Positions 1-64,000 of a stretch of DNA of 64,000 nt are shown here, in pieces. The notes beneath the pieces are model-generated. The model had not been told where the DNA came from. It ran no database searches and was given only the letters and a program-made list of their open reading frames with translations. This DNA is from an uncultured Lachnospiraceae bacterium (lineage in GTDB: Bacteria; Bacillota; Clostridia; Lachnospirales; Lachnospiraceae). Every line of letters begins with the position of its first letter. Positions within the stretch are counted from its first letter, which is position 1. Position numbers and translations under genes: made by a program. The stretch is taken from the NCBI GenBank assembly GCA_964481705.1, contig CAYZUC010000003.1, forward strand, positions 608 to 64,607. Direction: 5' to 3'.

Positions 1-1197
1 TATTGCTATTCTTCCAGCGTTCACATCATAGAATCGCATCAGAAGATTAATAATCGTAGTTTTTCCGCAACCGGTAGGTCCTACAATCGCTACACGCTGT
101 CCATCCTTTACGGAAAGGTTCAAATTCTGAATCAACGTACGTTCCTTGCTATAAGAGAAATCCACATGCTCGATTGATATTTCACCCTTCGCATCCTTCA
201 ATACCAACGCGTCTGCATCCTCCTCGGTCTGTGGTGGCAAATCTATCAATTCCAATACTCTCCCAGCACAGGCAAGTGCATTCTGTAATTCAGTGATAAC
301 GCCCGATATTTCATTAAAAGGCTTTGTATACTGACTCGCATAGCTTAAGAAACAGGTCAATTGACCAATACTGATTCTCCCCTGTATCGCCGCCAATGCG
401 CCAAAAACTCCGACTCCCGCATAGACAAGAGAATTCACAAATCTGGTCGCTGGATTGGTAATCGCAGAAATAAAGATTGCCTTCACAGAGTAGGCTTCCA
501 GACGTTTGTTAATCTCATCAAAATTCTCGAGATTCTCATCTTCTCTCGAGAATGCCTTAACGGTCTTAATATTTCCTATCATCTCATCAATCAGCGAGGT
601 CTGCTCCCCTCGTGCTTCCGATTGTTTTTTAAACATAACAAATGATTTTTTTGCGATTACATTGGCAACTACCAGGGATAACGGCGTGAGTACGACAACG
701 ATCAATGTAATTCCTATATTAACCGAGAACATAAACGCCAATGTACAGATAATCGTCAATACACCTGTAAACAACTGTGTGAATCCCATAAGTAATCCAT
801 CGGCAAACTGATCCACATCTGCAATTACACGGCTTACCATATCCCCGTTCGAATGGGAATCGATATATGATAACGGCAGTATCTCTATTTTATCCATAGC
901 TTCCTTACGAACATCATGAACCACACCAAACGCTATTTTATTGTTACACACATTCATCAACCATTGAGACAGCGCTGTAATTCCAATAATGACAGTCCCT
1001 CTCAAGAGTAATCTTCCAATACCTGCAAAATCCACCTGACCTGCTCCAATGATGAAATCCACAGCATTTCCTACAAGAATAGGAATATAAAGTGACAGAA
1101 TCACCGTTACCGCTGCAAGGGAAAGTGACATCCATAAAAACTTTCGATATCTTCGAATATATCTTAGTACACGAAGAATGGTTTGTTTACTATCCAT
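1..1197 (-). CDS. ABC transporter, fused permease/ATP-binding subunit (partial; the 3' end lies beyond the window start)
   Basis: My reverse-strand translation from the ATG at 1197-1195 reads MDSKQTILRVLRYIRRYRKFLWMSLSLAAVTVILSLYIP. The same frame at the window edge reads VAIVGPTGCGKTTIINLLMRFYDVNAGRIAI (Walker A). The ATG overlaps the stop of the upstream paralog by 8 nt (ATCCATGGATAG), as in heterodimeric ABC exporter pairs. It is absent from the ORF track because it runs off the edge. Confidence 0.85.
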   Translation of the reverse strand, partial: MDSKQTILRVLRYIRRYRKFLWMSLSLAAVTVILSLYIPILVGNAVDFIIGAGQVDFAGIGRLLLRGTVIIGITALSQWLMNVCNNKIAFGVVHDVRKEAMDKIEILPLSYIDSHSNGDMVSRVIADVDQFADGLLMGFTQLFTGVLTIICTLAFMFSVNIGITLIVVVLTPLSLVVANVIAKKSFVMFKKQSEARGEQTSLIDEMIGNIKTVKAFSREDENLENFDEINKRLEAYSVKAIFISAITNPATRFVNSLVYAGVGVFGALAAIQGRISIGQLTCFLSYASQYTKPFNEISGVITELQNALACAGRVLELIDLPPQTEEDADALVLKDAKGEISIEHVDFSYSKERTLIQNLNLSVKDGQRVAIVGPTGCGKTTIINLLMRFYDVNAGRIAI

Positions 1198-2965
1198 GGA
1201 TTCTCCTTTCTTGTTCACGTTCTTTTGGAAACTGAGAATAGTAAATCTCCTGATAAATATCGCAATCCTTTAATAACTCATCATGAGTTCCCATCCCTAC
1301 AATCTCACCATCATCGAGCACCAGAATCTGATCCGCATGTTGAATGGAGGAAGTCCGTTGAGATACTATAACAACTGTTGTTTTATTGTCCATTTGTTGA
1401 ATGGCCTTGCGTAATGCAGCATCTGTCGCAAAGTCCAGAGCCGATGCGCTGTCATCCAGAATCAGAATCTCGGGCCTGCGAACGAGAGCTCGTGCTATGG
1501 TCAGTCTCTGTCTCTGTCCACCAGAGAAATTCTTACCCCCAGCTGTTACCGCTTCATCCAGTCCATCTTTCTTATTCATAACAAAATCAGCTGCCTGGGC
1601 GATGGAAAGTGCTTCCATCATTTCTTGGTCGGAGGCCGATTGGTTCCCCCACAGAAGATTGGAACGAATCGAACCTCGGAACAATACTGCCTTTTGCATA
1701 ACAATTCCTATTTTTTCTCTAAGTTCTTCCTGGCTATACTCGCGAACATCTCGTCCATCAATGATAACCTGCCCCTGTGTCACATCATAAAACCGAGGAA
1801 TCAAATGTACCAACGAAGATTTTCCGGAACCAGTACCACCAATGATTCCTACTGTCTGTCCTCTCTTTACATGGAAAGTAATATCGGTCAGTGCATCCTC
1901 CGACCCTCCTGCATAACGAAGATTTACATGAGAAAAGGAAATCATATCCGAATCTGCCTCGGCTTTATCCTTCTTGAACTCTCCGGTACCGCCCTTGCCA
2001 TCCTTCATCGAGGATTCCTGCTCAAGTACAGAGCTGATACGATTAGCACATGCAATTGCCTTTGTTGTCGTAACGACCAGATTTGCCAGCTTCACAAGCT
2101 CTACCAGTATCTGCGACATATAGTTGACCAGTGCCACTACCTCACCCTGTGTAATCATACCGTTTTCCACGCGAAGAGCACCGGTATAAATCAATACCAG
2201 TGTCGCACCATTAATCATGATATAAGTAACCGGATTCATCAAACCGGATATTCTGCCAACGTATCTTTGCTGTCTGCTGAGCTCGGCATTCTTTTCTTCA
2301 AACTGTCGGATTTCATCTTTCTCCTTACCAAACGCACGAATCACTCGAACACCCGCAAGATTCTCCCTCGTTGCCCGCAATACCAAATCCAATTGATTCT
2401 GAACCTTTCGATAAAGAGGTAATGTAATATACGTAATCCCCCCTACAACAAGTCCCAAGAGTGGAATAATTACTACAAAAATCAATGCTGCCCTGACATC
2501 CACGGTAAATGCCATAATCATGGCACCAAATACGATAAAAGGTGAACGTAGAAAAAGACGAAGTACCATATTAACTCCGCTCTGTACTTGATTCACATCA
2601 CTCGTCATACGGGTCATCAGAGTCGATGTCCCAAGCGTGTCCACCTCGGTAAATGAGAAATTCTGAATATGTGAAAACAATGCATGACGCAGCTTTGTAG
2701 CAAAGCCAACAGCGGCCTTTGCTGCATAGAATTGTGCAAGAAGGGAGAAAGAAAGACCAATAATCCCCAACAAAATCAGAATTCCACCTTGCCTTAGTAC
2801 AATGGACCGATTTCCGACTGCAATACCACGATCGATAATCGCCGCCATTACAAGTGGAACAAATAATTCAAAGGAAGCCTCCAGCATTTTAAATAAGGGT
2901 GCAAGAATGCATTCCTTTTTATAATCTCGTAGAAAAAGCCACAAACGTCTCATAGTAGTCCTCAT
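1190..2965 (-). CDS. ABC transporter, fused permease/ATP-binding subunit (MdlB/MsbA-type exporter half)
   Basis: 591-aa ORF with an N-terminal transmembrane (TM) domain, Walker A GGTGSGKSSL, signature FSGGQRQRLTIARAL and Walker B ILILDDSASALD. The ATG at 2953 has a better GAGGA RBS than the ATG at 2965. Confidence 0.9.
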   Translation of the reverse strand: MRTTMRRLWLFLRDYKKECILAPLFKMLEASFELFVPLVMAAIIDRGIAVGNRSIVLRQGGILILLGIIGLSFSLLAQFYAAKAAVGFATKLRHALFSHIQNFSFTEVDTLGTSTLMTRMTSDVNQVQSGVNMVLRLFLRSPFIVFGAMIMAFTVDVRAALIFVVIIPLLGLVVGGITYITLPLYRKVQNQLDLVLRATRENLAGVRVIRAFGKEKDEIRQFEEKNAELSRQQRYVGRISGLMNPVTYIMINGATLVLIYTGALRVENGMITQGEVVALVNYMSQILVELVKLANLVVTTTKAIACANRISSVLEQESSMKDGKGGTGEFKKDKAEADSDMISFSHVNLRYAGGSEDALTDITFHVKRGQTVGIIGGTGSGKSSLVHLIPRFYDVTQGQVIIDGRDVREYSQEELREKIGIVMQKAVLFRGSIRSNLLWGNQSASDQEMMEALSIAQAADFVMNKKDGLDEAVTAGGKNFSGGQRQRLTIARALVRRPEILILDDSASALDFATDAALRKAIQQMDNKTTVVIVSQRTSSIQHADQILVLDDGEIVGMGTHDELLKDCDIYQEIYYSQFPKEREQERRIHG

Positions 2966-2995
2966 TCTTTATAAAATCTATCCCGTTATATTCGA

Positions 2996-4522
2996 TTAGA
3001 ACTGACATTTGAATATTTGAAGGATATATTGGTGTATCTTTTTATACATAGGACGACTCTTCCACTCTTCAAGAGTAACCTCATGACAAGCTTTTAATGT
3101 CTCCATGTAATCACTTTTCAGTGCGTCAATAATCTCTCTCTGACTGGACCACACAGCATTTTCATAATGAATAAAAAAGCTTCGAAAGTCCATATTAATC
3201 GTTCCCAAAATACACGAAAAGTCGTTAATACACATTTTCGCATGCATAAAGCCTGGTGTATACTCATAAATACGTACACCGGATTTCAGCAAGGTTCCAT
3301 AATTCCACTCTGTCAGCAGCTTTGCCTTCTTTTTATCCGGAATACCAGGTGTGATAATACGAATATCTACACCACTTTTTGCTGCTAGACATAACGTATC
3401 ACGCATAATATCATCCAATATCAAATAAGGAGTCGTTATGTAAACCTCCTTGTTTGCCTCCTGAATCATATGACGATACAAATCAACTGCTTCATTCTCA
3501 GGATTATTGGACGGACCATCTGCAAAAGGAAGACAGAGACCACCTTCCATAACTGACACACTTGTTTTATACTTGTCATAATCGACTGCCTTGCCAGATG
3601 CTTCCCACATAGCCAGAAACGTCAGGCTCATACTCCAGACAGCATCTCCACGCAGCTTAATCGCTACATCCTTCCAATGACCGTAAGGAGAGTTGATATT
3701 GGCGTACCGATCACTCGCATTAATCCCGCCGGTATAGGCAACCAGTCCATCAACAACAACAATTTTCTGATGGTTACGATAATTCAGAAAAAGATGATAG
3801 TAATTCCTCTCAACCGGGTTAAAACGAATAATCTCAACTCCCACACGCCGTAACTCATCTACCGTTTCATCTGCAAGCTGAAAAACAGAGCCTGCATCAT
3901 CATATAGGATCTTAACCTCGACTCCTTGTTGTACCTTTTTTTCGAGAACTTCGCAGATTCGATGGAATACAACACCCTCGGCAATGGTAAAAAAGCTCAT
4001 AAATACAAATTGTTTTGCTTTTTCGAGCTCAATTATCATATCCTCAAATGCAAGCTCTCCCAACGAAAAGTACTCCAGCTTTGTATGGTCATACAACGGA
4101 TACCCCTGCTGATACAAGTAGTTTGCGATCTTCCACTTCTCCGGTTCCTTCTCATGAAGATCCGAAACAAGCTTCTCATCAAACGTCTGATGTAGATTTG
4201 CATTATTTACAATCGTCTGTATCTTCTTGTGTTCTCTTCGATTAACCTTATCCTTACCCCAAAGCTGATACATTATATGACCCACAATGGGAAGCATGAG
4301 AATCGCTGTCATCCAGTAAAGCTTGTAAGCTGCATTTCTGGAATCTGCAAGCAAAGGAATCAAAATGAACATACTTAATACTTCAATCGCTACATAAACA
4401 ATCAAGGCAGAATCCCGCAAAAAATAAACGAACAAGACCATACAGGCAATCTGCAGGAGAACCAAAAATAAAATTGTTAAATAACGAAAAAAAGATCTTC
4501 CATAACGATAAAAGAATTTCAT
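2996..4522 (-). CDS. cls: Cardiolipin synthase
   Basis: 508-aa ORF with two N-terminal TM helices and two HKD phospholipase-D motifs (NHQKIVVVDG and MHAKMCINDF). A GGAGGAG RBS lies upstream. Confidence 0.9.
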   Translation of the reverse strand: MKFFYRYGRSFFRYLTILFLVLLQIACMVLFVYFLRDSALIVYVAIEVLSMFILIPLLADSRNAAYKLYWMTAILMLPIVGHIMYQLWGKDKVNRREHKKIQTIVNNANLHQTFDEKLVSDLHEKEPEKWKIANYLYQQGYPLYDHTKLEYFSLGELAFEDMIIELEKAKQFVFMSFFTIAEGVVFHRICEVLEKKVQQGVEVKILYDDAGSVFQLADETVDELRRVGVEIIRFNPVERNYYHLFLNYRNHQKIVVVDGLVAYTGGINASDRYANINSPYGHWKDVAIKLRGDAVWSMSLTFLAMWEASGKAVDYDKYKTSVSVMEGGLCLPFADGPSNNPENEAVDLYRHMIQEANKEVYITTPYLILDDIMRDTLCLAAKSGVDIRIITPGIPDKKKAKLLTEWNYGTLLKSGVRIYEYTPGFMHAKMCINDFSCILGTINMDFRSFFIHYENAVWSSQREIIDALKSDYMETLKACHEVTLEEWKSRPMYKKIHQYILQIFKCQF

Positions 4523-4576
4523 ATACTCCTCCGATTCCCCTGACTATCACCTTTCAAATCATCAAACGTTACAATA

Positions 4577-4606
4577 AGTATAACATACCGACAAATGTAA
4601 ACAAAC
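4577..4606 (-). promoter_or_regulatory. Candidate sigma-A promoter for cls (extended -10 TGTTATACT)
   Basis: The minus strand reads TGTTATACT (-10 at 4582-4577) with a T/G-rich -35 region about 17 nt upstream. It lies about 55 nt upstream of the cls ATG. Confidence 0.35.
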
Positions 4607-4608
4607 CT

Positions 4609-5136
4609 CTACCATTCAACTCCAACCCGTGCTTGCTTTTGATAGTCGTAAGGATGACGAACCTTCTTCATTTCTGTCACATACTCTGCCATAGCAAGCA
4701 TACCCTCCGTCGGATTCTGTCCAGTCAATATGACCTCGACATTGCTCTGGCACCCCGACAGGAATCGCAGAAGCTCTTCTTCCATCAGCAATCCCATCTG
4801 GCATACATGCAAAACCTCGTCCAAAACAAGCATCACACGACTTGTTCTCGCTAACTCCTGAGACATTTGTGTTGCCTTATCAAAAATCCTTAGTACAGCC
4901 TCTTGTGTCTGCTTTTTCTGTGCTTCGTTCATCTCATAATAAAAACCGGGACAGGGCATATCATGAATGCAGATAATCTCCGGATATCTTTTCCGAAATG
5001 AGACAACTTCCCCCGTCCCCGGTTGTTTCAAAAACTGGGCAAATATCACAGGAATATCGTGTCCTGCCGCACGCATGGCAAGTCCTACTGCTGCTGTCGT
5101 CTTTCCTTTTCCATCCCCATAGTAAATATGAACCAT
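4609..5136 (-). CDS. cobO: Cob(I)yrinic acid a,c-diamide (corrinoid) adenosyltransferase, CobO/BtuR type
   Basis: 175 aa. The N-terminus MVHIYYGDGKGKTTAAVGLAMRAAGHDIPVIFAQFLK matches the CobA/CobO P-loop signature. Confidence 0.8.
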   Translation of the reverse strand: MVHIYYGDGKGKTTAAVGLAMRAAGHDIPVIFAQFLKQPGTGEVVSFRKRYPEIICIHDMPCPGFYYEMNEAQKKQTQEAVLRIFDKATQMSQELARTSRVMLVLDEVLHVCQMGLLMEEELLRFLSGCQSNVEVILTGQNPTEGMLAMAEYVTEMKKVRHPYDYQKQARVGVEW

Positions 5137-5190
5137 AGTATTCCCCCATTTTCGCTCAGCAACTCATAACGCAATCGCCATAAGCGTCAT

Positions 5191-5979
5191 TTATCTTGAT
5201 GTAGCCTCCAGACCACCATCCTGACGAATACAAGAGCCTGTAATATGTCCAGAACGCTTGGAAGCGAGATATACTGCAAGATCAGCTACCTCCTCCGGAG
5301 CAGCATATCTACCATCCGGATATGCAGCACCAAAGGTCTTCTTTGCTTCTTCGACCGAAACTCCTTCTCCTAACCAAGCCTTCTCAATCGAACGCATCAT
5401 TGGCGTATCAATGGCGCCCGGACAAATGCAGTTTACCCGTATTCCCTTAGCCGCTACCTCAAGAGCCACACATTTCGAAAGTCCTGCAATGGCATGCTTG
5501 GATGATACATAAGGTGCCATATTTCCTGCGCCAACAAAGCTTCCGTTCGATGCAATGTTTACGATCGCCCCACTTTCCTGTTTCATCATCTGGCTGCAAG
5601 CATACTTCATACCAAACATTGGGCCAAAAACATTAATATTATATACCTTCATAAAATCCTCATAGGTTTGTTCTGTAATCGGCGCATTGTTTCCCTCGTA
5701 CCCTGCATTGTTAACCTGAACATCCAAGGAACCATAATGACTGATGGTATCCTCTACCATCTTCTTTATCTGTTCTTCCTTCGTTACATCTACAACAAAA
5801 GTCAGAAGATGGTCCTCTGCAATATCAATCTGCTTCAGGAGCTGATCCAGCTTTTCCTGCTTTGTTGAAGAGATGGCAAGCTTGCAGCCCTCTGCTGCAA
5901 AAGCCTTCGTCAATGCCGTTCCAACGCCCCCCGTTGAGCCGGTGATCATAACAACCTTATCCTTTAATCCCATGTCCAT
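5191..5979 (-). CDS. SDR-family oxidoreductase
   Basis: 262 aa with a TGSTGGVG Rossmann motif, NNAG, and the catalytic YVSSKHA (YxxxK). An AAAGGAGGA RBS is present. Confidence 0.9.
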   Translation of the reverse strand: MDMGLKDKVVMITGSTGGVGTALTKAFAAEGCKLAISSTKQEKLDQLLKQIDIAEDHLLTFVVDVTKEEQIKKMVEDTISHYGSLDVQVNNAGYEGNNAPITEQTYEDFMKVYNINVFGPMFGMKYACSQMMKQESGAIVNIASNGSFVGAGNMAPYVSSKHAIAGLSKCVALEVAAKGIRVNCICPGAIDTPMMRSIEKAWLGEGVSVEEAKKTFGAAYPDGRYAAPEEVADLAVYLASKRSGHITGSCIRQDGGLEATSR

Positions 5980-6067
5980 AATGCATATCCTCCTTTAATA
6001 AGTATCCTGTTAATAACTTACCACTGAATGACTTTTGTGACAAGTTGAATTCTTAGCACCAATCACT

Positions 6068-6096
6068 TTGACAATTTATAAGGAAAACCCTATAAT
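6068..6096 (+). promoter_or_regulatory. Consensus sigma-A promoter for the plus-strand MBOAT operon
   Basis: TTGACA (6068-6073), an exact 17-nt spacer, then TATAAT (6091-6096). It lies 35 nt upstream of the ATG at 6131. Confidence 0.7.
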
Positions 6097-6130
6097 AAGA
6101 GAATCAATGTCCTAAAGGAAGAGGTTCGTT

Positions 6131-7561
6131 ATGCTGTTTAATTCTATGGATTTCTTAATATTTTTTCCCATCGTGATAGCTGTTTACTTTATTATCCCCA
6201 GAAAAGCACGTTATATCTGGCTATTGGTATGTAGCTATTATTTCTATATGAATTGGAATCCGAAATATGCATTATTAATGCTGTTGTCGACCTTAATAAC
6301 TTATTTAAGTGGTCTTTTAATGGAGCATGCTTCCAAGAAATCTCATAAGAAGGTCATTTTGGCCGGAAGTCTGATTTCCAATCTGGGGATTCTGGTCCTT
6401 TATAAATATCTTACTTTCCTTTTCACAAATATCAGTGCCGTATTGGGACTTTTTCATGTGTCGGTTCAAATTCCTTCGATCGATTTGCTCCTGCCTGTAG
6501 GCATTTCCTTTTATACGTTTCAGGCTTTGAGCTACTCTATGGATGTTTATCGAGAAGAGATCAAACCCGAACACAATTTTCTCAAGTATGCTCTGTTTGT
6601 ATCCTTCTTTCCCCAACTCGTAGCTGGACCGATTGAACGTTCTTCTAACCTGATTTCTCAAGTATGTAATGTAGATAAGCTGAATCTTTGGAATTTTGAA
6701 CGTGTGAAACAGGGACTCCTGCTTATGATGTGGGGTTATTTTCAGAAGCTGATTATTGCTGATCGAGCCGCTATCTATGTAGACCGTATCTATAATTCGT
6801 ATACCGATTATGGATTCCTTGAGCTGCTCTTTGCAACAATTCTCTTTGCTTTTCAGATCTATTGTGACTTTAACGGATATACCTGTATCGCCCGAGGTGC
6901 TTCCAAGGTTCTTGGGGTGAATCTTATGCTGAACTTTAAACAGCCTTATCTGGCTTCCAGTATCAAGGATTTCTGGAGAAGATGGCACATTTCCCTCACC
7001 TCCTGGTTCACGGATTATCTCTACATTCCTCTTGGTGGCAATCGAAAAGGACGTTTACGAAAATACCTGAATATTATGATTATCTTCTCGGTGAGTGGAC
7101 TATGGCATGGCGCCAGCTGGCATTATATTATTTGGGGATTTCTACACGGAGTATTCCAGATTGGTCAGGATATCAAGAATCCCTTCCGGCGTTTCCCAAA
7201 GGTGATTCAAATTATGATTACATTCTTATTGGTTGATTTCGCATGGCTGTTTTTCCGAGCGGACAGTGCGAAAAATGCATTGTTGATTCTAAGACAGATG
7301 ACCATGCGACTATCCAACGGCTTTTCTTTCTTGTCCGGACAGGAACAGATCAATGATCTTGGCATTCTTCTCGTTGCCTTGTTACTATTACTGGTAATTG
7401 ACCTATTACACGAAAAGAATATCAGTCTGATTACCATACTTAACAGGCAGAACATTTTTGTTCGTTATATCATCTACTGTGTTTCCTTCTGGGGCATTCT
7501 CATGTTCGGAATCTTTGGACCACAGTATGATGCGTCAAATTTTATCTACTTCCAGTTTTAA
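6131..7561 (+). CDS. MBOAT-family membrane O-acyltransferase (AlgI/DltB/PatA-like)
   Basis: 476 aa, polytopic. Typical MBOAT stretches are present: PVGISFYTFQALSY, FFPQLVAGPIER, WRRWHISLTSWF, YIPLGGNR, LWHGASW. It is a paralog of the ORF at 34281-35753. Confidence 0.9.
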   Translation: MLFNSMDFLIFFPIVIAVYFIIPRKARYIWLLVCSYYFYMNWNPKYALLMLLSTLITYLSGLLMEHASKKSHKKVILAGSLISNLGILVLYKYLTFLFTNISAVLGLFHVSVQIPSIDLLLPVGISFYTFQALSYSMDVYREEIKPEHNFLKYALFVSFFPQLVAGPIERSSNLISQVCNVDKLNLWNFERVKQGLLLMMWGYFQKLIIADRAAIYVDRIYNSYTDYGFLELLFATILFAFQIYCDFNGYTCIARGASKVLGVNLMLNFKQPYLASSIKDFWRRWHISLTSWFTDYLYIPLGGNRKGRLRKYLNIMIIFSVSGLWHGASWHYIIWGFLHGVFQIGQDIKNPFRRFPKVIQIMITFLLVDFAWLFFRADSAKNALLILRQMTMRLSNGFSFLSGQEQINDLGILLVALLLLLVIDLLHEKNISLITILNRQNIFVRYIIYCVSFWGILMFGIFGPQYDASNFIYFQF

Positions 7562-7723
7562 ATATTCACGGAAGGCTTTATTGCAGAATTAAATGGAGAT
7601 TTATATGAAAAAGAAGGCTCTCATAGTATTAAATAAACATCCATTGTTGAAAAAGCCTCATTAACTAAATTACTTGTTTTTATCTGTTGTATCGTCCTTT
7701 TAAATCAGGGCTTTCGTTACCTG

Positions 7724-8881
7724 TTGACTGACGACACCAAGTCCTATACACGTATCATGTTTCACGAGATATATGAATCCGAAGAAAATATCGATACGCT
7801 TCTCCTTGGTTCTTCTCATTGCTACCGCACTCTGAACCCTGCCATTTTAGATGCCAGCCTGGGACCGCATACCTTTAACGGCGGAACCTCAGCTCAGAGT
7901 CTTGATGGAACCTATACGATTCTGAAGGAAGTCGGCAAGACCAATCAACTGTCCCATGTATATGTGGAGCTTTATTATGGAATCCGTGGCTTTTCTACCA
8001 AGGATCGTGATGACCTTACCAAGACATATATCATTTCAGATTATATGAAACCATCGTTCAACAAATTAACTTACCTACTTCAGGCAAGTACTAACGATTT
8101 CTATATCAACAGCTTCCTGTTACCACACCGCAATCCCGAGAAGCTTCTTTGTCCGGATTACCTCATGGAATTATGGCAGAAAAAGGCCTCGGATTCTTAT
8201 CGCACATATTCCTTTATCATAAACGAGAATGAGTATTATGCCGGTAGGGGATACGTTGCAAGTAATGAATCTCTCAGTAACGAGACGATGGTGGAGACAG
8301 CCTCTTTAGACAGACCTCTCCCAGATACCGTATTAAGCAGTGATGATAAGAAGTATATGACTAAGATCATCTCTTATTGCAATAAAAAGGGAATTGCGCT
8401 GACCTTCTTCAGTTCACCAATTCCGGAGCTTCGCCTTCTCTATCATGGCAATTACGACTCCTACATTGATGAAGTAAAGTCCTTCTTAGAGCCTTACGAT
8501 ATTAACTACTATGATTTCAATCTCTGTTATCCAGAGAGTATGGGACTTGTAGCTTCCGATTATAAGGATACCAGTCATCTAAACGATCAGGGAGCTACCA
8601 AATTCTCTACCCTCTTTGCGCAGGTGATGGCTGATCCGGAATCCTTTCATGAGGTAGCTTATCCTACCTATCAGGAGAAAATGGATGCACTTCCTGCCGG
8701 CATGTATGGAACTGTCATTGTAAAGGATTCGGAAGCAGAACAGATAACAGCCTATCCGGTGGTAAATAAAATTCCCGCGCCCTCTCCCATCGTTTTGTCC
8801 CTATCAGACGATGAAAGTGATACACGGGAAATAAAGTTTGTTACTTCCGAGGGCGATTATACCTACCTCTATTCGGAGTAA
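7724..8881 (+). CDS. DltD/PatB/AlgJ-like SGNH-type acyl-transfer partner of the MBOAT; the N-terminus is apparently disrupted (see findings)
   Basis: 385-aa ORF with LLLGSSHCY (the GSS nucleophile motif of DltD-like proteins). It sits immediately downstream of the MBOAT gene and is a paralog of 33188-34261. The track start is a TTG that would omit the membrane anchor. That frame is open from 7637, and a good ATG with RBS lies in another frame at 7605. Confidence 0.7.
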   Translation: MTDDTKSYTRIMFHEIYESEENIDTLLLGSSHCYRTLNPAILDASLGPHTFNGGTSAQSLDGTYTILKEVGKTNQLSHVYVELYYGIRGFSTKDRDDLTKTYIISDYMKPSFNKLTYLLQASTNDFYINSFLLPHRNPEKLLCPDYLMELWQKKASDSYRTYSFIINENEYYAGRGYVASNESLSNETMVETASLDRPLPDTVLSSDDKKYMTKIISYCNKKGIALTFFSSPIPELRLLYHGNYDSYIDEVKSFLEPYDINYYDFNLCYPESMGLVASDYKDTSHLNDQGATKFSTLFAQVMADPESFHEVAYPTYQEKMDALPAGMYGTVIVKDSEAEQITAYPVVNKIPAPSPIVLSLSDDESDTREIKFVTSEGDYTYLYSE

Positions 8882-8903
8882 GCATTCCATTAGGAGGTCA
8901 TAC

Positions 8904-9854
8904 CTAACCCTTTTTTCTGTTACTTTTCTGTATTTGCAGCACCGTAGATAATACGGTCTTCCCATTGATTTGGGATAAATCCAAAAAAGGAATTCCATGA
9001 ATGAGGCATTTCATCGAAAGCCGCATCACCTGCATCAATCCAATTCCCTGTTGATAAAGAATCATCAAACGTACCATAGCGTTAACATTCAGCTCTTTCC
9101 ACTGACTTCTGGATAGATGCTTTTTCAGGAATACCGCACCACGGATAAATGCTTCGAATCGAATGAGAACGGCATCCTTTTTGACCGCTTTCGTCAAGCT
9201 TCCCTCTCTGTCTGTAAGGCAATAGATACATGCATCGCTTGCTGCTATCGACTGCGCATAGAAGCTGCTCTGAATCGAAAATAAAGAATCGTTCGAATAC
9301 ATGATTTCTTCAAACTGTAATCCATGATTTACGAGCATTTCACGAAGTAACATCTTAGACCACGGGCTTGCATGATCATACTTTAAATGCAATTCCCGGA
9401 CCTCTGTTGGCGCCTGCAGATAATCCTTGATCTTCTTCTCATAATTCTGATGTCTGGTGGACGGTTCACCCGATGGAATGCAGATACTTTTGGGTGCAAA
9501 ATAAATCAGCTCTGCTTTCGAATCAAAGTATTGCTCGAGCCTCTCATAATACCCCTCCCAAAAGAAGTCATCCGCATCGCTGAACAAAATCCATTTTCCT
9601 CTTGCATATTGTAATCCAAGATTCCTGCAGGTTCCTGCTCCCTTTACTCCCTCGTTCCGATAGAATTGTACTCCCCTGTCCGAAAACTCCTCTACCACCT
9701 TATGATACTCTTCCAAAAATCGATCACTTCGGTCGTCGACAACAATCACCTGGAGCTGGGCATGAGAACCTATAGACTCCAGTAATCTGCGAAGTCCCTG
9801 TGGAATATTATAATGTGGAATAATAATGGAATAACGATATTTTGATGCACACAT
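8904..9854 (-). CDS. Glycosyltransferase family 2
   Basis: 316 aa with YSIIIPHYN, VVDDRSD and SDADDFF (DxD) motifs. Confidence 0.85.
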   Translation of the reverse strand: MCASKYRYSIIIPHYNIPQGLRRLLESIGSHAQLQVIVVDDRSDRFLEEYHKVVEEFSDRGVQFYRNEGVKGAGTCRNLGLQYARGKWILFSDADDFFWEGYYERLEQYFDSKAELIYFAPKSICIPSGEPSTRHQNYEKKIKDYLQAPTEVRELHLKYDHASPWSKMLLREMLVNHGLQFEEIMYSNDSLFSIQSSFYAQSIAASDACIYCLTDREGSLTKAVKKDAVLIRFEAFIRGAVFLKKHLSRSQWKELNVNAMVRLMILYQQGIGLMQVMRLSMKCLIHGIPFLDLSQINGKTVLSTVLQIQKSNRKKG

Positions 9855-9869
9855 AGTGTCCCCTTCGAT

Positions 9870-10715
9870 TTAATCCAAATACTTTGAAAAATCACGAATA
9901 ATCTCTGCCTTCTTTTGATCAACTGCGGTAGAGGATATCCCGTACATGCTCTTGATCTGATCGATATCAACAGCAAGTTTTTCCTTGAGATTTAACGGTT
10001 CCGGCGAACAGGAAAAAGAGGAATAGTAATCATCAAACTTAAATCCGTCTCCTGCAAGCTTGTCGGTAAGAATCACTCGCTGATTGGGAATTCCAAAGCT
10101 GTCAGCAATAATCAATCCATGCAGACTACTAGATACGATACAGGAGCACTCCGCTATCTTCTTAAGCGCCTCCATGGGCTCCATAGAGACATCGATGATA
10201 GTGCTTCCCGGAATTTTCTCCTGTAACATGGCATATTCCGGCTCTTCCTTTTCTCTCTGATGTGGAATAATTCCAAGAGAGTATTTCTTTCCTGGTTTCT
10301 CAGACAGCAGGTCTGCCGCCAACAATCCACCGTCTCCAAGAGAGCATTCTATTGGTTTTCCCAATATCTCTTCAATCCTCTCTTTACTAAGTCGTCCACG
10401 TACAGAAGCAATCCTCAAATGACTTCTGGTAGGAACCTCTAGTACTGTACCGTAGCGTATAAATCCCGCTGACCACAGCTGACAGGGTCGGTAAGAGCAA
10501 AGTCCGGTAAGCTTCTTTCGAAACCCTTCCTTTGAAGAAAAAATATCCTTCCTTGGCATAAAAAATCGGCGTAACCCACTTCCTATTCCGCTTGTTTCAC
10601 ATTCATTCCATTCTGCGTGTTCTACTTGATAACCAATGATGTTCTCAATAATCAAGGGATTTATCGCATCCCCAATATTGTCGCGGACACTATAGCATAC
10701 TTTAACCTTCTTCAT
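9870..10715 (-). CDS. Polysaccharide pyruvyl transferase family protein (CsaB/WcaK-like)
   Basis: 281 aa with an N-terminal RDNIGDAINPLII and a C-terminal SSSLHGLIIADSFGIP, both typical of the pyruvyl transferase family. Confidence 0.75.
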   Translation of the reverse strand: MKKVKVCYSVRDNIGDAINPLIIENIIGYQVEHAEWNECETSGIGSGLRRFFMPRKDIFSSKEGFRKKLTGLCSYRPCQLWSAGFIRYGTVLEVPTRSHLRIASVRGRLSKERIEEILGKPIECSLGDGGLLAADLLSEKPGKKYSLGIIPHQREKEEPEYAMLQEKIPGSTIIDVSMEPMEALKKIAECSCIVSSSLHGLIIADSFGIPNQRVILTDKLAGDGFKFDDYYSSFSCSPEPLNLKEKLAVDIDQIKSMYGISSTAVDQKKAEIIRDFSKYLD

Positions 10716-11394
10716 ATTTCTCCGTATATTCCTTCCAAAAGATTTCTGTATTTTCTTCCGGTGACTCTGTCATCGAAATTGTGAAACTGTCCTGTGTTGT
10801 GAGGGAAGAACGTAAATAATCCAGATTCTCCTGTTTTACGTTAAGCGTACGCAGCAGTTGTTCTTCATCCAGCCTGCAATATCGGTCATTCTCACGATTA
10901 CGTGCTTTCAGTCTGCGGATATCTTCTTCCAAGGGAACCCTGCAATCCACAATAACATACTTATCAATACAGCTGATCAGTTTTCTGACCTGGTCCTTTG
11001 TGAGCAGCTTTTCGTCTATAAGAACATCGTACGGAATCGATGACAGATACTGCAATATCCCTTCATCAAGCAGTACGACTGCTTTCGCCTTCTTGCCACA
11101 AACAACAAGAAGCCTTGCATATAATTCCAAAAGAGTCCTCATAAAGTATTCTCTCTTCTTATCATACGGAAAATCGGAATAAAATCGCTGAATCCTATCT
11201 ACATTATTACGAATAGACGGTTTTATCCGTTGTATCTGAAAGCTAAGAAAAGCACCACGAAATAAGGGACCATCCTTCATAATCTCTTCAAATGTGTAAA
11301 CTTGATATCCCTCTTTTTCAAATCTCTGCTTCACAAGGGCAAGAAGTGTACTTTTTCCGCAGCCCGGAAGTCCTGATAACTCAACAATCTGCAT
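10702..11394 (-). CDS. P-loop NTPase/kinase-like protein of unknown function
   Basis: I start it at the internal ATG (MQIVELSGLPGCGKSTLLALV), which follows the ABC exporter stop at 11402. The longer track ORF would overlap that gene. It has Walker A GLPGCGKST and a possible Walker B VVLLDEG. I recognise no further family. Confidence 0.6.
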   Translation of the reverse strand: MQIVELSGLPGCGKSTLLALVKQRFEKEGYQVYTFEEIMKDGPLFRGAFLSFQIQRIKPSIRNNVDRIQRFYSDFPYDKKREYFMRTLLELYARLLVVCGKKAKAVVLLDEGILQYLSSIPYDVLIDEKLLTKDQVRKLISCIDKYVIVDCRVPLEEDIRRLKARNRENDRYCRLDEEQLLRTLNVKQENLDYLRSSLTTQDSFTISMTESPEENTEIFWKEYTEKYEEG

Positions 11395-11401
11395 ACCATC
11401 C

Positions 11402-13216
11402 TCACTCCTGCGTCCCAAACACTTCTTCCTTGGAACGTTCCTCTGCTTTTCCACCGGTAATCTCATAAATACGGTCACAGCTCTTAATCGTAGTCAGGCG
11501 ATGAGCCACAATAATTAATGTCTTATGTCCCTGTAATGTCTCGATGGATTCCATAACAGCGCTCTCGGTCTCACCATCCAAGGCTGAAGTTGCCTCATCC
11601 AGTACGAGAATCTCCGGATTGTAATATAAAGCACGCGCAATCGCAACCCTTTGTCTCTGTCCACCAGAGAATTTCACACCTCGTTCTCCTACAATGGTAT
11701 CAATCCCCTTCGGTAGTGAACGTACAAACTCTGCAAGTTGTGATTGTTCCAACGCTTCCCACACCTTATCATCGTCAATTTCCTCCGGCAGTAAGCCAAA
11801 GGAGACATTATTTCGAATGGTATCATCGGTAAGGAAAACGGACTGCGGTACATAACCAATCATGCGAGCCCACTCTCTTGGAATCGCATAGATGTCCTTT
11901 CCGTCTACCTGAATGCTGCCTTCTTTTGGTGGAAGCAATCCAAGAATGATATCGGCAAGCGTTGTTTTTCCTGCACCGGAGGCTCCGATCAAAGCGACCG
12001 ATTCACCATGATGAATGGTAAGAGACAATCCATCCAGTACGTTATAATCACTATTGTTATAACGCCACACGATCTCGTTAATTGCTATCTCCTTTTCAAA
12101 GCTGCAGGTCTTGGGATCAATTTCTGTCTTCTCTGTAATTCCCTTTTTTGAAGAATACTCTAATCGATACTTCTCATACTCACGTGCCGCTACAATATTT
12201 TCATAGGCTTCCTGCAGCGTTGGACGATAAAACACAAGTCCTGATATGTAGCTGGAGATGTTCGCAACAGAGGGAAGAATCTTAAAGGCGGCTACCGCAA
12301 ATACCCCAAGCTGTGGTACAAAGCTCTGAATATCCACTCCCTGAACGATACGAAAGCATACGACTCCCATAATTCCACCGATGCATACTGCCTCCACAAT
12401 ACGATTGGGGCAGGCAACAATGAAGTTGTAGGCAAGATTTGTCTGTCTTTTTAAGTCAGCCGCCTCATCATACTGAGTCACAAAATTATCGTTCCGCTTC
12501 ATAACGGTAATTTCCTTGATTCCGTTAATTGCCTGATATGCATGTTTGCTACAGTATTTTGCTGCTTCTCTCTGTTTATTACCCATATCACGCATGATAC
12601 CCTTAAAGCCAAAAGTAACAGCCAGCAGACAGATGCCTGCCAGACCCACTACCCCTACCGCCATAAATGTGTCCGATATAAGCAGAAAAACAGCAATCGC
12701 TGCACAGGTCAAGGTCTCGGCTAACAGCTTGAATATATTCGAAATAATGTTAAATACGCCATTTACATCCGTATTTACACCACGAATAATATCTGCACTG
12801 TTGTGCTCAAGAAAGAATGTATACGGCCGTTTCATATATGAGCGAAGCATCAGAGTCGCCAATTCACGGTTGATTGAGGAATTCAGTCGATTCTGTTCAT
12901 AAACAGAAAATAAAATGACTGCATTTTTAACGATATATAAAACCACGATACAAAGTGCAAGAACCACCAGAAGGTTCTGGCTTCCTTTGATATGAAGTAC
13001 ATGAATCAATATATTTCCATACCAGGACTGTTGCATCTTTTCCGGTTGCATAACCATCTGTAGAAAAGGAAGCATAACCGATACTCCCAACATTTCAAAC
13101 ATAGAACCGACCAAAATACAAAAGAAAACGAAAGCACATTTCTTCTTCTGTCTGGTGTCGAGTACAATCAACAGTTGCCTAATCATTTGTAATAGTGTCT
13201 TAATATTCTGATACAT
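11402..13216 (-). CDS. Fused TMD-NBD ABC exporter (MsbA/PglK-like candidate glycolipid or polysaccharide exporter)
   Basis: The start MYQNIKTLLQ at 13216 has a GGAGG RBS and lies just after the upstream stop at 13219. It has a six-TM region, Walker A GASGAGKTTL, signature FSGGQRQRVAIARAL and Walker B ILVLDEATSALD. Confidence 0.85.
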   Translation of the reverse strand: MYQNIKTLLQMIRQLLIVLDTRQKKKCAFVFFCILVGSMFEMLGVSVMLPFLQMVMQPEKMQQSWYGNILIHVLHIKGSQNLLVVLALCIVVLYIVKNAVILFSVYEQNRLNSSINRELATLMLRSYMKRPYTFFLEHNSADIIRGVNTDVNGVFNIISNIFKLLAETLTCAAIAVFLLISDTFMAVGVVGLAGICLLAVTFGFKGIMRDMGNKQREAAKYCSKHAYQAINGIKEITVMKRNDNFVTQYDEAADLKRQTNLAYNFIVACPNRIVEAVCIGGIMGVVCFRIVQGVDIQSFVPQLGVFAVAAFKILPSVANISSYISGLVFYRPTLQEAYENIVAAREYEKYRLEYSSKKGITEKTEIDPKTCSFEKEIAINEIVWRYNNSDYNVLDGLSLTIHHGESVALIGASGAGKTTLADIILGLLPPKEGSIQVDGKDIYAIPREWARMIGYVPQSVFLTDDTIRNNVSFGLLPEEIDDDKVWEALEQSQLAEFVRSLPKGIDTIVGERGVKFSGGQRQRVAIARALYYNPEILVLDEATSALDGETESAVMESIETLQGHKTLIIVAHRLTTIKSCDRIYEITGGKAEERSKEEVFGTQE

Positions 13217-13218
13217 AT

Positions 13219-14226
13219 CTATGCCTCCGAAGCTTTCTTTACATAATAGTATAGGTGAAGGATTCGCTCGCATTTCATTTTAACGAGACGATACAACAGC
13301 AAATAATAGCTCCCCAGCAGCTCCTTCGTTGCATAGGGAGATGCCTTTCGAAATATATCACTTTTTCGAATCCTTGTAAGTACTTCTTTCTTTTTCTGAT
13401 AAGAACACGAAGCCTGTAAAAGACGAATCATACGGGGAATCATGCTCTTCAGATAATTCTGATAGCACTTCTTTTCCCTGGCCGGATCTAACAGACCTGC
13501 TCCCTCCAATACCAATAGACTATATTCTGCAGGACATCCAATATCATACGCTGTCTCAGGGCGAAATCCATGTGACAGGCTTGTACTGCGAATACGATAA
13601 TGATACAAAGCTTCCTGATAGTATACCCCCTTCTTCACCTGAACAAGAAGAGGAAACAACTGCATCTTGTCAAGACCTACACGAACGTCTCCATAACGCT
13701 CATAATCCCTTCTGCTCTGCTCCCATACCTGTCTCCGAAAAACCTTGTTACACAAAGAATGATTCGTATACTCCAATACGAAATCAATGATTACCTGCTG
13801 CTCAAGAATCGTTCCTGAAGAGATCGGGCAGGTCCAGCAGTCCTCTTTCCTATCTCCAAAGGTGTCAATATCAAACAATACCATATCAACATCATTCTTT
13901 TGAAACCAGTCCAGACATTTTTCCAGCAAATCCGGTGCAAGTAAATCATCTGCATCCATGATATAAAAGTAATCTCCCTGCAAATGAAGAAGCCCCTCAC
14001 GTCTGGCAAGCAATGCACCGCGACATTCACCGCAAATATACCGAATACGTGAATCCTTTTTTGCATATTGCTGACAGATATCACCCGTGCTGTCTGTAGA
14101 ACCATCATTCACCAGAAACAATTCAAAATTGGGGTATGTCTGAGCAAGAACAGAGTCCAAGCAGGCCCCGATATCCTTTTCATCATTATGTGTTGCAATA
14201 ATAATACTATACTTTTCCTCTGACAA
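13219..14226 (-). CDS. Glycosyltransferase family 2
   Basis: 335 aa with YSIIIATHNDEKDIGACLDSVLAQTY, LVNDGSTDSTG and MDADDLL. Confidence 0.9.
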   Translation of the reverse strand: MSEEKYSIIIATHNDEKDIGACLDSVLAQTYPNFELFLVNDGSTDSTGDICQQYAKKDSRIRYICGECRGALLARREGLLHLQGDYFYIMDADDLLAPDLLEKCLDWFQKNDVDMVLFDIDTFGDRKEDCWTCPISSGTILEQQVIIDFVLEYTNHSLCNKVFRRQVWEQSRRDYERYGDVRVGLDKMQLFPLLVQVKKGVYYQEALYHYRIRSTSLSHGFRPETAYDIGCPAEYSLLVLEGAGLLDPAREKKCYQNYLKSMIPRMIRLLQASCSYQKKKEVLTRIRKSDIFRKASPYATKELLGSYYLLLYRLVKMKCERILHLYYYVKKASEA

Positions 14227-14228
14227 CT

Positions 14229-15497
14229 TTACAACCTCTCTATCATAGAAGCAAATTCTTTGTAATTCTTTTCGGCATCAAACCGTTCTTCCCACCGCTT
14301 ACGCGCATTCTTTCCCATGCTTTCCCGCTCCTGCACGCTTAACTCACAAAAGGTAACAAATGCAGCGGCGGCCTGTTCAGGCGTCGGATCTGCCGGCAGA
14401 AGAATTCCACAGGTATCATCTACAATCTCGGTGACCCCACCCACATTCGTCGTGATAACAGGCATCCCATAAGCAAAGGCTTCCATCATGCTGACAGGAA
14501 TTCCTTCTGTGGATGACATGGATAGGAAAGCATCATACTTCCCCTGCTTATAGCTCTCGTGAATCTGTTCGTTTGACACAAAGCCAGCAAAGGAATAGTG
14601 TATATTCTCTTTCTCGTCAAGCTTTTCCTTCGCAAGCTTTTCCAACTCTTCCTCCAACTCACCAATGCCATAATGTGTCCAATTGATCTGCTGGGATACT
14701 ACTCTCGATAAAGCTTCGATAAGTAATGCCACTCTTTTTAATGGAATCAGATGCGAACAGCTCACAAAATGAATTCCCTCATGCGCTTGTTCCTTACTTC
14801 CGTCTCCTCCATGTGTCCCAAGATAGCAAAGTTCATAACGACTCTTATGCTCCTCTGTCCCATAATGAGAAAGAAAGTACTCTCTCCCCATTTGGCTGAT
14901 AAAACAGATCTTGTCCACCATCCCGTCCATTTGCCGCAAATATGGCTGATAACCATTCTTGCGACGTTCCTCATATAAATCACAGCCATGTACTCTTGTG
15001 ATGATGTGAATCCTGCGGTGTCTATTGTTTCTTCGGCAAATCTCTGCAGCCAGAGTGCCACCGTCAAACCAATAGGTATAAAAAACAATGTCATCCTTAG
15101 AGTCAATAGCCGATATCACATGCTCCAAGGTACGCGCCGTACGCAAAGCAACTGCATAAAGGAAAACTGCTTCTGCAGCATTTTGCATAAAATGAGGCTT
15201 ATGACTGGCACGCAATATGGCTATCTCATGATAAAAGGTTCCGGAAAAAAGAGCTTTCCATAAGCCCAAAATGTTCTCCATACGACTGTTCTTCACATGG
15301 GAAACCTTAATGCCCTTCGGTATCGTGGTATAAACCTGTCTTTTCTCGTTGTCACTCAGCTCCCCCACATCGGCACGAGATACAATCTGTACCGGGAAAC
15401 GGCTGCATAGAAACGGAAGTTCCGGACCAATAAAGGACTGTTCGTCCTTTCCATATGGATATGACGCGGTAATTAAAATGACCTGTTTCATAAGCAT
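14229..15497 (-). CDS. Glycosyltransferase family 4 (GT-B fold)
   Basis: 422 aa with the C-terminal motif STEGIPVSMMEAFAYGMPVITTNVGG (EX7E-like). Confidence 0.85.
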   Translation of the reverse strand: MLMKQVILITASYPYGKDEQSFIGPELPFLCSRFPVQIVSRADVGELSDNEKRQVYTTIPKGIKVSHVKNSRMENILGLWKALFSGTFYHEIAILRASHKPHFMQNAAEAVFLYAVALRTARTLEHVISAIDSKDDIVFYTYWFDGGTLAAEICRRNNRHRRIHIITRVHGCDLYEERRKNGYQPYLRQMDGMVDKICFISQMGREYFLSHYGTEEHKSRYELCYLGTHGGDGSKEQAHEGIHFVSCSHLIPLKRVALLIEALSRVVSQQINWTHYGIGELEEELEKLAKEKLDEKENIHYSFAGFVSNEQIHESYKQGKYDAFLSMSSTEGIPVSMMEAFAYGMPVITTNVGGVTEIVDDTCGILLPADPTPEQAAAAFVTFCELSVQERESMGKNARKRWEERFDAEKNYKEFASMIERL

Positions 15498-15529
15498 TCC
15501 TATCTGTGTATTTCACACTTTGCTATCTC

Positions 15530-16426
15530 TCAATATTTATGAAAAATCCGTTCCAAAATACCTTTCAGAAATGTATAAATGCAACGCATATTATGAGGGA
15601 AATAAAGAAAAGACCCCATAAGCATTCGAAAAGCATCCGGAATATGCTGTCTTTTCGCCGCCTCGTTAATCATAACACTGACAAATTGCATTCTTGCCCT
15701 TGGATACTTATCATAAAGCTCACGGTACTTATCGAGTAACTGATTCCATCCCGTCATCCGTCGTTCAAAGCTCCCAGTGATGGACAAGCTGCCGACATAG
15801 TAAACAGAAAGGGTCTCATCCACATATGCTGTCTGATGAGCAGCCGCCATACGAATCCAAAGGTCATAATCCTGTGATGATGGAAAATTCGAGTCAAACA
15901 TTCCTGCTTCTTTCACCATCGACAAATTCATAAGTGGAACCGAACAACCACCAATGAAATTGCTACCCAGTAGAGGTTCCAGAATATCCCCCTCGTAAAA
16001 CTGTTTTCTCTTATCCGGTTTAATATCTATCGTATCTGATTTTACAACAAAGTTGGAATAGACCAGACCAATTCCGTCTCTCATGGCAGCAACTTGTTTC
16101 TCCAGCTTTGTGGGTAACCACTCATCATCATCATCCAAAAGAGCCAGATATCTTCCGGTTGCCTTGCTGATTCCAAGATTTCTCGATGCGCATGCACCCT
16201 TCCGCTCCAAATTAGACAGGAAAAGTACCTCATGTCCCTTACAGCTCCTACCACAGAACGTACGCTCCAGCTCTTCCGTATTACAGCTGGCGTCATTAAC
16301 AACAATCAACTCTATCTGTGAATACGTCTGATTTTCCACACTCGAGACTGCACGCATCAACACATCTTTTGGTCGGTCACAGGTCGTAATCACGACGGAT
16401 ACGACTGCTGTATTACTCTCTCGCAT
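15530..16426 (-). CDS. Glycosyltransferase family 2
   Basis: 298 aa with VSVVITTCDRP, VVNDAS and LLDDDDEW. Confidence 0.9.
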   Translation of the reverse strand: MRESNTAVVSVVITTCDRPKDVLMRAVSSVENQTYSQIELIVVNDASCNTEELERTFCGRSCKGHEVLFLSNLERKGACASRNLGISKATGRYLALLDDDDEWLPTKLEKQVAAMRDGIGLVYSNFVVKSDTIDIKPDKRKQFYEGDILEPLLGSNFIGGCSVPLMNLSMVKEAGMFDSNFPSSQDYDLWIRMAAAHQTAYVDETLSVYYVGSLSITGSFERRMTGWNQLLDKYRELYDKYPRARMQFVSVMINEAAKRQHIPDAFRMLMGSFLYFPHNMRCIYTFLKGILERIFHKY

Positions 16427-17607
16427 AGCTCTTTGTACTCCTTACCAATAATCTCCATTCCAAACTCTTTTTTCGTAAGTCTGGAGATTTCTGTATAATT
16501 ACTCTGTTCTACACTCCAACGTATCCCCGCCTGAAGATCCGCTTTATCAAAGGGAGCGGCCAGATATCCATTTTCCTTATGGTGTATCATGTCCTTCATA
16601 CCGCCAACCGCGAATGCAGTTACCGGAATACCACAGGAAAGCGCCTCCGTAACGGCATTGGACAAATTCTCCTGACGTGACGGAATAACGTAAACATCCG
16701 CCAGATTATATATCTCTGCCATGTCAGATGGGGAAGAAATACTCCCTAATCCATGAATCTTCATCTTCTGATCGGGAAGAGCTACTTTTCCATCTCCCCC
16801 CACAATAAGCAGTTCATAATAGGTTTCATCCAAACCCTTTATCGATTCTGACAACAGGTCAAAGCCCTTACGGCTGTCCCCCGGAATCATGGCACTAAAC
16901 AGAATCAACTTTTTGGTGGGATGTATGCCATACTTCCTACGCAGGCCTTCGCGTTCCATGGGGTGAAAGATATCGGTATTAACCGGATTCTTGATACAAA
17001 TAATCTTCTGTGTACCTAGCAGATGACTGGAGCGGGCACAATCCGTAATCCATTCACTACATCCAATCACAGTGACGTTGTTCCATTTATGTGAAAACAA
17101 TGCTTCTTTTCTTCTCATGATTCTTCGTGAGAGATCCTTATCCCTCTTTGCTCCCAGTATGGGGCACCTGCCACAACGTTCACGGTACCGACCACACTCA
17201 CCATCATAATGACAGCCTCCCGTAAAAAGCCACATATCATGCATAACACATAGGACAGGTTTTCCGGTATTAAAAAAACGTTCCATCATGCGATAGGATA
17301 AAAAGGAATTCACCCAATGCAGGACATATACATCCGCCTCCTGAATCTCAGGAACATTTAAAAGATTCTTACCAAGGGGATCATTAATAATGTCACCCTT
17401 GGAAGCAAGTAGGTTTACATAATTCCTCGCGCGTGACAAAAACAAACGAAACCCGGTATTCATGACCGGCACGACATCCTCGTCACTATTCTTTTCTCGA
17501 ACTACTACAACCGATTCCATTCCCTGCTGTCTCATACTCAGACTGATATTAGCAGCAGCACGATAGGCACCACCATAATCGGTTGTTGTTAAATGTACTA
17601 TTTTCAT
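16390..17607 (-). CDS. Glycosyltransferase family 4 (GT-B fold)
   Basis: 405 aa with PSRQENLSNAVTEALSCGIPVTAFAVGG. It overlaps the next gene by 37 nt, suggesting translational coupling. Confidence 0.85.
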   Translation of the reverse strand: MKIVHLTTTDYGGAYRAAANISLSMRQQGMESVVVVREKNSDEDVVPVMNTGFRLFLSRARNYVNLLASKGDIINDPLGKNLLNVPEIQEADVYVLHWVNSFLSYRMMERFFNTGKPVLCVMHDMWLFTGGCHYDGECGRYRERCGRCPILGAKRDKDLSRRIMRRKEALFSHKWNNVTVIGCSEWITDCARSSHLLGTQKIICIKNPVNTDIFHPMEREGLRRKYGIHPTKKLILFSAMIPGDSRKGFDLLSESIKGLDETYYELLIVGGDGKVALPDQKMKIHGLGSISSPSDMAEIYNLADVYVIPSRQENLSNAVTEALSCGIPVTAFAVGGMKDMIHHKENGYLAAPFDKADLQAGIRWSVEQSNYTEISRLTKKEFGMEIIGKEYKELCERVIQQSYPS

Positions 17608-17636
17608 GAGTTTGTTTCCTTTGCACAGATAGAGTT

Positions 17637-17665
17637 AGTATACCATGATACCGTAAAAAGAACAA
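17637..17665 (-). promoter_or_regulatory. Candidate sigma-A promoter for the glycosyltransferase operon of locus A
   Basis: The minus strand reads TTGTTC, a 17-nt spacer, then TGGTATACT (extended -10). It lies about 30 nt upstream of the ATG at 17607. Confidence 0.5.
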
Positions 17666-17707
17666 TTGCATCCGTATAAGAATTCCTTCTGCGCACATGG
17701 TTGATCC

Positions 17708-18523
17708 TTAATCCTTTATCTGTCGCCCCTCATGATCCATATGATAGTTATCCTTATGAATCAATTCCGATAATGGAACGATCGAGTATCCCTGTTCCTT
17801 AAGACTCATAATAACCTGTTCCAACGCCTGAGATGTATACTTCGCCCCATTATGACAAAGGATAATACTTCCATTTCCCAGATGTTTGTGTTCGGTTACC
17901 GTCTTAACAATGGATTCTGCGCCATAATCCTTCCAATCCAGAGAATCCACATCCCACTGTATACTGTAATAGCCGCATGCGTCCGCATTTTTTATGACAT
18001 GATTGTCATATGCTCCATAGGGTGGTCGAAAAAGCTCCATTTCTACACCTGTTAATTCCTTGACCTTATTATGTACATCCAGAAGTTCCTTTTTGCATTG
18101 TTCATCTGACAATTGTGTCATATCCTTATGATTTTCACTATGATTACCCAAATCATGTCCTGCTGCCTGTATTGCCTTCACATCCTCCGGATACTCCTGA
18201 ACCCATCCTCCGGTCATAAAGAATGTGACATGTATGTCATTTTGTTTTAATATATCCAAAATTTCCTTTGTATCCTCATTTCCCCATGCCGCATCAAAGG
18301 TAAGTGCAACCTTCTTCTCATCGGTACCAACACAGTATATGGGAAGCTCTCTTCCATCTACGCTGCTGCTTACCGTTACACTGTCAGAATACTTCATTCC
18401 AATTGCTACCGTTATCATAAGTAAGGTAAACCAGAAAAATCCACATTTTAAAATACGCACACCGGTTTCTGTCAGAACCTCAATGGTATCATTATGTAAT
18501 AGGCCTTCCCCATTTCTTTGCAT
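17708..18523 (-). CDS. Polysaccharide deacetylase (NodB homology domain, PdaB-like), membrane anchored
   Basis: 271 aa with the TM helix FFWFTLLMITVAI, then LTFDAAWGNEDT, TFFMTGGW and GHDLGNHSENH. NodB motif 1 reads TFDA rather than TFDD. Confidence 0.85.
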   Translation of the reverse strand: MQRNGEGLLHNDTIEVLTETGVRILKCGFFWFTLLMITVAIGMKYSDSVTVSSSVDGRELPIYCVGTDEKKVALTFDAAWGNEDTKEILDILKQNDIHVTFFMTGGWVQEYPEDVKAIQAAGHDLGNHSENHKDMTQLSDEQCKKELLDVHNKVKELTGVEMELFRPPYGAYDNHVIKNADACGYYSIQWDVDSLDWKDYGAESIVKTVTEHKHLGNGSIILCHNGAKYTSQALEQVIMSLKEQGYSIVPLSELIHKDNYHMDHEGRQIKD

Positions 18524-18567
18524 AAAAAACCCCGCATATATGAATTCACCATTAGTATATGCGGGTG
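18524..18567 (-). terminator. Intrinsic terminator-like hairpin after the GH2 gene; its U-tract abuts the next start codon
   Basis: A 10-bp stem (CCCGCATATA at 18531-18540 pairing with TATATGCGGG at 18556-18565) has a 15-nt loop. On the minus-strand RNA it is followed by G-UUUUUU and then directly by the AUG at 18523. Confidence 0.6.
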
Positions 18568-18594
18568 TTTATCGTTTGTTCCTATCGTTTGTTC

Positions 18595-20382
18595 CTATCT
18601 TATCTTCTGTATCCTGCGGTCATAGGTCATAATTCCATTAACCTCCTCTTCCACATCAGATACCTGTGTATAGCAGCATCCGCTCAGTCCCTTTTTTATC
18701 AACGGGATTACTTCCCCCTTTATCAGATTGTCATAAGCGGTCTGAAGCTCTCCCACTGAATGATATTTGCGATACCCATAGATTCGATCTACACTGGAAT
18801 GTCCCTTCATATAACAGGCAAATCCACCAAACTCCGAGATCACAAATGCACGAGGATCTTTTCGCACTTCGAGCTTACGAAAGTAGTTATGTACGCTCTT
18901 AAAATCACCGCCTCCCTGGTCAAACCAACCGCTGGCATGATCAATGGTTCGTGTTTTATCAATCTGACGTATTTTATCTACTGCATCCATAGCATCGAAC
19001 TGTCCCCAGCCTTCGTTGAACGGAACCCAAGTGGAAATGGATGTCGAATTATAAAGCGTCTCCACCGTTTCCTTACACTCCCGGATCCACTCCTTCCTGC
19101 TCGCAGGATCCTGTCTGGCAAATAAATGGTACTTATTATCCCGCAGCTCTGAGAAGGTTCCCGGAAAAACGGTCGGCAGGTAGCTTACTAGCGGCTTTGA
19201 ATAAGAGGTACCGCCACTGACCATATCCTGCCACACGATCATACCCAGACGATCACAATGGTAATACCACCTTGCACTCTCTATCTTCATATGCTTACGC
19301 ATCATGCGATAGCCCATCTTTTTCATGGTCATGATATCATAAATCAATGCCTCATCAGAAGGTGCTGTATAGAGTCCATCCGGCCAATATCCCTGATCCA
19401 AAACGCCAAACAAGAAGTAGGGCTTATGATTTAGAAAAAATCGCATCGTTCCCCTTTTATCAGGCTCTATGGTAAAGGAACGCATACCAAAATAGCTTTT
19501 TACAACATCCTCTCCTGCTATCAGTTCCAAATCATACAGGAATGGATTCTTGGGACTCCATGTATGATGCGACTCCAGTTCCAAAACAAGTGTGATGGGG
19601 CGACCTGCTTCGCAATGTGCACTTGACTTTGCGTCCGGCTCCTCCCCAGCAAATGCTTGAACACTGACTACCATATCATCCGAGGTTTCCACGCGGACAA
19701 ACAAACGGTTCTTATCAAAATCGGGAGTCAAACGGAAGCTCCTGATATATTCCTTCGGCCGCCATTCCAGCCAGACCGTCTGCCAGATACCGCTCTGACC
19801 TGTATAAAACATGCCGCCACGCTTTAGTGTCTGCTTTCCTCTACTGTGAAACGAAGTGTCGGTATCATCCTGCGCAACCACGGTAAGGATGTTCTCTCCT
19901 ACGGTCAGATAATCTGTAATATCTACTTCAAAGGGAAGATACCCGCCAAGGTGACTAATTACCTTTTTTCGATTCACGTAGATAGCACAAATCTGATCTA
20001 CCGCTCCAAAATGGAGAAAGCAACGTCCTTCTCGATACGGACATTGCAGCTCTACAGAATCCATATCCAGGATTCTCTCATACCAAAGGTACTCTTCCGG
20101 CTGAAGCTGCCTTTGTACGCCGGAAAGAATGCTCTCCGGAGAAAAAGGAACTAATATCCTGCCATCAAACTGCCCATTATATTCTGCCGAATCCGTAATA
20201 GCATAATCCCACCAACCGTTCAGAATGACAAAGGACTCTCGACAGCATTGTGGTGTGGGATGCTCCTGTAACACAGTACCATCTCCTTGTTGTACCTTTT
20301 CTCCCCACACAGTCATAAGAGGAGCCAATTCATCCTCCTCATGCGTTTTGTTAATGGCAAAAATCGCATCAAACAAATCCAT
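18595..20382 (-). CDS. Glycoside hydrolase family 2 (beta-galactosidase/beta-glucuronidase/beta-mannosidase family), cytoplasmic
   Basis: I prefer the ATG at 20382 (MDLFDAI) because it has a GGTGGAGG RBS; the track start at 20400 is a TTG without one. Candidate catalytic motifs are WVPFNEGWG (acid/base) and VISEFGG (nucleophile). There is no signal peptide. Confidence 0.8.
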   Translation of the reverse strand: MDLFDAIFAINKTHEEDELAPLMTVWGEKVQQGDGTVLQEHPTPQCCRESFVILNGWWDYAITDSAEYNGQFDGRILVPFSPESILSGVQRQLQPEEYLWYERILDMDSVELQCPYREGRCFLHFGAVDQICAIYVNRKKVISHLGGYLPFEVDITDYLTVGENILTVVAQDDTDTSFHSRGKQTLKRGGMFYTGQSGIWQTVWLEWRPKEYIRSFRLTPDFDKNRLFVRVETSDDMVVSVQAFAGEEPDAKSSAHCEAGRPITLVLELESHHTWSPKNPFLYDLELIAGEDVVKSYFGMRSFTIEPDKRGTMRFFLNHKPYFLFGVLDQGYWPDGLYTAPSDEALIYDIMTMKKMGYRMMRKHMKIESARWYYHCDRLGMIVWQDMVSGGTSYSKPLVSYLPTVFPGTFSELRDNKYHLFARQDPASRKEWIRECKETVETLYNSTSISTWVPFNEGWGQFDAMDAVDKIRQIDKTRTIDHASGWFDQGGGDFKSVHNYFRKLEVRKDPRAFVISEFGGFACYMKGHSSVDRIYGYRKYHSVGELQTAYDNLIKGEVIPLIKKGLSGCCYTQVSDVEEEVNGIMTYDRRIQKIR

Positions 20383-20457
20383 AGGCCAAACCTCCACCAA
20401 AGTAAAGAAAGACCGCCATCAGATTGTTGCATACTGTCGGCGGTATTTCATTCATTT

Positions 20458-21285
20458 TTATCTAGTCAATGCTCCGGATGGCTCTTTTATTCCATCCAAA
20501 CTCATTCCCTTTTCTTCAAGAAAACAATCCATTATCTTCTGTATCTGTTCCTTTTCATCTTGAGATGTCACAACCTGCAACATTTTCTGCAGTACCTGCG
20601 CTGCCTGAATATCACTCAAATATCTGTGCTGGCCACTTCCCATACGCACTACTTCCGGTTTCTTGTCGTTGTAATAAAACTCCCAGAACTTAACCTGATG
20701 AGCTTCCTCCTCCGAAAGAGCTATACAGTACTCCGGATGTGCCTCAAGAAAGCCTTCCGACTCTCCCTCTGCATCACTATGATTCTGAACGAGAAATACG
20801 GAGTAAATATAACGATCCTTCTCTTCTGTCTTAGCATCGCGGGTGGTAAGCATAACAAGATTACCCTTAGAAACACCACGGAAGTTCATGGCTGTACCCT
20901 TTTTTGCACCACTCATGACGCGTCCGGCTGTTACCCTCCTGTCATCACCAAGTGCCTCTGCTTTCTCTCTTTTTATTGCCACATTACATTTATTTGCCGG
21001 CTGCGAACCCGCAGACGTGGAGGGACGTGCATCCTTCTTCTCGCGAATCTCGCTTAATACCTTTGTCCGTTCCTGATCTTCCTGATCCTTTTTCTTTGAG
21101 ATTACTGCATTCATTATATTTTCTGTCTTTTCATCTTCCAGCTTCAGAAACGTCCCAAACCCTTCCGGATAAACAAACTTCTTTTTATCCTTACGAAATG
21201 CAACCGTTACTGTCTTATCCTGCTGATCAACAATGGTGCCTGCTCCAAACTTTGTATGAGTCACCTTTTGATTCAATAAATCCAT
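20458..21285 (-). CDS. Hypothetical protein with an N-terminal Tudor/DUF3553-like motif
   Basis: 275 aa. The N-terminus KVTHTKFGAGTIVDQQDKTVTVAF resembles the small beta-barrel motif at the C-terminus of PcrA/UvrD. A K/E/D-rich linker follows, then a roughly 150-aa C-terminal domain of unknown family. It has its own extended -10 (TGTTATACT, -10 at 21338-21333). Confidence 0.5.
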   Translation of the reverse strand: MDLLNQKVTHTKFGAGTIVDQQDKTVTVAFRKDKKKFVYPEGFGTFLKLEDEKTENIMNAVISKKKDQEDQERTKVLSEIREKKDARPSTSAGSQPANKCNVAIKREKAEALGDDRRVTAGRVMSGAKKGTAMNFRGVSKGNLVMLTTRDAKTEEKDRYIYSVFLVQNHSDAEGESEGFLEAHPEYCIALSEEEAHQVKFWEFYYNDKKPEVVRMGSGQHRYLSDIQAAQVLQKMLQVVTSQDEKEQIQKIMDCFLEEKGMSLDGIKEPSGALTR

Positions 21286-21370
21286 TCTGAAACCTCATCT
21301 TTCAATCTATCTATTTCTTTGTGTCTACATCCAGTATAACACATTCTGGGACAAATTGCCTGCTTTTCTT

Positions 21371-22066
21371 TTAGCTTTTTACTTCCTCAAGATAATTGAT
21401 GCCCTTCATATGACTTAACTCATTCATAATCTCGTAGTGACTGTGTCTGCCTCCCAAATCCAATTCCAGAAGAATAATCACATCGCTCTTATTCGCTATC
21501 TGCTCTCTCTTTTTTTCCATAGAGCAAATAGCATATCCCTTATCATGTATATGCTTCATAAGTCGGCTAACCCCAGTATCATTCTCAACCTCAAGATATA
21601 ACCCAAGAATTCTGTTAAAGCGTTCCTGATAGCGGCTGATATTCTGTAGAACCGTAATCGTAAACATTACCAGCGCAAATGCAAATAAGCTGATATATAT
21701 CATTCCAGAACCGATGGCAATGCCCAGCGTAGCTGTAACCCATAGTCCTGCTGCAGTTGTGAGTCCCTTTACATGATTTCGATTGGTTACAATAATGGTA
21801 CCAACCCCCAAAAATCCCACACCACTTACAACTCCGGCAGGAAGTCTGCTGGCATCTGCACTTCCAGTCACTTTCCATAGATAAATATTCGCAATCGTAG
21901 CCAATGCCGCTCCCAAGCACACAAGTGCAAATGTCCTAAGACCTGCAGCATGCCTTCGATTCGCACGTTCAATACCAACCAATCCTCCGAGAAAGGTTGC
22001 TAAAAATAGACGTAAAATAATCGAAACGGTATTAAATTCCTGAAGATATGCAAGTATCTCACGCAT
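21371..22066 (-). CDS. mgtC: MgtC/SapB family membrane protein
   Basis: 231 aa with GGLVGIERANRRHAAGLRTFALVCLGAAL, typical of the MgtC N-terminal domain, and a soluble ACT-like C-terminus. Confidence 0.85.
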   Translation of the reverse strand: MREILAYLQEFNTVSIILRLFLATFLGGLVGIERANRRHAAGLRTFALVCLGAALATIANIYLWKVTGSADASRLPAGVVSGVGFLGVGTIIVTNRNHVKGLTTAAGLWVTATLGIAIGSGMIYISLFAFALVMFTITVLQNISRYQERFNRILGLYLEVENDTGVSRLMKHIHDKGYAICSMEKKREQIANKSDVIILLELDLGGRHSHYEIMNELSHMKGINYLEEVKS

Positions 22067-22149
22067 CGATATCTCCTCCTCTCCACGAATCCTTCTTACT
22101 TTATAGTATTATTGTACCAAAATACAAGTCAGATTACCATCCGTTTCCA

Positions 22150-22189
22150 AATAAAAAACAGCCATAGGAGACGAATCTCCCATGACTGT
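22150..22189 (-). terminator. Rho-independent terminator after the repeat lipoprotein gene
   Basis: A 14-bp stem (22158-22171 with 22176-22189) has a 4-nt loop. It is perfect on the minus-strand RNA if two G-U pairs are allowed, but has two mismatches on the plus strand. UUUUUAU follows. Confidence 0.75.
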
Positions 22190-22207
22190 CAGGATAATCA
22201 GTATTGA

Positions 22208-22483
22208 TTATTCTGCTACTGTTGTAGCCTCTGTAGCTGCTTCTGTTGTAGCTGCTTCTGTTGTAGCTTCTTCAGTTGTAGCTGCTTCTGTTGTAGCTTC
22301 CTCTGTTGTAGCTGCTTCTGTTGTAGCTTCTACTGTTGTAGCCTCTGTAGCTGCTTCTGTTGTAGCTTCTACTGTTGTAGCTTCTACTGTTGTAGGCTCT
22401 ACTGCTGCCTCAGAACCACATCCTACCATCATTGTTGCTGTCATCATAACTGCTGCTGCTAATAAAACGATTTTGTTTTTCAT
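22208..22483 (-). CDS. Small lipoprotein with a Thr/Glu/Ala-rich tandem-repeat tail
   Basis: MKNKIVLLAAAVMMTATMMVGC contains a lipobox, and AGGAGGAG lies 7 nt upstream of the ATG at 22483. The mature part is almost entirely EATT/EAATT repeats. Confidence 0.75.
   Translation of the reverse strand: MKNKIVLLAAAVMMTATMMVGCGSEAAVEPTTVEATTVEATTEAATEATTVEATTEAATTEEATTEAATTEEATTEAATTEAATEATTVAE
22214..22407. repeat. Imperfect in-frame tandem repeats (about 30-nt period built from 15-nt subunits) inside the lipoprotein gene
   Basis: Repeated units are visible directly in the DNA, for example GCTGCTTCTGTTGTAGCTTC(T/C)(T/A)C(A/T)GTTGTA. Confidence 0.8.
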
Positions 22484-22541
22484 AATAAAACTCCTCCTGA
22501 AATCTTTTTTATGTTGTTTGGTTTCCCTTACAACAAAAGTG

Positions 22542-22570
22542 AGTATAACCCATTCCAGGATAGTTGTAAA
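22542..22570 (-). promoter_or_regulatory. Candidate sigma-A promoter for the repeat lipoprotein gene
   Basis: The minus strand reads TTTACA, a 17-nt spacer, then TATACT. It lies about 60 nt upstream of the ATG at 22483. Confidence 0.45.
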
Positions 22571-22754
22571 TAGACTTTGAACATTTTTGTACAATTCGTG
22601 AATAAAATGTGTGTTTGTTCATATTTTATTCATATACTTTGTCAATATGACTATTTTACTCAAAATAATAACTTCTTTTTGTGGTGATTACCAACATGTA
22701 CAGGTTTACATAATTATTTCATTGTGCATGTTTACTTAACTTATTTTTGCTTTC

Positions 22755-23378
22755 TCATCCTGTGATTTCTCTCATGAATTTTATCATATCCTCCACGCGT
22801 TCTCCATTTACGGTTACAGAATCCAAAAGGAACGTTCCGTCCTCATAAAGTACAAAATTTACCTTGAAGACATCCTCTCCATGAGTGCCAGTATACCATA
22901 CGCAGATATCATTTTGCGGACTCACGATAGCTGACCACTCACCCTGTCCGTAACCAGTAAGTATATCATTTACCGTCACAGAGGAACCCGAAAAATAACA
23001 TTGACCAACCATAGCCTGTTTTGCTGTGGCGGCTATATCCGTCTTACTTGTTATGTTTGTAAAGCTTACTACAACGGTTCCCGTTGCATAATCCACGCCT
23101 GCCCTATTTTTCGAGTAAGGGCCATTCATACCGGAAACCGTAAACTCATCCGCATGATTGCTTTCTTTGTCTCCAGAGCCCTCTCCTACTGCACTCTTTG
23201 CCTTTTGTTTTGCTTCTCCTGCATTTACAGAGGATTCCAAAGCATTGGAATCAGAAATGGAGGCGCCGGAAACCTCATCGCCGGAAATTGATTTTCCTTT
23301 CTTACCACATCCTGTGCACAGCAGCAACGCACAGCACAACAACAATCCCAAAAGAAAATAACTCTTTATCCTGTCCAT
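22755..23378 (-). CDS. Lipoprotein of unknown function
   Basis: MDRIKSYFLLGLLLCCALLLCTGC contains a lipobox. The ATG at 23378 has a GAGGA RBS; the track start is 23390. It is the last gene of the amidase transcription unit. Confidence 0.75.
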   Translation of the reverse strand: MDRIKSYFLLGLLLCCALLLCTGCGKKGKSISGDEVSGASISDSNALESSVNAGEAKQKAKSAVGEGSGDKESNHADEFTVSGMNGPYSKNRAGVDYATGTVVVSFTNITSKTDIAATAKQAMVGQCYFSGSSVTVNDILTGYGQGEWSAIVSPQNDICVWYTGTHGEDVFKVNFVLYEDGTFLLDSVTVNGERVEDMIKFMREITG

Positions 23379-23463
23379 ATATGTCCTCATTCCTAAACAT
23401 CCTATTGTTTATCTTAAGCTTGTACTGCAAAGAAACTGCCGAAATAGCTTCGGCAGTTCCTAG

Positions 23464-24153
23464 TTATTGTTGTATATGATAGGTACCTGCGAAGGAACTT
23501 GTTCCTTCCTTATCCGTAATTTCAATCACGCCATCATCTGTCATTTTGATTTCAAAGGAAAAATCCTCTCCCTTATAGACAGCATGATCGCCTTCTGGCT
23601 GAAGTTCGGTTGTAAAGATTTCTTTCTCACCCTTACGCACGTTCATCTCAAAGGAATGAGAATCAGCCATAGCCAAATCTACATATTTCGTTCCGTTGTC
23701 ATCAACAAAGCTTCCAAACCAGCTATATTCCTTATCTGTCTCCTCATTGTAGAGTGGAAATTCCGAGAAGTCACATACTGTGTTGTTCTCGATATCGTAT
23801 GCCATGACATCTCCGGTTACTGTATTTACAGCAAGACCATAATCAGTTAATTCCTTACCATCTGATGTAACCCTTGCTACGTAATAATCTTGATCTGATA
23901 AGTCAACAACATCCTTCTGTACCTTAAAGGTTGCATCTTTTCCTTGAAGCTTCTCTTCAATTAAGCTCTCCGCATCCTTCTTTGACAGTTCATATGTGAA
24001 TGAGCTGTCCTCAACCGGCTTTGCAGCATATCCTCCTTCACTTACTTCTGATGGATTTACCTCTGTTGTGGGAGATGGAGCTTTTCCGACAGAGCAGCCT
24101 GTTATAAGCAGAGCAAATGTTGTAATACATATTCCTATTTGAACTCTTTTCAT
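23464..24153 (-). CDS. Lipoprotein with a PepSY-like N-terminal module
   Basis: MKRVQIGICITTFALLITGC contains a lipobox. The ATG at 24153 has a GGGAGAG RBS; the track start at 24168 abuts the amidase stop. The pattern DAESLIEEKL...YYVARVTSDGKE...LAVNTVTGDVMAYD resembles PepSY. This is by eye and needs an HMM search. Confidence 0.65.
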   Translation of the reverse strand: MKRVQIGICITTFALLITGCSVGKAPSPTTEVNPSEVSEGGYAAKPVEDSSFTYELSKKDAESLIEEKLQGKDATFKVQKDVVDLSDQDYYVARVTSDGKELTDYGLAVNTVTGDVMAYDIENNTVCDFSEFPLYNEETDKEYSWFGSFVDDNGTKYVDLAMADSHSFEMNVRKGEKEIFTTELQPEGDHAVYKGEDFSFEIKMTDDGVIEITDKEGTSSFAGTYHIQQ

Positions 24154-24168
24154 TTTTCTCTCTCCCAT

Positions 24169-27100
24169 CTATTTCCTCTCTAATCCATAGTAGGACGCAA
24201 TGGCATCCGCATTCGCCTGTCCTATTTGCTTCATTTTCTCGGAGCTTAGGAACGAAGCATCTCCGTCCATAAAGAACTCTTCTACAAGAATTGCAGGAAC
24301 GCCCAAAGTAGCTGCGCGATTTAAGACCGCAAGATCCGAACGTGTTTTCAATCCTCTGTTTCCCAGACCAAAATAGTTCTGATTGTAAGAAATAATCTTA
24401 CTTGCCAATCCCTCTTTTTTATCACTTGCCTTTCCGGAAAGTAAAACCTCCGTACCCTTTCCTCCTCCGGCGTTCAGATGAATGCTTACCAGAACATCGC
24501 AGCCCTGGTTCTTTGCCATATCGGCACGATATGCATTATCTACTGTGGAGTCACCGGTTCTCGTCATAACGACTGTTGCATTCTTATAGTCATTCAGTAA
24601 ACGATCCTTACATGCATTCGCAATAATCAAGGTCGCATCCTGTTCTCTCCAGCCATTATAATTTGCTCCATTGTTGCTTCCTCCATGTCCGGGATCCAGA
24701 CATACTTTTACTTTTCCACCGCCTTCTTCTGCGACTGCTTCAGTTACCTTAACCCTGCAGGTAGCTTTGATGCCATTGTCCGTTTCAGCAGTAACCGTGA
24801 TATACGTATTATCCTTCGTCTTCTTTATTCCCTTAATAACTCCCTTGCTGGATACTGTCACATAATTCGTGTTGCTCGAATACCAGGATATGTGTTTTGC
24901 GGTCGTCTGTTCTGGAGTGAATTTTTCAACCTTTAAGGTTTTCGTCTGACCAATTCCAACACTTGTTGATGTAGTGTTCAGTTTGATAGCGCTCGGATTA
25001 CAGAATCTGGAACCGGCAGGTCTGCCCTGAATGCGGTTCTTGCTTACCTTCTCATTGTAATACCAGCCACTGACACGATACTTCATCAGCGTACCATCTG
25101 CAATCACAGACTTATCATAAAAATGGAACACACCATTTGTGGATTTGTAGGACTTACTTGTTTTACTGTCATTTGGATTTAAGGTTACCCAATTATCATA
25201 CGAGCCATCACTATCACCCATGGAACGCTCAATCGTATAGTACTCAATGTACTCTGAACCGGTTCCGGTAATCTTTGTCCAGCTTACATCAGCACCTTCA
25301 TTTGCAGTATGACCTGTAGTTGCAACATTTTCAGGAGCCGCAGGTCTTGGCCACTCTTCAACCACGTTGGAGTAAGCTCCCTGCAGTTCTCCACCCGGAA
25401 GGTTACTATCCTTTTTCACAGCAGAAACACGATAGAAATAATGCTTTCCAGGAGTCAAGCCATCGAAATTCAGATATCTCTTCGTATAGTAAGTAGTTCC
25501 TTTGGAAACCACCCTTCTATAGTAGGTCTCTCCTGCGAATTTATCATTCTCACAGCTTTCTACGATATAACGTTCTGCAGACTTTCCGCAATCCGACCAG
25601 GTAACCTGAATCTTGCTAAGAGATTGTGCTGCTGCTTTCAATGTTGGTGCTTTCAGCTTCGTGTAATCGTAACCATAGGGTTCTTCCACTCCATATTGTT
25701 TCCTATGAACATGAACACCATTTTTGGTAGCCGGACGTACTTTGAACGCATAGTATCGTCCATGCTTTAATCCTGTCTTTTTATAGGTAATCATCTTGGT
25801 TATTTTATTCGCAGATGCCGTACATTTGGCTACCGGTGCATAATACCACTGATCCTCAGGAAGGAGCTTGCCATCTGCTCCCACAATATTCTGAGCCATC
25901 AAAATCTGATAATACTTTGCTCCATCTACCTTTTTAAAGGTCAATTCCATCGCATTGAAGTTTGCACTTTTTACTGTCAGGGATTCCAGATCGTTCAGTT
26001 GGGTTTTGATTCCCTTTGCTTCACTCTTTGCTCCCTGAACCTTGTTAATCACAGAAGAAATCTTGTAATAGTACATTGCCTCAGCCGGGACATTGCTCAG
26101 TGTATACTGCAGACAATTGTAGCTTACTCCTACCTTGCTGCCATCCACTCTCGTTGCCTTGTCGGGTTTTACGGCCTTAACTTTGGTATAATTTGAAAGA
26201 CCATTTTTTGAACGCCAAATCTGGTAATAATTATTTCCTGTAATATCCTTTTGTTCTTCCCATGTAAAAGTTACCGTACTTCCGCTGTTGGAAGAAACAG
26301 ACGCAAAACGCGGAGCATTCATGGCCACTCGTGCCTTTTTTGCAGTAGAACCTTTGGAGGTTACAAGCTTTCCATCTACCTGCGCCTGTGCATAAACCTT
26401 ATAATAGTAATACTCTCCAAATTGAAAATCTTCAAATCCACCGTTTTTATTATGCCCATCATCCAAATAACGTACTGCATCAACACCATTCAGCGCTGTT
26501 ACCACATTGCCAAAATACTTGTGCGTATTCTGTGCATCTGCTCCTGTCATATCAGGCAGTTCGCTATACGCCTTGCTTACACGATAAGCTCTTTTTACCA
26601 TATAGCTGGTAGCACCTTTTGTCTTGGAAAATTCTACTCCCATAACATCCTTACTTCCGTAGGCAGCCGCTGACAATATCGTCGGCGTACACACGACAAC
26701 AGTACCGTCTCCATAAACAATACTTCCATCAGGAACTCTTCTGCCTCCAGAAATACGGTATATATAGCTATCCGAAATCTTTTTGTCATTAAAATGTTTG
26801 GTCATGACTTCACCAAGAAGCTCCCATTCACCATTTGACTTTCTTCTCTCAATTTTATAGAATTTGGCTCCAGTTACGGCTGCCCATGTCAGCTTTACAT
26901 AGTTCTTCTTTGTCAATACTGCCTTGGTATTCTTCTCTGCAGGCGCTGTAACACTTGTCTTTGCCGACACAATATCACTAATCAGAGGGGTATCATTAAT
27001 CTTATCAATTACTTCAATATAATACTCGTATGTTGTATTATACTGGAGTCCCCCATCCTTAAATTTGCGTACATTCGGTTTTAAGGACTTAATCAAATCG

Positions 27101-27498
27101 AAATCCTGTGAACCGTTTAAAGAGGAAACTCTCCTATAAACATTATATCTCTTTGGATTGTAAGTATTGTCATTCCATTTTAGGGTAATCGCTTTTACTT
27201 CCACTTTGTTGACACTTAATGTAAACAAACTGGAATCTGTCTCACCCTTCTCATCCACGACATCCGATCCGGACACTGTATCCTCCGAAATGGTCTCTGA
27301 ACCATCGAGAGCCGTTATCATTGCATTTTCCGTCTCTACACTCTCTGATATGTCATTCTCTGTGATACTTTCTGTCACCTCAGCTGGTAACGCTTCCGCA
27401 AAGACCTGAAACCAGTTGCCGGAAGTCAATGTCATGGCAATTGCCAGCACAATACCCAGAAATCTCTTCGTTTGCATACTCATCAATACGTTTCTCAT
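24169..27498 (-). CDS. Secreted multi-FN3/Big_2 protein with a C-terminal N-acetylmuramoyl-L-alanine amidase (Amidase_3) domain
   Basis: 1109 aa. It has a signal peptide (FLGIVLAIAMTLTSGNWFQVFA), an acidic linker, about seven FN3-like modules and a Big_2-like module (KTLKVEKFTPEQTTAKHISWYSSNTNYVTVSSKGVIKGIKK). The amidase motifs are KVCLDPGHGG, VSIHLNAGGG and LVEEFFMD. Confidence 0.85.
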   Translation of the reverse strand: MRNVLMSMQTKRFLGIVLAIAMTLTSGNWFQVFAEALPAEVTESITENDISESVETENAMITALDGSETISEDTVSGSDVVDEKGETDSSLFTLSVNKVEVKAITLKWNDNTYNPKRYNVYRRVSSLNGSQDFDLIKSLKPNVRKFKDGGLQYNTTYEYYIEVIDKINDTPLISDIVSAKTSVTAPAEKNTKAVLTKKNYVKLTWAAVTGAKFYKIERRKSNGEWELLGEVMTKHFNDKKISDSYIYRISGGRRVPDGSIVYGDGTVVVCTPTILSAAAYGSKDVMGVEFSKTKGATSYMVKRAYRVSKAYSELPDMTGADAQNTHKYFGNVVTALNGVDAVRYLDDGHNKNGGFEDFQFGEYYYYKVYAQAQVDGKLVTSKGSTAKKARVAMNAPRFASVSSNSGSTVTFTWEEQKDITGNNYYQIWRSKNGLSNYTKVKAVKPDKATRVDGSKVGVSYNCLQYTLSNVPAEAMYYYKISSVINKVQGAKSEAKGIKTQLNDLESLTVKSANFNAMELTFKKVDGAKYYQILMAQNIVGADGKLLPEDQWYYAPVAKCTASANKITKMITYKKTGLKHGRYYAFKVRPATKNGVHVHRKQYGVEEPYGYDYTKLKAPTLKAAAQSLSKIQVTWSDCGKSAERYIVESCENDKFAGETYYRRVVSKGTTYYTKRYLNFDGLTPGKHYFYRVSAVKKDSNLPGGELQGAYSNVVEEWPRPAAPENVATTGHTANEGADVSWTKITGTGSEYIEYYTIERSMGDSDGSYDNWVTLNPNDSKTSKSYKSTNGVFHFYDKSVIADGTLMKYRVSGWYYNEKVSKNRIQGRPAGSRFCNPSAIKLNTTSTSVGIGQTKTLKVEKFTPEQTTAKHISWYSSNTNYVTVSSKGVIKGIKKTKDNTYITVTAETDNGIKATCRVKVTEAVAEEGGGKVKVCLDPGHGGSNNGANYNGWREQDATLIIANACKDRLLNDYKNATVVMTRTGDSTVDNAYRADMAKNQGCDVLVSIHLNAGGGKGTEVLLSGKASDKKEGLASKIISYNQNYFGLGNRGLKTRSDLAVLNRAATLGVPAILVEEFFMDGDASFLSSEKMKQIGQANADAIASYYGLERK

Positions 27499-27535
27499 TT
27501 CATTCCCTCTTCTTCATAATCTGTTTCCGTTTTCA

Positions 27536-27575
27536 ACCAAAAAGAAAGCGTATCATACATAATGTATCATACGCT
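27536..27575 (-). terminator. Terminator-like hairpin inside the leader of the amidase gene (possible attenuator)
   Basis: A 12-bp stem (27547-27558 with 27564-27575) has one central mismatch and a 5-nt loop. On the minus RNA it is followed by UUCUUUUU, and it lies only about 45 nt upstream of the ATG at 27498. Confidence 0.55.
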
Positions 27576-27609
27576 CTCTTCACCATTACAACATTATGTA
27601 ATCCATGTC

Positions 27610-27638
27610 ATTATAGCATGTTTCATAAATGTTGTATA
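27610..27638 (-). promoter_or_regulatory. Candidate promoter (extended -10 TGCTATAAT) upstream of the amidase leader hairpin
   Basis: The minus strand reads TGCTATAAT (-10 at 27615-27610) with a weak -35 TATACA after a 17-nt spacer. Confidence 0.4.
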
Positions 27639-27698
27639 GTATTTCCGAAAATTACCTATATATAGCGATTCAAATTAAGGGAATCTTAATATTTGTTA

Positions 27699-30326
27699 TC
27701 ATTTTACAATAACGTAGAATGTCTTTGTCAGTCTGTAGTTATCGCTGTCATGATTGATTGCTCTTGCTGTAATACGATAGGTTCCTGCAGGACATCCTGT
27801 ACTTACACTCACTACTCCATTGTAATCATTGGAGCCGCTATCCTTTGCCTTTACATTAATCCAAGGGGTCGAGCTGTCCCAGGAAATGGATTTCTGAGTC
27901 GGATCAAAGGTGGTGCTGTTGTCATGCTTGTAGTATTTCACTCCAATCGTTTCTTGTTTTCCTTTGTCAATGGTAATCATCTGGTTTCCATTAATTACGG
28001 AAAGCTTCTGATTCTCAAGAGCAATTCGATATGGCGTGGAATAGGTATCTGATTTCCACTTACCAATCACTTCCGTGCTTCCTTCATATACACCTGCAAT
28101 TCGATACGTGTATTCTACACCGTTCGTGACATTGGTGCGGTGGCTGCGTGCCCTGGTATTGGTCAGCACATGATAGCTGCCGCCATCCTTACTGTATTCA
28201 ATGCGGTACAGATCCACCTCCGGATCATAAGCTCTTGACCATGTCAGCTTTGCTCCATTGGAGTTGCTTGTATCATAGCTTACATTGAATTCTTCAATTG
28301 TTCTCGGAATTGGTCGTACCCCATTCGATGGATCAGACCAATCCGTACTGTTCTCTTCATCTGTCCAAACCTTCAATTCCGTGTAATACTTCACTCCCGG
28401 AGTCAGTCCATCAATGATACAATAACGTTTGTTGAATTCATCCGAACGTTTTTCGATATCCTTCTGTCCTGTTACCGTTGCAAAGGTTGGATCCGTGCTG
28501 TATCGAACCGTATACTTGATCGCTTTCTTATTAAATGGCGACCATTTTGCTTTAATCTTACGAAGAGAATAGCTGCTGGCTACCGGTGTGGGTCCTATCG
28601 CAGTAACCTTGATCTCATTAGACGAAACACAGTTATCCACTCCTCCATTATGAGTACACTCCTTGTTTCCGATCATCGGCATGATCTTGTACGAATAAAC
28701 GGAACCAAGGTCTACCCTTTTATCCTTGATATATACATATCCATTCTTCGCCTTTAATCCGGGAGTTCTTAAGTAACTCAGCTTTTCATAATTTCCTGCC
28801 ACACCATTCTCGATCTTATTTCGATATACCTGATACTTGGTGGCATAATCCACTTTTTCAAATGAAAGCTCAATAACCCCATTTTTTCCAATGTTCGTTG
28901 CCATAGGATCCTTTACCATTCCAAGGTGTGTCATATCATAATCAACATCACTGAAGGCACCGGCTGACTTTCCGGCTACTGCACGTACTTTATAATAGAA
29001 ATTCTGTTCCGGCTTCATTGGGAAATTAACATAGGTCCATCCTTTTACAATACTGTCATCATCACGGATGTCATTCGATATTTCGTCATCCTTAAAGAAT
29101 CTGGACCAATCAAAAGGATGACTGTCCACATAGCTTTTGTCAATGACTCCTCCAGCCACGCTTCCCTTTTTCAGCATGGATTTTGATACTCTCTTATAGG
29201 AACCATTCTCTTTATTGGAATAGAAAATCTCATAAGAAGAAGCATCCTTAATGGCATTAAAAGCTATCTCGATTTTGTTTGCACTCACATTATATGCAGT
29301 ACAAAGATATGGTTTTCCAATCACAGATTTTGCTTTCTTCGTAGAGGAAATCAAGGACTCCACTGCTTTTCCTGCTTCCAGAGTAAAGACTGCCTTCACT
29401 TGATAGGAGTACTTTTCACCAAGTGAAACTGTTCCACTGTCATCCGTATAAACAAGAGCAACCGCGTGTGAGGATTTGATTCCCTTTCCGGAGTAATTGT
29501 CAATTACCTCACAATCGTTTTCACTGATTGTTTTAATCTTTTCCTTATTTCGATAAATCTCATAGGTGATATGATTGCCTTTCACCTGTTCAAAGGTAAA
29601 ATCAAAGGACGGTTTTCCATTATCTGTTCCATCAAATGGAGACGCTGACCAATCCACACCGTCACTATACGCTGCCACCAAATCCAATGCGAGCGGCTTA
29701 CACACCACGGACACTGCATTTGGTGCCTTTTCCGTTGCTTCAACAATCTGCTTATCCTTATCATAAGCAACCACCTTATAGACAAAGCTGTCAACACTGT
29801 CGCCAAGGGCATCCTTCTCTATATAAGAGGTCTTAGTGGTAAACCCGCTTCCATTATCTGCAATTTGCTTGAAGCCTTCGTTTCCCTGTCCATCATAATC
29901 CGACACAAAGCGATATAGCTTGTAGTACTTGGACTTATTCATTTTCTTCCAAGCTACCTTAATCTGTCCCTTGCTGTTCATGGTCGCCTGCATAAACTTC
30001 CTATTTGCTTCCGGAACCTGAAGGGGAGATGTCACATCACCACCTGCTTCTGCCAGGGCATCTGCAACCTCATCTGCCTCGATCACTTCCTCATATGCTC
30101 CGGATGCCTGCGCATCAGATTCCTCTTCTGTCATCTCGATGACCTCCGGTTCCTCTGTCAAAGCAGGTTCCTCTGTCTGTTCGGTGTCAATAATCTCTGT
30201 TACGATTCCATCTTCCGGTTCCGTTACTTCTGCTGCAAAAGCGCTGACATTTAAGCTTGTTAGAATCAATGCCATTGTCAGAACAAATGCCAGTCTTTGT
30301 TTCCATGTTTTTCTTATCTCTTTCAC
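27699..30326 (-). CDS. Secreted multi-FN3-like repeat protein with a C-terminal Big_2-like module
   Basis: 875 aa with a GTG start and a GGGGGA RBS. It has a signal peptide (LAFVLTMALILTSLNVSAFA), an acidic linker and about six FN3-like modules (for example IKVAWKKMNKSKYYKLYRF...FVYKVVAYD). It is a paralog of the two neighbouring large ORFs and has no LPXTG. Confidence 0.8.
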   Translation of the reverse strand: MKEIRKTWKQRLAFVLTMALILTSLNVSAFAAEVTEPEDGIVTEIIDTEQTEEPALTEEPEVIEMTEEESDAQASGAYEEVIEADEVADALAEAGGDVTSPLQVPEANRKFMQATMNSKGQIKVAWKKMNKSKYYKLYRFVSDYDGQGNEGFKQIADNGSGFTTKTSYIEKDALGDSVDSFVYKVVAYDKDKQIVEATEKAPNAVSVVCKPLALDLVAAYSDGVDWSASPFDGTDNGKPSFDFTFEQVKGNHITYEIYRNKEKIKTISENDCEVIDNYSGKGIKSSHAVALVYTDDSGTVSLGEKYSYQVKAVFTLEAGKAVESLISSTKKAKSVIGKPYLCTAYNVSANKIEIAFNAIKDASSYEIFYSNKENGSYKRVSKSMLKKGSVAGGVIDKSYVDSHPFDWSRFFKDDEISNDIRDDDSIVKGWTYVNFPMKPEQNFYYKVRAVAGKSAGAFSDVDYDMTHLGMVKDPMATNIGKNGVIELSFEKVDYATKYQVYRNKIENGVAGNYEKLSYLRTPGLKAKNGYVYIKDKRVDLGSVYSYKIMPMIGNKECTHNGGVDNCVSSNEIKVTAIGPTPVASSYSLRKIKAKWSPFNKKAIKYTVRYSTDPTFATVTGQKDIEKRSDEFNKRYCIIDGLTPGVKYYTELKVWTDEENSTDWSDPSNGVRPIPRTIEEFNVSYDTSNSNGAKLTWSRAYDPEVDLYRIEYSKDGGSYHVLTNTRARSHRTNVTNGVEYTYRIAGVYEGSTEVIGKWKSDTYSTPYRIALENQKLSVINGNQMITIDKGKQETIGVKYYKHDNSTTFDPTQKSISWDSSTPWINVKAKDSGSNDYNGVVSVSTGCPAGTYRITARAINHDSDNYRLTKTFYVIVK

Positions 30327-30490
30327 CTTGTTTCCCCCTTGCTCACATTTCTTTTTTTTAGTAGAATACTATTATTTTATCATACTATTATTTGCTTGCA
30401 TAGCTAATATTTGTCATTTTGAAACATTATTTCTTATATTGTTGTTCAATATGGGTCATTGCTTTTAATTGTAGAACATTTCCAAAGTCT

Positions 30491-30525
30491 AATACAAAAA
30501 GCAGCTACACACACGCGTAGCTGCT
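30491..30525 (-). terminator. Rho-independent terminator after the 850-aa FN3 protein gene (structure is bidirectional)
   Basis: A 9-bp stem (AGCAGCTAC at 30500-30508 with GTAGCTGCT at 30517-30525) has an 8-nt loop. On the minus RNA it is followed by UUUUGUAUU. Confidence 0.7.
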
Positions 30526-30537
30526 TTGTTTTCCTTA

Positions 30538-33090
30538 CTATTTTACCGTAATTGTTACTTTCTTACCATCTCCACCAAATCTTGGCTTTAAGGTAACGGT
30601 GGTAGATCCGACTTTTCTGGCCTTTATCTCAATATATGGCTTGCCATCACTATTACCATCATCTGATCTTTCTACAATATTTGTATCAGCAATACTATAT
30701 TTCACATCCTTGAAGGTCGTGTTGCTTGGATCAAAATCCTTTACCTGAATCTTATATTTCTCGCCGACCTTCATCGTTTTCGATTCACTATTCAGTGATA
30801 GGGATTTCGGAACAATAATCGACCTTGCAGTTTTCTCGACTCCTTCTATCTCTCTCACACCATTTGAAGCAACTGCACAAATGCGATATTGGTACTTTCT
30901 TCCGCCAACATAGGAAATCGGGTCACGAACAGCTCGTTTTGTTTTACCATTCTCGGCGATTTCTCCACAGTTCTTCCAAGTCTTTCCTCCATCTACACTT
31001 CGATAGAATCGATATTTGCTGACCTGGGCTTGCTCGTCAGATGTCTCTATGGTAATTCGAATTCCCTGCCATTTGTTCGTATGCTTACCACTACTGTCAA
31101 TATCAGTGCACTCGGATACAATACTCTTCACGGCCTTCGGTCTTGTATAGCCTTCGGTCCATCTGGCTTTCGCCGGATCACTATCTCCGGAAGCGCTGTG
31201 TGTCAGGATACGGTAGTAATACGATACAAAAGGAGTAAGATTCTTGTCGGTTATCAAACGCTTCTTAAATTCCGATTCACCCTTCTTTACTTCATCAACG
31301 GTTACTGCATTTGTAAAATCAGGAGTACCATCCAAACCGGTTACTGTCGTTCTCTGAATCGTATAAGATGTAGCTCCGTATATTGCCGCCCAGCTAACAC
31401 GTATGTTAGACATGCTGCGTCCCTCTACCTTAGGTTTTGGCGAACCTACAATAACATGTCCTGTGACCGGATCACTCATTGCATAGGTTCCCTTGGCACT
31501 TCCATTTACAGGATAAATACGATAAGCATAGTATTTTCCATCCTGTAATCTCTTTTTATCCTGATAGATAATCCGTCCGGTACCCTTATCAACCTTAGAT
31601 GCATTCACTGTTGCAATCTTGCCATATTTTTCTTCACCATTTAAAGCACTGGTATCTAGTGCTGTGCTTCGCTCAATCACATACTTGGTTGCACACTTTT
31701 CATATTTCCAGGATACACGTAACTGTTTTGTACTTACACTGTCAACTTCTACTTCAGAAACCTTTGCAAAGCGGCAGGTATTCTCAATTGGATTACTCAT
31801 AGCTCCGGTAATATTACTTTTACCAACAGCACGTACTCGATAATAATAGGTCTTATCCGGTGTCATCTTGTTGTAATTGGCCATGTAGCCTGCTTTACCG
31901 GTACCGTTGAGTGAAGAAACCTCTGTCAGTGAGCTAACCTTCACTGTTTTTATTACTGAATATCCATGATCACGATATTTGGAACGTAAAATTGCATATT
32001 TGGTAATCTTTCCACTTGGTGGTACTACCTTGGTAAAGGAGAAGATTCCCTTTTTATAGCAAACGGAACCATCCGCATGATCACCGGTAATGCTCAGAAG
32101 CTCAGGTGCTCCAAACACTGCTTTCACCTTGTATCCCTTGGAATATACAGATTCCACTCGAGAATCCTCGGAAAGACCGGATACATAAGCCTTTACACGA
32201 TAGTAGTGTGAAGAATTCAACTTAAATCCGTCAAATGCCTCTGTTGTCTTATCGGTAAAGCAAATCGCCGGAATCCCGTTGTAAACTGTCTCATATGCTT
32301 CCTCACCATTCAGTGCGGATACATTGAGGTCTGCAATTTGCTGATAATCTGCTGTCTTATTCTTACGATCCGAACGCTCGATAATATAATTCACCGGGCC
32401 ATTCTGAATCGGTATGTACATCTGAACACGGTCTGTATTCTCGCCGGTCTGGGCAAACATAATTGTGGGGCTTGCTACTGCTGCAACGGGTGCATCGGAG
32501 GTCCGGGCACCATAACGATCGAAATAAGTCACCAGATAGATATAGGTAGCATCGTCTGGTATTCTCTTATCATTATAAGAACGTTGACTCTTTTTTCTTC
32601 CCGTCTCATCCTGAAGATTAACAATGGTTCCATCCTCAGAAATACGATCAAGACGATAACGTCTTGCTGAACTTCCAGATGGCTTCTTCCAAGTGATTCT
32701 TACCGAGCTGGTGGTTGCTCCCTTGGATTTTTTCGTTGTCAGTACGGCACGTGCCAGCTTCGTATCACTTACTGCACCATTTAATGCAGAGCATACTGCC
32801 TGTCCATTGTAAGAAGAAACCGAATTGATTTCAGATTCTGCTGCGTTGCTCTCTTCTGTAACAGCATCTGTTGTACTCTCTTCTGATACTTCCATCTCTT
32901 CCATCACATCGGCATCCTCCGATGTCTGTGCGTCAGATTCGGAATCCTCCAATTCAACTTCTTCTATAACAGATTCCTGATTCTTAAGTAATTCCTGTGC
33001 GAATGCCTGAGCTGTGCTTCCGCTGAAAATCATAGCTACGGTAAGCAGAAATGCAAGAATTCGCTTTGCATTGATTTTAATTTCTGTCAT
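30538..33090 (-). CDS. Secreted multi-FN3-like repeat protein with a C-terminal Big_2-like module
   Basis: 850 aa with a GAGAGGAG RBS. It has a signal peptide (ILAFLLTVAMIFSGSTAQAFA), an acidic linker, about six FN3-like modules (for example VRITWKKPSGSSARRYRLDRI, LRVSWKYEKCATKYVIERS...YYAYRIYPV) and a Big_2-like end (MKVGEKYKIQVKDFDPSNTTFKDVKYSIADTNIV). Confidence 0.8.
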   Translation of the reverse strand: MTEIKINAKRILAFLLTVAMIFSGSTAQAFAQELLKNQESVIEEVELEDSESDAQTSEDADVMEEMEVSEESTTDAVTEESNAAESEINSVSSYNGQAVCSALNGAVSDTKLARAVLTTKKSKGATTSSVRITWKKPSGSSARRYRLDRISEDGTIVNLQDETGRKKSQRSYNDKRIPDDATYIYLVTYFDRYGARTSDAPVAAVASPTIMFAQTGENTDRVQMYIPIQNGPVNYIIERSDRKNKTADYQQIADLNVSALNGEEAYETVYNGIPAICFTDKTTEAFDGFKLNSSHYYRVKAYVSGLSEDSRVESVYSKGYKVKAVFGAPELLSITGDHADGSVCYKKGIFSFTKVVPPSGKITKYAILRSKYRDHGYSVIKTVKVSSLTEVSSLNGTGKAGYMANYNKMTPDKTYYYRVRAVGKSNITGAMSNPIENTCRFAKVSEVEVDSVSTKQLRVSWKYEKCATKYVIERSTALDTSALNGEEKYGKIATVNASKVDKGTGRIIYQDKKRLQDGKYYAYRIYPVNGSAKGTYAMSDPVTGHVIVGSPKPKVEGRSMSNIRVSWAAIYGATSYTIQRTTVTGLDGTPDFTNAVTVDEVKKGESEFKKRLITDKNLTPFVSYYYRILTHSASGDSDPAKARWTEGYTRPKAVKSIVSECTDIDSSGKHTNKWQGIRITIETSDEQAQVSKYRFYRSVDGGKTWKNCGEIAENGKTKRAVRDPISYVGGRKYQYRICAVASNGVREIEGVEKTARSIIVPKSLSLNSESKTMKVGEKYKIQVKDFDPSNTTFKDVKYSIADTNIVERSDDGNSDGKPYIEIKARKVGSTTVTLKPRFGGDGKKVTITVK

Positions 33091-33123
33091 ACTATACTCC
33101 TCTCATTTATTCAATATAAAATT

Positions 33124-33152
33124 ACTATAACACATTTTGGGCGTTATAGTAT
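33124..33152 (-). promoter_or_regulatory. Candidate extended -10 promoter (TGTTATAGT) for the first FN3 gene, overlapping a 9-bp inverted repeat
   Basis: The -10 is at 33129-33124 on the minus strand with TGT upstream; the -35 is weak. The inverted repeat is TACTATAAC (33123-33131) with GTTATAGTA (33143-33151). Confidence 0.35.
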
Positions 33153-33187
33153 TTAAACTTTTCTTAAAAAGCAAGAATTTATTTTTC

Positions 33188-34261
33188 TTATTCGACTTCT
33201 TTTTCCATCTTGTTTATCGTATCCGGATAACTGTCAACTGCAATATCAAAGTTTATGGCCTGATCCTTCAAAATCTTCAAAAACTCGTCTTTATTCTCGT
33301 GAGTAACATAGTAGCCGAAGCCCTGTTTTAAAAGTTCCGGATCCTCATCACCATAGAACATAAAGTCTATCATCCGGTCCCCCACGACACGGGTAAAATG
33401 ACTGTTCTCATAATAGTTGGACGTATCCATGGTCATATTATTGTATCCACTGAAATTGTAATAATCCGTAATATCCGCAAGATCCGACAGAAAGTTCAGA
33501 TAACCGTTCTCAATGCCCTTCGTATATGTCTGGCCAAACAGAGGATTTGTAAAGATGGTCAGTTTAATATCGTTCTCCTTACACAGGTCAATCATCTTCT
33601 GAATCTCTGCAATCGCTTCCTCTCCACGCGGATAGTAATAATCTGCCCAGTATGGCTTATTATTTGCCTCATCAAACTGACTCTCAATATCGAGATTCTC
33701 GGTGCCGGTATTCAGGATACGATCCGAAAATCCAGTATCCCAGGCATCATGCTCTCGAATGGTAGGAATCGCTTTCACCGTTGTAATCAAATCCATATAC
33801 TTCAGGTAGAATCCCAGCTTGTCGGTCATACTGCCATCCCAGGGAAAAGGTTTCCGGTACAGGATGTCCTTATGAAAGCTTCCATCTACAAAATAAGTGA
33901 TATCATCAACACCCATAATAACGTTTTTGGGAACAATCCCATGTGCAATCATAACCTTCAGATTATCGTAATGTTCACTTGGTACTCCCTCAGAATACAT
34001 CATGTCGTAGTAGGTTCCATCATTCATCCTTGTCACATCGATAAATCCAACACGAGAAGAACCAAAGAGAAAGGAGTCAAATTTATCGGGATGCTCCAAT
34101 ACATTTTTCATCTTAATATAGTTCTTATTTGGTTCAACACCATTGTTAACAAGCTTACTTGCATGAAAAACATTATACGGGTCCAGCAATACATTGAAAG
34201 GAAGGAAAATCAATGCAAGAATCAAAAAGAATGCTATTGCTTTTAATAGAAATTTTTTCAT
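33188..34261 (-). CDS. DltD/PatB/AlgJ-like SGNH-type acyl-transfer partner, membrane anchored
   Basis: 357 aa with the N-terminal anchor MKKFLLKAIAFFLILALIFLPF and FLFGSSRVG (GSS nucleophile motif). It lies directly downstream of an MBOAT gene. Confidence 0.75.
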   Translation of the reverse strand: MKKFLLKAIAFFLILALIFLPFNVLLDPYNVFHASKLVNNGVEPNKNYIKMKNVLEHPDKFDSFLFGSSRVGFIDVTRMNDGTYYDMMYSEGVPSEHYDNLKVMIAHGIVPKNVIMGVDDITYFVDGSFHKDILYRKPFPWDGSMTDKLGFYLKYMDLITTVKAIPTIREHDAWDTGFSDRILNTGTENLDIESQFDEANNKPYWADYYYPRGEEAIAEIQKMIDLCKENDIKLTIFTNPLFGQTYTKGIENGYLNFLSDLADITDYYNFSGYNNMTMDTSNYYENSHFTRVVGDRMIDFMFYGDEDPELLKQGFGYYVTHENKDEFLKILKDQAINFDIAVDSYPDTINKMEKEVE

Positions 34262-34280
34262 GGTTCCGTCCCCTTCCTTC

Positions 34281-35753
34281 TTAGAATTTAAAGTAAATGA
34301 AATCCTGGCTTGTTCCGTTATGAAGCTTCAGGACAATAATCACACAGGTTACACCCACATAAAAGATCCAGCGCAGTGGCCATTTTACCTTGGAGAACTC
34401 GGCAATCAAGTCTCTCTTTAACGAGAAATAATCATACACCATAAGAGCAATCAACGCAGCAGCCAGCTTTCCAAAGGAAAAGTAAGTCAACTGCATATCT
34501 ACCAGCATTTTAACAACGGAATTACCAAAGTGTATAATGCCACGATGCAGATGTGTGACAATAAAAAAAGCATCCGATACATTATTTGCACGGAAGAAAA
34601 TCCATGCAAAGCTTACCAGCGCAAAGGTCAGGAGTCCATGCAGGAACTTTGAAAGCTTTCCCTTTTCTGCGGGCTTACCATCGGGATTCTTCTTACCAAA
34701 TCTACGACTGCATTCATTCTCAATTACCTGATAAAATCCATGCAATCCTCCCCAAATAATAAATGTCCAGTTGGCGCCATGCCACAGACCACTTACTAAA
34801 AAAGTAATCATCAGGTTCAGATTCACCCTTGCCCTCTTACAACGATTGCCACCAAGCGGTATATAAACATAATCGCGAAACCAGGTAGATAGCGAGATAT
34901 GCCATCTGCTCCAGAACTCCTTAATAGAGGTCGAAAGATATGGATTCTTAAAATTCGTCATTAATTCAATATTAAACAGTCTGGCGGTTCCGATTGCGAT
35001 GTCGGAATAACCGGAAAAATCACAATAAATCTGAAAGGTAAAGAAGATTGCAGCAATAATAAATGTCAATCCAAAATAGTTATGAGCATTATCAAAAATC
35101 ACGTCCACATATTTTGAAATAGCATCCGCGATAATCAACTTTTTAAAGAAGCCAAGCAGCATCAGTCGCAGTCCGTATACTGCCTGATCATGATCAAATT
35201 CCTTTTCTCCATAGAGCTGAGGCATCAGATGGTTCGGTCGTTCAATTGGCCCTGCAACCAATTGTGGAAAAAAGCAGACATACAGGGCATATTTCAAAAA
35301 ATGCTTCTGTGGCTTTGCTTTTCCCTTGTATACATCGATAACATAGCTCAATGACTGGAAAGTATAAAAAGAAATACCCACCGGCAGCATGACCTTGATC
35401 GTAATGGGCTGCAAAGGAATTGCAATACTCTGTAGCAGAGAGGTTACCGATTCACTTAAGAAATTGAAATACTTATAATAAACAAGGATTCCCAGACTTA
35501 TCAGCAATGCAAGAAGCAAATAGCCCTTTTTCTTTGCTTTACTCTCCTCCTTGTCAACCAGTATGGCACATAAATAGGATATCCCTGTTGTAAGAATAAT
35601 CAGAATAACATATTTGGGATTCCAGCTCATATAAAAATAATAGCCCGCAGCTAAAAGAACCAGATATCGATACTTCTTTGGGATGACCCAGTAAATCAAG
35701 AAAACGATTGGCAGAAAAATCGCAAAAGCCAAAGAGTTAAATAGCATAATCAA
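34281..35753 (-). CDS. MBOAT-family membrane O-acyltransferase (AlgI/DltB/PatA-like)
   Basis: 490 aa with PVGISFYTFQSLSY, FFPQLVAGPIER, WSRWHISLSTWF, YIPLGGNR and LWHGANW. The likely start is MLFNS at 35747. Confidence 0.9.
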   Translation of the reverse strand: MIMLFNSLAFAIFLPIVFLIYWVIPKKYRYLVLLAAGYYFYMSWNPKYVILIILTTGISYLCAILVDKEESKAKKKGYLLLALLISLGILVYYKYFNFLSESVTSLLQSIAIPLQPITIKVMLPVGISFYTFQSLSYVIDVYKGKAKPQKHFLKYALYVCFFPQLVAGPIERPNHLMPQLYGEKEFDHDQAVYGLRLMLLGFFKKLIIADAISKYVDVIFDNAHNYFGLTFIIAAIFFTFQIYCDFSGYSDIAIGTARLFNIELMTNFKNPYLSTSIKEFWSRWHISLSTWFRDYVYIPLGGNRCKRARVNLNLMITFLVSGLWHGANWTFIIWGGLHGFYQVIENECSRRFGKKNPDGKPAEKGKLSKFLHGLLTFALVSFAWIFFRANNVSDAFFIVTHLHRGIIHFGNSVVKMLVDMQLTYFSFGKLAAALIALMVYDYFSLKRDLIAEFSKVKWPLRWIFYVGVTCVIIVLKLHNGTSQDFIYFKF

Positions 35754-35782
35754 CCTCCCACAATGAATTGCATACGTATTTC

Positions 35783-35811
35783 ACTTTACCATAGAAAACG
35801 ACTTTTTTCAA
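35783..35811 (-). promoter_or_regulatory. Candidate sigma-A promoter for the minus-strand MBOAT/DltD-like operon
   Basis: The minus strand reads TTGAAA, a 17-nt spacer, then TGGTAAAGT (extended -10). It lies about 30 nt upstream of the start. Confidence 0.5.
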
Positions 35812-35835
35812 TAGTGGGGGGATGCGCGATTCCTT

Positions 35836-35864
35836 TTGATATTTCCTAGGATTCATGGTATACT
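35836..35864 (+). promoter_or_regulatory. Candidate sigma-A promoter for the carbamate kinase gene
   Basis: TTGATA (35836-35841), a 17-nt spacer ending in TGG, then TATACT (35859-35864). It is divergent from the MBOAT promoter. Confidence 0.55.
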
Positions 35865-35909
35865 GATTCTATTCTAAATGATAGATGAACTGATAAAGGA
35901 GGGTTTTTT

Positions 35910-36845
35910 ATGTCCAAAAAAACAGCAGTGGTATCGCTTGGTCATGATGCCTTAGGTTATACAACACTCGAGCAATGGGATGCAGTAAAGGAAACTGCAA
36001 AGGCTCTCGCCAATCTGATAGAGACTGGTTATTCCCTTGCCATTACTCACAGCAACGGTCCTCAGGTCAGCATGATTCACAAAGCTATGACCGAATTAAG
36101 ACGTCTCTATCCGGATTATACTCCTGCCCCTATGTGCGTTTGCTCTGCCATGAGTCAGGGATATGTCGGTTATGATATTCAGAATGCCCTGAAAGCCGAG
36201 TTGCTTTCCCGTGGCATTTCGAAAACAGTGAGTACCGTTCTTACTCAGGTAACCGTTGATCCTTATGATGAGGCATTTTACGATCCCCAGAAGGTTATCG
36301 GACGTCATATGACAGCAGAGGAAGCCGCTATGGAGGAACGTAAGGGCAATTATGTGGTTGAAGATGGAACACTTGGATTTCGGAGAGTAGTCGCAGCTCC
36401 AAAGCCCATGGAGATTATTGAGCTGCCTGCTATTCAGGCTCTGCTGGACGCTAATCAGATTGTAATCGCCTGTGGCGGTGGCGGAATCCCTGTAATAGAG
36501 CAGAAATGTACCTTAAAGGGAGCCAGTGCAGTCATTGAAAAGGACAGCATTGCCAGCAAGCTTGCTTCCGACCTTAAGGCAGATGAATTAATTATTCTGA
36601 CCAATGTCGATCATGTTATGCTGAATTTTGGCACTCCGACCGCTGCTCCAATTTCCAGTATGTCTGTTTCAGAAGCAAAGAAGTTCGCCGCTGATGGACA
36701 ATTTGAAGCAGGAACCATGCTTCCCAAGATTGAAGCTGCCATTGCTTATCTTGAGAAATGCCAGCAGGGAAAAGTAATTATTACCTCTCTTGCCCAGGCA
36801 AAGGAAGATGGAAACGTAAAAAATGGAACGGTAATCACTTACTGA
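35910..36845 (+). CDS. arcC: Carbamate kinase family protein
   Basis: 311 aa with N-terminal VVSLGHDALG and ITHSNGPQVSMI (compare THGNGPQVG in carbamate kinases), plus CGGGGIPV. An AAAGGAGGG RBS is present. No arcA or arcB lies nearby. Confidence 0.75.
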   Translation: MSKKTAVVSLGHDALGYTTLEQWDAVKETAKALANLIETGYSLAITHSNGPQVSMIHKAMTELRRLYPDYTPAPMCVCSAMSQGYVGYDIQNALKAELLSRGISKTVSTVLTQVTVDPYDEAFYDPQKVIGRHMTAEEAAMEERKGNYVVEDGTLGFRRVVAAPKPMEIIELPAIQALLDANQIVIACGGGGIPVIEQKCTLKGASAVIEKDSIASKLASDLKADELIILTNVDHVMLNFGTPTAAPISSMSVSEAKKFAADGQFEAGTMLPKIEAAIAYLEKCQQGKVIITSLAQAKEDGNVKNGTVITY

Positions 36846-36864
36846 TTCCGTCCCACGTTATCTT

Positions 36865-37374
36865 TTATTTTCGAAACAATCCGGCCAGAAGACTACCGAT
36901 CACGATGAAGAAATCACTCAGATTGAACACGATTCGGTTAATCTTCTGGTTTTTTGTGATAAAGCTGAAATAGTCCACGACATATCCTCTAAATAATCGG
37001 TCTGCCGAATTGCTCAATGCTCCTCCCAACAGCAGCGCAAGTCCCAGGTGGTATACAGGACTTTCGCCTTTCTTTCTCTTTCCCAAAAGAATTGCGACAA
37101 TACCGGTTAAGAAACAGGATATTGCAGTCACAACGGAAGGATGTTTTTCGAGCCTATTCATGGCTACCCCTTCATTATGCGATCTGCGTATCAGAATTTT
37201 GGAAGCGATTACCTTCTCCTCTTCTCCCTGATGTACTTCAATCGGTCGCACACCTGCTGCCATTCCATCTCTGGCGCATGTAGACATTACCTGTATATGA
37301 CTCGGTCTCTCAATTTTCTCTTTTATCATGGTATCAAGAGCAAATACTCCTGAAGCAATCCCCCAAAACACCAT
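36865..37374 (-). CDS. lspA: Lipoprotein signal peptidase (signal peptidase II)
   Basis: 169 aa with four TM segments and the motifs SHNEGVAMN, GGALSNSADR, GYVVDYFSF and FNLSDFFIVIG. Confidence 0.85.
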   Translation of the reverse strand: MVFWGIASGVFALDTMIKEKIERPSHIQVMSTCARDGMAAGVRPIEVHQGEEEKVIASKILIRRSHNEGVAMNRLEKHPSVVTAISCFLTGIVAILLGKRKKGESPVYHLGLALLLGGALSNSADRLFRGYVVDYFSFITKNQKINRIVFNLSDFFIVIGSLLAGLFRK

Positions 37375-37430
37375 ACCGTTTCCTTTCCATGCATTCGTTT
37401 CTTCTCATTGTTCACTTTATGTCAACCATT

Positions 37431-39101
37431 CTACACGTTAATGGTCAAACTGTCAAATACTCCTTTCAGGTTCATTTTTCCATATCCATTCTCTCGATTG
37501 GGATACACAATGCCTCCTTCTCTTTCTGCACCGTTAATAAAGTATCTTCTGACATCCGTACCATCAATCGGAGGGATATTTTCCCGAATGATAGCCCATT
37601 CCATAAAATCTGCAACTGCTCCTGCGGTAATCGCCGCTGCCATACTGGTTCCGGTAAAAAGCCCTCGACTTGTTGTCAGATTCACAGCCGGGGCTGACAT
37701 ATCCGGTTTACGTGTATTGTCTCTTGAAAAGCCTCGACTGGACTCAGCATAAAAGCCTCCGGTCTCATCATCGTAACCGGTTACCGTAATCGGGCTAATT
37801 GCATTCGATGGTTCTACAAGTGTAACAAAGGGATCCGGCTGGAGAAAATAGACCTCGCGAGAGACCAGACCTGTAATGGGCAGCCACATATGAAAGGTCC
37901 CTTGATATAGATTTGTACTGTATACACCAATCGTCCAGATACCGGCCGTGGGCGCTATAAAACGAATGGCAACCAGTTCCTCCGCGGCTTCGCGCTCCAC
38001 CAAACGATAATCTACAGAAACCACGGTCCTCTCATACAAAAAGCGAAAGGTATCGCTGGTACCTAATCTTGCCGGTATTTTAGGCACAACTTCACCACTT
38101 GGCGAACGAAAGGAAACCGCGTATATATCCGGACTTTGTCCCCACAATTCCAGCATAAAGCCCTGTACGCCCTCTCCTACGCGAATCTCGACCTCCGAAT
38201 ACGCTCCACTTCCACTATAATGATGTCTGGCATTTCCCTCGTTACCACCGGCTAAAACAAAGGCTCTGTTCTGTTCCAGAGATAATACATTTGTAAGCAG
38301 TGCCAGAGAAGATTTTCCGGTGTGATCCCCGCTGTTCGTCCCCAGTCCGATACAGACCACAAGCGGTTTTTTCAGACTGTATGCCAGACGATTCAGAAAC
38401 TCAACGCCAAGAATAATATCATTTTCCTGATAAACACCCTCTGTTGCAAAAACCTCATAGAAATCCTTCAGATACTGTTTTGCTTCTTTTAGCTTCACCA
38501 CTGCCAGTGTCGCATCCGGTGCTGCTGCTGCTGCAAGTTCTGCCATTGCTGTCCCGTGTCCATTTTGATCGACTGGATACTCCGTACGGGTTGTGTTCCG
38601 TGAATCGTTTTGCGTACTGGATAGTAGCGTATTGATTTCCTCCTTCGAAAATAATGTTCCATAGTCGAACCCGTTTGGCACCGTATCCGACTGAATCGTC
38701 TGATCCCATATAGCCTCAATCTTGGTACTTCCATCCGAATAGCGAAAGGAGCTGGAATACAGATCAATTCCGGTATCTACAAAGCCCAACAGGACGCCGC
38801 GTCCCGTCAGGTTTAACTGTCCTTCCTGAATCTGCAGAATTCCACTACTCTGTAATGCTTCAACATCTGTTGTTTCCGTAATTGCAACCGTTGTATATAG
38901 CTTCGGAATTGTGGCATAGGTATAGGTAGCGATGGAAAGAGGCGGTATCTGCTCTTTTGATACGTACGCGATAAAACCACGAGAGGATATCATCTCAACA
39001 CAGTAATCGTCCACTCCCGCCACGGGATCTGCGACACGATAATCCAAAATAAAGTCATAGTAATCATTCGATAAGATTCGATTTCGACAAGCAATATCCA
39101 T
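37431..39101 (-). CDS. Subtilisin-family (S8) serine peptidase, Csp-like architecture, no signal peptide
   Basis: 556 aa with the catalytic triad motifs GFVDTGID (Asp), NGHGTAMAELAA (His) and TGTSMAAAITAG (Ser). About 300 residues separate the His and the Ser, as in clostridial Csp germination proteases that carry a jellyroll insertion. Confidence 0.8.
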   Translation of the reverse strand: MDIACRNRILSNDYYDFILDYRVADPVAGVDDYCVEMISSRGFIAYVSKEQIPPLSIATYTYATIPKLYTTVAITETTDVEALQSSGILQIQEGQLNLTGRGVLLGFVDTGIDLYSSSFRYSDGSTKIEAIWDQTIQSDTVPNGFDYGTLFSKEEINTLLSSTQNDSRNTTRTEYPVDQNGHGTAMAELAAAAAPDATLAVVKLKEAKQYLKDFYEVFATEGVYQENDIILGVEFLNRLAYSLKKPLVVCIGLGTNSGDHTGKSSLALLTNVLSLEQNRAFVLAGGNEGNARHHYSGSGAYSEVEIRVGEGVQGFMLELWGQSPDIYAVSFRSPSGEVVPKIPARLGTSDTFRFLYERTVVSVDYRLVEREAAEELVAIRFIAPTAGIWTIGVYSTNLYQGTFHMWLPITGLVSREVYFLQPDPFVTLVEPSNAISPITVTGYDDETGGFYAESSRGFSRDNTRKPDMSAPAVNLTTSRGLFTGTSMAAAITAGAVADFMEWAIIRENIPPIDGTDVRRYFINGAEREGGIVYPNRENGYGKMNLKGVFDSLTINV

Positions 39102-39149
39102 AAAAAAACCATCCGTTCCTGATTACTATCAGTATATGAACGGATGGTT
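39102..39149 (-). terminator. Intrinsic terminator-like hairpin after clpX; its U-tract abuts the S8 protease start codon
   Basis: A 12-bp perfect stem (AACCATCCGTTC at 39107-39118 with GAACGGATGGTT at 39138-39149) has a 19-nt loop. On the minus RNA it is followed by a 7-U run and then the AUG at 39101. Confidence 0.6.
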
Positions 39150-39157
39150 CCTCGCAT

Positions 39158-40747
39158 TTAATTTTCTGCAATTTTTTGAGGTATCGCCGGCTTGGGTGGA
39201 ACGTCCTCCAAGCTCATAATACCACGAATATCAATCGTTGGTCCACCGACACCTTCCACATATTCCTTGGTAATAGTCACACGACCAATGGAATCATCCT
39301 TCGGTACTTCGTACATAATATCCAGCATAAATTCTTCAATGATAGCACGAAGCCCACGGGCACCTGTTTCCTTTTCTAAAGCCTTCTTTGCGATCGCATG
39401 AAGCGCCTCATCCGAAAACTCCAGTTTCACCTCATCCAGTTCAAGAAGCTTCTCATACTGCTTCAGAATTGCATTCTTGGGTTCTCGTAATATTTTTACC
39501 AGCATATCCTCATCAAGTCCATCTAATGTGAAGAGAATGGGCAGTCTTCCCACGAACTCCGGAATCATACCGAATTTCTTAATATCCTCCACTTTTACCT
39601 TGGACAGTATATTTTTATCCTTGTCGAGCTTATCACGAAGCTCAGCATTAAAGCCTATGGACGTCTGTTTACTCAAACGCTGCTTGATAATCTCTTCCAG
39701 ATCCGGAAATGCTCCGCCACAGATAAATAAAATATTTCTGGTATTTACAGTCGTAAGAGGTACCATCGCATTCTTACTGTTCGCTCCGACTGGAACCTCC
39801 ACATCGGCCCCCTCTAAAAGCTTCAGCATACCCTGCTGCACGCTCTCCCCACTTACATCACGGCTGTTGGTATTCTTCTTTTTGGCAATCTTATCAATCT
39901 CATCAATAAAGACAATACCTCTTTCTGCTTTTTCCACATCATTATCTGCTGCTGCAAGAAGCTTGGAAATGACACTCTCGATATCGTCACCGATGTATCC
40001 TGCTTCGGTTAAAGAGGTGGCATCCGCAATAGCAAGCGGAACATCCAAAAGCTTAGCCAGTGTCTTAACCAAATAGGTCTTACCACAACCGGTCGGTCCA
40101 ATCATCAGCATATTGGATTTCTCAATCTCAATACTATCCATGGTATCTGTCGCAACTCTCTTGTAATGGTTGTATACTGCAACAGACACTACCTTCTTTG
40201 CATATTCCTGACCAATAATATACTCATCCAGCTCCGCCTTAATCTTATGAGGGCGCGGAACATTCTTGATATCGATGACCGGAGTATCGCTTTTCTTCTT
40301 CTTTTTCTTCTTAACCTTTGGCGCACCCGGAATCATACCTTGCAAATCAGCCCAGTTGATGAATTGAATATTAGGAATGTTATTGAAGTTCTGACGGTTT
40401 GACTTTCCATCAGCTTCCTCATCCTCCTTGTCGTTCTCCTCTTCATCATCCGTCTCGTCATCCTCGTCGAAGATATCATCTGTTTCAGAATCCTCTTCTT
40501 TTTTGGCGGGAGCCATGGTCGGGGATGTCATCTGCGAGAAGCTCTTCATCATATCACCATACTCAAACTGATTCATGGTATCCATTGTTTTATGCATACA
40601 ATCCGCACAAATAGAGATATGATTAGGCAGTTGAAACATTTTTCCAGCCACACTCTCCGGTCTGTGACACAGATAACAATACTTCTCATATTCAGTATCC
40701 CTGTTATCTGTTGTCAGATTGTCATCTCTTTCATCTTGTTTACTCAT
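39158..40747 (-). CDS. clpX: ATP-dependent Clp protease ATP-binding subunit ClpX, with a long acidic insertion after the zinc-binding domain
   Basis: It has a C4 zinc finger (CYLC...CADC), LDEYIIGQEYAKKVVSVAVYNHYKR, Walker A GPTGCGKT, Walker B IVFIDEIDK, a GYIG pore loop and an IGF loop (QTSIGFNA). The ATG at 40747 has a TGGAGAA RBS; the track start is 40759. Confidence 0.85.
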   Translation of the reverse strand: MSKQDERDDNLTTDNRDTEYEKYCYLCHRPESVAGKMFQLPNHISICADCMHKTMDTMNQFEYGDMMKSFSQMTSPTMAPAKKEEDSETDDIFDEDDETDDEEENDKEDEEADGKSNRQNFNNIPNIQFINWADLQGMIPGAPKVKKKKKKKSDTPVIDIKNVPRPHKIKAELDEYIIGQEYAKKVVSVAVYNHYKRVATDTMDSIEIEKSNMLMIGPTGCGKTYLVKTLAKLLDVPLAIADATSLTEAGYIGDDIESVISKLLAAADNDVEKAERGIVFIDEIDKIAKKKNTNSRDVSGESVQQGMLKLLEGADVEVPVGANSKNAMVPLTTVNTRNILFICGGAFPDLEEIIKQRLSKQTSIGFNAELRDKLDKDKNILSKVKVEDIKKFGMIPEFVGRLPILFTLDGLDEDMLVKILREPKNAILKQYEKLLELDEVKLEFSDEALHAIAKKALEKETGARGLRAIIEEFMLDIMYEVPKDDSIGRVTITKEYVEGVGGPTIDIRGIMSLEDVPPKPAIPQKIAEN

Positions 40748-40782
40748 ATAATTCTCCATTCAACCTAGGATAGGGTATTAAG

Positions 40783-42252
40783 CTAGCTATTCTTCTTTCC
40801 CAAAGTTACCGTAATATTCTGTTCTTCATATCCATCCTGCACACGTTTCTGAACCTCCAGCTCAACCTCAGTACCTGCGGAATAGAATTCCATAGCCTGC
40901 TTTAATTCTTCCATACTTGAAACCTTTTGTCCATCAAATTTTGTAATAATATCACCTTTTTCAATGCCTGCCTGATCTGCTGCGGTACCTTCTGTTACTT
41001 GAGCCACATAGATTCCTTCTGTCATATCATACGCTTCCGCTACATCCGGGGTTACGTCAATTCCTGCAATTCCCAGATATGCAGTATCTTCTTCATCAAC
41101 CTTCTGTTTTGTCTCCCGATTCATTAATTCATCAATAATTGGCTGAGCTGTCGATATGGGAATTGCGTATCCCATGCCCTCTACCCCGCTCATGGAGTAT
41201 TTCATGGCATTGATTCCGATTACTTCTCCGTTCATGTTAAGAAGGGCTCCTCCGGAATTACCCGGATTAATTGCTGCATCCGTCTGAATCAACTCATTTG
41301 TTACATTATCAACCGTAACCTCACGCTTTACTGCGCTGATCACACCTGCGGTTACGGACTGTCCATAACCAAGTGCATTTCCTATCGCAATCGCCGGTTC
41401 TCCGACGCGCAGGCTATCAGAGTCTCCCATAACCGCAACATGGATTGCACTCTTTGTGTCGCTGTCTATATCCTCCAAAGGAATCGCTATCACTGCAAGG
41501 TCGACATCTTCCTGTGTTCCCTTAACCAATGCTTCTACGGATTTTCCATCAATAAACTGAACGGAAAGCTTGTCGGCATCTTCTACTACATGGTTGTTCG
41601 TTACAATAAGAAGCTCTGTATCACTCTCTCCAACGATAATACCGGATCCACTTGCTTCTCCCTGACTTTCTGCTGATTGTCCCCAGAACTCGTAGGTCTG
41701 TGTATACATATTGGTGATTGATACAACCGACGGCATAACGGCTTCCGCTACTCCAGAAGCATCCAATACGACAGCCGGCTGTGAAATCCCTGCAGTTGCA
41801 TTCTCTGTTGTAGTGATTTCCTTTTCTTTTTTATCATCCTCTTCTTCCGCAGAAGCTTCCTCTGTCTGTTTTTCTTCCTTCTTATCGTCTGTCTTTCCGA
41901 CCTCTTTACCAGCCTCGATGGATTTCTCCTTCTGGGACGCTGCTATATTATTCGCTGCACCGGTTACGAGATTAACAACATAGAATCCGGTTCCTGCAAA
42001 TAATCCTAAGATCAGACCCAGCGCAATACAAATCATTGCTTTCTTAAAAAATCCGCCCTTCTTCTTTTTCGGCTTTTGAGGATCAGACGGAATATGTGAC
42101 ATATTCATTTGATAAGAGGAGTATCCTCCATTCGTCGGTGGAATCTGTCCCTGCCCCATCGAATTACTCGGTTGACTATTTACCTGGCTGTTGAACTGAC
42201 CGTTGAACGAACCACTTGTTTGGTTTTGATTTGTTTGATTATTGTCATACAT
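40783..42252 (-). CDS. htrA: HtrA/DegP-family serine protease (S1C) with a PDZ domain, membrane anchored
   Basis: It has a Q/N-rich cytoplasmic tail, a TM helix and an acidic linker. Triad motifs are TNNHVV, DLAVI and GNSGGALLN, and a C-terminal PDZ domain is present (GIEKGDIITKFDG). The ATG at 42252 has an AAGGGTGAG RBS; the track start at 42261 is a GTG. Confidence 0.85.
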   Translation of the reverse strand: MYDNNQTNQNQTSGSFNGQFNSQVNSQPSNSMGQGQIPPTNGGYSSYQMNMSHIPSDPQKPKKKKGGFFKKAMICIALGLILGLFAGTGFYVVNLVTGAANNIAASQKEKSIEAGKEVGKTDDKKEEKQTEEASAEEEDDKKEKEITTTENATAGISQPAVVLDASGVAEAVMPSVVSITNMYTQTYEFWGQSAESQGEASGSGIIVGESDTELLIVTNNHVVEDADKLSVQFIDGKSVEALVKGTQEDVDLAVIAIPLEDIDSDTKSAIHVAVMGDSDSLRVGEPAIAIGNALGYGQSVTAGVISAVKREVTVDNVTNELIQTDAAINPGNSGGALLNMNGEVIGINAMKYSMSGVEGMGYAIPISTAQPIIDELMNRETKQKVDEEDTAYLGIAGIDVTPDVAEAYDMTEGIYVAQVTEGTAADQAGIEKGDIITKFDGQKVSSMEELKQAMEFYSAGTEVELEVQKRVQDGYEEQNITVTLGKKNS

Positions 42253-42276
42253 ATAACTCACCCTTTCTGTATCAAT

Positions 42277-42318
42277 CTAGACTGTGCCTAAATCGCTCTC
42301 GATTTAGGCACAGTCTAG
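42277..42318 (-). promoter_or_regulatory. Perfect 19-bp inverted repeat (4-nt loop) between glmS and htrA; function unknown
   Basis: CTAGACTGTGCCTAAATCG (42277-42295), CTCT, then CGATTTAGGCACAGTCTAG (42300-42318). No U-tract follows on either strand. It lies 25 nt upstream of the htrA ATG. Confidence 0.6.
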
Positions 42319-42373
42319 CAAGTAATTGTGAAACAATTGTGTTTAAATAGTAAAGTATTTATGATGAATCCGT

Positions 42374-44200
42374 TTACTCCACCGTAACCGACTTGGCAAG
42401 ATTTCTCGGCTTATCCACATCACAGCCCTTTCCGAGAGATACATAGTAGCCAAATAACTGCAACGGAATAATAGCAAGCGAATTCGTGAAATATCGATTC
42501 GTCAAGGGGATGTATACCACGTAGTCAGCTGCCTTCTCAATGTCAGTATTCCCTTCGTTCGTGACCGCCAAGACAAATGCCCCACGTGCCTTTACTTCTA
42601 CAATATTACTGATTGTCTTCTGATATAACGCTTCCTGTGTTAATACGGATGCTACCAAGGTCCCTTCCTCAATCAGTGAAATGGTACCATGCTTCAATTC
42701 TCCGGCTGCATATGCTTCCGAATGAACATAGGAGATTTCCTTTAATTTCAAAGAGCCTTCCAAGGAGATGGCATAATCAATACCTCGTCCGATAAAGAAG
42801 ATGTCTTTCGCTGCAATATAACGGTTTGCAAATTTTTGGATTCGCTCCTTGCAGCCCAACAATAATTCAATCTGTTCCGGCAGCTTTCTCAAATCAGAAA
42901 TATATGCCTTCATCTCTTCCTCATTCATCTGTCCCTTTACCTGTGCAAACTTCATAGCCAGAAGGTAAAGTGCAATCAGCTGTGCACTGTATGCCTTGGT
43001 CGTAGCAACTGAAATCTCCGGTCCTGCCCAGGTATACATGACATTATCTGCCTCACGAGCAATGGAGCTTCCGACTACATTTACAATTCCAAGCACCTTA
43101 CAACCCCTTTTATGAGCTTCGCGAAGTGCTGCAAGCGTATCTGCTGTCTCTCCGGACTGGCTGATCACTATGACCATAGTATTCTTATCAAGAATCGGGT
43201 CACGATAACGAAACTCAGAAGCAATATCTACCTCAACCGGAATACGAGCCATTCCCTCAAATACGTATTTCGCTGTTACGCCTGTATGATAAGCAGAGCC
43301 ACAAGCTACGATAAAAATCTTTTTTACATCTTTCATCTCTTTATCTGACATATTGAGTTCTTCGATAACTACCTTATTATCCTGAATCCTTGGATTCAAT
43401 GTATCAGTAATAACCTTCGGCTGCTCATAAATCTCTTTCAGCATAAAATGCTCGTAGCCGCCTTTTTCAGCAGCATTGGCATCCCATTCGATCGTAACCG
43501 GCTCCTTCTTGATCTCTTCTTCATCTACGGAATAAAAATGCATATGGTCAGCACGGAGACGCACGATTTCCTGGTCATCAATAAAATAGACCTGACGGGT
43601 GTATTTCAAGATGGCCGGTACATCAGAAGCGATAAAGCATCCATCTTCGCTCTGTCCCACGATAAGGGGACTTGCTTTACGTACTGCAAAGATCTGATCC
43701 GGGAAGTCTGAAAACAGAATTCCAAGAGCATAGGAGCCCTCTACACGATGCATAACCTTGGTAATCGCTTCCATAGGATTGCCATGATAATAATAATCAA
43801 GCAGCTGTGCCAAAACTTCTGTATCCGTCTCTGACTGAAAGGTGTAACCCTTTCCAGTCAATTTATTTTTTAACGGAATATAATTCTCTATGATACCGTT
43901 ATGTACCACAGAAATTGTACCCTTTGTATTCATATGTGGATGAGCATTCAAGTCTGATGGCTGACCATGTGTCGCCCATCTGGTGTGACCAATTCCCACG
44001 GTTCCCGGAAGCGTAGCACCACCGTGTGTGAGCTCTTCCAAAACCTTCAGACGTCCCATTGCTTTAACCATCTCAATCGTCTTTCCGTTGTATATGGACA
44101 TACCTGCCGAATCGTATCCACGATATTCCAGTCGTGCAAGTCCATCAAGAATAATCGGAGCTGCCTGTTTTGTTCCAATATATCCTACTATTCCACACAT
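42374..44200 (-). CDS. glmS: Glutamine--fructose-6-phosphate aminotransferase (isomerizing)
   Basis: 608 aa with the N-terminal MCGIVGYIG (Ntn amidotransferase Cys) and two SIS domains. It ends in KSVTVE. Confidence 0.95.
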   Translation of the reverse strand: MCGIVGYIGTKQAAPIILDGLARLEYRGYDSAGMSIYNGKTIEMVKAMGRLKVLEELTHGGATLPGTVGIGHTRWATHGQPSDLNAHPHMNTKGTISVVHNGIIENYIPLKNKLTGKGYTFQSETDTEVLAQLLDYYYHGNPMEAITKVMHRVEGSYALGILFSDFPDQIFAVRKASPLIVGQSEDGCFIASDVPAILKYTRQVYFIDDQEIVRLRADHMHFYSVDEEEIKKEPVTIEWDANAAEKGGYEHFMLKEIYEQPKVITDTLNPRIQDNKVVIEELNMSDKEMKDVKKIFIVACGSAYHTGVTAKYVFEGMARIPVEVDIASEFRYRDPILDKNTMVIVISQSGETADTLAALREAHKRGCKVLGIVNVVGSSIAREADNVMYTWAGPEISVATTKAYSAQLIALYLLAMKFAQVKGQMNEEEMKAYISDLRKLPEQIELLLGCKERIQKFANRYIAAKDIFFIGRGIDYAISLEGSLKLKEISYVHSEAYAAGELKHGTISLIEEGTLVASVLTQEALYQKTISNIVEVKARGAFVLAVTNEGNTDIEKAADYVVYIPLTNRYFTNSLAIIPLQLFGYYVSLGKGCDVDKPRNLAKSVTVE

Positions 44201-44203
44201 ATT

Positions 44204-45205
44204 CTATAAACCCTCCTTATTTTTACCATATCCTGCATGTACATCAGCAGGTATCTGATGTTTATCCCAGTATCTCTCCCAATATGGTCTATTCGCAGTA
44301 TACCTTAAAATACGTTTATGCGAAAGCCTTTTATATTGATAACCCAAACGATATCCAAAAAATTTGCAGGCGCTCTTCCATAACAGCGTAATGATCAGAA
44401 ACGGTTTCTTTACTTTCCATAGATAGCTGTAGGTCTCACGTACCAGTCGAATACCTTCACTCTTTGATGGTACATCCGCAAAAATCTCAGGATGGTCTGC
44501 CTGGGAAACACCAAGATCAAAGTTTCTCTTAAACTGCTGCTTCCCTGTATAGTTATGGGAATGAATGACTCTTGCTTTTGATGCATAATATATTTTCTTC
44601 CCATTCTGTATCGCATGAGCCGCAAAAATCATATCCTCATTGAAAATCGTGAAGTTAACAAAACCCCCAAGCTCATCAAACATATGACGCTTGTAAGCGG
44701 CACAAACATTAGAGCAAAAATAAGTCTTAATACCAAGTTTCGAAAGACTTGCCAACTCCTGTACCCGATCCCCAGCGGGATAATTGAATTCTCTGGTAAA
44801 GCGTTCGATTAACTGACAGTCTGTCGTGGGAAGCTGTCTTGCATACGTGACTGCTACCTCAGGATCTACCATTGGCTTAATGAGTTCCTCGACCAGATGC
44901 TCATCTTCAGGAACTGCATCCTGTGTCATAAAGATCACAATCTGAGCATTCGATCGTCTTATCGCCTCATTACGGGAACGTCCATGATTGAACTCACGCT
45001 TTGCAATATGAAAAACCTCTGCATTGACATGGTCCTCTTCGAAGCTTTTTCCATAGAATAATTGATTCCAATACTTCTCCTCTGTATTCACAATAATAAT
45101 CTTGTGGAGCGGAATTGTCTGGTGATTCAGCTTTTCCATAAGCTCAATGAACTTCTGTCCCGGTCTGTATGTCGGTATTACTACATCAATTTTTACCTGA
45201 CTCAT
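44204..45205 (-). CDS. Glycosyltransferase family 2 (rhamnosyltransferase-like)
   Basis: 333 aa with IDVVIPTYRPGQKF and FMTQDAVPED. Its stop lies 3 nt before the glmS ATG. Confidence 0.8.
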   Translation of the reverse strand: MSQVKIDVVIPTYRPGQKFIELMEKLNHQTIPLHKIIIVNTEEKYWNQLFYGKSFEEDHVNAEVFHIAKREFNHGRSRNEAIRRSNAQIVIFMTQDAVPEDEHLVEELIKPMVDPEVAVTYARQLPTTDCQLIERFTREFNYPAGDRVQELASLSKLGIKTYFCSNVCAAYKRHMFDELGGFVNFTIFNEDMIFAAHAIQNGKKIYYASKARVIHSHNYTGKQQFKRNFDLGVSQADHPEIFADVPSKSEGIRLVRETYSYLWKVKKPFLIITLLWKSACKFFGYRLGYQYKRLSHKRILRYTANRPYWERYWDKHQIPADVHAGYGKNKEGL

Positions 45206-45230
45206 CTATTGATATCCAAGCCTTTCTTTC

Positions 45231-45260
45231 CAAATAACAAGAGGGAGCCTCTGCTCCCTC
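45231..45260 (-). terminator. Terminator-like hairpin after the LCP gene
   Basis: An 8-bp GC-rich stem (GAGGGAGC at 45241-45248 with GCTCCCTC at 45253-45260) has a 4-nt loop. On the minus RNA it is followed by UUGUUAUUU. Confidence 0.5.
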
Positions 45261-45267
45261 ATATTTT

Positions 45268-46368
45268 CTAATTTCCCAGATAAGTAGCCTTATCGTTTGC
45301 TATCTTTTGACTGATCTCTGAAACGGTTGAGGTCGGTGAATAATCCGTTGCGCCAAACAAGAACTGATGCAGAGCTACTACATTGCTTGATAAATCAGTA
45401 GCAATAACAGAACTTCCTGCCTTACCCATATTTCCAGTAGCACGTTCCATGGGGAATCCGGTATTATCTACGATGGTAAAGCCGGCAGCCTTCGCCGCAT
45501 AAGCTGTCATGTCTGCTGTCGAAAAGCTGGTTTTAACTTTCGGGAATACCTGATCGATAATCTTATTCAAGGTTCCGATATCTGTTGATTTTACTTTCTT
45601 TCCTACTTCCATCAAAACGGTTCTCTGACGTTCTGCACGCTTGAAATCATCGCCCTTGGTATAACGGATACGGCAATACGCGGTCGCCTGCATACCACTC
45701 AGATTCTGTAATCCTGGAGAGGTAACCTTGACAAGCGTATCTCCTGTCTCTTCGCACATACAAATCTGATAGTTATTCAAATGCTCAATCTCATCCTGCT
45801 GTACATCGATTGGTACACCACCCAGCGCATCAATGGTATCTATGAGTGCTGTGAAATCAACAGTGACGTAATCCACAATATCGAGATCAAGGTTTGTATT
45901 CAGCATCTGGATGGCCTGCTCCGGACCTCCGGCAGCATAGGCTGCATTTGCTTTATTATATGTGTCATTACCAATATTCAGATACGTATCTCGGAATATG
46001 GAAGACAGCTTAATATCTCCGGTATCTTCATTTAAGCTGGCAATAATAATGGTATCCGTACGAGTACCCTTACCCAATGCCTTTTCACGAGAGTCTACAC
46101 CGAAGAGTGCAACATTCTTAAATCCCTTCATATGCCACTCATCACCGGCTTCTTCCTCTTTTTGCTTTAACTCATCATTAATCTCTATCTTATTAGCACC
46201 CTTATTAAATCCGGTATCTTTTTCAATCTTGTCTGATTGTACAACCCACCATAACACTCCCAGCATAACAACTAGCACTAAAATTTCCATAGTAAACAGG
46301 AAAATCCGCTTACGGCGTCTTGCTTTCGCTTTTCGCTTTTTTGCAGATGGTTTTCTACTGGTTGACAT
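45268..46368 (-). CDS. LytR-CpsA-Psr (LCP) family wall-polymer ligase
   Basis: It has a basic N-terminus, a TM helix and the LCP core RTDTIIIASLNEDTGDIKLSSIFRDTY. The ATG at 46368 has a TGGAGAA RBS; the track start is 46404. Confidence 0.85.
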   Translation of the reverse strand: MSTSRKPSAKKRKAKARRRKRIFLFTMEILVLVVMLGVLWWVVQSDKIEKDTGFNKGANKIEINDELKQKEEEAGDEWHMKGFKNVALFGVDSREKALGKGTRTDTIIIASLNEDTGDIKLSSIFRDTYLNIGNDTYNKANAAYAAGGPEQAIQMLNTNLDLDIVDYVTVDFTALIDTIDALGGVPIDVQQDEIEHLNNYQICMCEETGDTLVKVTSPGLQNLSGMQATAYCRIRYTKGDDFKRAERQRTVLMEVGKKVKSTDIGTLNKIIDQVFPKVKTSFSTADMTAYAAKAAGFTIVDNTGFPMERATGNMGKAGSSVIATDLSSNVVALHQFLFGATDYSPTSTVSEISQKIANDKATYLGN

Positions 46369-46450
46369 AATATATTCTCCATTCCGTAAGAAATTCGATA
46401 GCATACCTCGACAAATACTCGTAAATCATACTACGATTGGTCATTTTTTG

Positions 46451-47854
46451 TCAATAGGCGTTCTCATTAATCAAACCCTTGAAAATGGTCATGAACATAA
46501 TCTTAATATCGAAGTTCATCGTCCAATTCTCTATATAGTATAAATCATATTCCACCCTTTTATTTATGGAAGTATCTCCGCGAAGTCCATTGACCTGCGC
46601 CCATCCGGTCAAGCCCGGACGTACCTGATGTTTAATCATGTAGCGTGGGATCTCTTCTTTAAATTTCTCAACAAACATAGGTCTCTCCGGCCGTGGTCCT
46701 ACAATACTCATGTCACCGATAAAAATGTTAAAAAGCTGTGGGAGTTCATCCATACTCGTTTTCCTTAACAGTCTTCCTATCTTTGTCACACGGGGATCAT
46801 CCTTAACGGTCCATGCCTTCTCCTCATCAGATGGTTCCTGCATCTTCATTGTGCGAAACTTGTACATCTGGAAGGGTTTGTTATGGAGTCCGACTCTTTC
46901 TTGCTTGAAAATAATCGGTCCTTTGCTGGTAACACGAATTCCAATCGCAGAAATAAGCATTATAGGTGAGAAAATGACAATCATCACAAAGGAACCTATT
47001 ATATCCACAATCCTCTTCGCAAGCATATTTAACGTGTTCGTCAATGGTACGTGACGGATATTAATGATGGGAAGACCTTGAAGATCCTCCATATAAGGTT
47101 TACTCGGAATTACACGATTGTAGTCCGGAATAAACTTCGTATGTACGCCGGATTTTTCGCACAAATTCACAATCTCCTCCAAACGTCCGTACTCACCCAG
47201 ACTTAAGGTTATGGCAATTTCATCCAGCTTGTTCTCGGGTAATATAACTTCAAGATTCCCAATTTTACCAAGAACTTTGACACCTTTATACATGGTACCG
47301 GCTTCTACATGATCATCCAAAATGCCACGTACCACATAACCCCATTGAGGATTCAGCCGGATTCGATTGATATAGGCTTCTGCAGACTTGCTGTAGCCAA
47401 CCAAAACGACATATTTTACATTGAATCCCTTCTTGCGGAAAAAGCGAAGCAGATATCGAATGATATTTCTTACAAGCGTCTCCCCACAGATATTGACACA
47501 CCAGAAAATCACAATCATGGTACGCGAAAAATCCTGTTGTTTCAAAACAAACAGGGCAACTATGAAAAATACCAATCCTAAGGTATTTGCCTTCACAATA
47601 TTGAACAGCTCACGTTTTCTTCCGGATACGCGCTTACTGCTATACATGTCAAATTTGTAATACAGGATCAGATAGCCACTCACCAGAAAAGGCAATACCG
47701 ACATATACGTCGAAAATGGATGATGATAAATCAAATCATTCGTCCATGGACCCATAAATCGAATCACATACGCAAGCATGTAAGCGAGTATTACTACGAT
47801 TCCATCAATAACAACATGCAGTTCATTAAATAATCTCTGGTTATCCTTTATCAA
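46451..47854 (-). CDS. Undecaprenyl-phosphate sugar-1-phosphate transferase (WbaP/CpsE-type priming enzyme)
   Basis: 467 aa with an N-terminal TM bundle and the C-terminal bacterial sugar transferase domain (DELPQLFNIFIGDMSIVGPRPERP...RPGLTGWAQVNG). Confidence 0.9.
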   Translation of the reverse strand: MIKDNQRLFNELHVVIDGIVVILAYMLAYVIRFMGPWTNDLIYHHPFSTYMSVLPFLVSGYLILYYKFDMYSSKRVSGRKRELFNIVKANTLGLVFFIVALFVLKQQDFSRTMIVIFWCVNICGETLVRNIIRYLLRFFRKKGFNVKYVVLVGYSKSAEAYINRIRLNPQWGYVVRGILDDHVEAGTMYKGVKVLGKIGNLEVILPENKLDEIAITLSLGEYGRLEEIVNLCEKSGVHTKFIPDYNRVIPSKPYMEDLQGLPIINIRHVPLTNTLNMLAKRIVDIIGSFVMIVIFSPIMLISAIGIRVTSKGPIIFKQERVGLHNKPFQMYKFRTMKMQEPSDEEKAWTVKDDPRVTKIGRLLRKTSMDELPQLFNIFIGDMSIVGPRPERPMFVEKFKEEIPRYMIKHQVRPGLTGWAQVNGLRGDTSINKRVEYDLYYIENWTMNFDIKIMFMTIFKGLINENAY

Positions 47855-48816
47855 AAAATCACCTCCGCAAACCGCCGGATCATATTAACCCAAAGATCTA
47901 TCTGAATTCTGACGTAATTTTTCAGATTGCGATTTGAATATTCTAACTTTCGTCCCTTAAAGCATAATAAATATCCTCTGTAAATTCCGGACAGATACGC
48001 TCTTCCAAACCCCCTGAAGGTAAAGAATAACGCTTTTACGAGAAATCCCAGCAGTAAAAAGGGAAGGTTCAGGAGAATCTGCAGAATTGGCATATTCTTG
48101 TAGATGACATATATGTTATTTCTCGAAGACAGACGTATCTTGAATTCATTATAACGGGAACCCGAGTATCCACTGCCGACATGATAAACAATTGCATCTG
48201 GTGTATAGACATTCTTATATCCCAGAATCTTGGCGCGATAACCAATATCGAGATCCTCCAGATATGCAAAATGAAATTCATCAAAATAACCAATCTCATC
48301 CAAGATGCTCTTTCGGTAAATTGCTGCTCCTGCGCACGCCGAGAAAATTTCCGCCTTTCGAGGATAACAGGTACTCTTTTTCCCTTTTCCAATGGCAAAT
48401 CCCCAGCCCAACGCACAGTACAAATCTCCCACTCCATCAATCTGTTCGGGATGATTCATCTGCAGCATCTTGCCCTCCACAGAAAAGATCTCCTCATCCT
48501 CCTCAATGGCTTGCAGCATTGCAGACACAAACCCATCTGCCACCTCAGTATCGTTATTTAAAAGCAAAACATAAGGCGTCGAGGATGCTGTAATTCCTTC
48601 ATTCGCAGCTCTGGAAAATCCATAGTTTTCTATCAGTCGAATCAGCCTGACATGGGGAAACTGACGCTCCACCACCAAAGGACTTCCATCATCAGAACCA
48701 TTATCCACAACAATCGTCTCAAAATCCTGGAACGTCTGAGCCGCAAGTGATTTTAGGCACTTCTCAATATATTCAATTCCATTATAATTAGGTATTATGA
48801 CCGTAACCTGTGACAT
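47851..48816 (-). CDS. Glycosyltransferase family 2
   Basis: VTVIIPNYNG, VVDNGSDDGS and LLNNDTE. The ATG at 48816 has a GGGAGAA RBS. Confidence 0.9.
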   Translation of the reverse strand: MSQVTVIIPNYNGIEYIEKCLKSLAAQTFQDFETIVVDNGSDDGSPLVVERQFPHVRLIRLIENYGFSRAANEGITASSTPYVLLLNNDTEVADGFVSAMLQAIEEDEEIFSVEGKMLQMNHPEQIDGVGDLYCALGWGFAIGKGKKSTCYPRKAEIFSACAGAAIYRKSILDEIGYFDEFHFAYLEDLDIGYRAKILGYKNVYTPDAIVYHVGSGYSGSRYNEFKIRLSSRNNIYVIYKNMPILQILLNLPFLLLGFLVKALFFTFRGFGRAYLSGIYRGYLLCFKGRKLEYSNRNLKNYVRIQIDLWVNMIRRFAEVIF

Positions 48817-48835
48817 ACATTCTCCCGGCATCTAT

Positions 48836-50164
48836 TTATTTCATGCGAAACTGAACCTTGGGATCCAGTACTACCAAATATCCTTCCCGTCGTATCTTTT
48901 CGCATAATTGGTAAGATTTCATTTCTCCAGCAAATTTTGCAAATTCACTTCGAATCGCGATGGCATGACGAGATACTGCCTCCACATCACGCTGTAGACA
49001 AAGTCTATGCATATAACCGGAATCATGTCGATTTCTTCCGGCATTCACTGCCTGAATCGAATCATCAGGAAGCTTATGATAACCATCGCTTAAGACCTTT
49101 CCATTTCTCCCGATCATCCTGCCACCGACTGCTCCTACCTCGGGGCGACAGAAATAGGCACCCAAATATCTTTCTTCCTGTTCTGAAATTGGTCTGATCT
49201 TGTCATCTACTATCATAACATAATTCTCATGATTCGTATTCTTATATTCTATCCGATAGAAACCCAGATGGCTGGTAGTCAGAACCGTCCCCTCCAGTCC
49301 TCTGCGACTCAGATAGTCCTCAAGGACGTGTACTCCGGACTCATATGCATAGCTTTTGCTATCCGGATTCTCAGCAGTAGAGGCCTCATGTGCTCTCCAA
49401 TGATACAATACCTTTGGAATATGCACAATTCGTTCTGCACTGCTCTTTTCCACACATCTGAGAATAAAATCGTAATCCTGTGCACCATCATACTTTCTTC
49501 GAAATCCGCCTACCATACGGGCAATCTCAGATTTCACTACAAATAAGTGGCATATATAATTATTTGACAAAAACAGGTCCAGATTAAATTTCTCTTTATA
49601 GTGTGGTGTATGAAAAATGGTGCCTGTTTCATCGGTCTTGTCTTCATCTGTGTAAAAAAGATCCGCAATTCCATCTATCCTTCGATACACCTGATACAGG
49701 GCATCTGGCTCCAGAAAATCATCATGATCCAGAAATGCCAGATACTCGCCGGTCGCCATTCGAATCGCTGCATTTGTGTTCTCAGATATTCCGCCATTAT
49801 CCTTCAAATGCTCATAACGAATCCTGTTGTCAAGATCCATATACTCGCTGACAATCCGCTCCACCTCATCACTCGCACTGCCGTCCGCAATACAAAGCTC
49901 CAGTGCATCATAGCTCTGAGCAAGTACCGATTCTATCATGACCCGCAAATACTCCTCCGGTGTCTCATATACAGGTACAATCACACTTATGACTGCTCCC
50001 GGGACAAAATCCGGCTTTGGAATCTCAGGTACAGGCTTCTCATACTCTGTTTGATGCATTTTTTGCAGAAAACGCTCGCGAGCCTGATAAAAGGTCTCTC
50101 GCAGTCCATTTCTTTTACCGTATGAAATTCCTTTTCTAATATCAGATTTTATACTCATCCACAA
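48836..50164 (-). CDS. Glycosyltransferase family 2
   Basis: 442 aa with ISVIVPVYETPEEYL, CIADGSASD and FLDHDDFL. Confidence 0.85.
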   Translation of the reverse strand: MWMSIKSDIRKGISYGKRNGLRETFYQARERFLQKMHQTEYEKPVPEIPKPDFVPGAVISVIVPVYETPEEYLRVMIESVLAQSYDALELCIADGSASDEVERIVSEYMDLDNRIRYEHLKDNGGISENTNAAIRMATGEYLAFLDHDDFLEPDALYQVYRRIDGIADLFYTDEDKTDETGTIFHTPHYKEKFNLDLFLSNNYICHLFVVKSEIARMVGGFRRKYDGAQDYDFILRCVEKSSAERIVHIPKVLYHWRAHEASTAENPDSKSYAYESGVHVLEDYLSRRGLEGTVLTTSHLGFYRIEYKNTNHENYVMIVDDKIRPISEQEERYLGAYFCRPEVGAVGGRMIGRNGKVLSDGYHKLPDDSIQAVNAGRNRHDSGYMHRLCLQRDVEAVSRHAIAIRSEFAKFAGEMKSYQLCEKIRREGYLVVLDPKVQFRMK

Positions 50165-50888
50165 ATACCTTTAACTCCTCCGGAGTCCCCAATACATGAA
50201 CCTTTTCACAATCGACATCGGTAATGCGTACCTTACCGCCCTTTTCAATCAGATATTGATACATAGGGGCTATGTAACGTTCCTTTTTTTCCGCTTCGGA
50301 AGCTTCGGAACGATTTCCCTTCTCTTCTTCATAAAACTCACGATACAACTCCTCATATAAGCGGGCGGTTCGGAAGTAATATGCTCCTAGCGTACAATGA
50401 TCCGAGATCCTCTCTTTCTCTTTCACCAAGACAGCATCTCCATCGTCGTCTGTCTGTACAAAGCTCCAATGATCCCCCTCGGCACAGAAACAAGGAATAA
50501 ATCCATCACCTTCTATCTGACTCTCATTCATCTCTCCTGCCTCTACAAAGGTGTCAATATTGTAAATCAGCAGGCTATCGTCAGAATCCCAATCCTCCGA
50601 TGCCAGCATGGCTGTTGTCGCCTGTCCGTCTGTCATATGATCCAGCTCGATCACCTGTACCTTGTGAATACCTATCTTTTCACATGTGGTCTCAATAAAA
50701 TCGACCGCATGATCCTCTTTTCGCACAATGAAATAACTTCTGTTATCATCATCATAAAACCCTGCCAGACTCTCCATGGACCATTCAAACAACGACTTCC
50801 CATGAGCTTCGATCATGTATTTTGGAACACGATATCCTGCATCCCGAAAGCGCTTCCCCAAACCTGCCATTGTAATAACTATATTCAT
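50142..50888 (-). CDS. Nucleotidyltransferase-fold protein (sugar- or alcohol-phosphate nucleotidyltransferase-like)
   Basis: 248 aa. The N-terminal MNIVITMAGLGKRF is a glycine-rich loop analogous to the GxGxR(F/L) motif of NTP-transferases. Confidence 0.6.
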   Translation of the reverse strand: MNIVITMAGLGKRFRDAGYRVPKYMIEAHGKSLFEWSMESLAGFYDDDNRSYFIVRKEDHAVDFIETTCEKIGIHKVQVIELDHMTDGQATTAMLASEDWDSDDSLLIYNIDTFVEAGEMNESQIEGDGFIPCFCAEGDHWSFVQTDDDGDAVLVKEKERISDHCTLGAYYFRTARLYEELYREFYEEEKGNRSEASEAEKKERYIAPMYQYLIEKGGKVRITDVDCEKVHVLGTPEELKVFVDEYKI

Positions 50889-50903
50889 AATTTGAGCTAC
50901 TCC

Positions 50904-51302
50904 TTAACTATCGCATCTGCTTTTTCTGCAGATCTCATTCATCTCTTCCACATTGCATTGTAAAAATTCATCCGGCCGTACGGTTCTGTCATCTACGTAG
51001 AATCCGTGATGTCCGGGCCAGGGCTTTCCATAGACAATCTCGTCATATGGAATCTCCCATTTATCGAGCCATTCCAGCAGGACCTTTGCCGTAATGGCAT
51101 TGATTTTTCCTATATTGCCATTGTAAGAATTCATGTTTCGTGAAGTGAGCAGTACGATTTTTGCACCTGCTTCTTTGTATTCCCGTATCCGGTCAACCAT
51201 CTCCGGATAGGGTATCAGGTCTTCGTATCTCTCGTCCTTCTTCTTAATCGGGCACAAGGTACCATCAATATCAAAAATAAAGCATAATTCCTGTTCCTGC
51301 AT
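50904..51302 (-). CDS. Small HAD-superfamily phosphatase-like protein
   Basis: 132 aa with HAD motif I FIFDIDGTLC, motif II-like LLTSRN and a late acidic motif YVDD. Confidence 0.65.
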   Translation of the reverse strand: MQEQELCFIFDIDGTLCPIKKKDERYEDLIPYPEMVDRIREYKEAGAKIVLLTSRNMNSYNGNIGKINAITAKVLLEWLDKWEIPYDEIVYGKPWPGHHGFYVDDRTVRPDEFLQCNVEEMNEICRKSRCDS

Positions 51303-52714
51303 TATTTTAGTTCCTCCATAATGTGTATTGCATTTAGTATAAAGCCGAATACCTTCTGCACACGATCCATGTGTAAGGGCAGCATGGAAAGAAACAGCGA
51401 TGCTTCCAATAACCGCACCATAGCAAAATCATAATCCTGTGCTTCCAGATACCTGCGAAATGTTTTCTGGTATTCCATACGATCCGAATCAATAGATAAT
51501 GCAAATCTCATATCTGTATTGAGACATATCTCATAGAGACCACTATTCAAAAAATCGTAACCCCCACAGATGGAATGGGAGAGCTTCGCCAAATCATAAT
51601 AGGGATCTGTATACAGTCCTTCCTCTGTCTGGCAGCCTTTGGGGTCAATCAAGCGAAGAATCTGTGCATCCTTTTGATAGAGAATATTGGAGAAGCAAAG
51701 ATCTCCATGACTGATGACCGCACGGGGAATCCATTTTTTCCTGGCTGTCATGGATAAGTATAAGCTTTTGTATTCCTCTACGATGGCAGGCAGATTCGGA
51801 TAACCGGTTCCTGTTTCAATTAATTGGTTCAGCTGTTCATATCCACTCATATGAGTCAGCTCTTCTACGCGCTTTTCAACCTTTTGAATATAGAGACGTT
51901 CCATGGTAGCAGTATACTCTTCCATGGAAATTTTCTTTTCCTTTCGTGTGGACAGGAAACGAAACAAATCCTTTAAAATCCCTTCAAACTCCGGAATGGA
52001 AATAGCTCCATGTACATATCGGATGGCAAGGTCTGTCATATGATACCGTTCCATGCGATAGGATGCTTTTTCGGCATTCTCTTCGTATTGAAATGGCATA
52101 ACGAACCACATCTTCATAGCTTCCGGTAATAAGTAATAAAATTGGTACTCCGCTTTCAGCTTTTCCTTATTGGTTGAGCTCTTGGTGACTGTATACTCAT
52201 CACCTTCCAAAGCATTGAAAAATCTGGCATCAAATCCACTTGTGATATACTTCATGAATTCTTCCGGCACAGACAAATCCACAAAAGCTTCCGATGGAAG
52301 TACCTCGAAGGACCTCATGCTGTCTGCAAGCGCCTCCGGATCCTTTCCTGCTTCCAGTATATCTAAATACGAATCCACATCATGGAAAACAGCGAATGCA
52401 GGTTGTTGGTTGCATAATACGATATAATTCTGTCGCACAAAGGGAAGCTTATTATATAAAATCTCCCATTCCTCCTGCGAACAAATTGCATAATTGGAAA
52501 ACATATGGCAGATTACAGAATCCTTTAACTCCATGTTACCATCATATAGCACATCTCCACAATATTTCAAGAGACCGGGTATTCTGTTACTCATCACGTC
52601 AAAAAGAGTTCTACGTTTTACAATCGTCTCTCCATAGCTCTTATCTCCGGTTATACTCCGAATCCTGCGATTTGGTTTTCTTCTGTCATCATAAATCACA
52701 ATTACATTTTTCAT
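51302..52714 (-). CDS. Two-domain protein with a C-terminal APH/choline-kinase-like phosphotransferase domain
   Basis: 470 aa. The Brenner-type motif ISHGDLCFSNILY is followed by RLIDPKG. I cannot assign the N-terminal roughly 200 aa to a family. Confidence 0.6.
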   Translation of the reverse strand: MKNVIVIYDDRRKPNRRIRSITGDKSYGETIVKRRTLFDVMSNRIPGLLKYCGDVLYDGNMELKDSVICHMFSNYAICSQEEWEILYNKLPFVRQNYIVLCNQQPAFAVFHDVDSYLDILEAGKDPEALADSMRSFEVLPSEAFVDLSVPEEFMKYITSGFDARFFNALEGDEYTVTKSSTNKEKLKAEYQFYYLLPEAMKMWFVMPFQYEENAEKASYRMERYHMTDLAIRYVHGAISIPEFEGILKDLFRFLSTRKEKKISMEEYTATMERLYIQKVEKRVEELTHMSGYEQLNQLIETGTGYPNLPAIVEEYKSLYLSMTARKKWIPRAVISHGDLCFSNILYQKDAQILRLIDPKGCQTEEGLYTDPYYDLAKLSHSICGGYDFLNSGLYEICLNTDMRFALSIDSDRMEYQKTFRRYLEAQDYDFAMVRLLEASLFLSMLPLHMDRVQKVFGFILNAIHIMEELK

Positions 52715-52717
52715 ATA

Positions 52718-53500
52718 CTAATCTCCATTCCGAAGTGCGCTTTTCTTCTCTTTTCGGAAGAACAGATATCCAATCAATGTTGCAGTCCCGATAATTGATG
52801 CACCAATCCATGTATAATAATTTAGGATAGCACTGTTACCCGATAGAAAGATTGCTGAAAAATATGCAGATACCTGTCGTAATCCAAAATGGAAGGGAAT
52901 AACACCTGCTAAAAGATACAAGGCCAGTATCTCAAATCCCCATCCGAGAAAAGAAAACAAAGCAATAAGAGGACTGCGTCCTTTCACCAATTCACATACG
53001 TATTGGAACCAGTCATTCATACGGTCCAGTATACGCAGACAGAACAAAGCACGATTGGACTTCTTATGCTTAATGATATATTGGTTCAAATAACAGTATA
53101 CCGGTTCAAACATAAGATAAAGCCACCATAGGATAACAAGCAGAACCACCATTCCCATTGCTGTCATTGACAGTTTATGGTCAAAAAACAACTGTAGCGG
53201 CACCAAAATCAGCAAAAGTGCCGCTGTATCATAGAAACGGTCTGTGATTACACTCATTACACCAATGGGAAATCTGCCTGTCTCGCGTCCCAGACAATAC
53301 ACTCTATAGATTTCTCCCAGCTTAAATGGAATCAGCAAGTTCACAAACGTTGTCTTCAAATAAATCAGCACAAATCGTCGAAATGAAATATTCTGTTCCA
53401 TCAGTACCAGATAAAGACGAATCATTTTGAACAGATGTACCAGAACAAACGCCAAGAAAAACATTGGTATCAACATCCACTCTCTCATATCTTTCCCCAT
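52718..53500 (-). CDS. Flippase-like (lysyl-PG synthase TM-region/UPF0104-like) membrane protein
   Basis: 260 aa, polytopic. Its FVNLLIPFKLGEIYRVYCL style resembles flippase-like domain proteins that are usually paired with a polyprenyl-phosphate GT2. Confidence 0.55.
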   Translation of the reverse strand: MGKDMREWMLIPMFFLAFVLVHLFKMIRLYLVLMEQNISFRRFVLIYLKTTFVNLLIPFKLGEIYRVYCLGRETGRFPIGVMSVITDRFYDTAALLLILVPLQLFFDHKLSMTAMGMVVLLVILWWLYLMFEPVYCYLNQYIIKHKKSNRALFCLRILDRMNDWFQYVCELVKGRSPLIALFSFLGWGFEILALYLLAGVIPFHFGLRQVSAYFSAIFLSGNSAILNYYTWIGASIIGTATLIGYLFFRKEKKSALRNGD

Positions 53501-53546
53501 TCCTGAGCACCTTTGTACCTATCCGATTCCCGAAAACGCAAATCGT

Positions 53547-54326
53547 CTATACAACATCTGCCCCATACTTCTCAATTTCTTTTTGACGGTAGTCACCTCG
53601 AATCGTGTCTTTATCCATAAGGTAGCTCCACAGCATTTTTAAAACAGTAGAGGCCTGGCTGACCATTTTCACATTTGAGACCTGATCCGTCTCTCGCCAG
53701 GATATCGGATAAAACCTCACTCTGTGTCCATAATACTCCGTGGCCATCATCATGCAGTAATTAAACATTAGATTATCCGGAAACTTTTCATAGAATTTAG
53801 TTCGAAGCATCGAAGTTTTATATAGATTAAGGCCCGAGCCCAAGTCAAAAACACGTATTCTCAAGACAATTGCAAAGAGAAAATCATATACAATGTTTCC
53901 AAAGGTGCGGAAGAGTGAATATCCCTCCAACCTGGAACCCGGCATAAAACGAGCACCTAGTATACAATCATAACGCTCCGGAATACCCTTTCGGAAGATT
54001 GGGAGGAAATCACGAATACAGCCTTGATCATCTCCGTGAAGGACACATACTGCGTCAAAATTATGTTTGCAGGCATAGGAAAAAGCAACCTTATGAGAAC
54101 CGCCAAGACCATAATTCTCCTGATTTCTGAGAATCGTAAGCGGAAGGCGGGGATGGTCCATCTGATATCTGCGAACTGCCTCCTCCGTACCATCCGTACT
54201 TTGATTATTCACTACAATGACCTCTGTAAGATATTGCATTACATCATCATCCAATTGGTTCAGTACGCGTATAATCTGCTTCTCACAATTATAGGCTGGT
54301 ATAAATAACAGTATTCTCTCTTTCAA
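53547..54326 (-). CDS. Glycosyltransferase family 2 (polyprenyl-phosphate glycosyltransferase-like)
   Basis: 259 aa with LLFIPAYNCEKQI, VVNNQSTDGT and LHGDDQ. Confidence 0.75.
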   Translation of the reverse strand: MKERILLFIPAYNCEKQIIRVLNQLDDDVMQYLTEVIVVNNQSTDGTEEAVRRYQMDHPRLPLTILRNQENYGLGGSHKVAFSYACKHNFDAVCVLHGDDQGCIRDFLPIFRKGIPERYDCILGARFMPGSRLEGYSLFRTFGNIVYDFLFAIVLRIRVFDLGSGLNLYKTSMLRTKFYEKFPDNLMFNYCMMMATEYYGHRVRFYPISWRETDQVSNVKMVSQASTVLKMLWSYLMDKDTIRGDYRQKEIEKYGADVV

Positions 54327-54366
54327 TAGGTTGCCTCCTCGATTTAACGACAGTATTTTACCAAAA

Positions 54367-55506
54367 TTAAGGTTCTACTTCCTTTGGAACATATTGATTC
54401 TCGTATTTATAATCATACATCTCAGGCTCTTTCCATGTGTTGGCAAAATAACCGACATTTTTTCCGGCATCTTCTCCTACATCATTTAATACCTGCTGTG
54501 TATAATGGTATTCGTCTACCATATCTTTTTCCTGATACGCATTCAAGACCGTGGACGCCAATACGAATCTCGGGTCGTTCTGGCACAGCTTTGTCTGCGT
54601 CTCAATAATTCCGTCAAAGAGTGTAGCATCCGACCGTTTTCTTCCCACACGAATCATAAAAAATTTATCAATGCCCTGATTGTATAACGTAGTGGAAAAA
54701 GTATTCATATTAGTAAGGTATTGCTCCAGGGTAACATTTTCAATCACATCGTTCTCACCTTGCAAGAAAACGATAAACTTGTTTTTAACCTGATAGCCAT
54801 TTGCATTTAACCAATCATAAGCGGTCCGATATCGCATGATAACTTCCTTGCATACTGCTTCCGAAGCCCAATAATTGGAAGACGTGCCGCACTTTGAAGC
54901 AGATACCGCCACTACCGGAATCCCTGTCTCTTCGTAAAATGCATTTACAAAGGAGGTTACCAACGTCCCACCCTTGCCAAGCATATCATTCATAATTGGT
55001 GTGTTCTCATAAAATCCAAAGGGTTCTGTAATGGTATACAGACTAGTGGGATTCGAGATAGCGCGAAACTCTCCTCCTGCTCCTTCTGTCAATGGAGGCG
55101 CCTGTGCTGGATTTCCTCCAAATCCGGACATATTACTCTGTCCTGCAAAAATGATCAAATCAACAATTACCTTATCTGTGTCCTCAGACTCACTCTCCGA
55201 TAAGCTCTCCGTCTCTTTTCCGGAGGAAGCGTCAGCAACGGACTGAGCAGCACCGGCAACTTCCTTGTCATGTGCTTCTCCTACATGGATTTCGTCCTTA
55301 CTGATTGTATGTGCCTGTTCCAAATGCTTCTTTAATTTTGGATTCAGATTCTTTGGCTCCGGAACTGTCTCCTCCTCCGGATCTGCAGCAAACACAATCG
55401 GTTTCTCTTTTGCTTTTGCATATTTACTACGGTAAACATGCACTCCTGCTATCACAATTAGTAGGATAATCAGAAGAATAAAAAGAATGCTACGACGTTT
55501 CTTCAA
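54367..55506 (-). CDS. Membrane-anchored SASA-domain (sialate O-acetylesterase-like, SGNH-related) esterase
   Basis: 379 aa with the N-terminal TM helix ILFILLIILLIVIAGV, a linker and IIFAGQSNMSGFG (the GQSNM motif of the SASA/DUF303 family). Confidence 0.7.
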   Translation of the reverse strand: MKKRRSILFILLIILLIVIAGVHVYRSKYAKAKEKPIVFAADPEEETVPEPKNLNPKLKKHLEQAHTISKDEIHVGEAHDKEVAGAAQSVADASSGKETESLSESESEDTDKVIVDLIIFAGQSNMSGFGGNPAQAPPLTEGAGGEFRAISNPTSLYTITEPFGFYENTPIMNDMLGKGGTLVTSFVNAFYEETGIPVVAVSASKCGTSSNYWASEAVCKEVIMRYRTAYDWLNANGYQVKNKFIVFLQGENDVIENVTLEQYLTNMNTFSTTLYNQGIDKFFMIRVGRKRSDATLFDGIIETQTKLCQNDPRFVLASTVLNAYQEKDMVDEYHYTQQVLNDVGEDAGKNVGYFANTWKEPEMYDYKYENQYVPKEVEP

Positions 55507-55510
55507 GTAA

Positions 55511-56005
55511 TCAGTCCTTCTTCTCGATAAATTTTTTTCGGGTTACAAAATTATATACCATAACAATTCCAGTTGCGACTACCTTAGCACCCATAACACA
55601 CAGCTCTTCTCGTCCGGCTGTCATCGCACGCAGGAATCCGATGTTATCATAGAAAAATCCAATAAATACTTGTACCCATTTCCAATGCGCATACATCAAA
55701 TCAACAATTACATACATAATTAATTGATTCAACCCCAAACCAATCAGGCTTAGTACCATAAATACAATAAATTCTTTTCTCCTATCAACATTCTCTTTTC
55801 TCTGAAAAACAAACGCCATGCTGGCGATGTAATTGAAAATCAGAGAGATCATAAAGCCAAAAAATGTGGCAATCAGATAATAGACTCCAAATATGTTATT
55901 TAAAACCCATAGTACCGCAAAATCAATAATACAGGATAATACTCCTACTACTCCAAACTTTATGATCTGGTCAAACAGTTTCTTCTTTTTCTCTTGCTTC
56001 GTCAT
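55511..56005 (-). CDS. GtrA-family membrane protein
   Basis: 164 aa with four TM segments. IKFGVVGVLSCIIDFAVLWVL is typical of GtrA-like proteins. Confidence 0.8.
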   Translation of the reverse strand: MTKQEKKKKLFDQIIKFGVVGVLSCIIDFAVLWVLNNIFGVYYLIATFFGFMISLIFNYIASMAFVFQRKENVDRRKEFIVFMVLSLIGLGLNQLIMYVIVDLMYAHWKWVQVFIGFFYDNIGFLRAMTAGREELCVMGAKVVATGIVMVYNFVTRKKFIEKKD

Positions 56006-56015
56006 CCTCTTAATC

Positions 56016-56741
56016 CTATCTTCTATCCAAGTTTTTATTTAGTTCATGAAAATCGTGGAGTGCCTTTCTGCCAATTCCAAATATTCGCTTCATATTGATG
56101 GAATTCACGCCTCCCTGTCTCGGACGGAAGGTAATGGGTACATACTTTACATTTCGTTTCTGCTTGGTATAAATGACATTAATCAGAACATTTGTTAAGA
56201 AAAAATCATCCGGAACCAGCTTTAACTGCTCTGCAAAAATCTTGGCTTCCATCAAACGATAAGGGGTATTCGCGTCGATTACCGATACATGGAAACACAT
56301 CCGAATTACCAATTTCAATACCTTAGTCACAAATACTCTCGAAAGTCCGTCCTTCCTGTGATTCCTATGGCCGACAATCATATCATAATTCTTTCTTTCT
56401 TCCCAAAAGGGCGGGAACTCGGAAGGAAGCGTCTGTCCATCCGAATCGGTCTGAAATACATAATCAGCACCCTGTTCCACTGCATATCGGTATCCAAATA
56501 AAATGGTCGCTCCATGTCCGCCATTTGGTTTTGTCATGGCAACTAATTGTGGTCTTGTCTTCGCAGCCTCCTGTAAACACGTATACGTACTGTCCTTACT
56601 GCCATCATCAATAATAACCAGACGACTTTCCTGACCTGTCTCCACTACTACCGGATACCAGTCATCAATGACCTGTTTGATGGTTGCCTCCTCATTATAG
56701 GCCGGTATAATCATATAAAGCTTATCCATGTATTCCTCCAA
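56016..56741 (-). CDS. Glycosyltransferase family 2, GtrB/CsbB-like polyprenyl-phosphate glycosyltransferase
   Basis: 241 aa with YMIIPAYNEEATI, IIDDGSKDST and QTDSDGQ. Confidence 0.8.
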   Translation of the reverse strand: MEEYMDKLYMIIPAYNEEATIKQVIDDWYPVVVETGQESRLVIIDDGSKDSTYTCLQEAAKTRPQLVAMTKPNGGHGATILFGYRYAVEQGADYVFQTDSDGQTLPSEFPPFWEERKNYDMIVGHRNHRKDGLSRVFVTKVLKLVIRMCFHVSVIDANTPYRLMEAKIFAEQLKLVPDDFFLTNVLINVIYTKQKRNVKYVPITFRPRQGGVNSINMKRIFGIGRKALHDFHELNKNLDRR

Positions 56742-56747
56742 CTTCCA

Positions 56748-57899
56748 TTAGTTTCGAATCGCCCGTATCCCGCGAAATGTCATCCAGATGGTAACAATAT
56801 AATAATAGGTGCCTATCACAATCAGTGATGGCATCGATTCTGAAAAGATTCTCAGTACAAAGAAAACAGCAAAAACGAGCCCCGCGTATACAAGCAGTTC
56901 CCATTTCTCTTTTTTAAATAAGGATTTCCATTCAATAACGTCTGTCATATAATAACAAAACGGAAGTACCATAACAAAATAATCGTATGTCCTGTGATAT
57001 GTTATAATCAACGACCACAGCAGCACGATTGCCATCAGCAGCTTATCCTGTCCCTCCGGCATTCGTAACGCAATAACCAGAAGAAGTATCATAACCGCCG
57101 CCGTCAAGACAAGTGCATAGGGAGAGCCCTGAAGCAATGCAGAAAGATCAATGCTTCCCTCTCCGGATAAGGCGCTTGACACCTGCAGTGGCTGAATAAT
57201 CATATTAAGGAAGCTCTCTCCCAACCAAAAGGCAGAAGCTATCGTAAGTACAATATGGATGCCGATAGAAAGAAGCAATTCCTTCCATCTCTTCTTATAA
57301 ACGAAGTAGACAACCAGCGGTACTGTTAATGTATACTTGAAATAGCATACCGTAAGACTTAAGCCCGACAGAACAGGTCTCTTGCTCTCAGACAGCCATA
57401 CTGCCAAAAGGAAAAAGAAGAATGAAAAAATTGTATGTTGACCAACTCCAATCTGATTCCTCCATGGAGTACCTGCAATCATGAACAGCATAAGCACCCC
57501 AAACCACCGAACATCCATTTCTTTCATAAATGTCTTGCGCAGCAATACAATAACAAGTGCTGTTAATACAAGATTAGAACCAAGCCATACCATTCTCGCT
57601 GTCATAGGTGCCAAAAAAGTATAAGGCAGTAATAAAAGCAATAAAGATGGAAACTGATTCGCCTCCATCTGCTTAAAATACTCTGTAGCTCCTAACGATT
57701 CCAACGCGCCGGTCGGATGCAGGGATTCTGTATAAGGATTGATGCGCAATACAAGTGCCTTCGCGGCATCCCATTGAAAATCCTGACTATAAAGAACGGC
57801 ATTTCGGCAGCCCTGTACAATCGACACGGCTGCCAAAAGACCTAATATACCATAAACGAAAATCCATATTATTTTCTGATTACCTACAGACTTTTGCAT
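56748..57899 (-). CDS. Polytopic GT-C-type glycosyltransferase (DUF2029/GT87-like)
   Basis: 383 aa with about 10 TM segments. An acidic first extracytoplasmic loop (YSQDFQWDAAKAL) resembles the catalytic loop of GT-C enzymes. It is adjacent to the GtrB-like and GtrA-like genes. Confidence 0.6.
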   Translation of the reverse strand: MQKSVGNQKIIWIFVYGILGLLAAVSIVQGCRNAVLYSQDFQWDAAKALVLRINPYTESLHPTGALESLGATEYFKQMEANQFPSLLLLLLPYTFLAPMTARMVWLGSNLVLTALVIVLLRKTFMKEMDVRWFGVLMLFMIAGTPWRNQIGVGQHTIFSFFFFLLAVWLSESKRPVLSGLSLTVCYFKYTLTVPLVVYFVYKKRWKELLLSIGIHIVLTIASAFWLGESFLNMIIQPLQVSSALSGEGSIDLSALLQGSPYALVLTAAVMILLLVIALRMPEGQDKLLMAIVLLWSLIITYHRTYDYFVMVLPFCYYMTDVIEWKSLFKKEKWELLVYAGLVFAVFFVLRIFSESMPSLIVIGTYYYIVTIWMTFRGIRAIRN

Positions 57900-57915
57900 A
57901 ACTTCTCCAAAACAC

Positions 57916-59640
57916 TTATTTTGAAAGTTCTGTTACTTCTGCTTTCAGAACTTCCAATTTCTTTTCCGCATCTTCCAATGAACTTCCTTTTACACCCATG
58001 TAGAATTTGATCTTTGGTTCTGTACCGGAAGGTCTCGCACAGCACCATGACTGGTTGCTCAGATTAAAGTATAATACATTGGACTCCGGAAGACCGGTAG
58101 ATGTCACCTTTCCTGTCTCCATATCCATTGCAGTATCCTTGCTGTAATCGCGGAATTCCAGCACTTTGAGGTCCCCAAAGGATTTCGGAGGATTCTTACG
58201 GATATTTTCCATAATGGTCTGAATCTGTTCCGCTCCGTCTATTCCTTTTAAGGTAATCGTGTGAATTCCCTCCATGAAATAGCCATACTCTTCATAGATT
58301 TCAAGCATCTGATCCCATACGGTCTTACCGTTCTTTTTACACCAGGCTGCTACTTCGCAAAGACACATCACTGCTACAACAGCATCCTTATCTCTTGCAT
58401 GGGTTCCTGCGAGACAGCCATAGCTCTCTTCCAAACCAAATACGTACTGATACGTATGATTCTCCTCAAACCATTTAATCTGCTCTCCAATATACTTAAA
58501 TCCCGTCAGTACCTCAATGAGCTTCACCTGATATGCTTTTGCCAGCTCGTCCGCGAGATTGGTGGTAACAATCGTTTTCACAAGTGCTGCATTCTCCGGA
58601 AGAGTATTGGTCGCTTTTCTTTCTCTTAAGATGTATTCCGCAATCAGCATTCCTGACATATTACCGGTAAAGGAAACATACTCACCGGTCTTTGTGTCCT
58701 TCGCATAGATTCCAAGGCGATCCGCATCCGGGTCCGTAGCAAGTACAATATCAGCATCCTTTTCTTTTGCAAGCTTCAGGGCAAGGGTAAAGGCCTTTGG
58801 GTCCTCCGGGTTCGGATAATCTAACGTTGTAAATTCCGGATCCGGCAGCTCCTGCTCGGGAACAACAAATACATGGCGGAACCCAAGCTCCTTTAAAATG
58901 CGGCGAACCGGAATATTACCGGTACCATGAAATGGTGAATATACAATCCTGATATCCTCTGCAACTTCTTTAATCACATCCGGATGAATGATTAATTTCT
59001 TTAATTCAGCCATATAAGCATCATCTATCTCTGCTCCGATTACATGGTAAAGTCCTGCTTTCATCGCTTCGTCCTTACTCATGCTCTTAACCGTATGATA
59101 ATCGGTTACTTTCTTAACTTCACCGATGATTTCTTTGTCTCTTGGAGATGTGATCTGAGCACCATCCTCCCAGTAAACCTTGTAGCCGTTATACTCCGGC
59201 GGATTATGACTTGCAGTTACGACGATTCCCGCTGTACATCCAAGCTTTCTGACTGCAAAGGATAATTCCGGTGTCGGTCTGAGTGCATCAAATACATAAG
59301 CCTGTATTCCATTCGCATTGAGACACAAAGCAGCTTCGTCAGCAAACTCCGGTGACATATTTCTCGAGTCATATGCAATCGCAACACCCTTTTTCTGTGC
59401 TCCCTGCTGAGAAATATAGTTTGCGAGTCCCTGCGTAGCCTTTCGTACCGTATACAGATTCATACGATTCGTTCCTGCACCGATAACTCCACGCAGCCCT
59501 CCGGTACCAAATTCCAGTTCCTTATAAAAGCGGTCTTCTATCTCCGCTTGATTATCCTGAATACTTTTCAGTTCTTCTTTTGTAGCATCGTCAAAGTATG
59601 AGTCTGACATCCAGAAATCATATTGTTCTCTGTAATTCAT
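57916..59640 (-). CDS. pgcA: Alpha-phosphoglucomutase/phosphomannomutase (PgcA-type)
   Basis: 574 aa with the active-site loop TASHNPPEYNGYK, the metal loop ATDPDADR and a GEESYG-like LEESYG. Confidence 0.9.
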   Translation of the reverse strand: MNYREQYDFWMSDSYFDDATKEELKSIQDNQAEIEDRFYKELEFGTGGLRGVIGAGTNRMNLYTVRKATQGLANYISQQGAQKKGVAIAYDSRNMSPEFADEAALCLNANGIQAYVFDALRPTPELSFAVRKLGCTAGIVVTASHNPPEYNGYKVYWEDGAQITSPRDKEIIGEVKKVTDYHTVKSMSKDEAMKAGLYHVIGAEIDDAYMAELKKLIIHPDVIKEVAEDIRIVYSPFHGTGNIPVRRILKELGFRHVFVVPEQELPDPEFTTLDYPNPEDPKAFTLALKLAKEKDADIVLATDPDADRLGIYAKDTKTGEYVSFTGNMSGMLIAEYILRERKATNTLPENAALVKTIVTTNLADELAKAYQVKLIEVLTGFKYIGEQIKWFEENHTYQYVFGLEESYGCLAGTHARDKDAVVAVMCLCEVAAWCKKNGKTVWDQMLEIYEEYGYFMEGIHTITLKGIDGAEQIQTIMENIRKNPPKSFGDLKVLEFRDYSKDTAMDMETGKVTSTGLPESNVLYFNLSNQSWCCARPSGTEPKIKFYMGVKGSSLEDAEKKLEVLKAEVTELSK

Positions 59641-59674
59641 TCCAATCCTCCTTGAAACTTAATTTAACCAATAA

Positions 59675-59703
59675 ATTATAACACAAAGAGATACTTCCAA
59701 CAA
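59675..59703 (-). promoter_or_regulatory. Candidate sigma-A promoter for the phosphoglucomutase gene
   Basis: The minus strand reads TTGTTG, a 17-nt spacer, then TGTTATAAT (extended -10). An AAGGAGGA RBS lies downstream. Confidence 0.45.
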
Positions 59704-61722
59704 CTAAATCATACTTTTGGGCTGTGTCTTCAGTGTGTAGTTACTATGATCCAGCGAGAAATTTGTATTGTAATAGGGATCTCCTGCCGCCAGTACATCC
59801 TTCCATTTTTCCTTAAAATGATCGGCTTCCTGATCGTAGCGTTCCGCGTTTTTACGACTCTGCTCTACCAAATCTCCACCACGGGATTTCGATTCGTAGT
59901 GAAACATCTCTGCAAACGGGGTGAAAATATTTAACAATCCCTGAGAACGAAGTTTCAGGCAAAAATCCACATCGTTCAGTGCTACAGCAAAATCCTCACT
60001 TAATCCTCCTGCTAAGAAATAATCCGATTTTTTCACCATCAAGCATGCACCAGTTACAGCAGAGACGTCCTGTGCATAACATAGTCTTCCCATATATCCG
60101 AGATTATCCTTGGCCTGTTTGTAATGTGTATGTCCTGCGGTACGATGGGCACCCAGTCCCAGAACAATCCCAGCATGCTGAATCGTATAATCATCATAAT
60201 ACAGCTTGCAGCCAACTGCTCCGACATCCTTTCTCTGTGCATACATCAGCAGCTCTTCCATCCAGTTTCTGGTGATAACCTCCGTATCGTTATTTAAAAG
60301 AAGGAAGTAATCTCCGGTAGCTTCCCTGGCGCCCATATTATTGATCGCGGAGTAATTGAATTCCCCTTGATACGTAATACGTTTCACGCGTGGACAAGCT
60401 TCCAATTCCTGATAATAATCCATGATGCTCTGTTCGGTACTATTATTTTCAACAATGATGATCTCATAATTCTCGTAAGAGGAACGTACCAGTATGGATT
60501 CCACACATCGTCTTAAGTCCTCTACATGGTCTTTATTCGCAATAATAATGGATATCTTCGGTTTTCCAATAATCTGATAACGGATTCGAAAAATAGTTGC
60601 AAACGCTCTGGTACTCTCTATCTTGAAATTTTCAAATCCACAGGCCGTCAGATGTGCTGCCACTGCTCTCTTAGCTGCATCAATCGCGTAGGTCTTGGCA
60701 TTGATATCCGATGCCACAGAGGCTGCGTGAGAGCGCCAGTAATACATAATCTGAGGAACATGATAAATCCTCGAAGCTGCTTTCGTCAGTCTTAATATCA
60801 TGTCATGGTCCTGACTGCCGTCAAATTCGCTCCGAAAAAGTCCGGTCTCCTCCAGCAGCTTTTCTTTAAAGGCCGAAAAATGACAGATGTAATTATTAGC
60901 CCTTAAATTATCAGGAGAAAAATCCGGCTTAAAGTGCAGAGTAATCATATTATCAATGCTGTTTCCCTTAAATGTTGCCTCATCACAATAGATGAAGTCA
61001 GCGTCTGTTTCATCTATCACCTTGCGATACTCAAACAGAACGGACGGGTGAAGCAAATCATCATGGTCAAGAAGTGCCACATAATTGCCGGTAACCATAG
61101 AAAAGCAAACATTGGTATTCTCTGAGATACCCTTGTTCTCAATCTTTTGATAATGAAATCTTCCTTCATGCCCCTGTTCCCGATCACGTTTTGCATACTC
61201 TTCAACAATCTTACCAACATAATCATGTACATCATCCGAACCGTCAGCCAGACAAAGCTCCCATTCCTCTCTTGTCTGCGCCAGCACACAGTCAAACAAC
61301 TCTCTTAAAAAGTTCTCAGGCGTGTTATAAAGAGGAACCAAAATGCTGAATTTCACATCTTTTGTAAAATTAAATTCAGATTGAATATTTCGTTCTTCCT
61401 CAGAAGGAAAACTTGCTGTGCCGTGTAAACGATAGGCCTGACGCTCGATACGCTTACTTTTTATTTTTGCAATCAAATTTCTCAAATTGCCATATCGCTT
61501 TACTCGTATAAATGCGTTCTTCATTTTTGCCCAACACATACGAAATGGTTTCAATATACGAAAAATAAGACTTTTCTTTATCAAATCCACCTTGCGCTGA
61601 AGCTCTGCACATCTCTCCTCTGAGGCAACCAGTTCTTCTGTCAACTCAAGATTCTTCTTTTCTTCTTTTTCATACAGTTCCTTATAATATGCAATTAATT
61701 TCTCTTGTTCCCTATCAGCCAT
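59704..61722 (-). CDS. Dual-domain family 2 glycosyltransferase with an N-terminal coiled-coil/amphipathic region
   Basis: 672 aa with N-terminal heptad-like EQEKLIAYYKELYEKEEKKNLELTEELVASEERCAELQRKVDL. There are two GT2 modules: FSILVPLYNTPENF...LLDHDD and ISIIIANKDHVEDL...VENNSTE...LLNNDTE. Confidence 0.85.
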   Translation of the reverse strand: MADREQEKLIAYYKELYEKEEKKNLELTEELVASEERCAELQRKVDLIKKSLIFRILKPFRMCWAKMKNAFIRVKRYGNLRNLIAKIKSKRIERQAYRLHGTASFPSEEERNIQSEFNFTKDVKFSILVPLYNTPENFLRELFDCVLAQTREEWELCLADGSDDVHDYVGKIVEEYAKRDREQGHEGRFHYQKIENKGISENTNVCFSMVTGNYVALLDHDDLLHPSVLFEYRKVIDETDADFIYCDEATFKGNSIDNMITLHFKPDFSPDNLRANNYICHFSAFKEKLLEETGLFRSEFDGSQDHDMILRLTKAASRIYHVPQIMYYWRSHAASVASDINAKTYAIDAAKRAVAAHLTACGFENFKIESTRAFATIFRIRYQIIGKPKISIIIANKDHVEDLRRCVESILVRSSYENYEIIIVENNSTEQSIMDYYQELEACPRVKRITYQGEFNYSAINNMGAREATGDYFLLLNNDTEVITRNWMEELLMYAQRKDVGAVGCKLYYDDYTIQHAGIVLGLGAHRTAGHTHYKQAKDNLGYMGRLCYAQDVSAVTGACLMVKKSDYFLAGGLSEDFAVALNDVDFCLKLRSQGLLNIFTPFAEMFHYESKSRGGDLVEQSRKNAERYDQEADHFKEKWKDVLAAGDPYYNTNFSLDHSNYTLKTQPKSMI

Positions 61723-63557
61723 GTTGTCTCCTTATAATAACACGTTCCGCTTCCTAAACCTGACACCTTGGTAAGTGCCGGTGCCAAAACACTTCCACTA
61801 TATTTCTGATATATCTCCATCGGAATCCTACCTATGAAACCAGATAACAAAATGTGCTTTTCACCAGGAAAAGTATCTTCCAAGTCTGCCCGATATTTAC
61901 GGCAAACAGGAACCTCTACCATAGTCGTCCCATGAATCAGCAGCAGGCATGGCTCGTAATCAAGATTCTCTTTCTTACTATAAAAAGCCCATCCTTCCAT
62001 CTCCGCGTAATCCGATTCCGTTGCATTCTGACCGGGCATCAAACGAATCGCATCGATATTGCAATGGAATCGGTTACTTTCTACCTTCTTCACCTTTTTA
62101 CCTTCCATCTCAACCGGAAGCGAGAGTCGATCGGTATATTCCCATTCCTGCAGAAAGTCCGGTTCGTAGGTCAATTTCGTCTTTGTTAATTGGGGATGGT
62201 AGAAGGGATCTCCTTTTTCTTGTATAAAAGGATGCTTTGCATAGAAGTAATCCCGTTCCTTTTGTAATCGTGTTCTTTTCCCATCATCTATCATATCGTT
62301 ACCGCGACTGATGGATTCGTGATGGTACAGGAAAATCTCATTGATACAGACATTCCAATACCCTTTTTCTATCAAATCCACACAAAGGTCAACATCCGTA
62401 TAAGCAACGGCAAGCTTCTCATCAAAGCCGGAAACCTCGTAAAATTTCCTTTTCTCCATCATCATACAGGCTCCCGTAACTGCAAGAACATTGCCTGTTA
62501 TGTGATTTCTGCCATGATCATAATCAACAGAATCCGGATACGTTGCCAGCTTATGAGAAGGTCCACACGCCAAATCCGTAATACCAATATGCTGGATCAA
62601 GTCTCCGCCAGGATACAGGAGCTTTAATCCTACTGCACCAATATGTGATTTAGCGGCTTCTGCCAGCATTCTGGATATAAAACGAATGGGTCCAACAAGT
62701 TCAACATCATCATTCAGAAACAGAAGAAAGTCTCCTTCTGCCTCAGCGGCGCCTAAATTACACAAGGTCGAGTACTGAAATTCCATCGGTTGATACAGAT
62801 AACGAAAGGAGAACTCCTGCTTTAATTGCTCTATTGATTTTCTATTCTCCTGTGTACTGCCATTATCAACGACTATTGTCTCTATCTTTTGACCCTCGCC
62901 ACCAATTTCTACAGCCCGCAGAGCATTTCTAAGCAGCTCCGGATGATCCTTGGATAGAATAATGACAGATACACAGCTATATACCGTTTCCACGAATCTG
63001 GGGGTCTCATACTCATAACGTACCGGTTTCCTACTGTGAAATAGTATGCGTGGAATATGAAGCACATTACGTGATTCCTTTGCGCACTCTCTCAGAAAAT
63101 CGTAGGATTCCTTGTCCAGTCGATAGTAACCATTCTCCTCCAAAAAGTCTCCTGGCTCCATCTCAATCCTGTGACTAACCTTTTCTGCCACCGGACGTCT
63201 TACCAAAACAAGTCCTCCAAAATAGAACATGCTATCCAGAGTGTCCGGAGACCAGTCCGGCTTCAACCACGGAGAAGTCCTGCTTCTTGCAATGTCTTTC
63301 GCGTTATGGTCAAGCAGAACATCCTCGTCACAATAAATTAAATCTACATTTATTTTCCCGTCTTGTAACTGTAAATCCAAGTAATCACGGATATACGACA
63401 GTGCATGCTCCTCCATATCACCATCTGCTGAAAGAAAAACAAGAAAATCATCCTCCAAGTCAGATTTCGACAAAATCGGTTCTTCATTTTCCAGAATCCA
63501 ATAGTAATAGGGATTTTGCGCTTTATCTAGTTTTTGTAGATAGTCTGACTTTTTCAT
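61695..63557 (-). CDS. Glycosyltransferase family 2 with an N-terminal extension
   Basis: 620 aa with VSVIILSKDHPELL, VVDNGSTQEN and FLNDDVE. It overlaps the next gene by 28 nt. Confidence 0.85.
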   Translation of the reverse strand: MKKSDYLQKLDKAQNPYYYWILENEEPILSKSDLEDDFLVFLSADGDMEEHALSYIRDYLDLQLQDGKINVDLIYCDEDVLLDHNAKDIARSRTSPWLKPDWSPDTLDSMFYFGGLVLVRRPVAEKVSHRIEMEPGDFLEENGYYRLDKESYDFLRECAKESRNVLHIPRILFHSRKPVRYEYETPRFVETVYSCVSVIILSKDHPELLRNALRAVEIGGEGQKIETIVVDNGSTQENRKSIEQLKQEFSFRYLYQPMEFQYSTLCNLGAAEAEGDFLLFLNDDVELVGPIRFISRMLAEAAKSHIGAVGLKLLYPGGDLIQHIGITDLACGPSHKLATYPDSVDYDHGRNHITGNVLAVTGACMMMEKRKFYEVSGFDEKLAVAYTDVDLCVDLIEKGYWNVCINEIFLYHHESISRGNDMIDDGKRTRLQKERDYFYAKHPFIQEKGDPFYHPQLTKTKLTYEPDFLQEWEYTDRLSLPVEMEGKKVKKVESNRFHCNIDAIRLMPGQNATESDYAEMEGWAFYSKKENLDYEPCLLLIHGTTMVEVPVCRKYRADLEDTFPGEKHILLSGFIGRIPMEIYQKYSGSVLAPALTKVSGLGSGTCYYKETTWLIGNKRN

Positions 63558-64000
63558 AAGGACCCTTCCGTTTTTTAAATATCGAAGTATTCATCTGTTC
63601 TACGCCAGTTGCAAGGGGTTCAAAAAAATCAGAGCGTAGAGCAGTTATCGTATATTCCACACGAACCTGCTTTCCTCTTGGAATGTTTTCCAAAATCATC
63701 TGGGGATCGTCTGTATGATATAATATCGTATGTTCCGGAAAAACCATACCATTCACACTAACCTCGTCCATACCGAAATCATGAAGTCTGATCATGCAGG
63801 GATAAGCAGTCGGATCGATTCTTACAGATTGTACCTCCGGCTCTGGTGTAAATTCCAAGGTGACACGGTCATCCTCATCGACGCTTGCAGAATAAAAGCA
63901 TGTGTTTTCTTCTGAGAAACCATTTCCTTTATCGAAGTATACTTTTACCCTGTCTTTTCTTGGCAATAGGTCACCAAATCTTTTTAATTTTGTGAGCTTC
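63523..64000 (-). CDS. C-terminal part of a larger protein of unknown function (the 5' end lies beyond the window)
   Basis: The track ORF 63523-63966 starts at a TTG, but the same frame stays open to position 64000 (KLTKLKRFGDLLPRKDRVKVYFDKGNGF...). It is therefore a fragment. The sequence looks beta-rich and I recognise no motif. Confidence 0.6.
   Translation of the reverse strand, partial: KLTKLKRFGDLLPRKDRVKVYFDKGNGFSEENTCFYSASVDEDDRVTLEFTPEPEVQSVRIDPTAYPCMIRLHDFGMDEVSVNGMVFPEHTILYHTDDPQMILENIPRGKQVRVEYTITALRSDFFEPLATGVEQMNTSIFKKRKGPYEKVRLSTKTR

Follow-up and report, generated by a model that had tools for sequence, protein, structure and literature searches.

Several described systems resemble the locus presented here. 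In Amidase_3 autolysins such as Cwp6 of C. difficile (5j72), LytC/CwlB of B. subtilis, and Atl of S. aureus, a secreted Zn amidase is joined to a long, non-catalytic region of repeats that positions the enzyme on the wall, and PMC6403190 records neither FN3 nor Big_2 as a wall-binding domain of Amidase_3 enzymes. Other peptidoglycan (PG) hydrolases are controlled by a genetically coupled membrane- or lipid-anchored protein (PMC8496864, PMC13252411, PMC10268282), as in CwlD–GerS of C. difficile, SleB–YpeB of Bacillus, AmiA/B with EnvC/NlpD, and LytH–ActH; precedents for lipoprotein or PepSY partners are found in PMC8496864 and PMC13252411. Non-covalent display is exemplified by SLH proteins on pyruvylated SCWP and CWB2 proteins on PSII. 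Finally, the acyltransferases of PatA/PatB, PatA1/PatB1, AlgI/AlgJ/AlgX, WssH/I, and CcsH/I share a catalytic His and a C-terminal FxYxxF acyl-shuttle motif, the latter defined in PMC12148441. [quoted passage not shown]

The locus was found in a 64,000-nucleotide stretch of DNA (the window) from an uncultured Lachnospiraceae bacterium (GCA_964481705.1, contig CAYZUC010000003.1, positions 608 to 64,607). Here, the amidase is joined to FN3 and Big_2 repeats instead of CWB2, LytC repeats or SH3b, its catalytic domain is C-terminal, and it is accompanied by an obligate partner lipoprotein and by enzyme-less paralogues.

Three Paralogous FN3-Array Proteins

Three minus-strand ORFs, A850 (30538..33090), B875 (27699..30326), and C1109 (24169-27498), encode proteins of 850, 875, and 1109 aa, in exact agreement with the coordinates and lengths of the sequence-only reading. 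They are collinear paralogues, with 22-24% identity across ~800 aa (E 1e-20 to 1e-25), and an iterated module HMM counts six modules in A, six in B, and seven in C (25054..27222, residues 93-815), which bears out the shared plan of six to seven modules attributed to them before. The modules are divergent; nevertheless, each of the proteins scores above the Pfam fn3 gathering threshold, a profile built from the 19 window modules matches solved FN3 domains (titin, 2e-23; the Fn3-like domain of C. thermocellum, 8e-10), and the consensus W-x5-A-x2-Y-x-I-x-R ... Y-x-Y-x-V reproduces the FN3 signature proposed by eye. Weak Pfam matches to the FN3-like glycosidase modules GH85_C and Ig_Rha78A_N were also obtained. 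Direct reading of the N-termini, with their short h-region and AFA/VFA cleavage motif, predicts a cleavable signal peptide in each protein. It is followed by an acidic, disordered linker (net charge -16 to -25; 46-57% D/E/S/T) and by an array that keeps a constant 6(+1) modules. Since the gaps between modules do not exceed 39 aa, there is no room for a hidden domain within the arrays.

The proteins differ at their C-terminal ends. A Big_2-like module had been assigned to all three, and this assignment stands for C and A: in C1109 the Ig-like domain (24781..24987 on the minus strand, residues 838-906) scores 23.4 bits against a Pfam cut-off of 22.8, and the tail of A, although under the cut-off at 18.1 bits, is homologous to that of C (hhalign, 97%). 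On the other hand, the divergent Ig-like tail of B has no Pfam match and reaches only 10-22% in hhalign, so that Big_2 is not demonstrable there. A and B are without a catalytic domain, whereas C1109 continues into the Amidase_3 domain previously reported as fused to it (24196..24705 on the minus strand, residues 932-1101; Pfam E 1.5e-32), and thus fn3, Big_2, and Amidase_3 are all confirmed by Pfam in this protein. The Zn-ligand and catalytic H/E/H/E residues are present and align with those of 4rn7, 5j72, and 1jwq. Among PDB sequences, 4rn7 and Cwp6 match best, and the CwlD model is matched weakly. With CwlV (179 aa) the domain can be aligned over its full length, but its alignments to AmiA/AmiC end near domain residue 90, which indicates that the extra regulatory insert of AmiA/B/C is lacking. 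C1109 is therefore predicted to be a Sec-secreted N-acetylmuramoyl-L-alanine amidase, apparently active, with the catalytic domain at the C-terminal end of an FN3/Big_2 rod.

Lipoproteins Behind the Amidase

Both lipoprotein genes previously noticed after the amidase gene are present on the minus strand: Lp1 (Lp234; 23464..24168) abuts its stop codon and Lp2 (Lp211; 22755..23390) lies 73 nt further on, with the lipobox-like motifs ITGC and CTGC, respectively, the latter with an atypical -3 residue. Lp1 is built from an acidic linker and two domains, one of a helix plus 4 strands and one of beta type. Neither Pfam nor the PDB gives a family match for it, and its sequence shows no detectable relation to GerS, YpeB/PepSY, LytM, or ActH; its structure model is poor (pLDDT 49), and a weak Foldseek match to the C-terminal domain of YpeB (prob 0.69, E 0.73) comes from this poor model. 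Lp2 carries a ~110-aa extracellular domain without assigned family, and is a lipoprotein in the window and in locus L003 but TM-anchored in L001 and L009. A third small lipoprotein, with a lipobox and T/E/A-rich repeats, is encoded at 22208..22483 on the same strand (ORF 22208-22594, the likely start being an internal ATG), and L001 and L006 have similar 102-aa genes close to the locus.

Terminator-like hairpins with U-tracts follow A850 (30498..30527; -20.4 kcal/mol, z -4.5) and separate B875 from C1109 (27540..27580; -23.7 kcal/mol, z -7.2), and a further strong terminator-like hairpin closes the block (22157..22190), all three on the minus strand. The hairpins after A and B suggest the transcription units [MBOAT-SGNH][A][B][C-Lp1-Lp2].

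Distribution and Divergence

The FN3-amidase and Lp1 genes are adjacent in all 22 informative loci, window included, with the amidase gene directly upstream (12/12 GTDB loci; 7/7 metagenome loci from a reciprocal search started at Lp1; L001, L003, and the window) and a gap of 0 to ~80 nt. The conserved unit is thus the FN3-amidase with Lp1 directly behind, and the earlier treatment of Lp1 as incidental is contradicted. Amidase fusion with Lp1 is the ancestral and most widespread form. Orthologues of A850 were found in L001, L003, and L009, and more distant ones in L010, L011, and L048; those of B875 only in L001 and L003, two close relatives of the window; and Lp2 only in the window, two close relatives, and bacterium C-53. 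A and B are tandem duplicates of the rod that lack the amidase and are restricted to a narrow clade; A was the first to arise, and B came later, within the window's immediate clade.

The place of the block on the chromosome, and the synteny around it, are maintained from species to species. Identity falls to 32-55% for the array, amidase, and lipoprotein genes, against 81-83% for their neighbours, a much faster divergence that extends to the amidase domain alone (43-44%) and that also fits conflict systems. The profile matches, in addition, thousands of giant FN3-repeat surface proteins. The genome is of a rumen-type Lachnospiraceae, and the relatives come from the rumen.

The MBOAT–SGNH Pair and the Glycan Loci

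The upstream genes encode an MBOAT acyltransferase of PatA/AlgI/DltB-like type (34281..35753, minus strand, 490 aa; Pfam MBOAT 6.9e-31), with the catalytic-His motif WHISL and the acyl-shuttle motif FIYFKF (FxYxxF) at its C-terminal end, kept in 75/75 MBOAT orthologues, and a membrane-anchored SGNH/DltD-fold partner (33188..34261, minus strand, 357 aa). As in PatA/PatB and AlgI/AlgJ/AlgX, this partner is adjacent to the MBOAT, and it is so in every locus; unlike in those systems, it belongs to an unannotated family. The 357-aa protein itself has no Pfam match, DUF1574 is matched weakly by 12/32 of its relatives, and GSS(68-69) and ExSH(285-288) are invariant. Its AF2 model (pLDDT 91.6) gives DltD (6o93, 7dxm, 3bma) and then GDSL esterases as top Foldseek matches (E ~1e-3, TM 0.39). 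A Dlt system was considered and rejected because of the built-in shuttle motif and a DltB equivalog score of 178 bits, below the cut-off of 375. Thus, the MBOAT/DltD-like pair of the sequence-only reading stands in its position and DltD-like fold but not as a Dlt system, and the two genes are, by motif and fold, an MBOAT–SGNH pair of the PatA/PatB acyl-CoA type, a putative polymer O-acyltransferase.

This pair is universal across 80 Lachnospiraceae loci, whereas its linkage to an FN3 gene is facultative: such a gene follows it in 15 of 54 informative species loci, comprising 15/33 close species and 0/21 more distant ones. Being patchy even within the clade, the module is not a universal housekeeping autolysin, and the triad, the two lipoproteins, and the MBOAT pair do not travel together in Lachnospiraceae. 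The placement of the block between two glycan loci holds: glycosyltransferases, a pyruvyl transferase, and an ABC exporter lie at 8.9-17.6 kb, and LCP, Bac_transf, and glycosyltransferase genes at 44-58 kb.

Anchoring and Charge of the Rods

The absence of a recognisable wall anchor in A, B, and C has been upheld, since no LPXTG was found in them and Pfam gave no SLH, CWB2, CW_binding_1, LysM, SH3, or SPOR match at E <= 0.1, nor any CBM, lectin, dockerin, or anchor domain. The locus shares with SLH and CWB2 display the secreted paralogues, some amidase-fused, without covalent anchor, and the wall-polysaccharide genes nearby, pyruvyl transferase included; it differs in lacking those domains and in having just 1-3 paralogues per locus examined, not a large family. 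The arrays are strongly basic in 23/26 family members (net +11 to +45, pI 8.9-9.6), although family identity is just 23-47%, and the acidic linkers are conserved with them in the same 23/26. FN3 modules are positionally differentiated, as seen from the collinear alignments and from a charge pattern (basic-acidic-basic-basic-basic-(acidic)) common to A, B, C, and their orthologues. Such conserved basicity fits docking on an anionic polymer; against it, the arrays of three distant A-type members are acidic. The basic FN3 rods may plausibly dock on a wall polymer that is anionic or acylated. In Atl, wall-targeting repeats lie between the amidase and the glucosaminidase. One metagenomic relative has the order Amidase_3, FN3 repeats, Glucosaminidase, with FN3 in place of those repeats.

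Possible Functions of the Locus

The block is best read, with a probability of about one half, as a wall-associated autolysin module in which a basic rod holds the enzyme on the wall and Lp1 is a regulator. The earlier surface-display or wall-remodelling proposal is retained in its secreted FN3/Ig arrays, amidase, lack of anchor, and position beside an acylation pair and glycan loci, but not in the joint travel of these genes. FN3 is often a linker in bacterial enzymes, and FN3 and Big_2 are plain spacers in many. The rods could thus be passive rulers without wall affinity, letting the amidase reach a set wall depth while Lp1, and perhaps Lp2, tether the proteins to the membrane; the strict amidase–Lp1 adjacency, the occurrence of Lp2 where A occurs (window, L001, L003, and L009), the constant array length, and the missing anchor would all agree with this. 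A mere spacer, however, needs neither conserved positive charge nor a position-specific charge pattern, and the three rods are not accompanied by three matched lipoproteins across genomes, which leaves this explanation possible but unlikely. A role of A, B, and the rod of C in surface display or in adhesion to plant fibre, host glycans, or other cells, with the amidase fusion incidental, is suggested by the giant FN3-repeat proteins matched by the profile, the weak GH85_C and Ig_Rha78A_N similarities, and the rumen origin of the relatives; it is improbable, because an anchorless adhesin would hold the cell to nothing, CBM, lectin, and dockerin domains are likewise absent, and the fusion with Lp1 is ancestral and most widespread.

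The tight coupling of a small downstream lipoprotein to a PG hydrolase would also suit an interbacterial weapon, with C as a Sec-secreted bacteriolytic amidase against competitors and Lp1 as a membrane-tethered immunity protein that would block it on the surface of the producing cell. Fast divergence of amidase, rods, and Lp1 relative to their neighbours, patchiness among close species, and a small family with paralogues turning over point the same way. Wall acylation by the MBOAT–SGNH pair could, in that case, add self-protection. Yet position and synteny are conserved, no mobile-element, secretion-system, or toxin-delivery genes lie near the block, orphan immunity genes were not found (amidase beside Lp1 in 7/7 loci), and the enzyme-less A and B are hard to fit as toxins, which makes a weapon rather doubtful. 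As for a prophage remnant, made of an endolysin and tail-fibre-like FN3 proteins, the amidase domain does match endolysin families of PHROG, and there are weak matches between the Ig-like parts and tail-protein Ig domains; nevertheless, signal peptides on A, B, and C, the same position across many species, flat GC content, and the lack of other phage genes in the window and of tRNA or integrase genes nearby render it very improbable.

As an autolysin, the module would work in wall remodelling or cell separation. Its basic FN3/Ig rod would keep C non-covalently on an anionic wall glycopolymer or on PG and would also set the reach of the amidase. Regulation by Lp1 is a guess by analogy with the coupled hydrolases: from the membrane's outer face, where its tether would place it, Lp1 might either inhibit or activate the amidase. 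The locus shows no sporulation context. A and B would be non-catalytic rods occupying or organising the same wall sites as C, and the adjacent acyltransferase may tune the ligand, being linked to the module only facultatively. The effect of PatA1/PatA2 in B. anthracis parallels the earlier display idea. The C1109 locus would be of a fairly ordinary bacterial-autolysin kind, and what sets it apart is the FN3/Big_2 rod, the obligate Lp1 partner, and the enzyme-less copies of the rod.

Gene organization and transcription

Seven consecutive genes, all on the minus strand, occupy the 22.2-35.8 kb region of the window. An MBOAT gene (34281-35753) is followed by that of its membrane-anchored, 357-aa SGNH partner (33188-34261), by those of the three FN3-array proteins A850 (30538-33090), B875 (27699-30326) and C1109 (24169-27498), and by those of the lipoproteins Lp1 (Lp234; 23464-24168) and Lp2 (Lp211; 22755-23390). 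The C1109 and Lp1 genes abut; the sequence-only reading, in which both lipoprotein genes followed the amidase gene without a gap, is thus correct for Lp1 and not for Lp2. On the same strand, 3' of Lp2, a gene at 22208-22594 encodes a small lipoprotein in which, signal peptide and lipobox apart, there is little but T/E/A-rich repeats (TTEAATEATTVEA...); a strong terminator-like hairpin comes after it (22190-22157, minus strand). An ORF antisense to this gene (22182-22580, plus strand) is likely to be spurious, a product of the repeat.

According to fold energies, hairpins with a U-tract are located 3' of A850 (-20.4 kcal/mol, z -4.5) and 3' of B875 (-23.7 kcal/mol, z -7.2). Taken together with the abutment of C1109 and Lp1, these signals suggest separate transcription units for MBOAT-SGNH, for A, for B and for C-Lp1-Lp2 and what follows. 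A single operon of seven genes was rejected because of the terminator-like hairpins after A and B and the facultative linkage of the MBOAT pair. An extended -10 element marks a promoter-like site (27638-27610, minus strand) upstream of a strong hairpin and U-tract which, in turn, lies 5' of the C1109 start; this hairpin, within 27540-27640 (minus strand), could be either the B875 terminator or a leader or attenuator of C1109. At the Rfam gathering thresholds no RNA family was matched in the window, this hairpin included, and no tRNA was found in it.

A conserved amidase-lipoprotein pair

The full order MBOAT-SGNH-A-B-C-Lp1-Lp2 is repeated on two metagenomic contigs, L001 and L003, the closest to the window locus. 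For a broader comparison, 80 species-level genome loci were collected by means of the SGNH partner and parsed with local HMMs. An FN3-array gene follows the MBOAT-SGNH pair in 15 of the 54 loci where the downstream sequence extends for 4 kb or more; these 15 are among the 33 loci whose partner has 55% identity or more, and the remaining 21, Butyrivibrio included, have none. A single C-type gene (FN3-Big_2-Amidase_3) is present at 12 loci, with Lp1 as the next gene in 12/12, and a reciprocal metagenome search starting from Lp1 yielded 10 loci, where the amidase ORF directly precedes Lp1 in all seven with upstream sequence. Bacterium C-53 (L009) and a few others have A-type genes; those of the B type are confined to the window, L001 and L003, and Lp2 to these three and L009. 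From these counts, C and Lp1 form the conserved unit, next to which A, and later B, arose by tandem duplications that left out the amidase. The synteny envisaged in the sequence-only reading therefore exists for the amidase and Lp1, whereas the triad and the MBOAT pair do not travel together. Word-indexed searching retrieved just eight relatives of A850 and two of Lp234, so the size of the family was judged by an exhaustive profile search; of its 150 best matches, about 45 are full-length, collinear relatives, and generic giant FN3 proteins swamp the rest.

In Lachnospiraceae bacterium KH1T2, a wider synteny is also kept (LCP, GT2, HtrA, ClpX-like, LspA and AA_kinase), and the adjacency of the FN3 locus to the MBOAT pair may therefore be partly a matter of phylogenetic inertia. 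The run at 36865-42261 (minus strand), syntenic in KH1T2, has an envelope quality-control character: LspA, an S8 subtilase, a zinc-finger ClpX-like AAA+ protein and an HtrA-type protease with PDZ. At three metagenomic loci, C-Lp1 is found without the upstream MBOAT-SGNH pair; a different MBOAT is encoded there, some 2 kb in the downstream direction. Several relatives have a second MBOAT just past the amidase-Lp1 pair (L006/L023, 17769-19208 and 16801-17649, both minus strand; L093, L094 and L096, about 2 kb 3' of Lp1); that of KH1T2 is accompanied by an LB_356-like partner of 282 aa. The amidase can thus be flanked by two distinct polymer-acylation pairs.

The genes of the block evolve at different rates. 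Identities to L003 and L001 are 81% and 74% for the MBOAT and 83% and 69% for the SGNH partner; they fall to 50% and 39% for A, 48% and 37% for B, 43% and 35% for C, 32% and 36% for Lp1, and 55% and 43% for Lp2, with 43-44% for the amidase domain alone. The stretch from A to Lp2 therefore diverges much faster than its neighbours, which fits surface exposure or conflict.

Architecture of the FN3-array proteins

A, B and C align collinearly as paralogues, with 22-24% identity across approximately 800 residues (E 1e-20 to 1e-25), and all three pass the Pfam fn3 model (PF00041; 36.4, 39.6 and 42.1 bits; cut-off 25). An iterated HMM seeded with the three Pfam-detected modules counts six modules in A, six in B and seven in C, and six to seven in close orthologues. 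When the 19 modules of the window were combined into a profile, it matched solved FN3 structures, such as titin (2e-23) and the Clostridium thermocellum Fn3-like protein 3mpc (8e-10), and the module consensus, W-x5-A-x2-Y-x-I-x-R ... Y-x-Y-x-V, is the signature already noticed by eye. In C, residues 932-1101 match Amidase_3 (PF01520; 113.5 bits, cut-off 27; E 1.5e-32), and the triad of FN3 proteins with one amidase is therefore confirmed. The amidase domain aligns over its full length to 4rn7, Cwp6 (5j72) and CwlV (1jwq), and in comparison with these three the His/Glu/His zinc ligands and the catalytic Glu are kept (DPGHGG, rEqD, SIHLNA and vEEFF). The Big_2 module proposed for each protein was recovered in part: C passes Big_2 (PF02368) with 23.4 bits against 22.8; the A tail (18.1 bits) and the A-tail consensus (21.4 bits) stay under this cut-off, the A tail being homologous to that of C (hhalign 97%); and the B tail, without a Pfam match and at 10-22% in hhalign, is Ig-like by eye alone.

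The N-termini of A, B and C have a short hydrophobic core of about 12-13 residues followed by AFA or VFA, and are read as cleavable Sec signals; an uncleaved signal-anchor was rejected on the same features. The linkers that follow (58-90 residues, 46-57% D/E/S/T) carry a net charge of -16 to -25, and the linker is acidic in 26 of 26 family members (net -8 to -114). The FN3 array is basic in 23 of the 26 (net +11 to +45, pI 8.9-9.6), at just 23-47% identity. By module, the charge order basic-acidic-basic-basic-basic-(acidic or neutral) is common to A, B, C and their orthologues. The A/B/C modules are therefore positionally differentiated, unlike the homogenised repeats seen in giant FN3 adhesins, which are likewise matched by the family profile. 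Judging from these sequence features, C1109 is apparently a secreted Amidase_3 enzyme, predicted to be active, on a differentiated FN3/Ig rod.

Recognisable wall anchors are lacking in the three proteins, as had been noticed. Pfam searches at E <= 0.1 found no SLH, CWB2, CW_binding_1, LysM, SH3b, SPOR, PG_binding or ChW domain in A, B or C, their NCBIfam matches are amidase models only, and no LPXTG-like motif ([LSN]PxTG) was present. Gaps between modules do not exceed 39 aa and therefore offer no space for an unrecognised domain within the FN3 array. In a 2019 survey of cell-wall hydrolases, the partner domains of Amidase_3 were LysM, AMIN, PGB1, SPOR, SH3, SLAP, CWB2, SLH, CWB1, CW7 and ChW, with FN3 and Big_2 absent from them (PMC6403190).

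The lipoproteins

The window encodes LspA (36865-37374), and lipoboxes are present in Lp1 (LITGC), in Lp2 (LCTGC, with an atypical -3 residue) and in the small T/E/A protein (MVGC). The lipobox Cys of Lp1 is found in 14 of 15 orthologues; all 15 have, besides an acidic linker, two domains in common, one of about 65 aa that bears the motif LAVNAVSGEVxVYD and a beta-rich one of about 90 aa. No Pfam family was matched by the 15 members or their consensus sequences, and no solved natural protein in the PDB matches Lp1. An AlphaFold2 model built on a two-sequence alignment is poor (pLDDT 49); in it the first domain is a helix plus four strands, and the sole Foldseek match above a probability of 0.25 is the PepSY-containing C-terminal domain of YpeB (5boi; probability 0.69, E 0.73). 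The PepSY idea stems from a 'VDAxTGEV'-like motif; PepSY was not matched by Pfam in the 15 members and consensus sequences. A PepSY-like fold of the first domain is kept as a candidate lead from a poor model. Lp2 is TM-anchored, not lipidated, in L001 and L009. L001 and L003, the two closest relatives, carry a PdaC/DUF3298 lipoprotein gene 3' of Lp2 (L001 20222-21052, L003 16038-16904); the window is without it after Lp2 and has a polysaccharide deacetylase elsewhere (17708-18523). A 102-aa gene similar to that of the small lipoprotein is located near the locus in distant relatives (L006 16429-16737, L001 21326-21634).

The MBOAT-SGNH pair and flanking glycan genes

The upstream MBOAT protein (Pfam MBOAT, 6.9e-31) has the WHISL catalytic-His motif in its translation and ends in FIYFKF, an FxYxxF acyl-shuttle motif present in 75/75 orthologous MBOATs. 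This shuttle is a mark of the acyl-CoA-using MBOATs of MBOAT-SGNH pairs, whereas in the Dlt pathway it is carried by the separate microprotein DltX (PMC12148441). The MBOAT gene is directly upstream of the SGNH-partner gene wherever the contig reaches in the 80 species-level loci. In the partner, GSS(68-69) and ExSH(285-288) are invariant; it has no Pfam match, only 12 of 32 relatives match DUF1574, weakly, and its sequence profile matched nothing in the PDB. The best Foldseek matches of its AlphaFold2 model (pLDDT 91.6) are DltD (6o93, 7dxm, 3bma) and then GDSL/SGNH esterases, at merely E ~1e-3 and TM 0.39. A Dlt D-alanylation system (DltABCD/X) was rejected: the MBOAT scores 178 bits against the DltB equivalog cut-off of 375, no AMP-binding or carrier-protein domain occurs in the scanned ORFs (8.9-59.6 kb), and the shuttle is inside the MBOAT. 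The pair is a probable polymer O-acyltransferase of the PatA/PatB type; its earlier description as MBOAT/DltD-like stands for the folds and not for the system. This Lachnospiraceae family of pairs appears to be unannotated, the partner having no Pfam family and weak DUF1574 similarity.

The setting of the block described from sequence alone, next to the MBOAT pair and between two glycan loci, was borne out. In the flanking glycan loci, a polysaccharide pyruvyl transferase (9870-10715, minus strand) and a SASA-family carbohydrate esterase (54367-55506, minus strand) point to a pyruvylated, O-acetylated wall or capsule polymer. Two conserved-looking ORFs without a Pfam match were also noted (20458-21285, 275 aa; 50142-50888, 248 aa; both minus strand).

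Functional interpretation

Our verdict on the amidase module is that it is a candidate modular Gram-positive autolysin. The interpretation preferred here, at a probability of roughly one half, is that of a wall-associated autolysin module in which the basic FN3/Ig rod would dock non-covalently on an anionic wall polymer and Lp1, at the membrane face, would act as the regulator of the amidase. The control of peptidoglycan hydrolases by a partner has precedents in GerS-CwlD (PMC8496864), YpeB-SleB (PMC13252411) and EnvC with AmiA/B (PMC10268282). According to work cited in PMC12148441 (its references 20 and 65), O-acylation of wall polymers modulates autolysins and S-layer protein assembly. A metagenomic protein of 1444 aa (P0007) has Amidase_3, FN3 repeats and a C-terminal Glucosaminidase, in that order. 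Staphylococcal Atl has its wall-binding repeats between amidase and glucosaminidase, and the FN3 repeats of P0007 occupy the position of these targeting repeats. Because of this placement and the reported effects of O-acylation, the parallel with SLH and CWB2 proteins drawn in the sequence-only reading may be considered reasonable as an analogy. A more far-reaching version is unlikely and is put forward tentatively: the FN3/Big_2 rod would be a new non-covalent anchor for a specific glycopolymer, which could be the O-acylated or pyruvylated product of the neighbouring loci, A and B would serve display or scaffolding through the same anchor, and Lp1 would represent a new class of regulator or immunity lipoprotein for Amidase_3.

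Other explanations have been weighed against the docking autolysin. That the rods are passive rulers, with tethering provided by the lipoproteins, is judged unlikely; were the rods spacers and Lp1 a minor accessory, the module would be merely another modular autolysin. With the amidase as a secreted bacteriolysin and its lipoprotein as the immunity protein, the tight coupling of the two, the fast divergence and the patchy occurrence would be accounted for, but the chromosomal context is stable and the enzyme-less paralogues A and B fit poorly; this reading is regarded as distinctly unlikely. It is more doubtful still, and highly unlikely, that A, B and C are adhesins. Finally, the block has PHROGs matches, to endolysin and Ig-like proteins only; despite these, its context led to the rejection of a prophage origin, and a prophage remnant is regarded as extremely improbable.

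Biological significance

To our knowledge, very little work has been done on the wall biology of Lachnospiraceae from rumen and gut, and we know of no anchors of the kind familiar from Bacillus, Clostridioides and Staphylococcus in most of their autolysins. For such enzymes, the FN3/Ig rod, fixed in length and conserved in its charge pattern, is a candidate targeting device. One-, two- and three-rod genomes form a natural series, which includes the cultured Hungate isolates KH1T2, MA2020, NK4A144 and MC2017 and bacterium C-53. The main interest lies in the strict amidase-lipoprotein pairing and in the possible FN3-based wall targeting; the strictly co-inherited amidase-Lp1 pair could be a new form of control of, or protection against, a peptidoglycan amidase.
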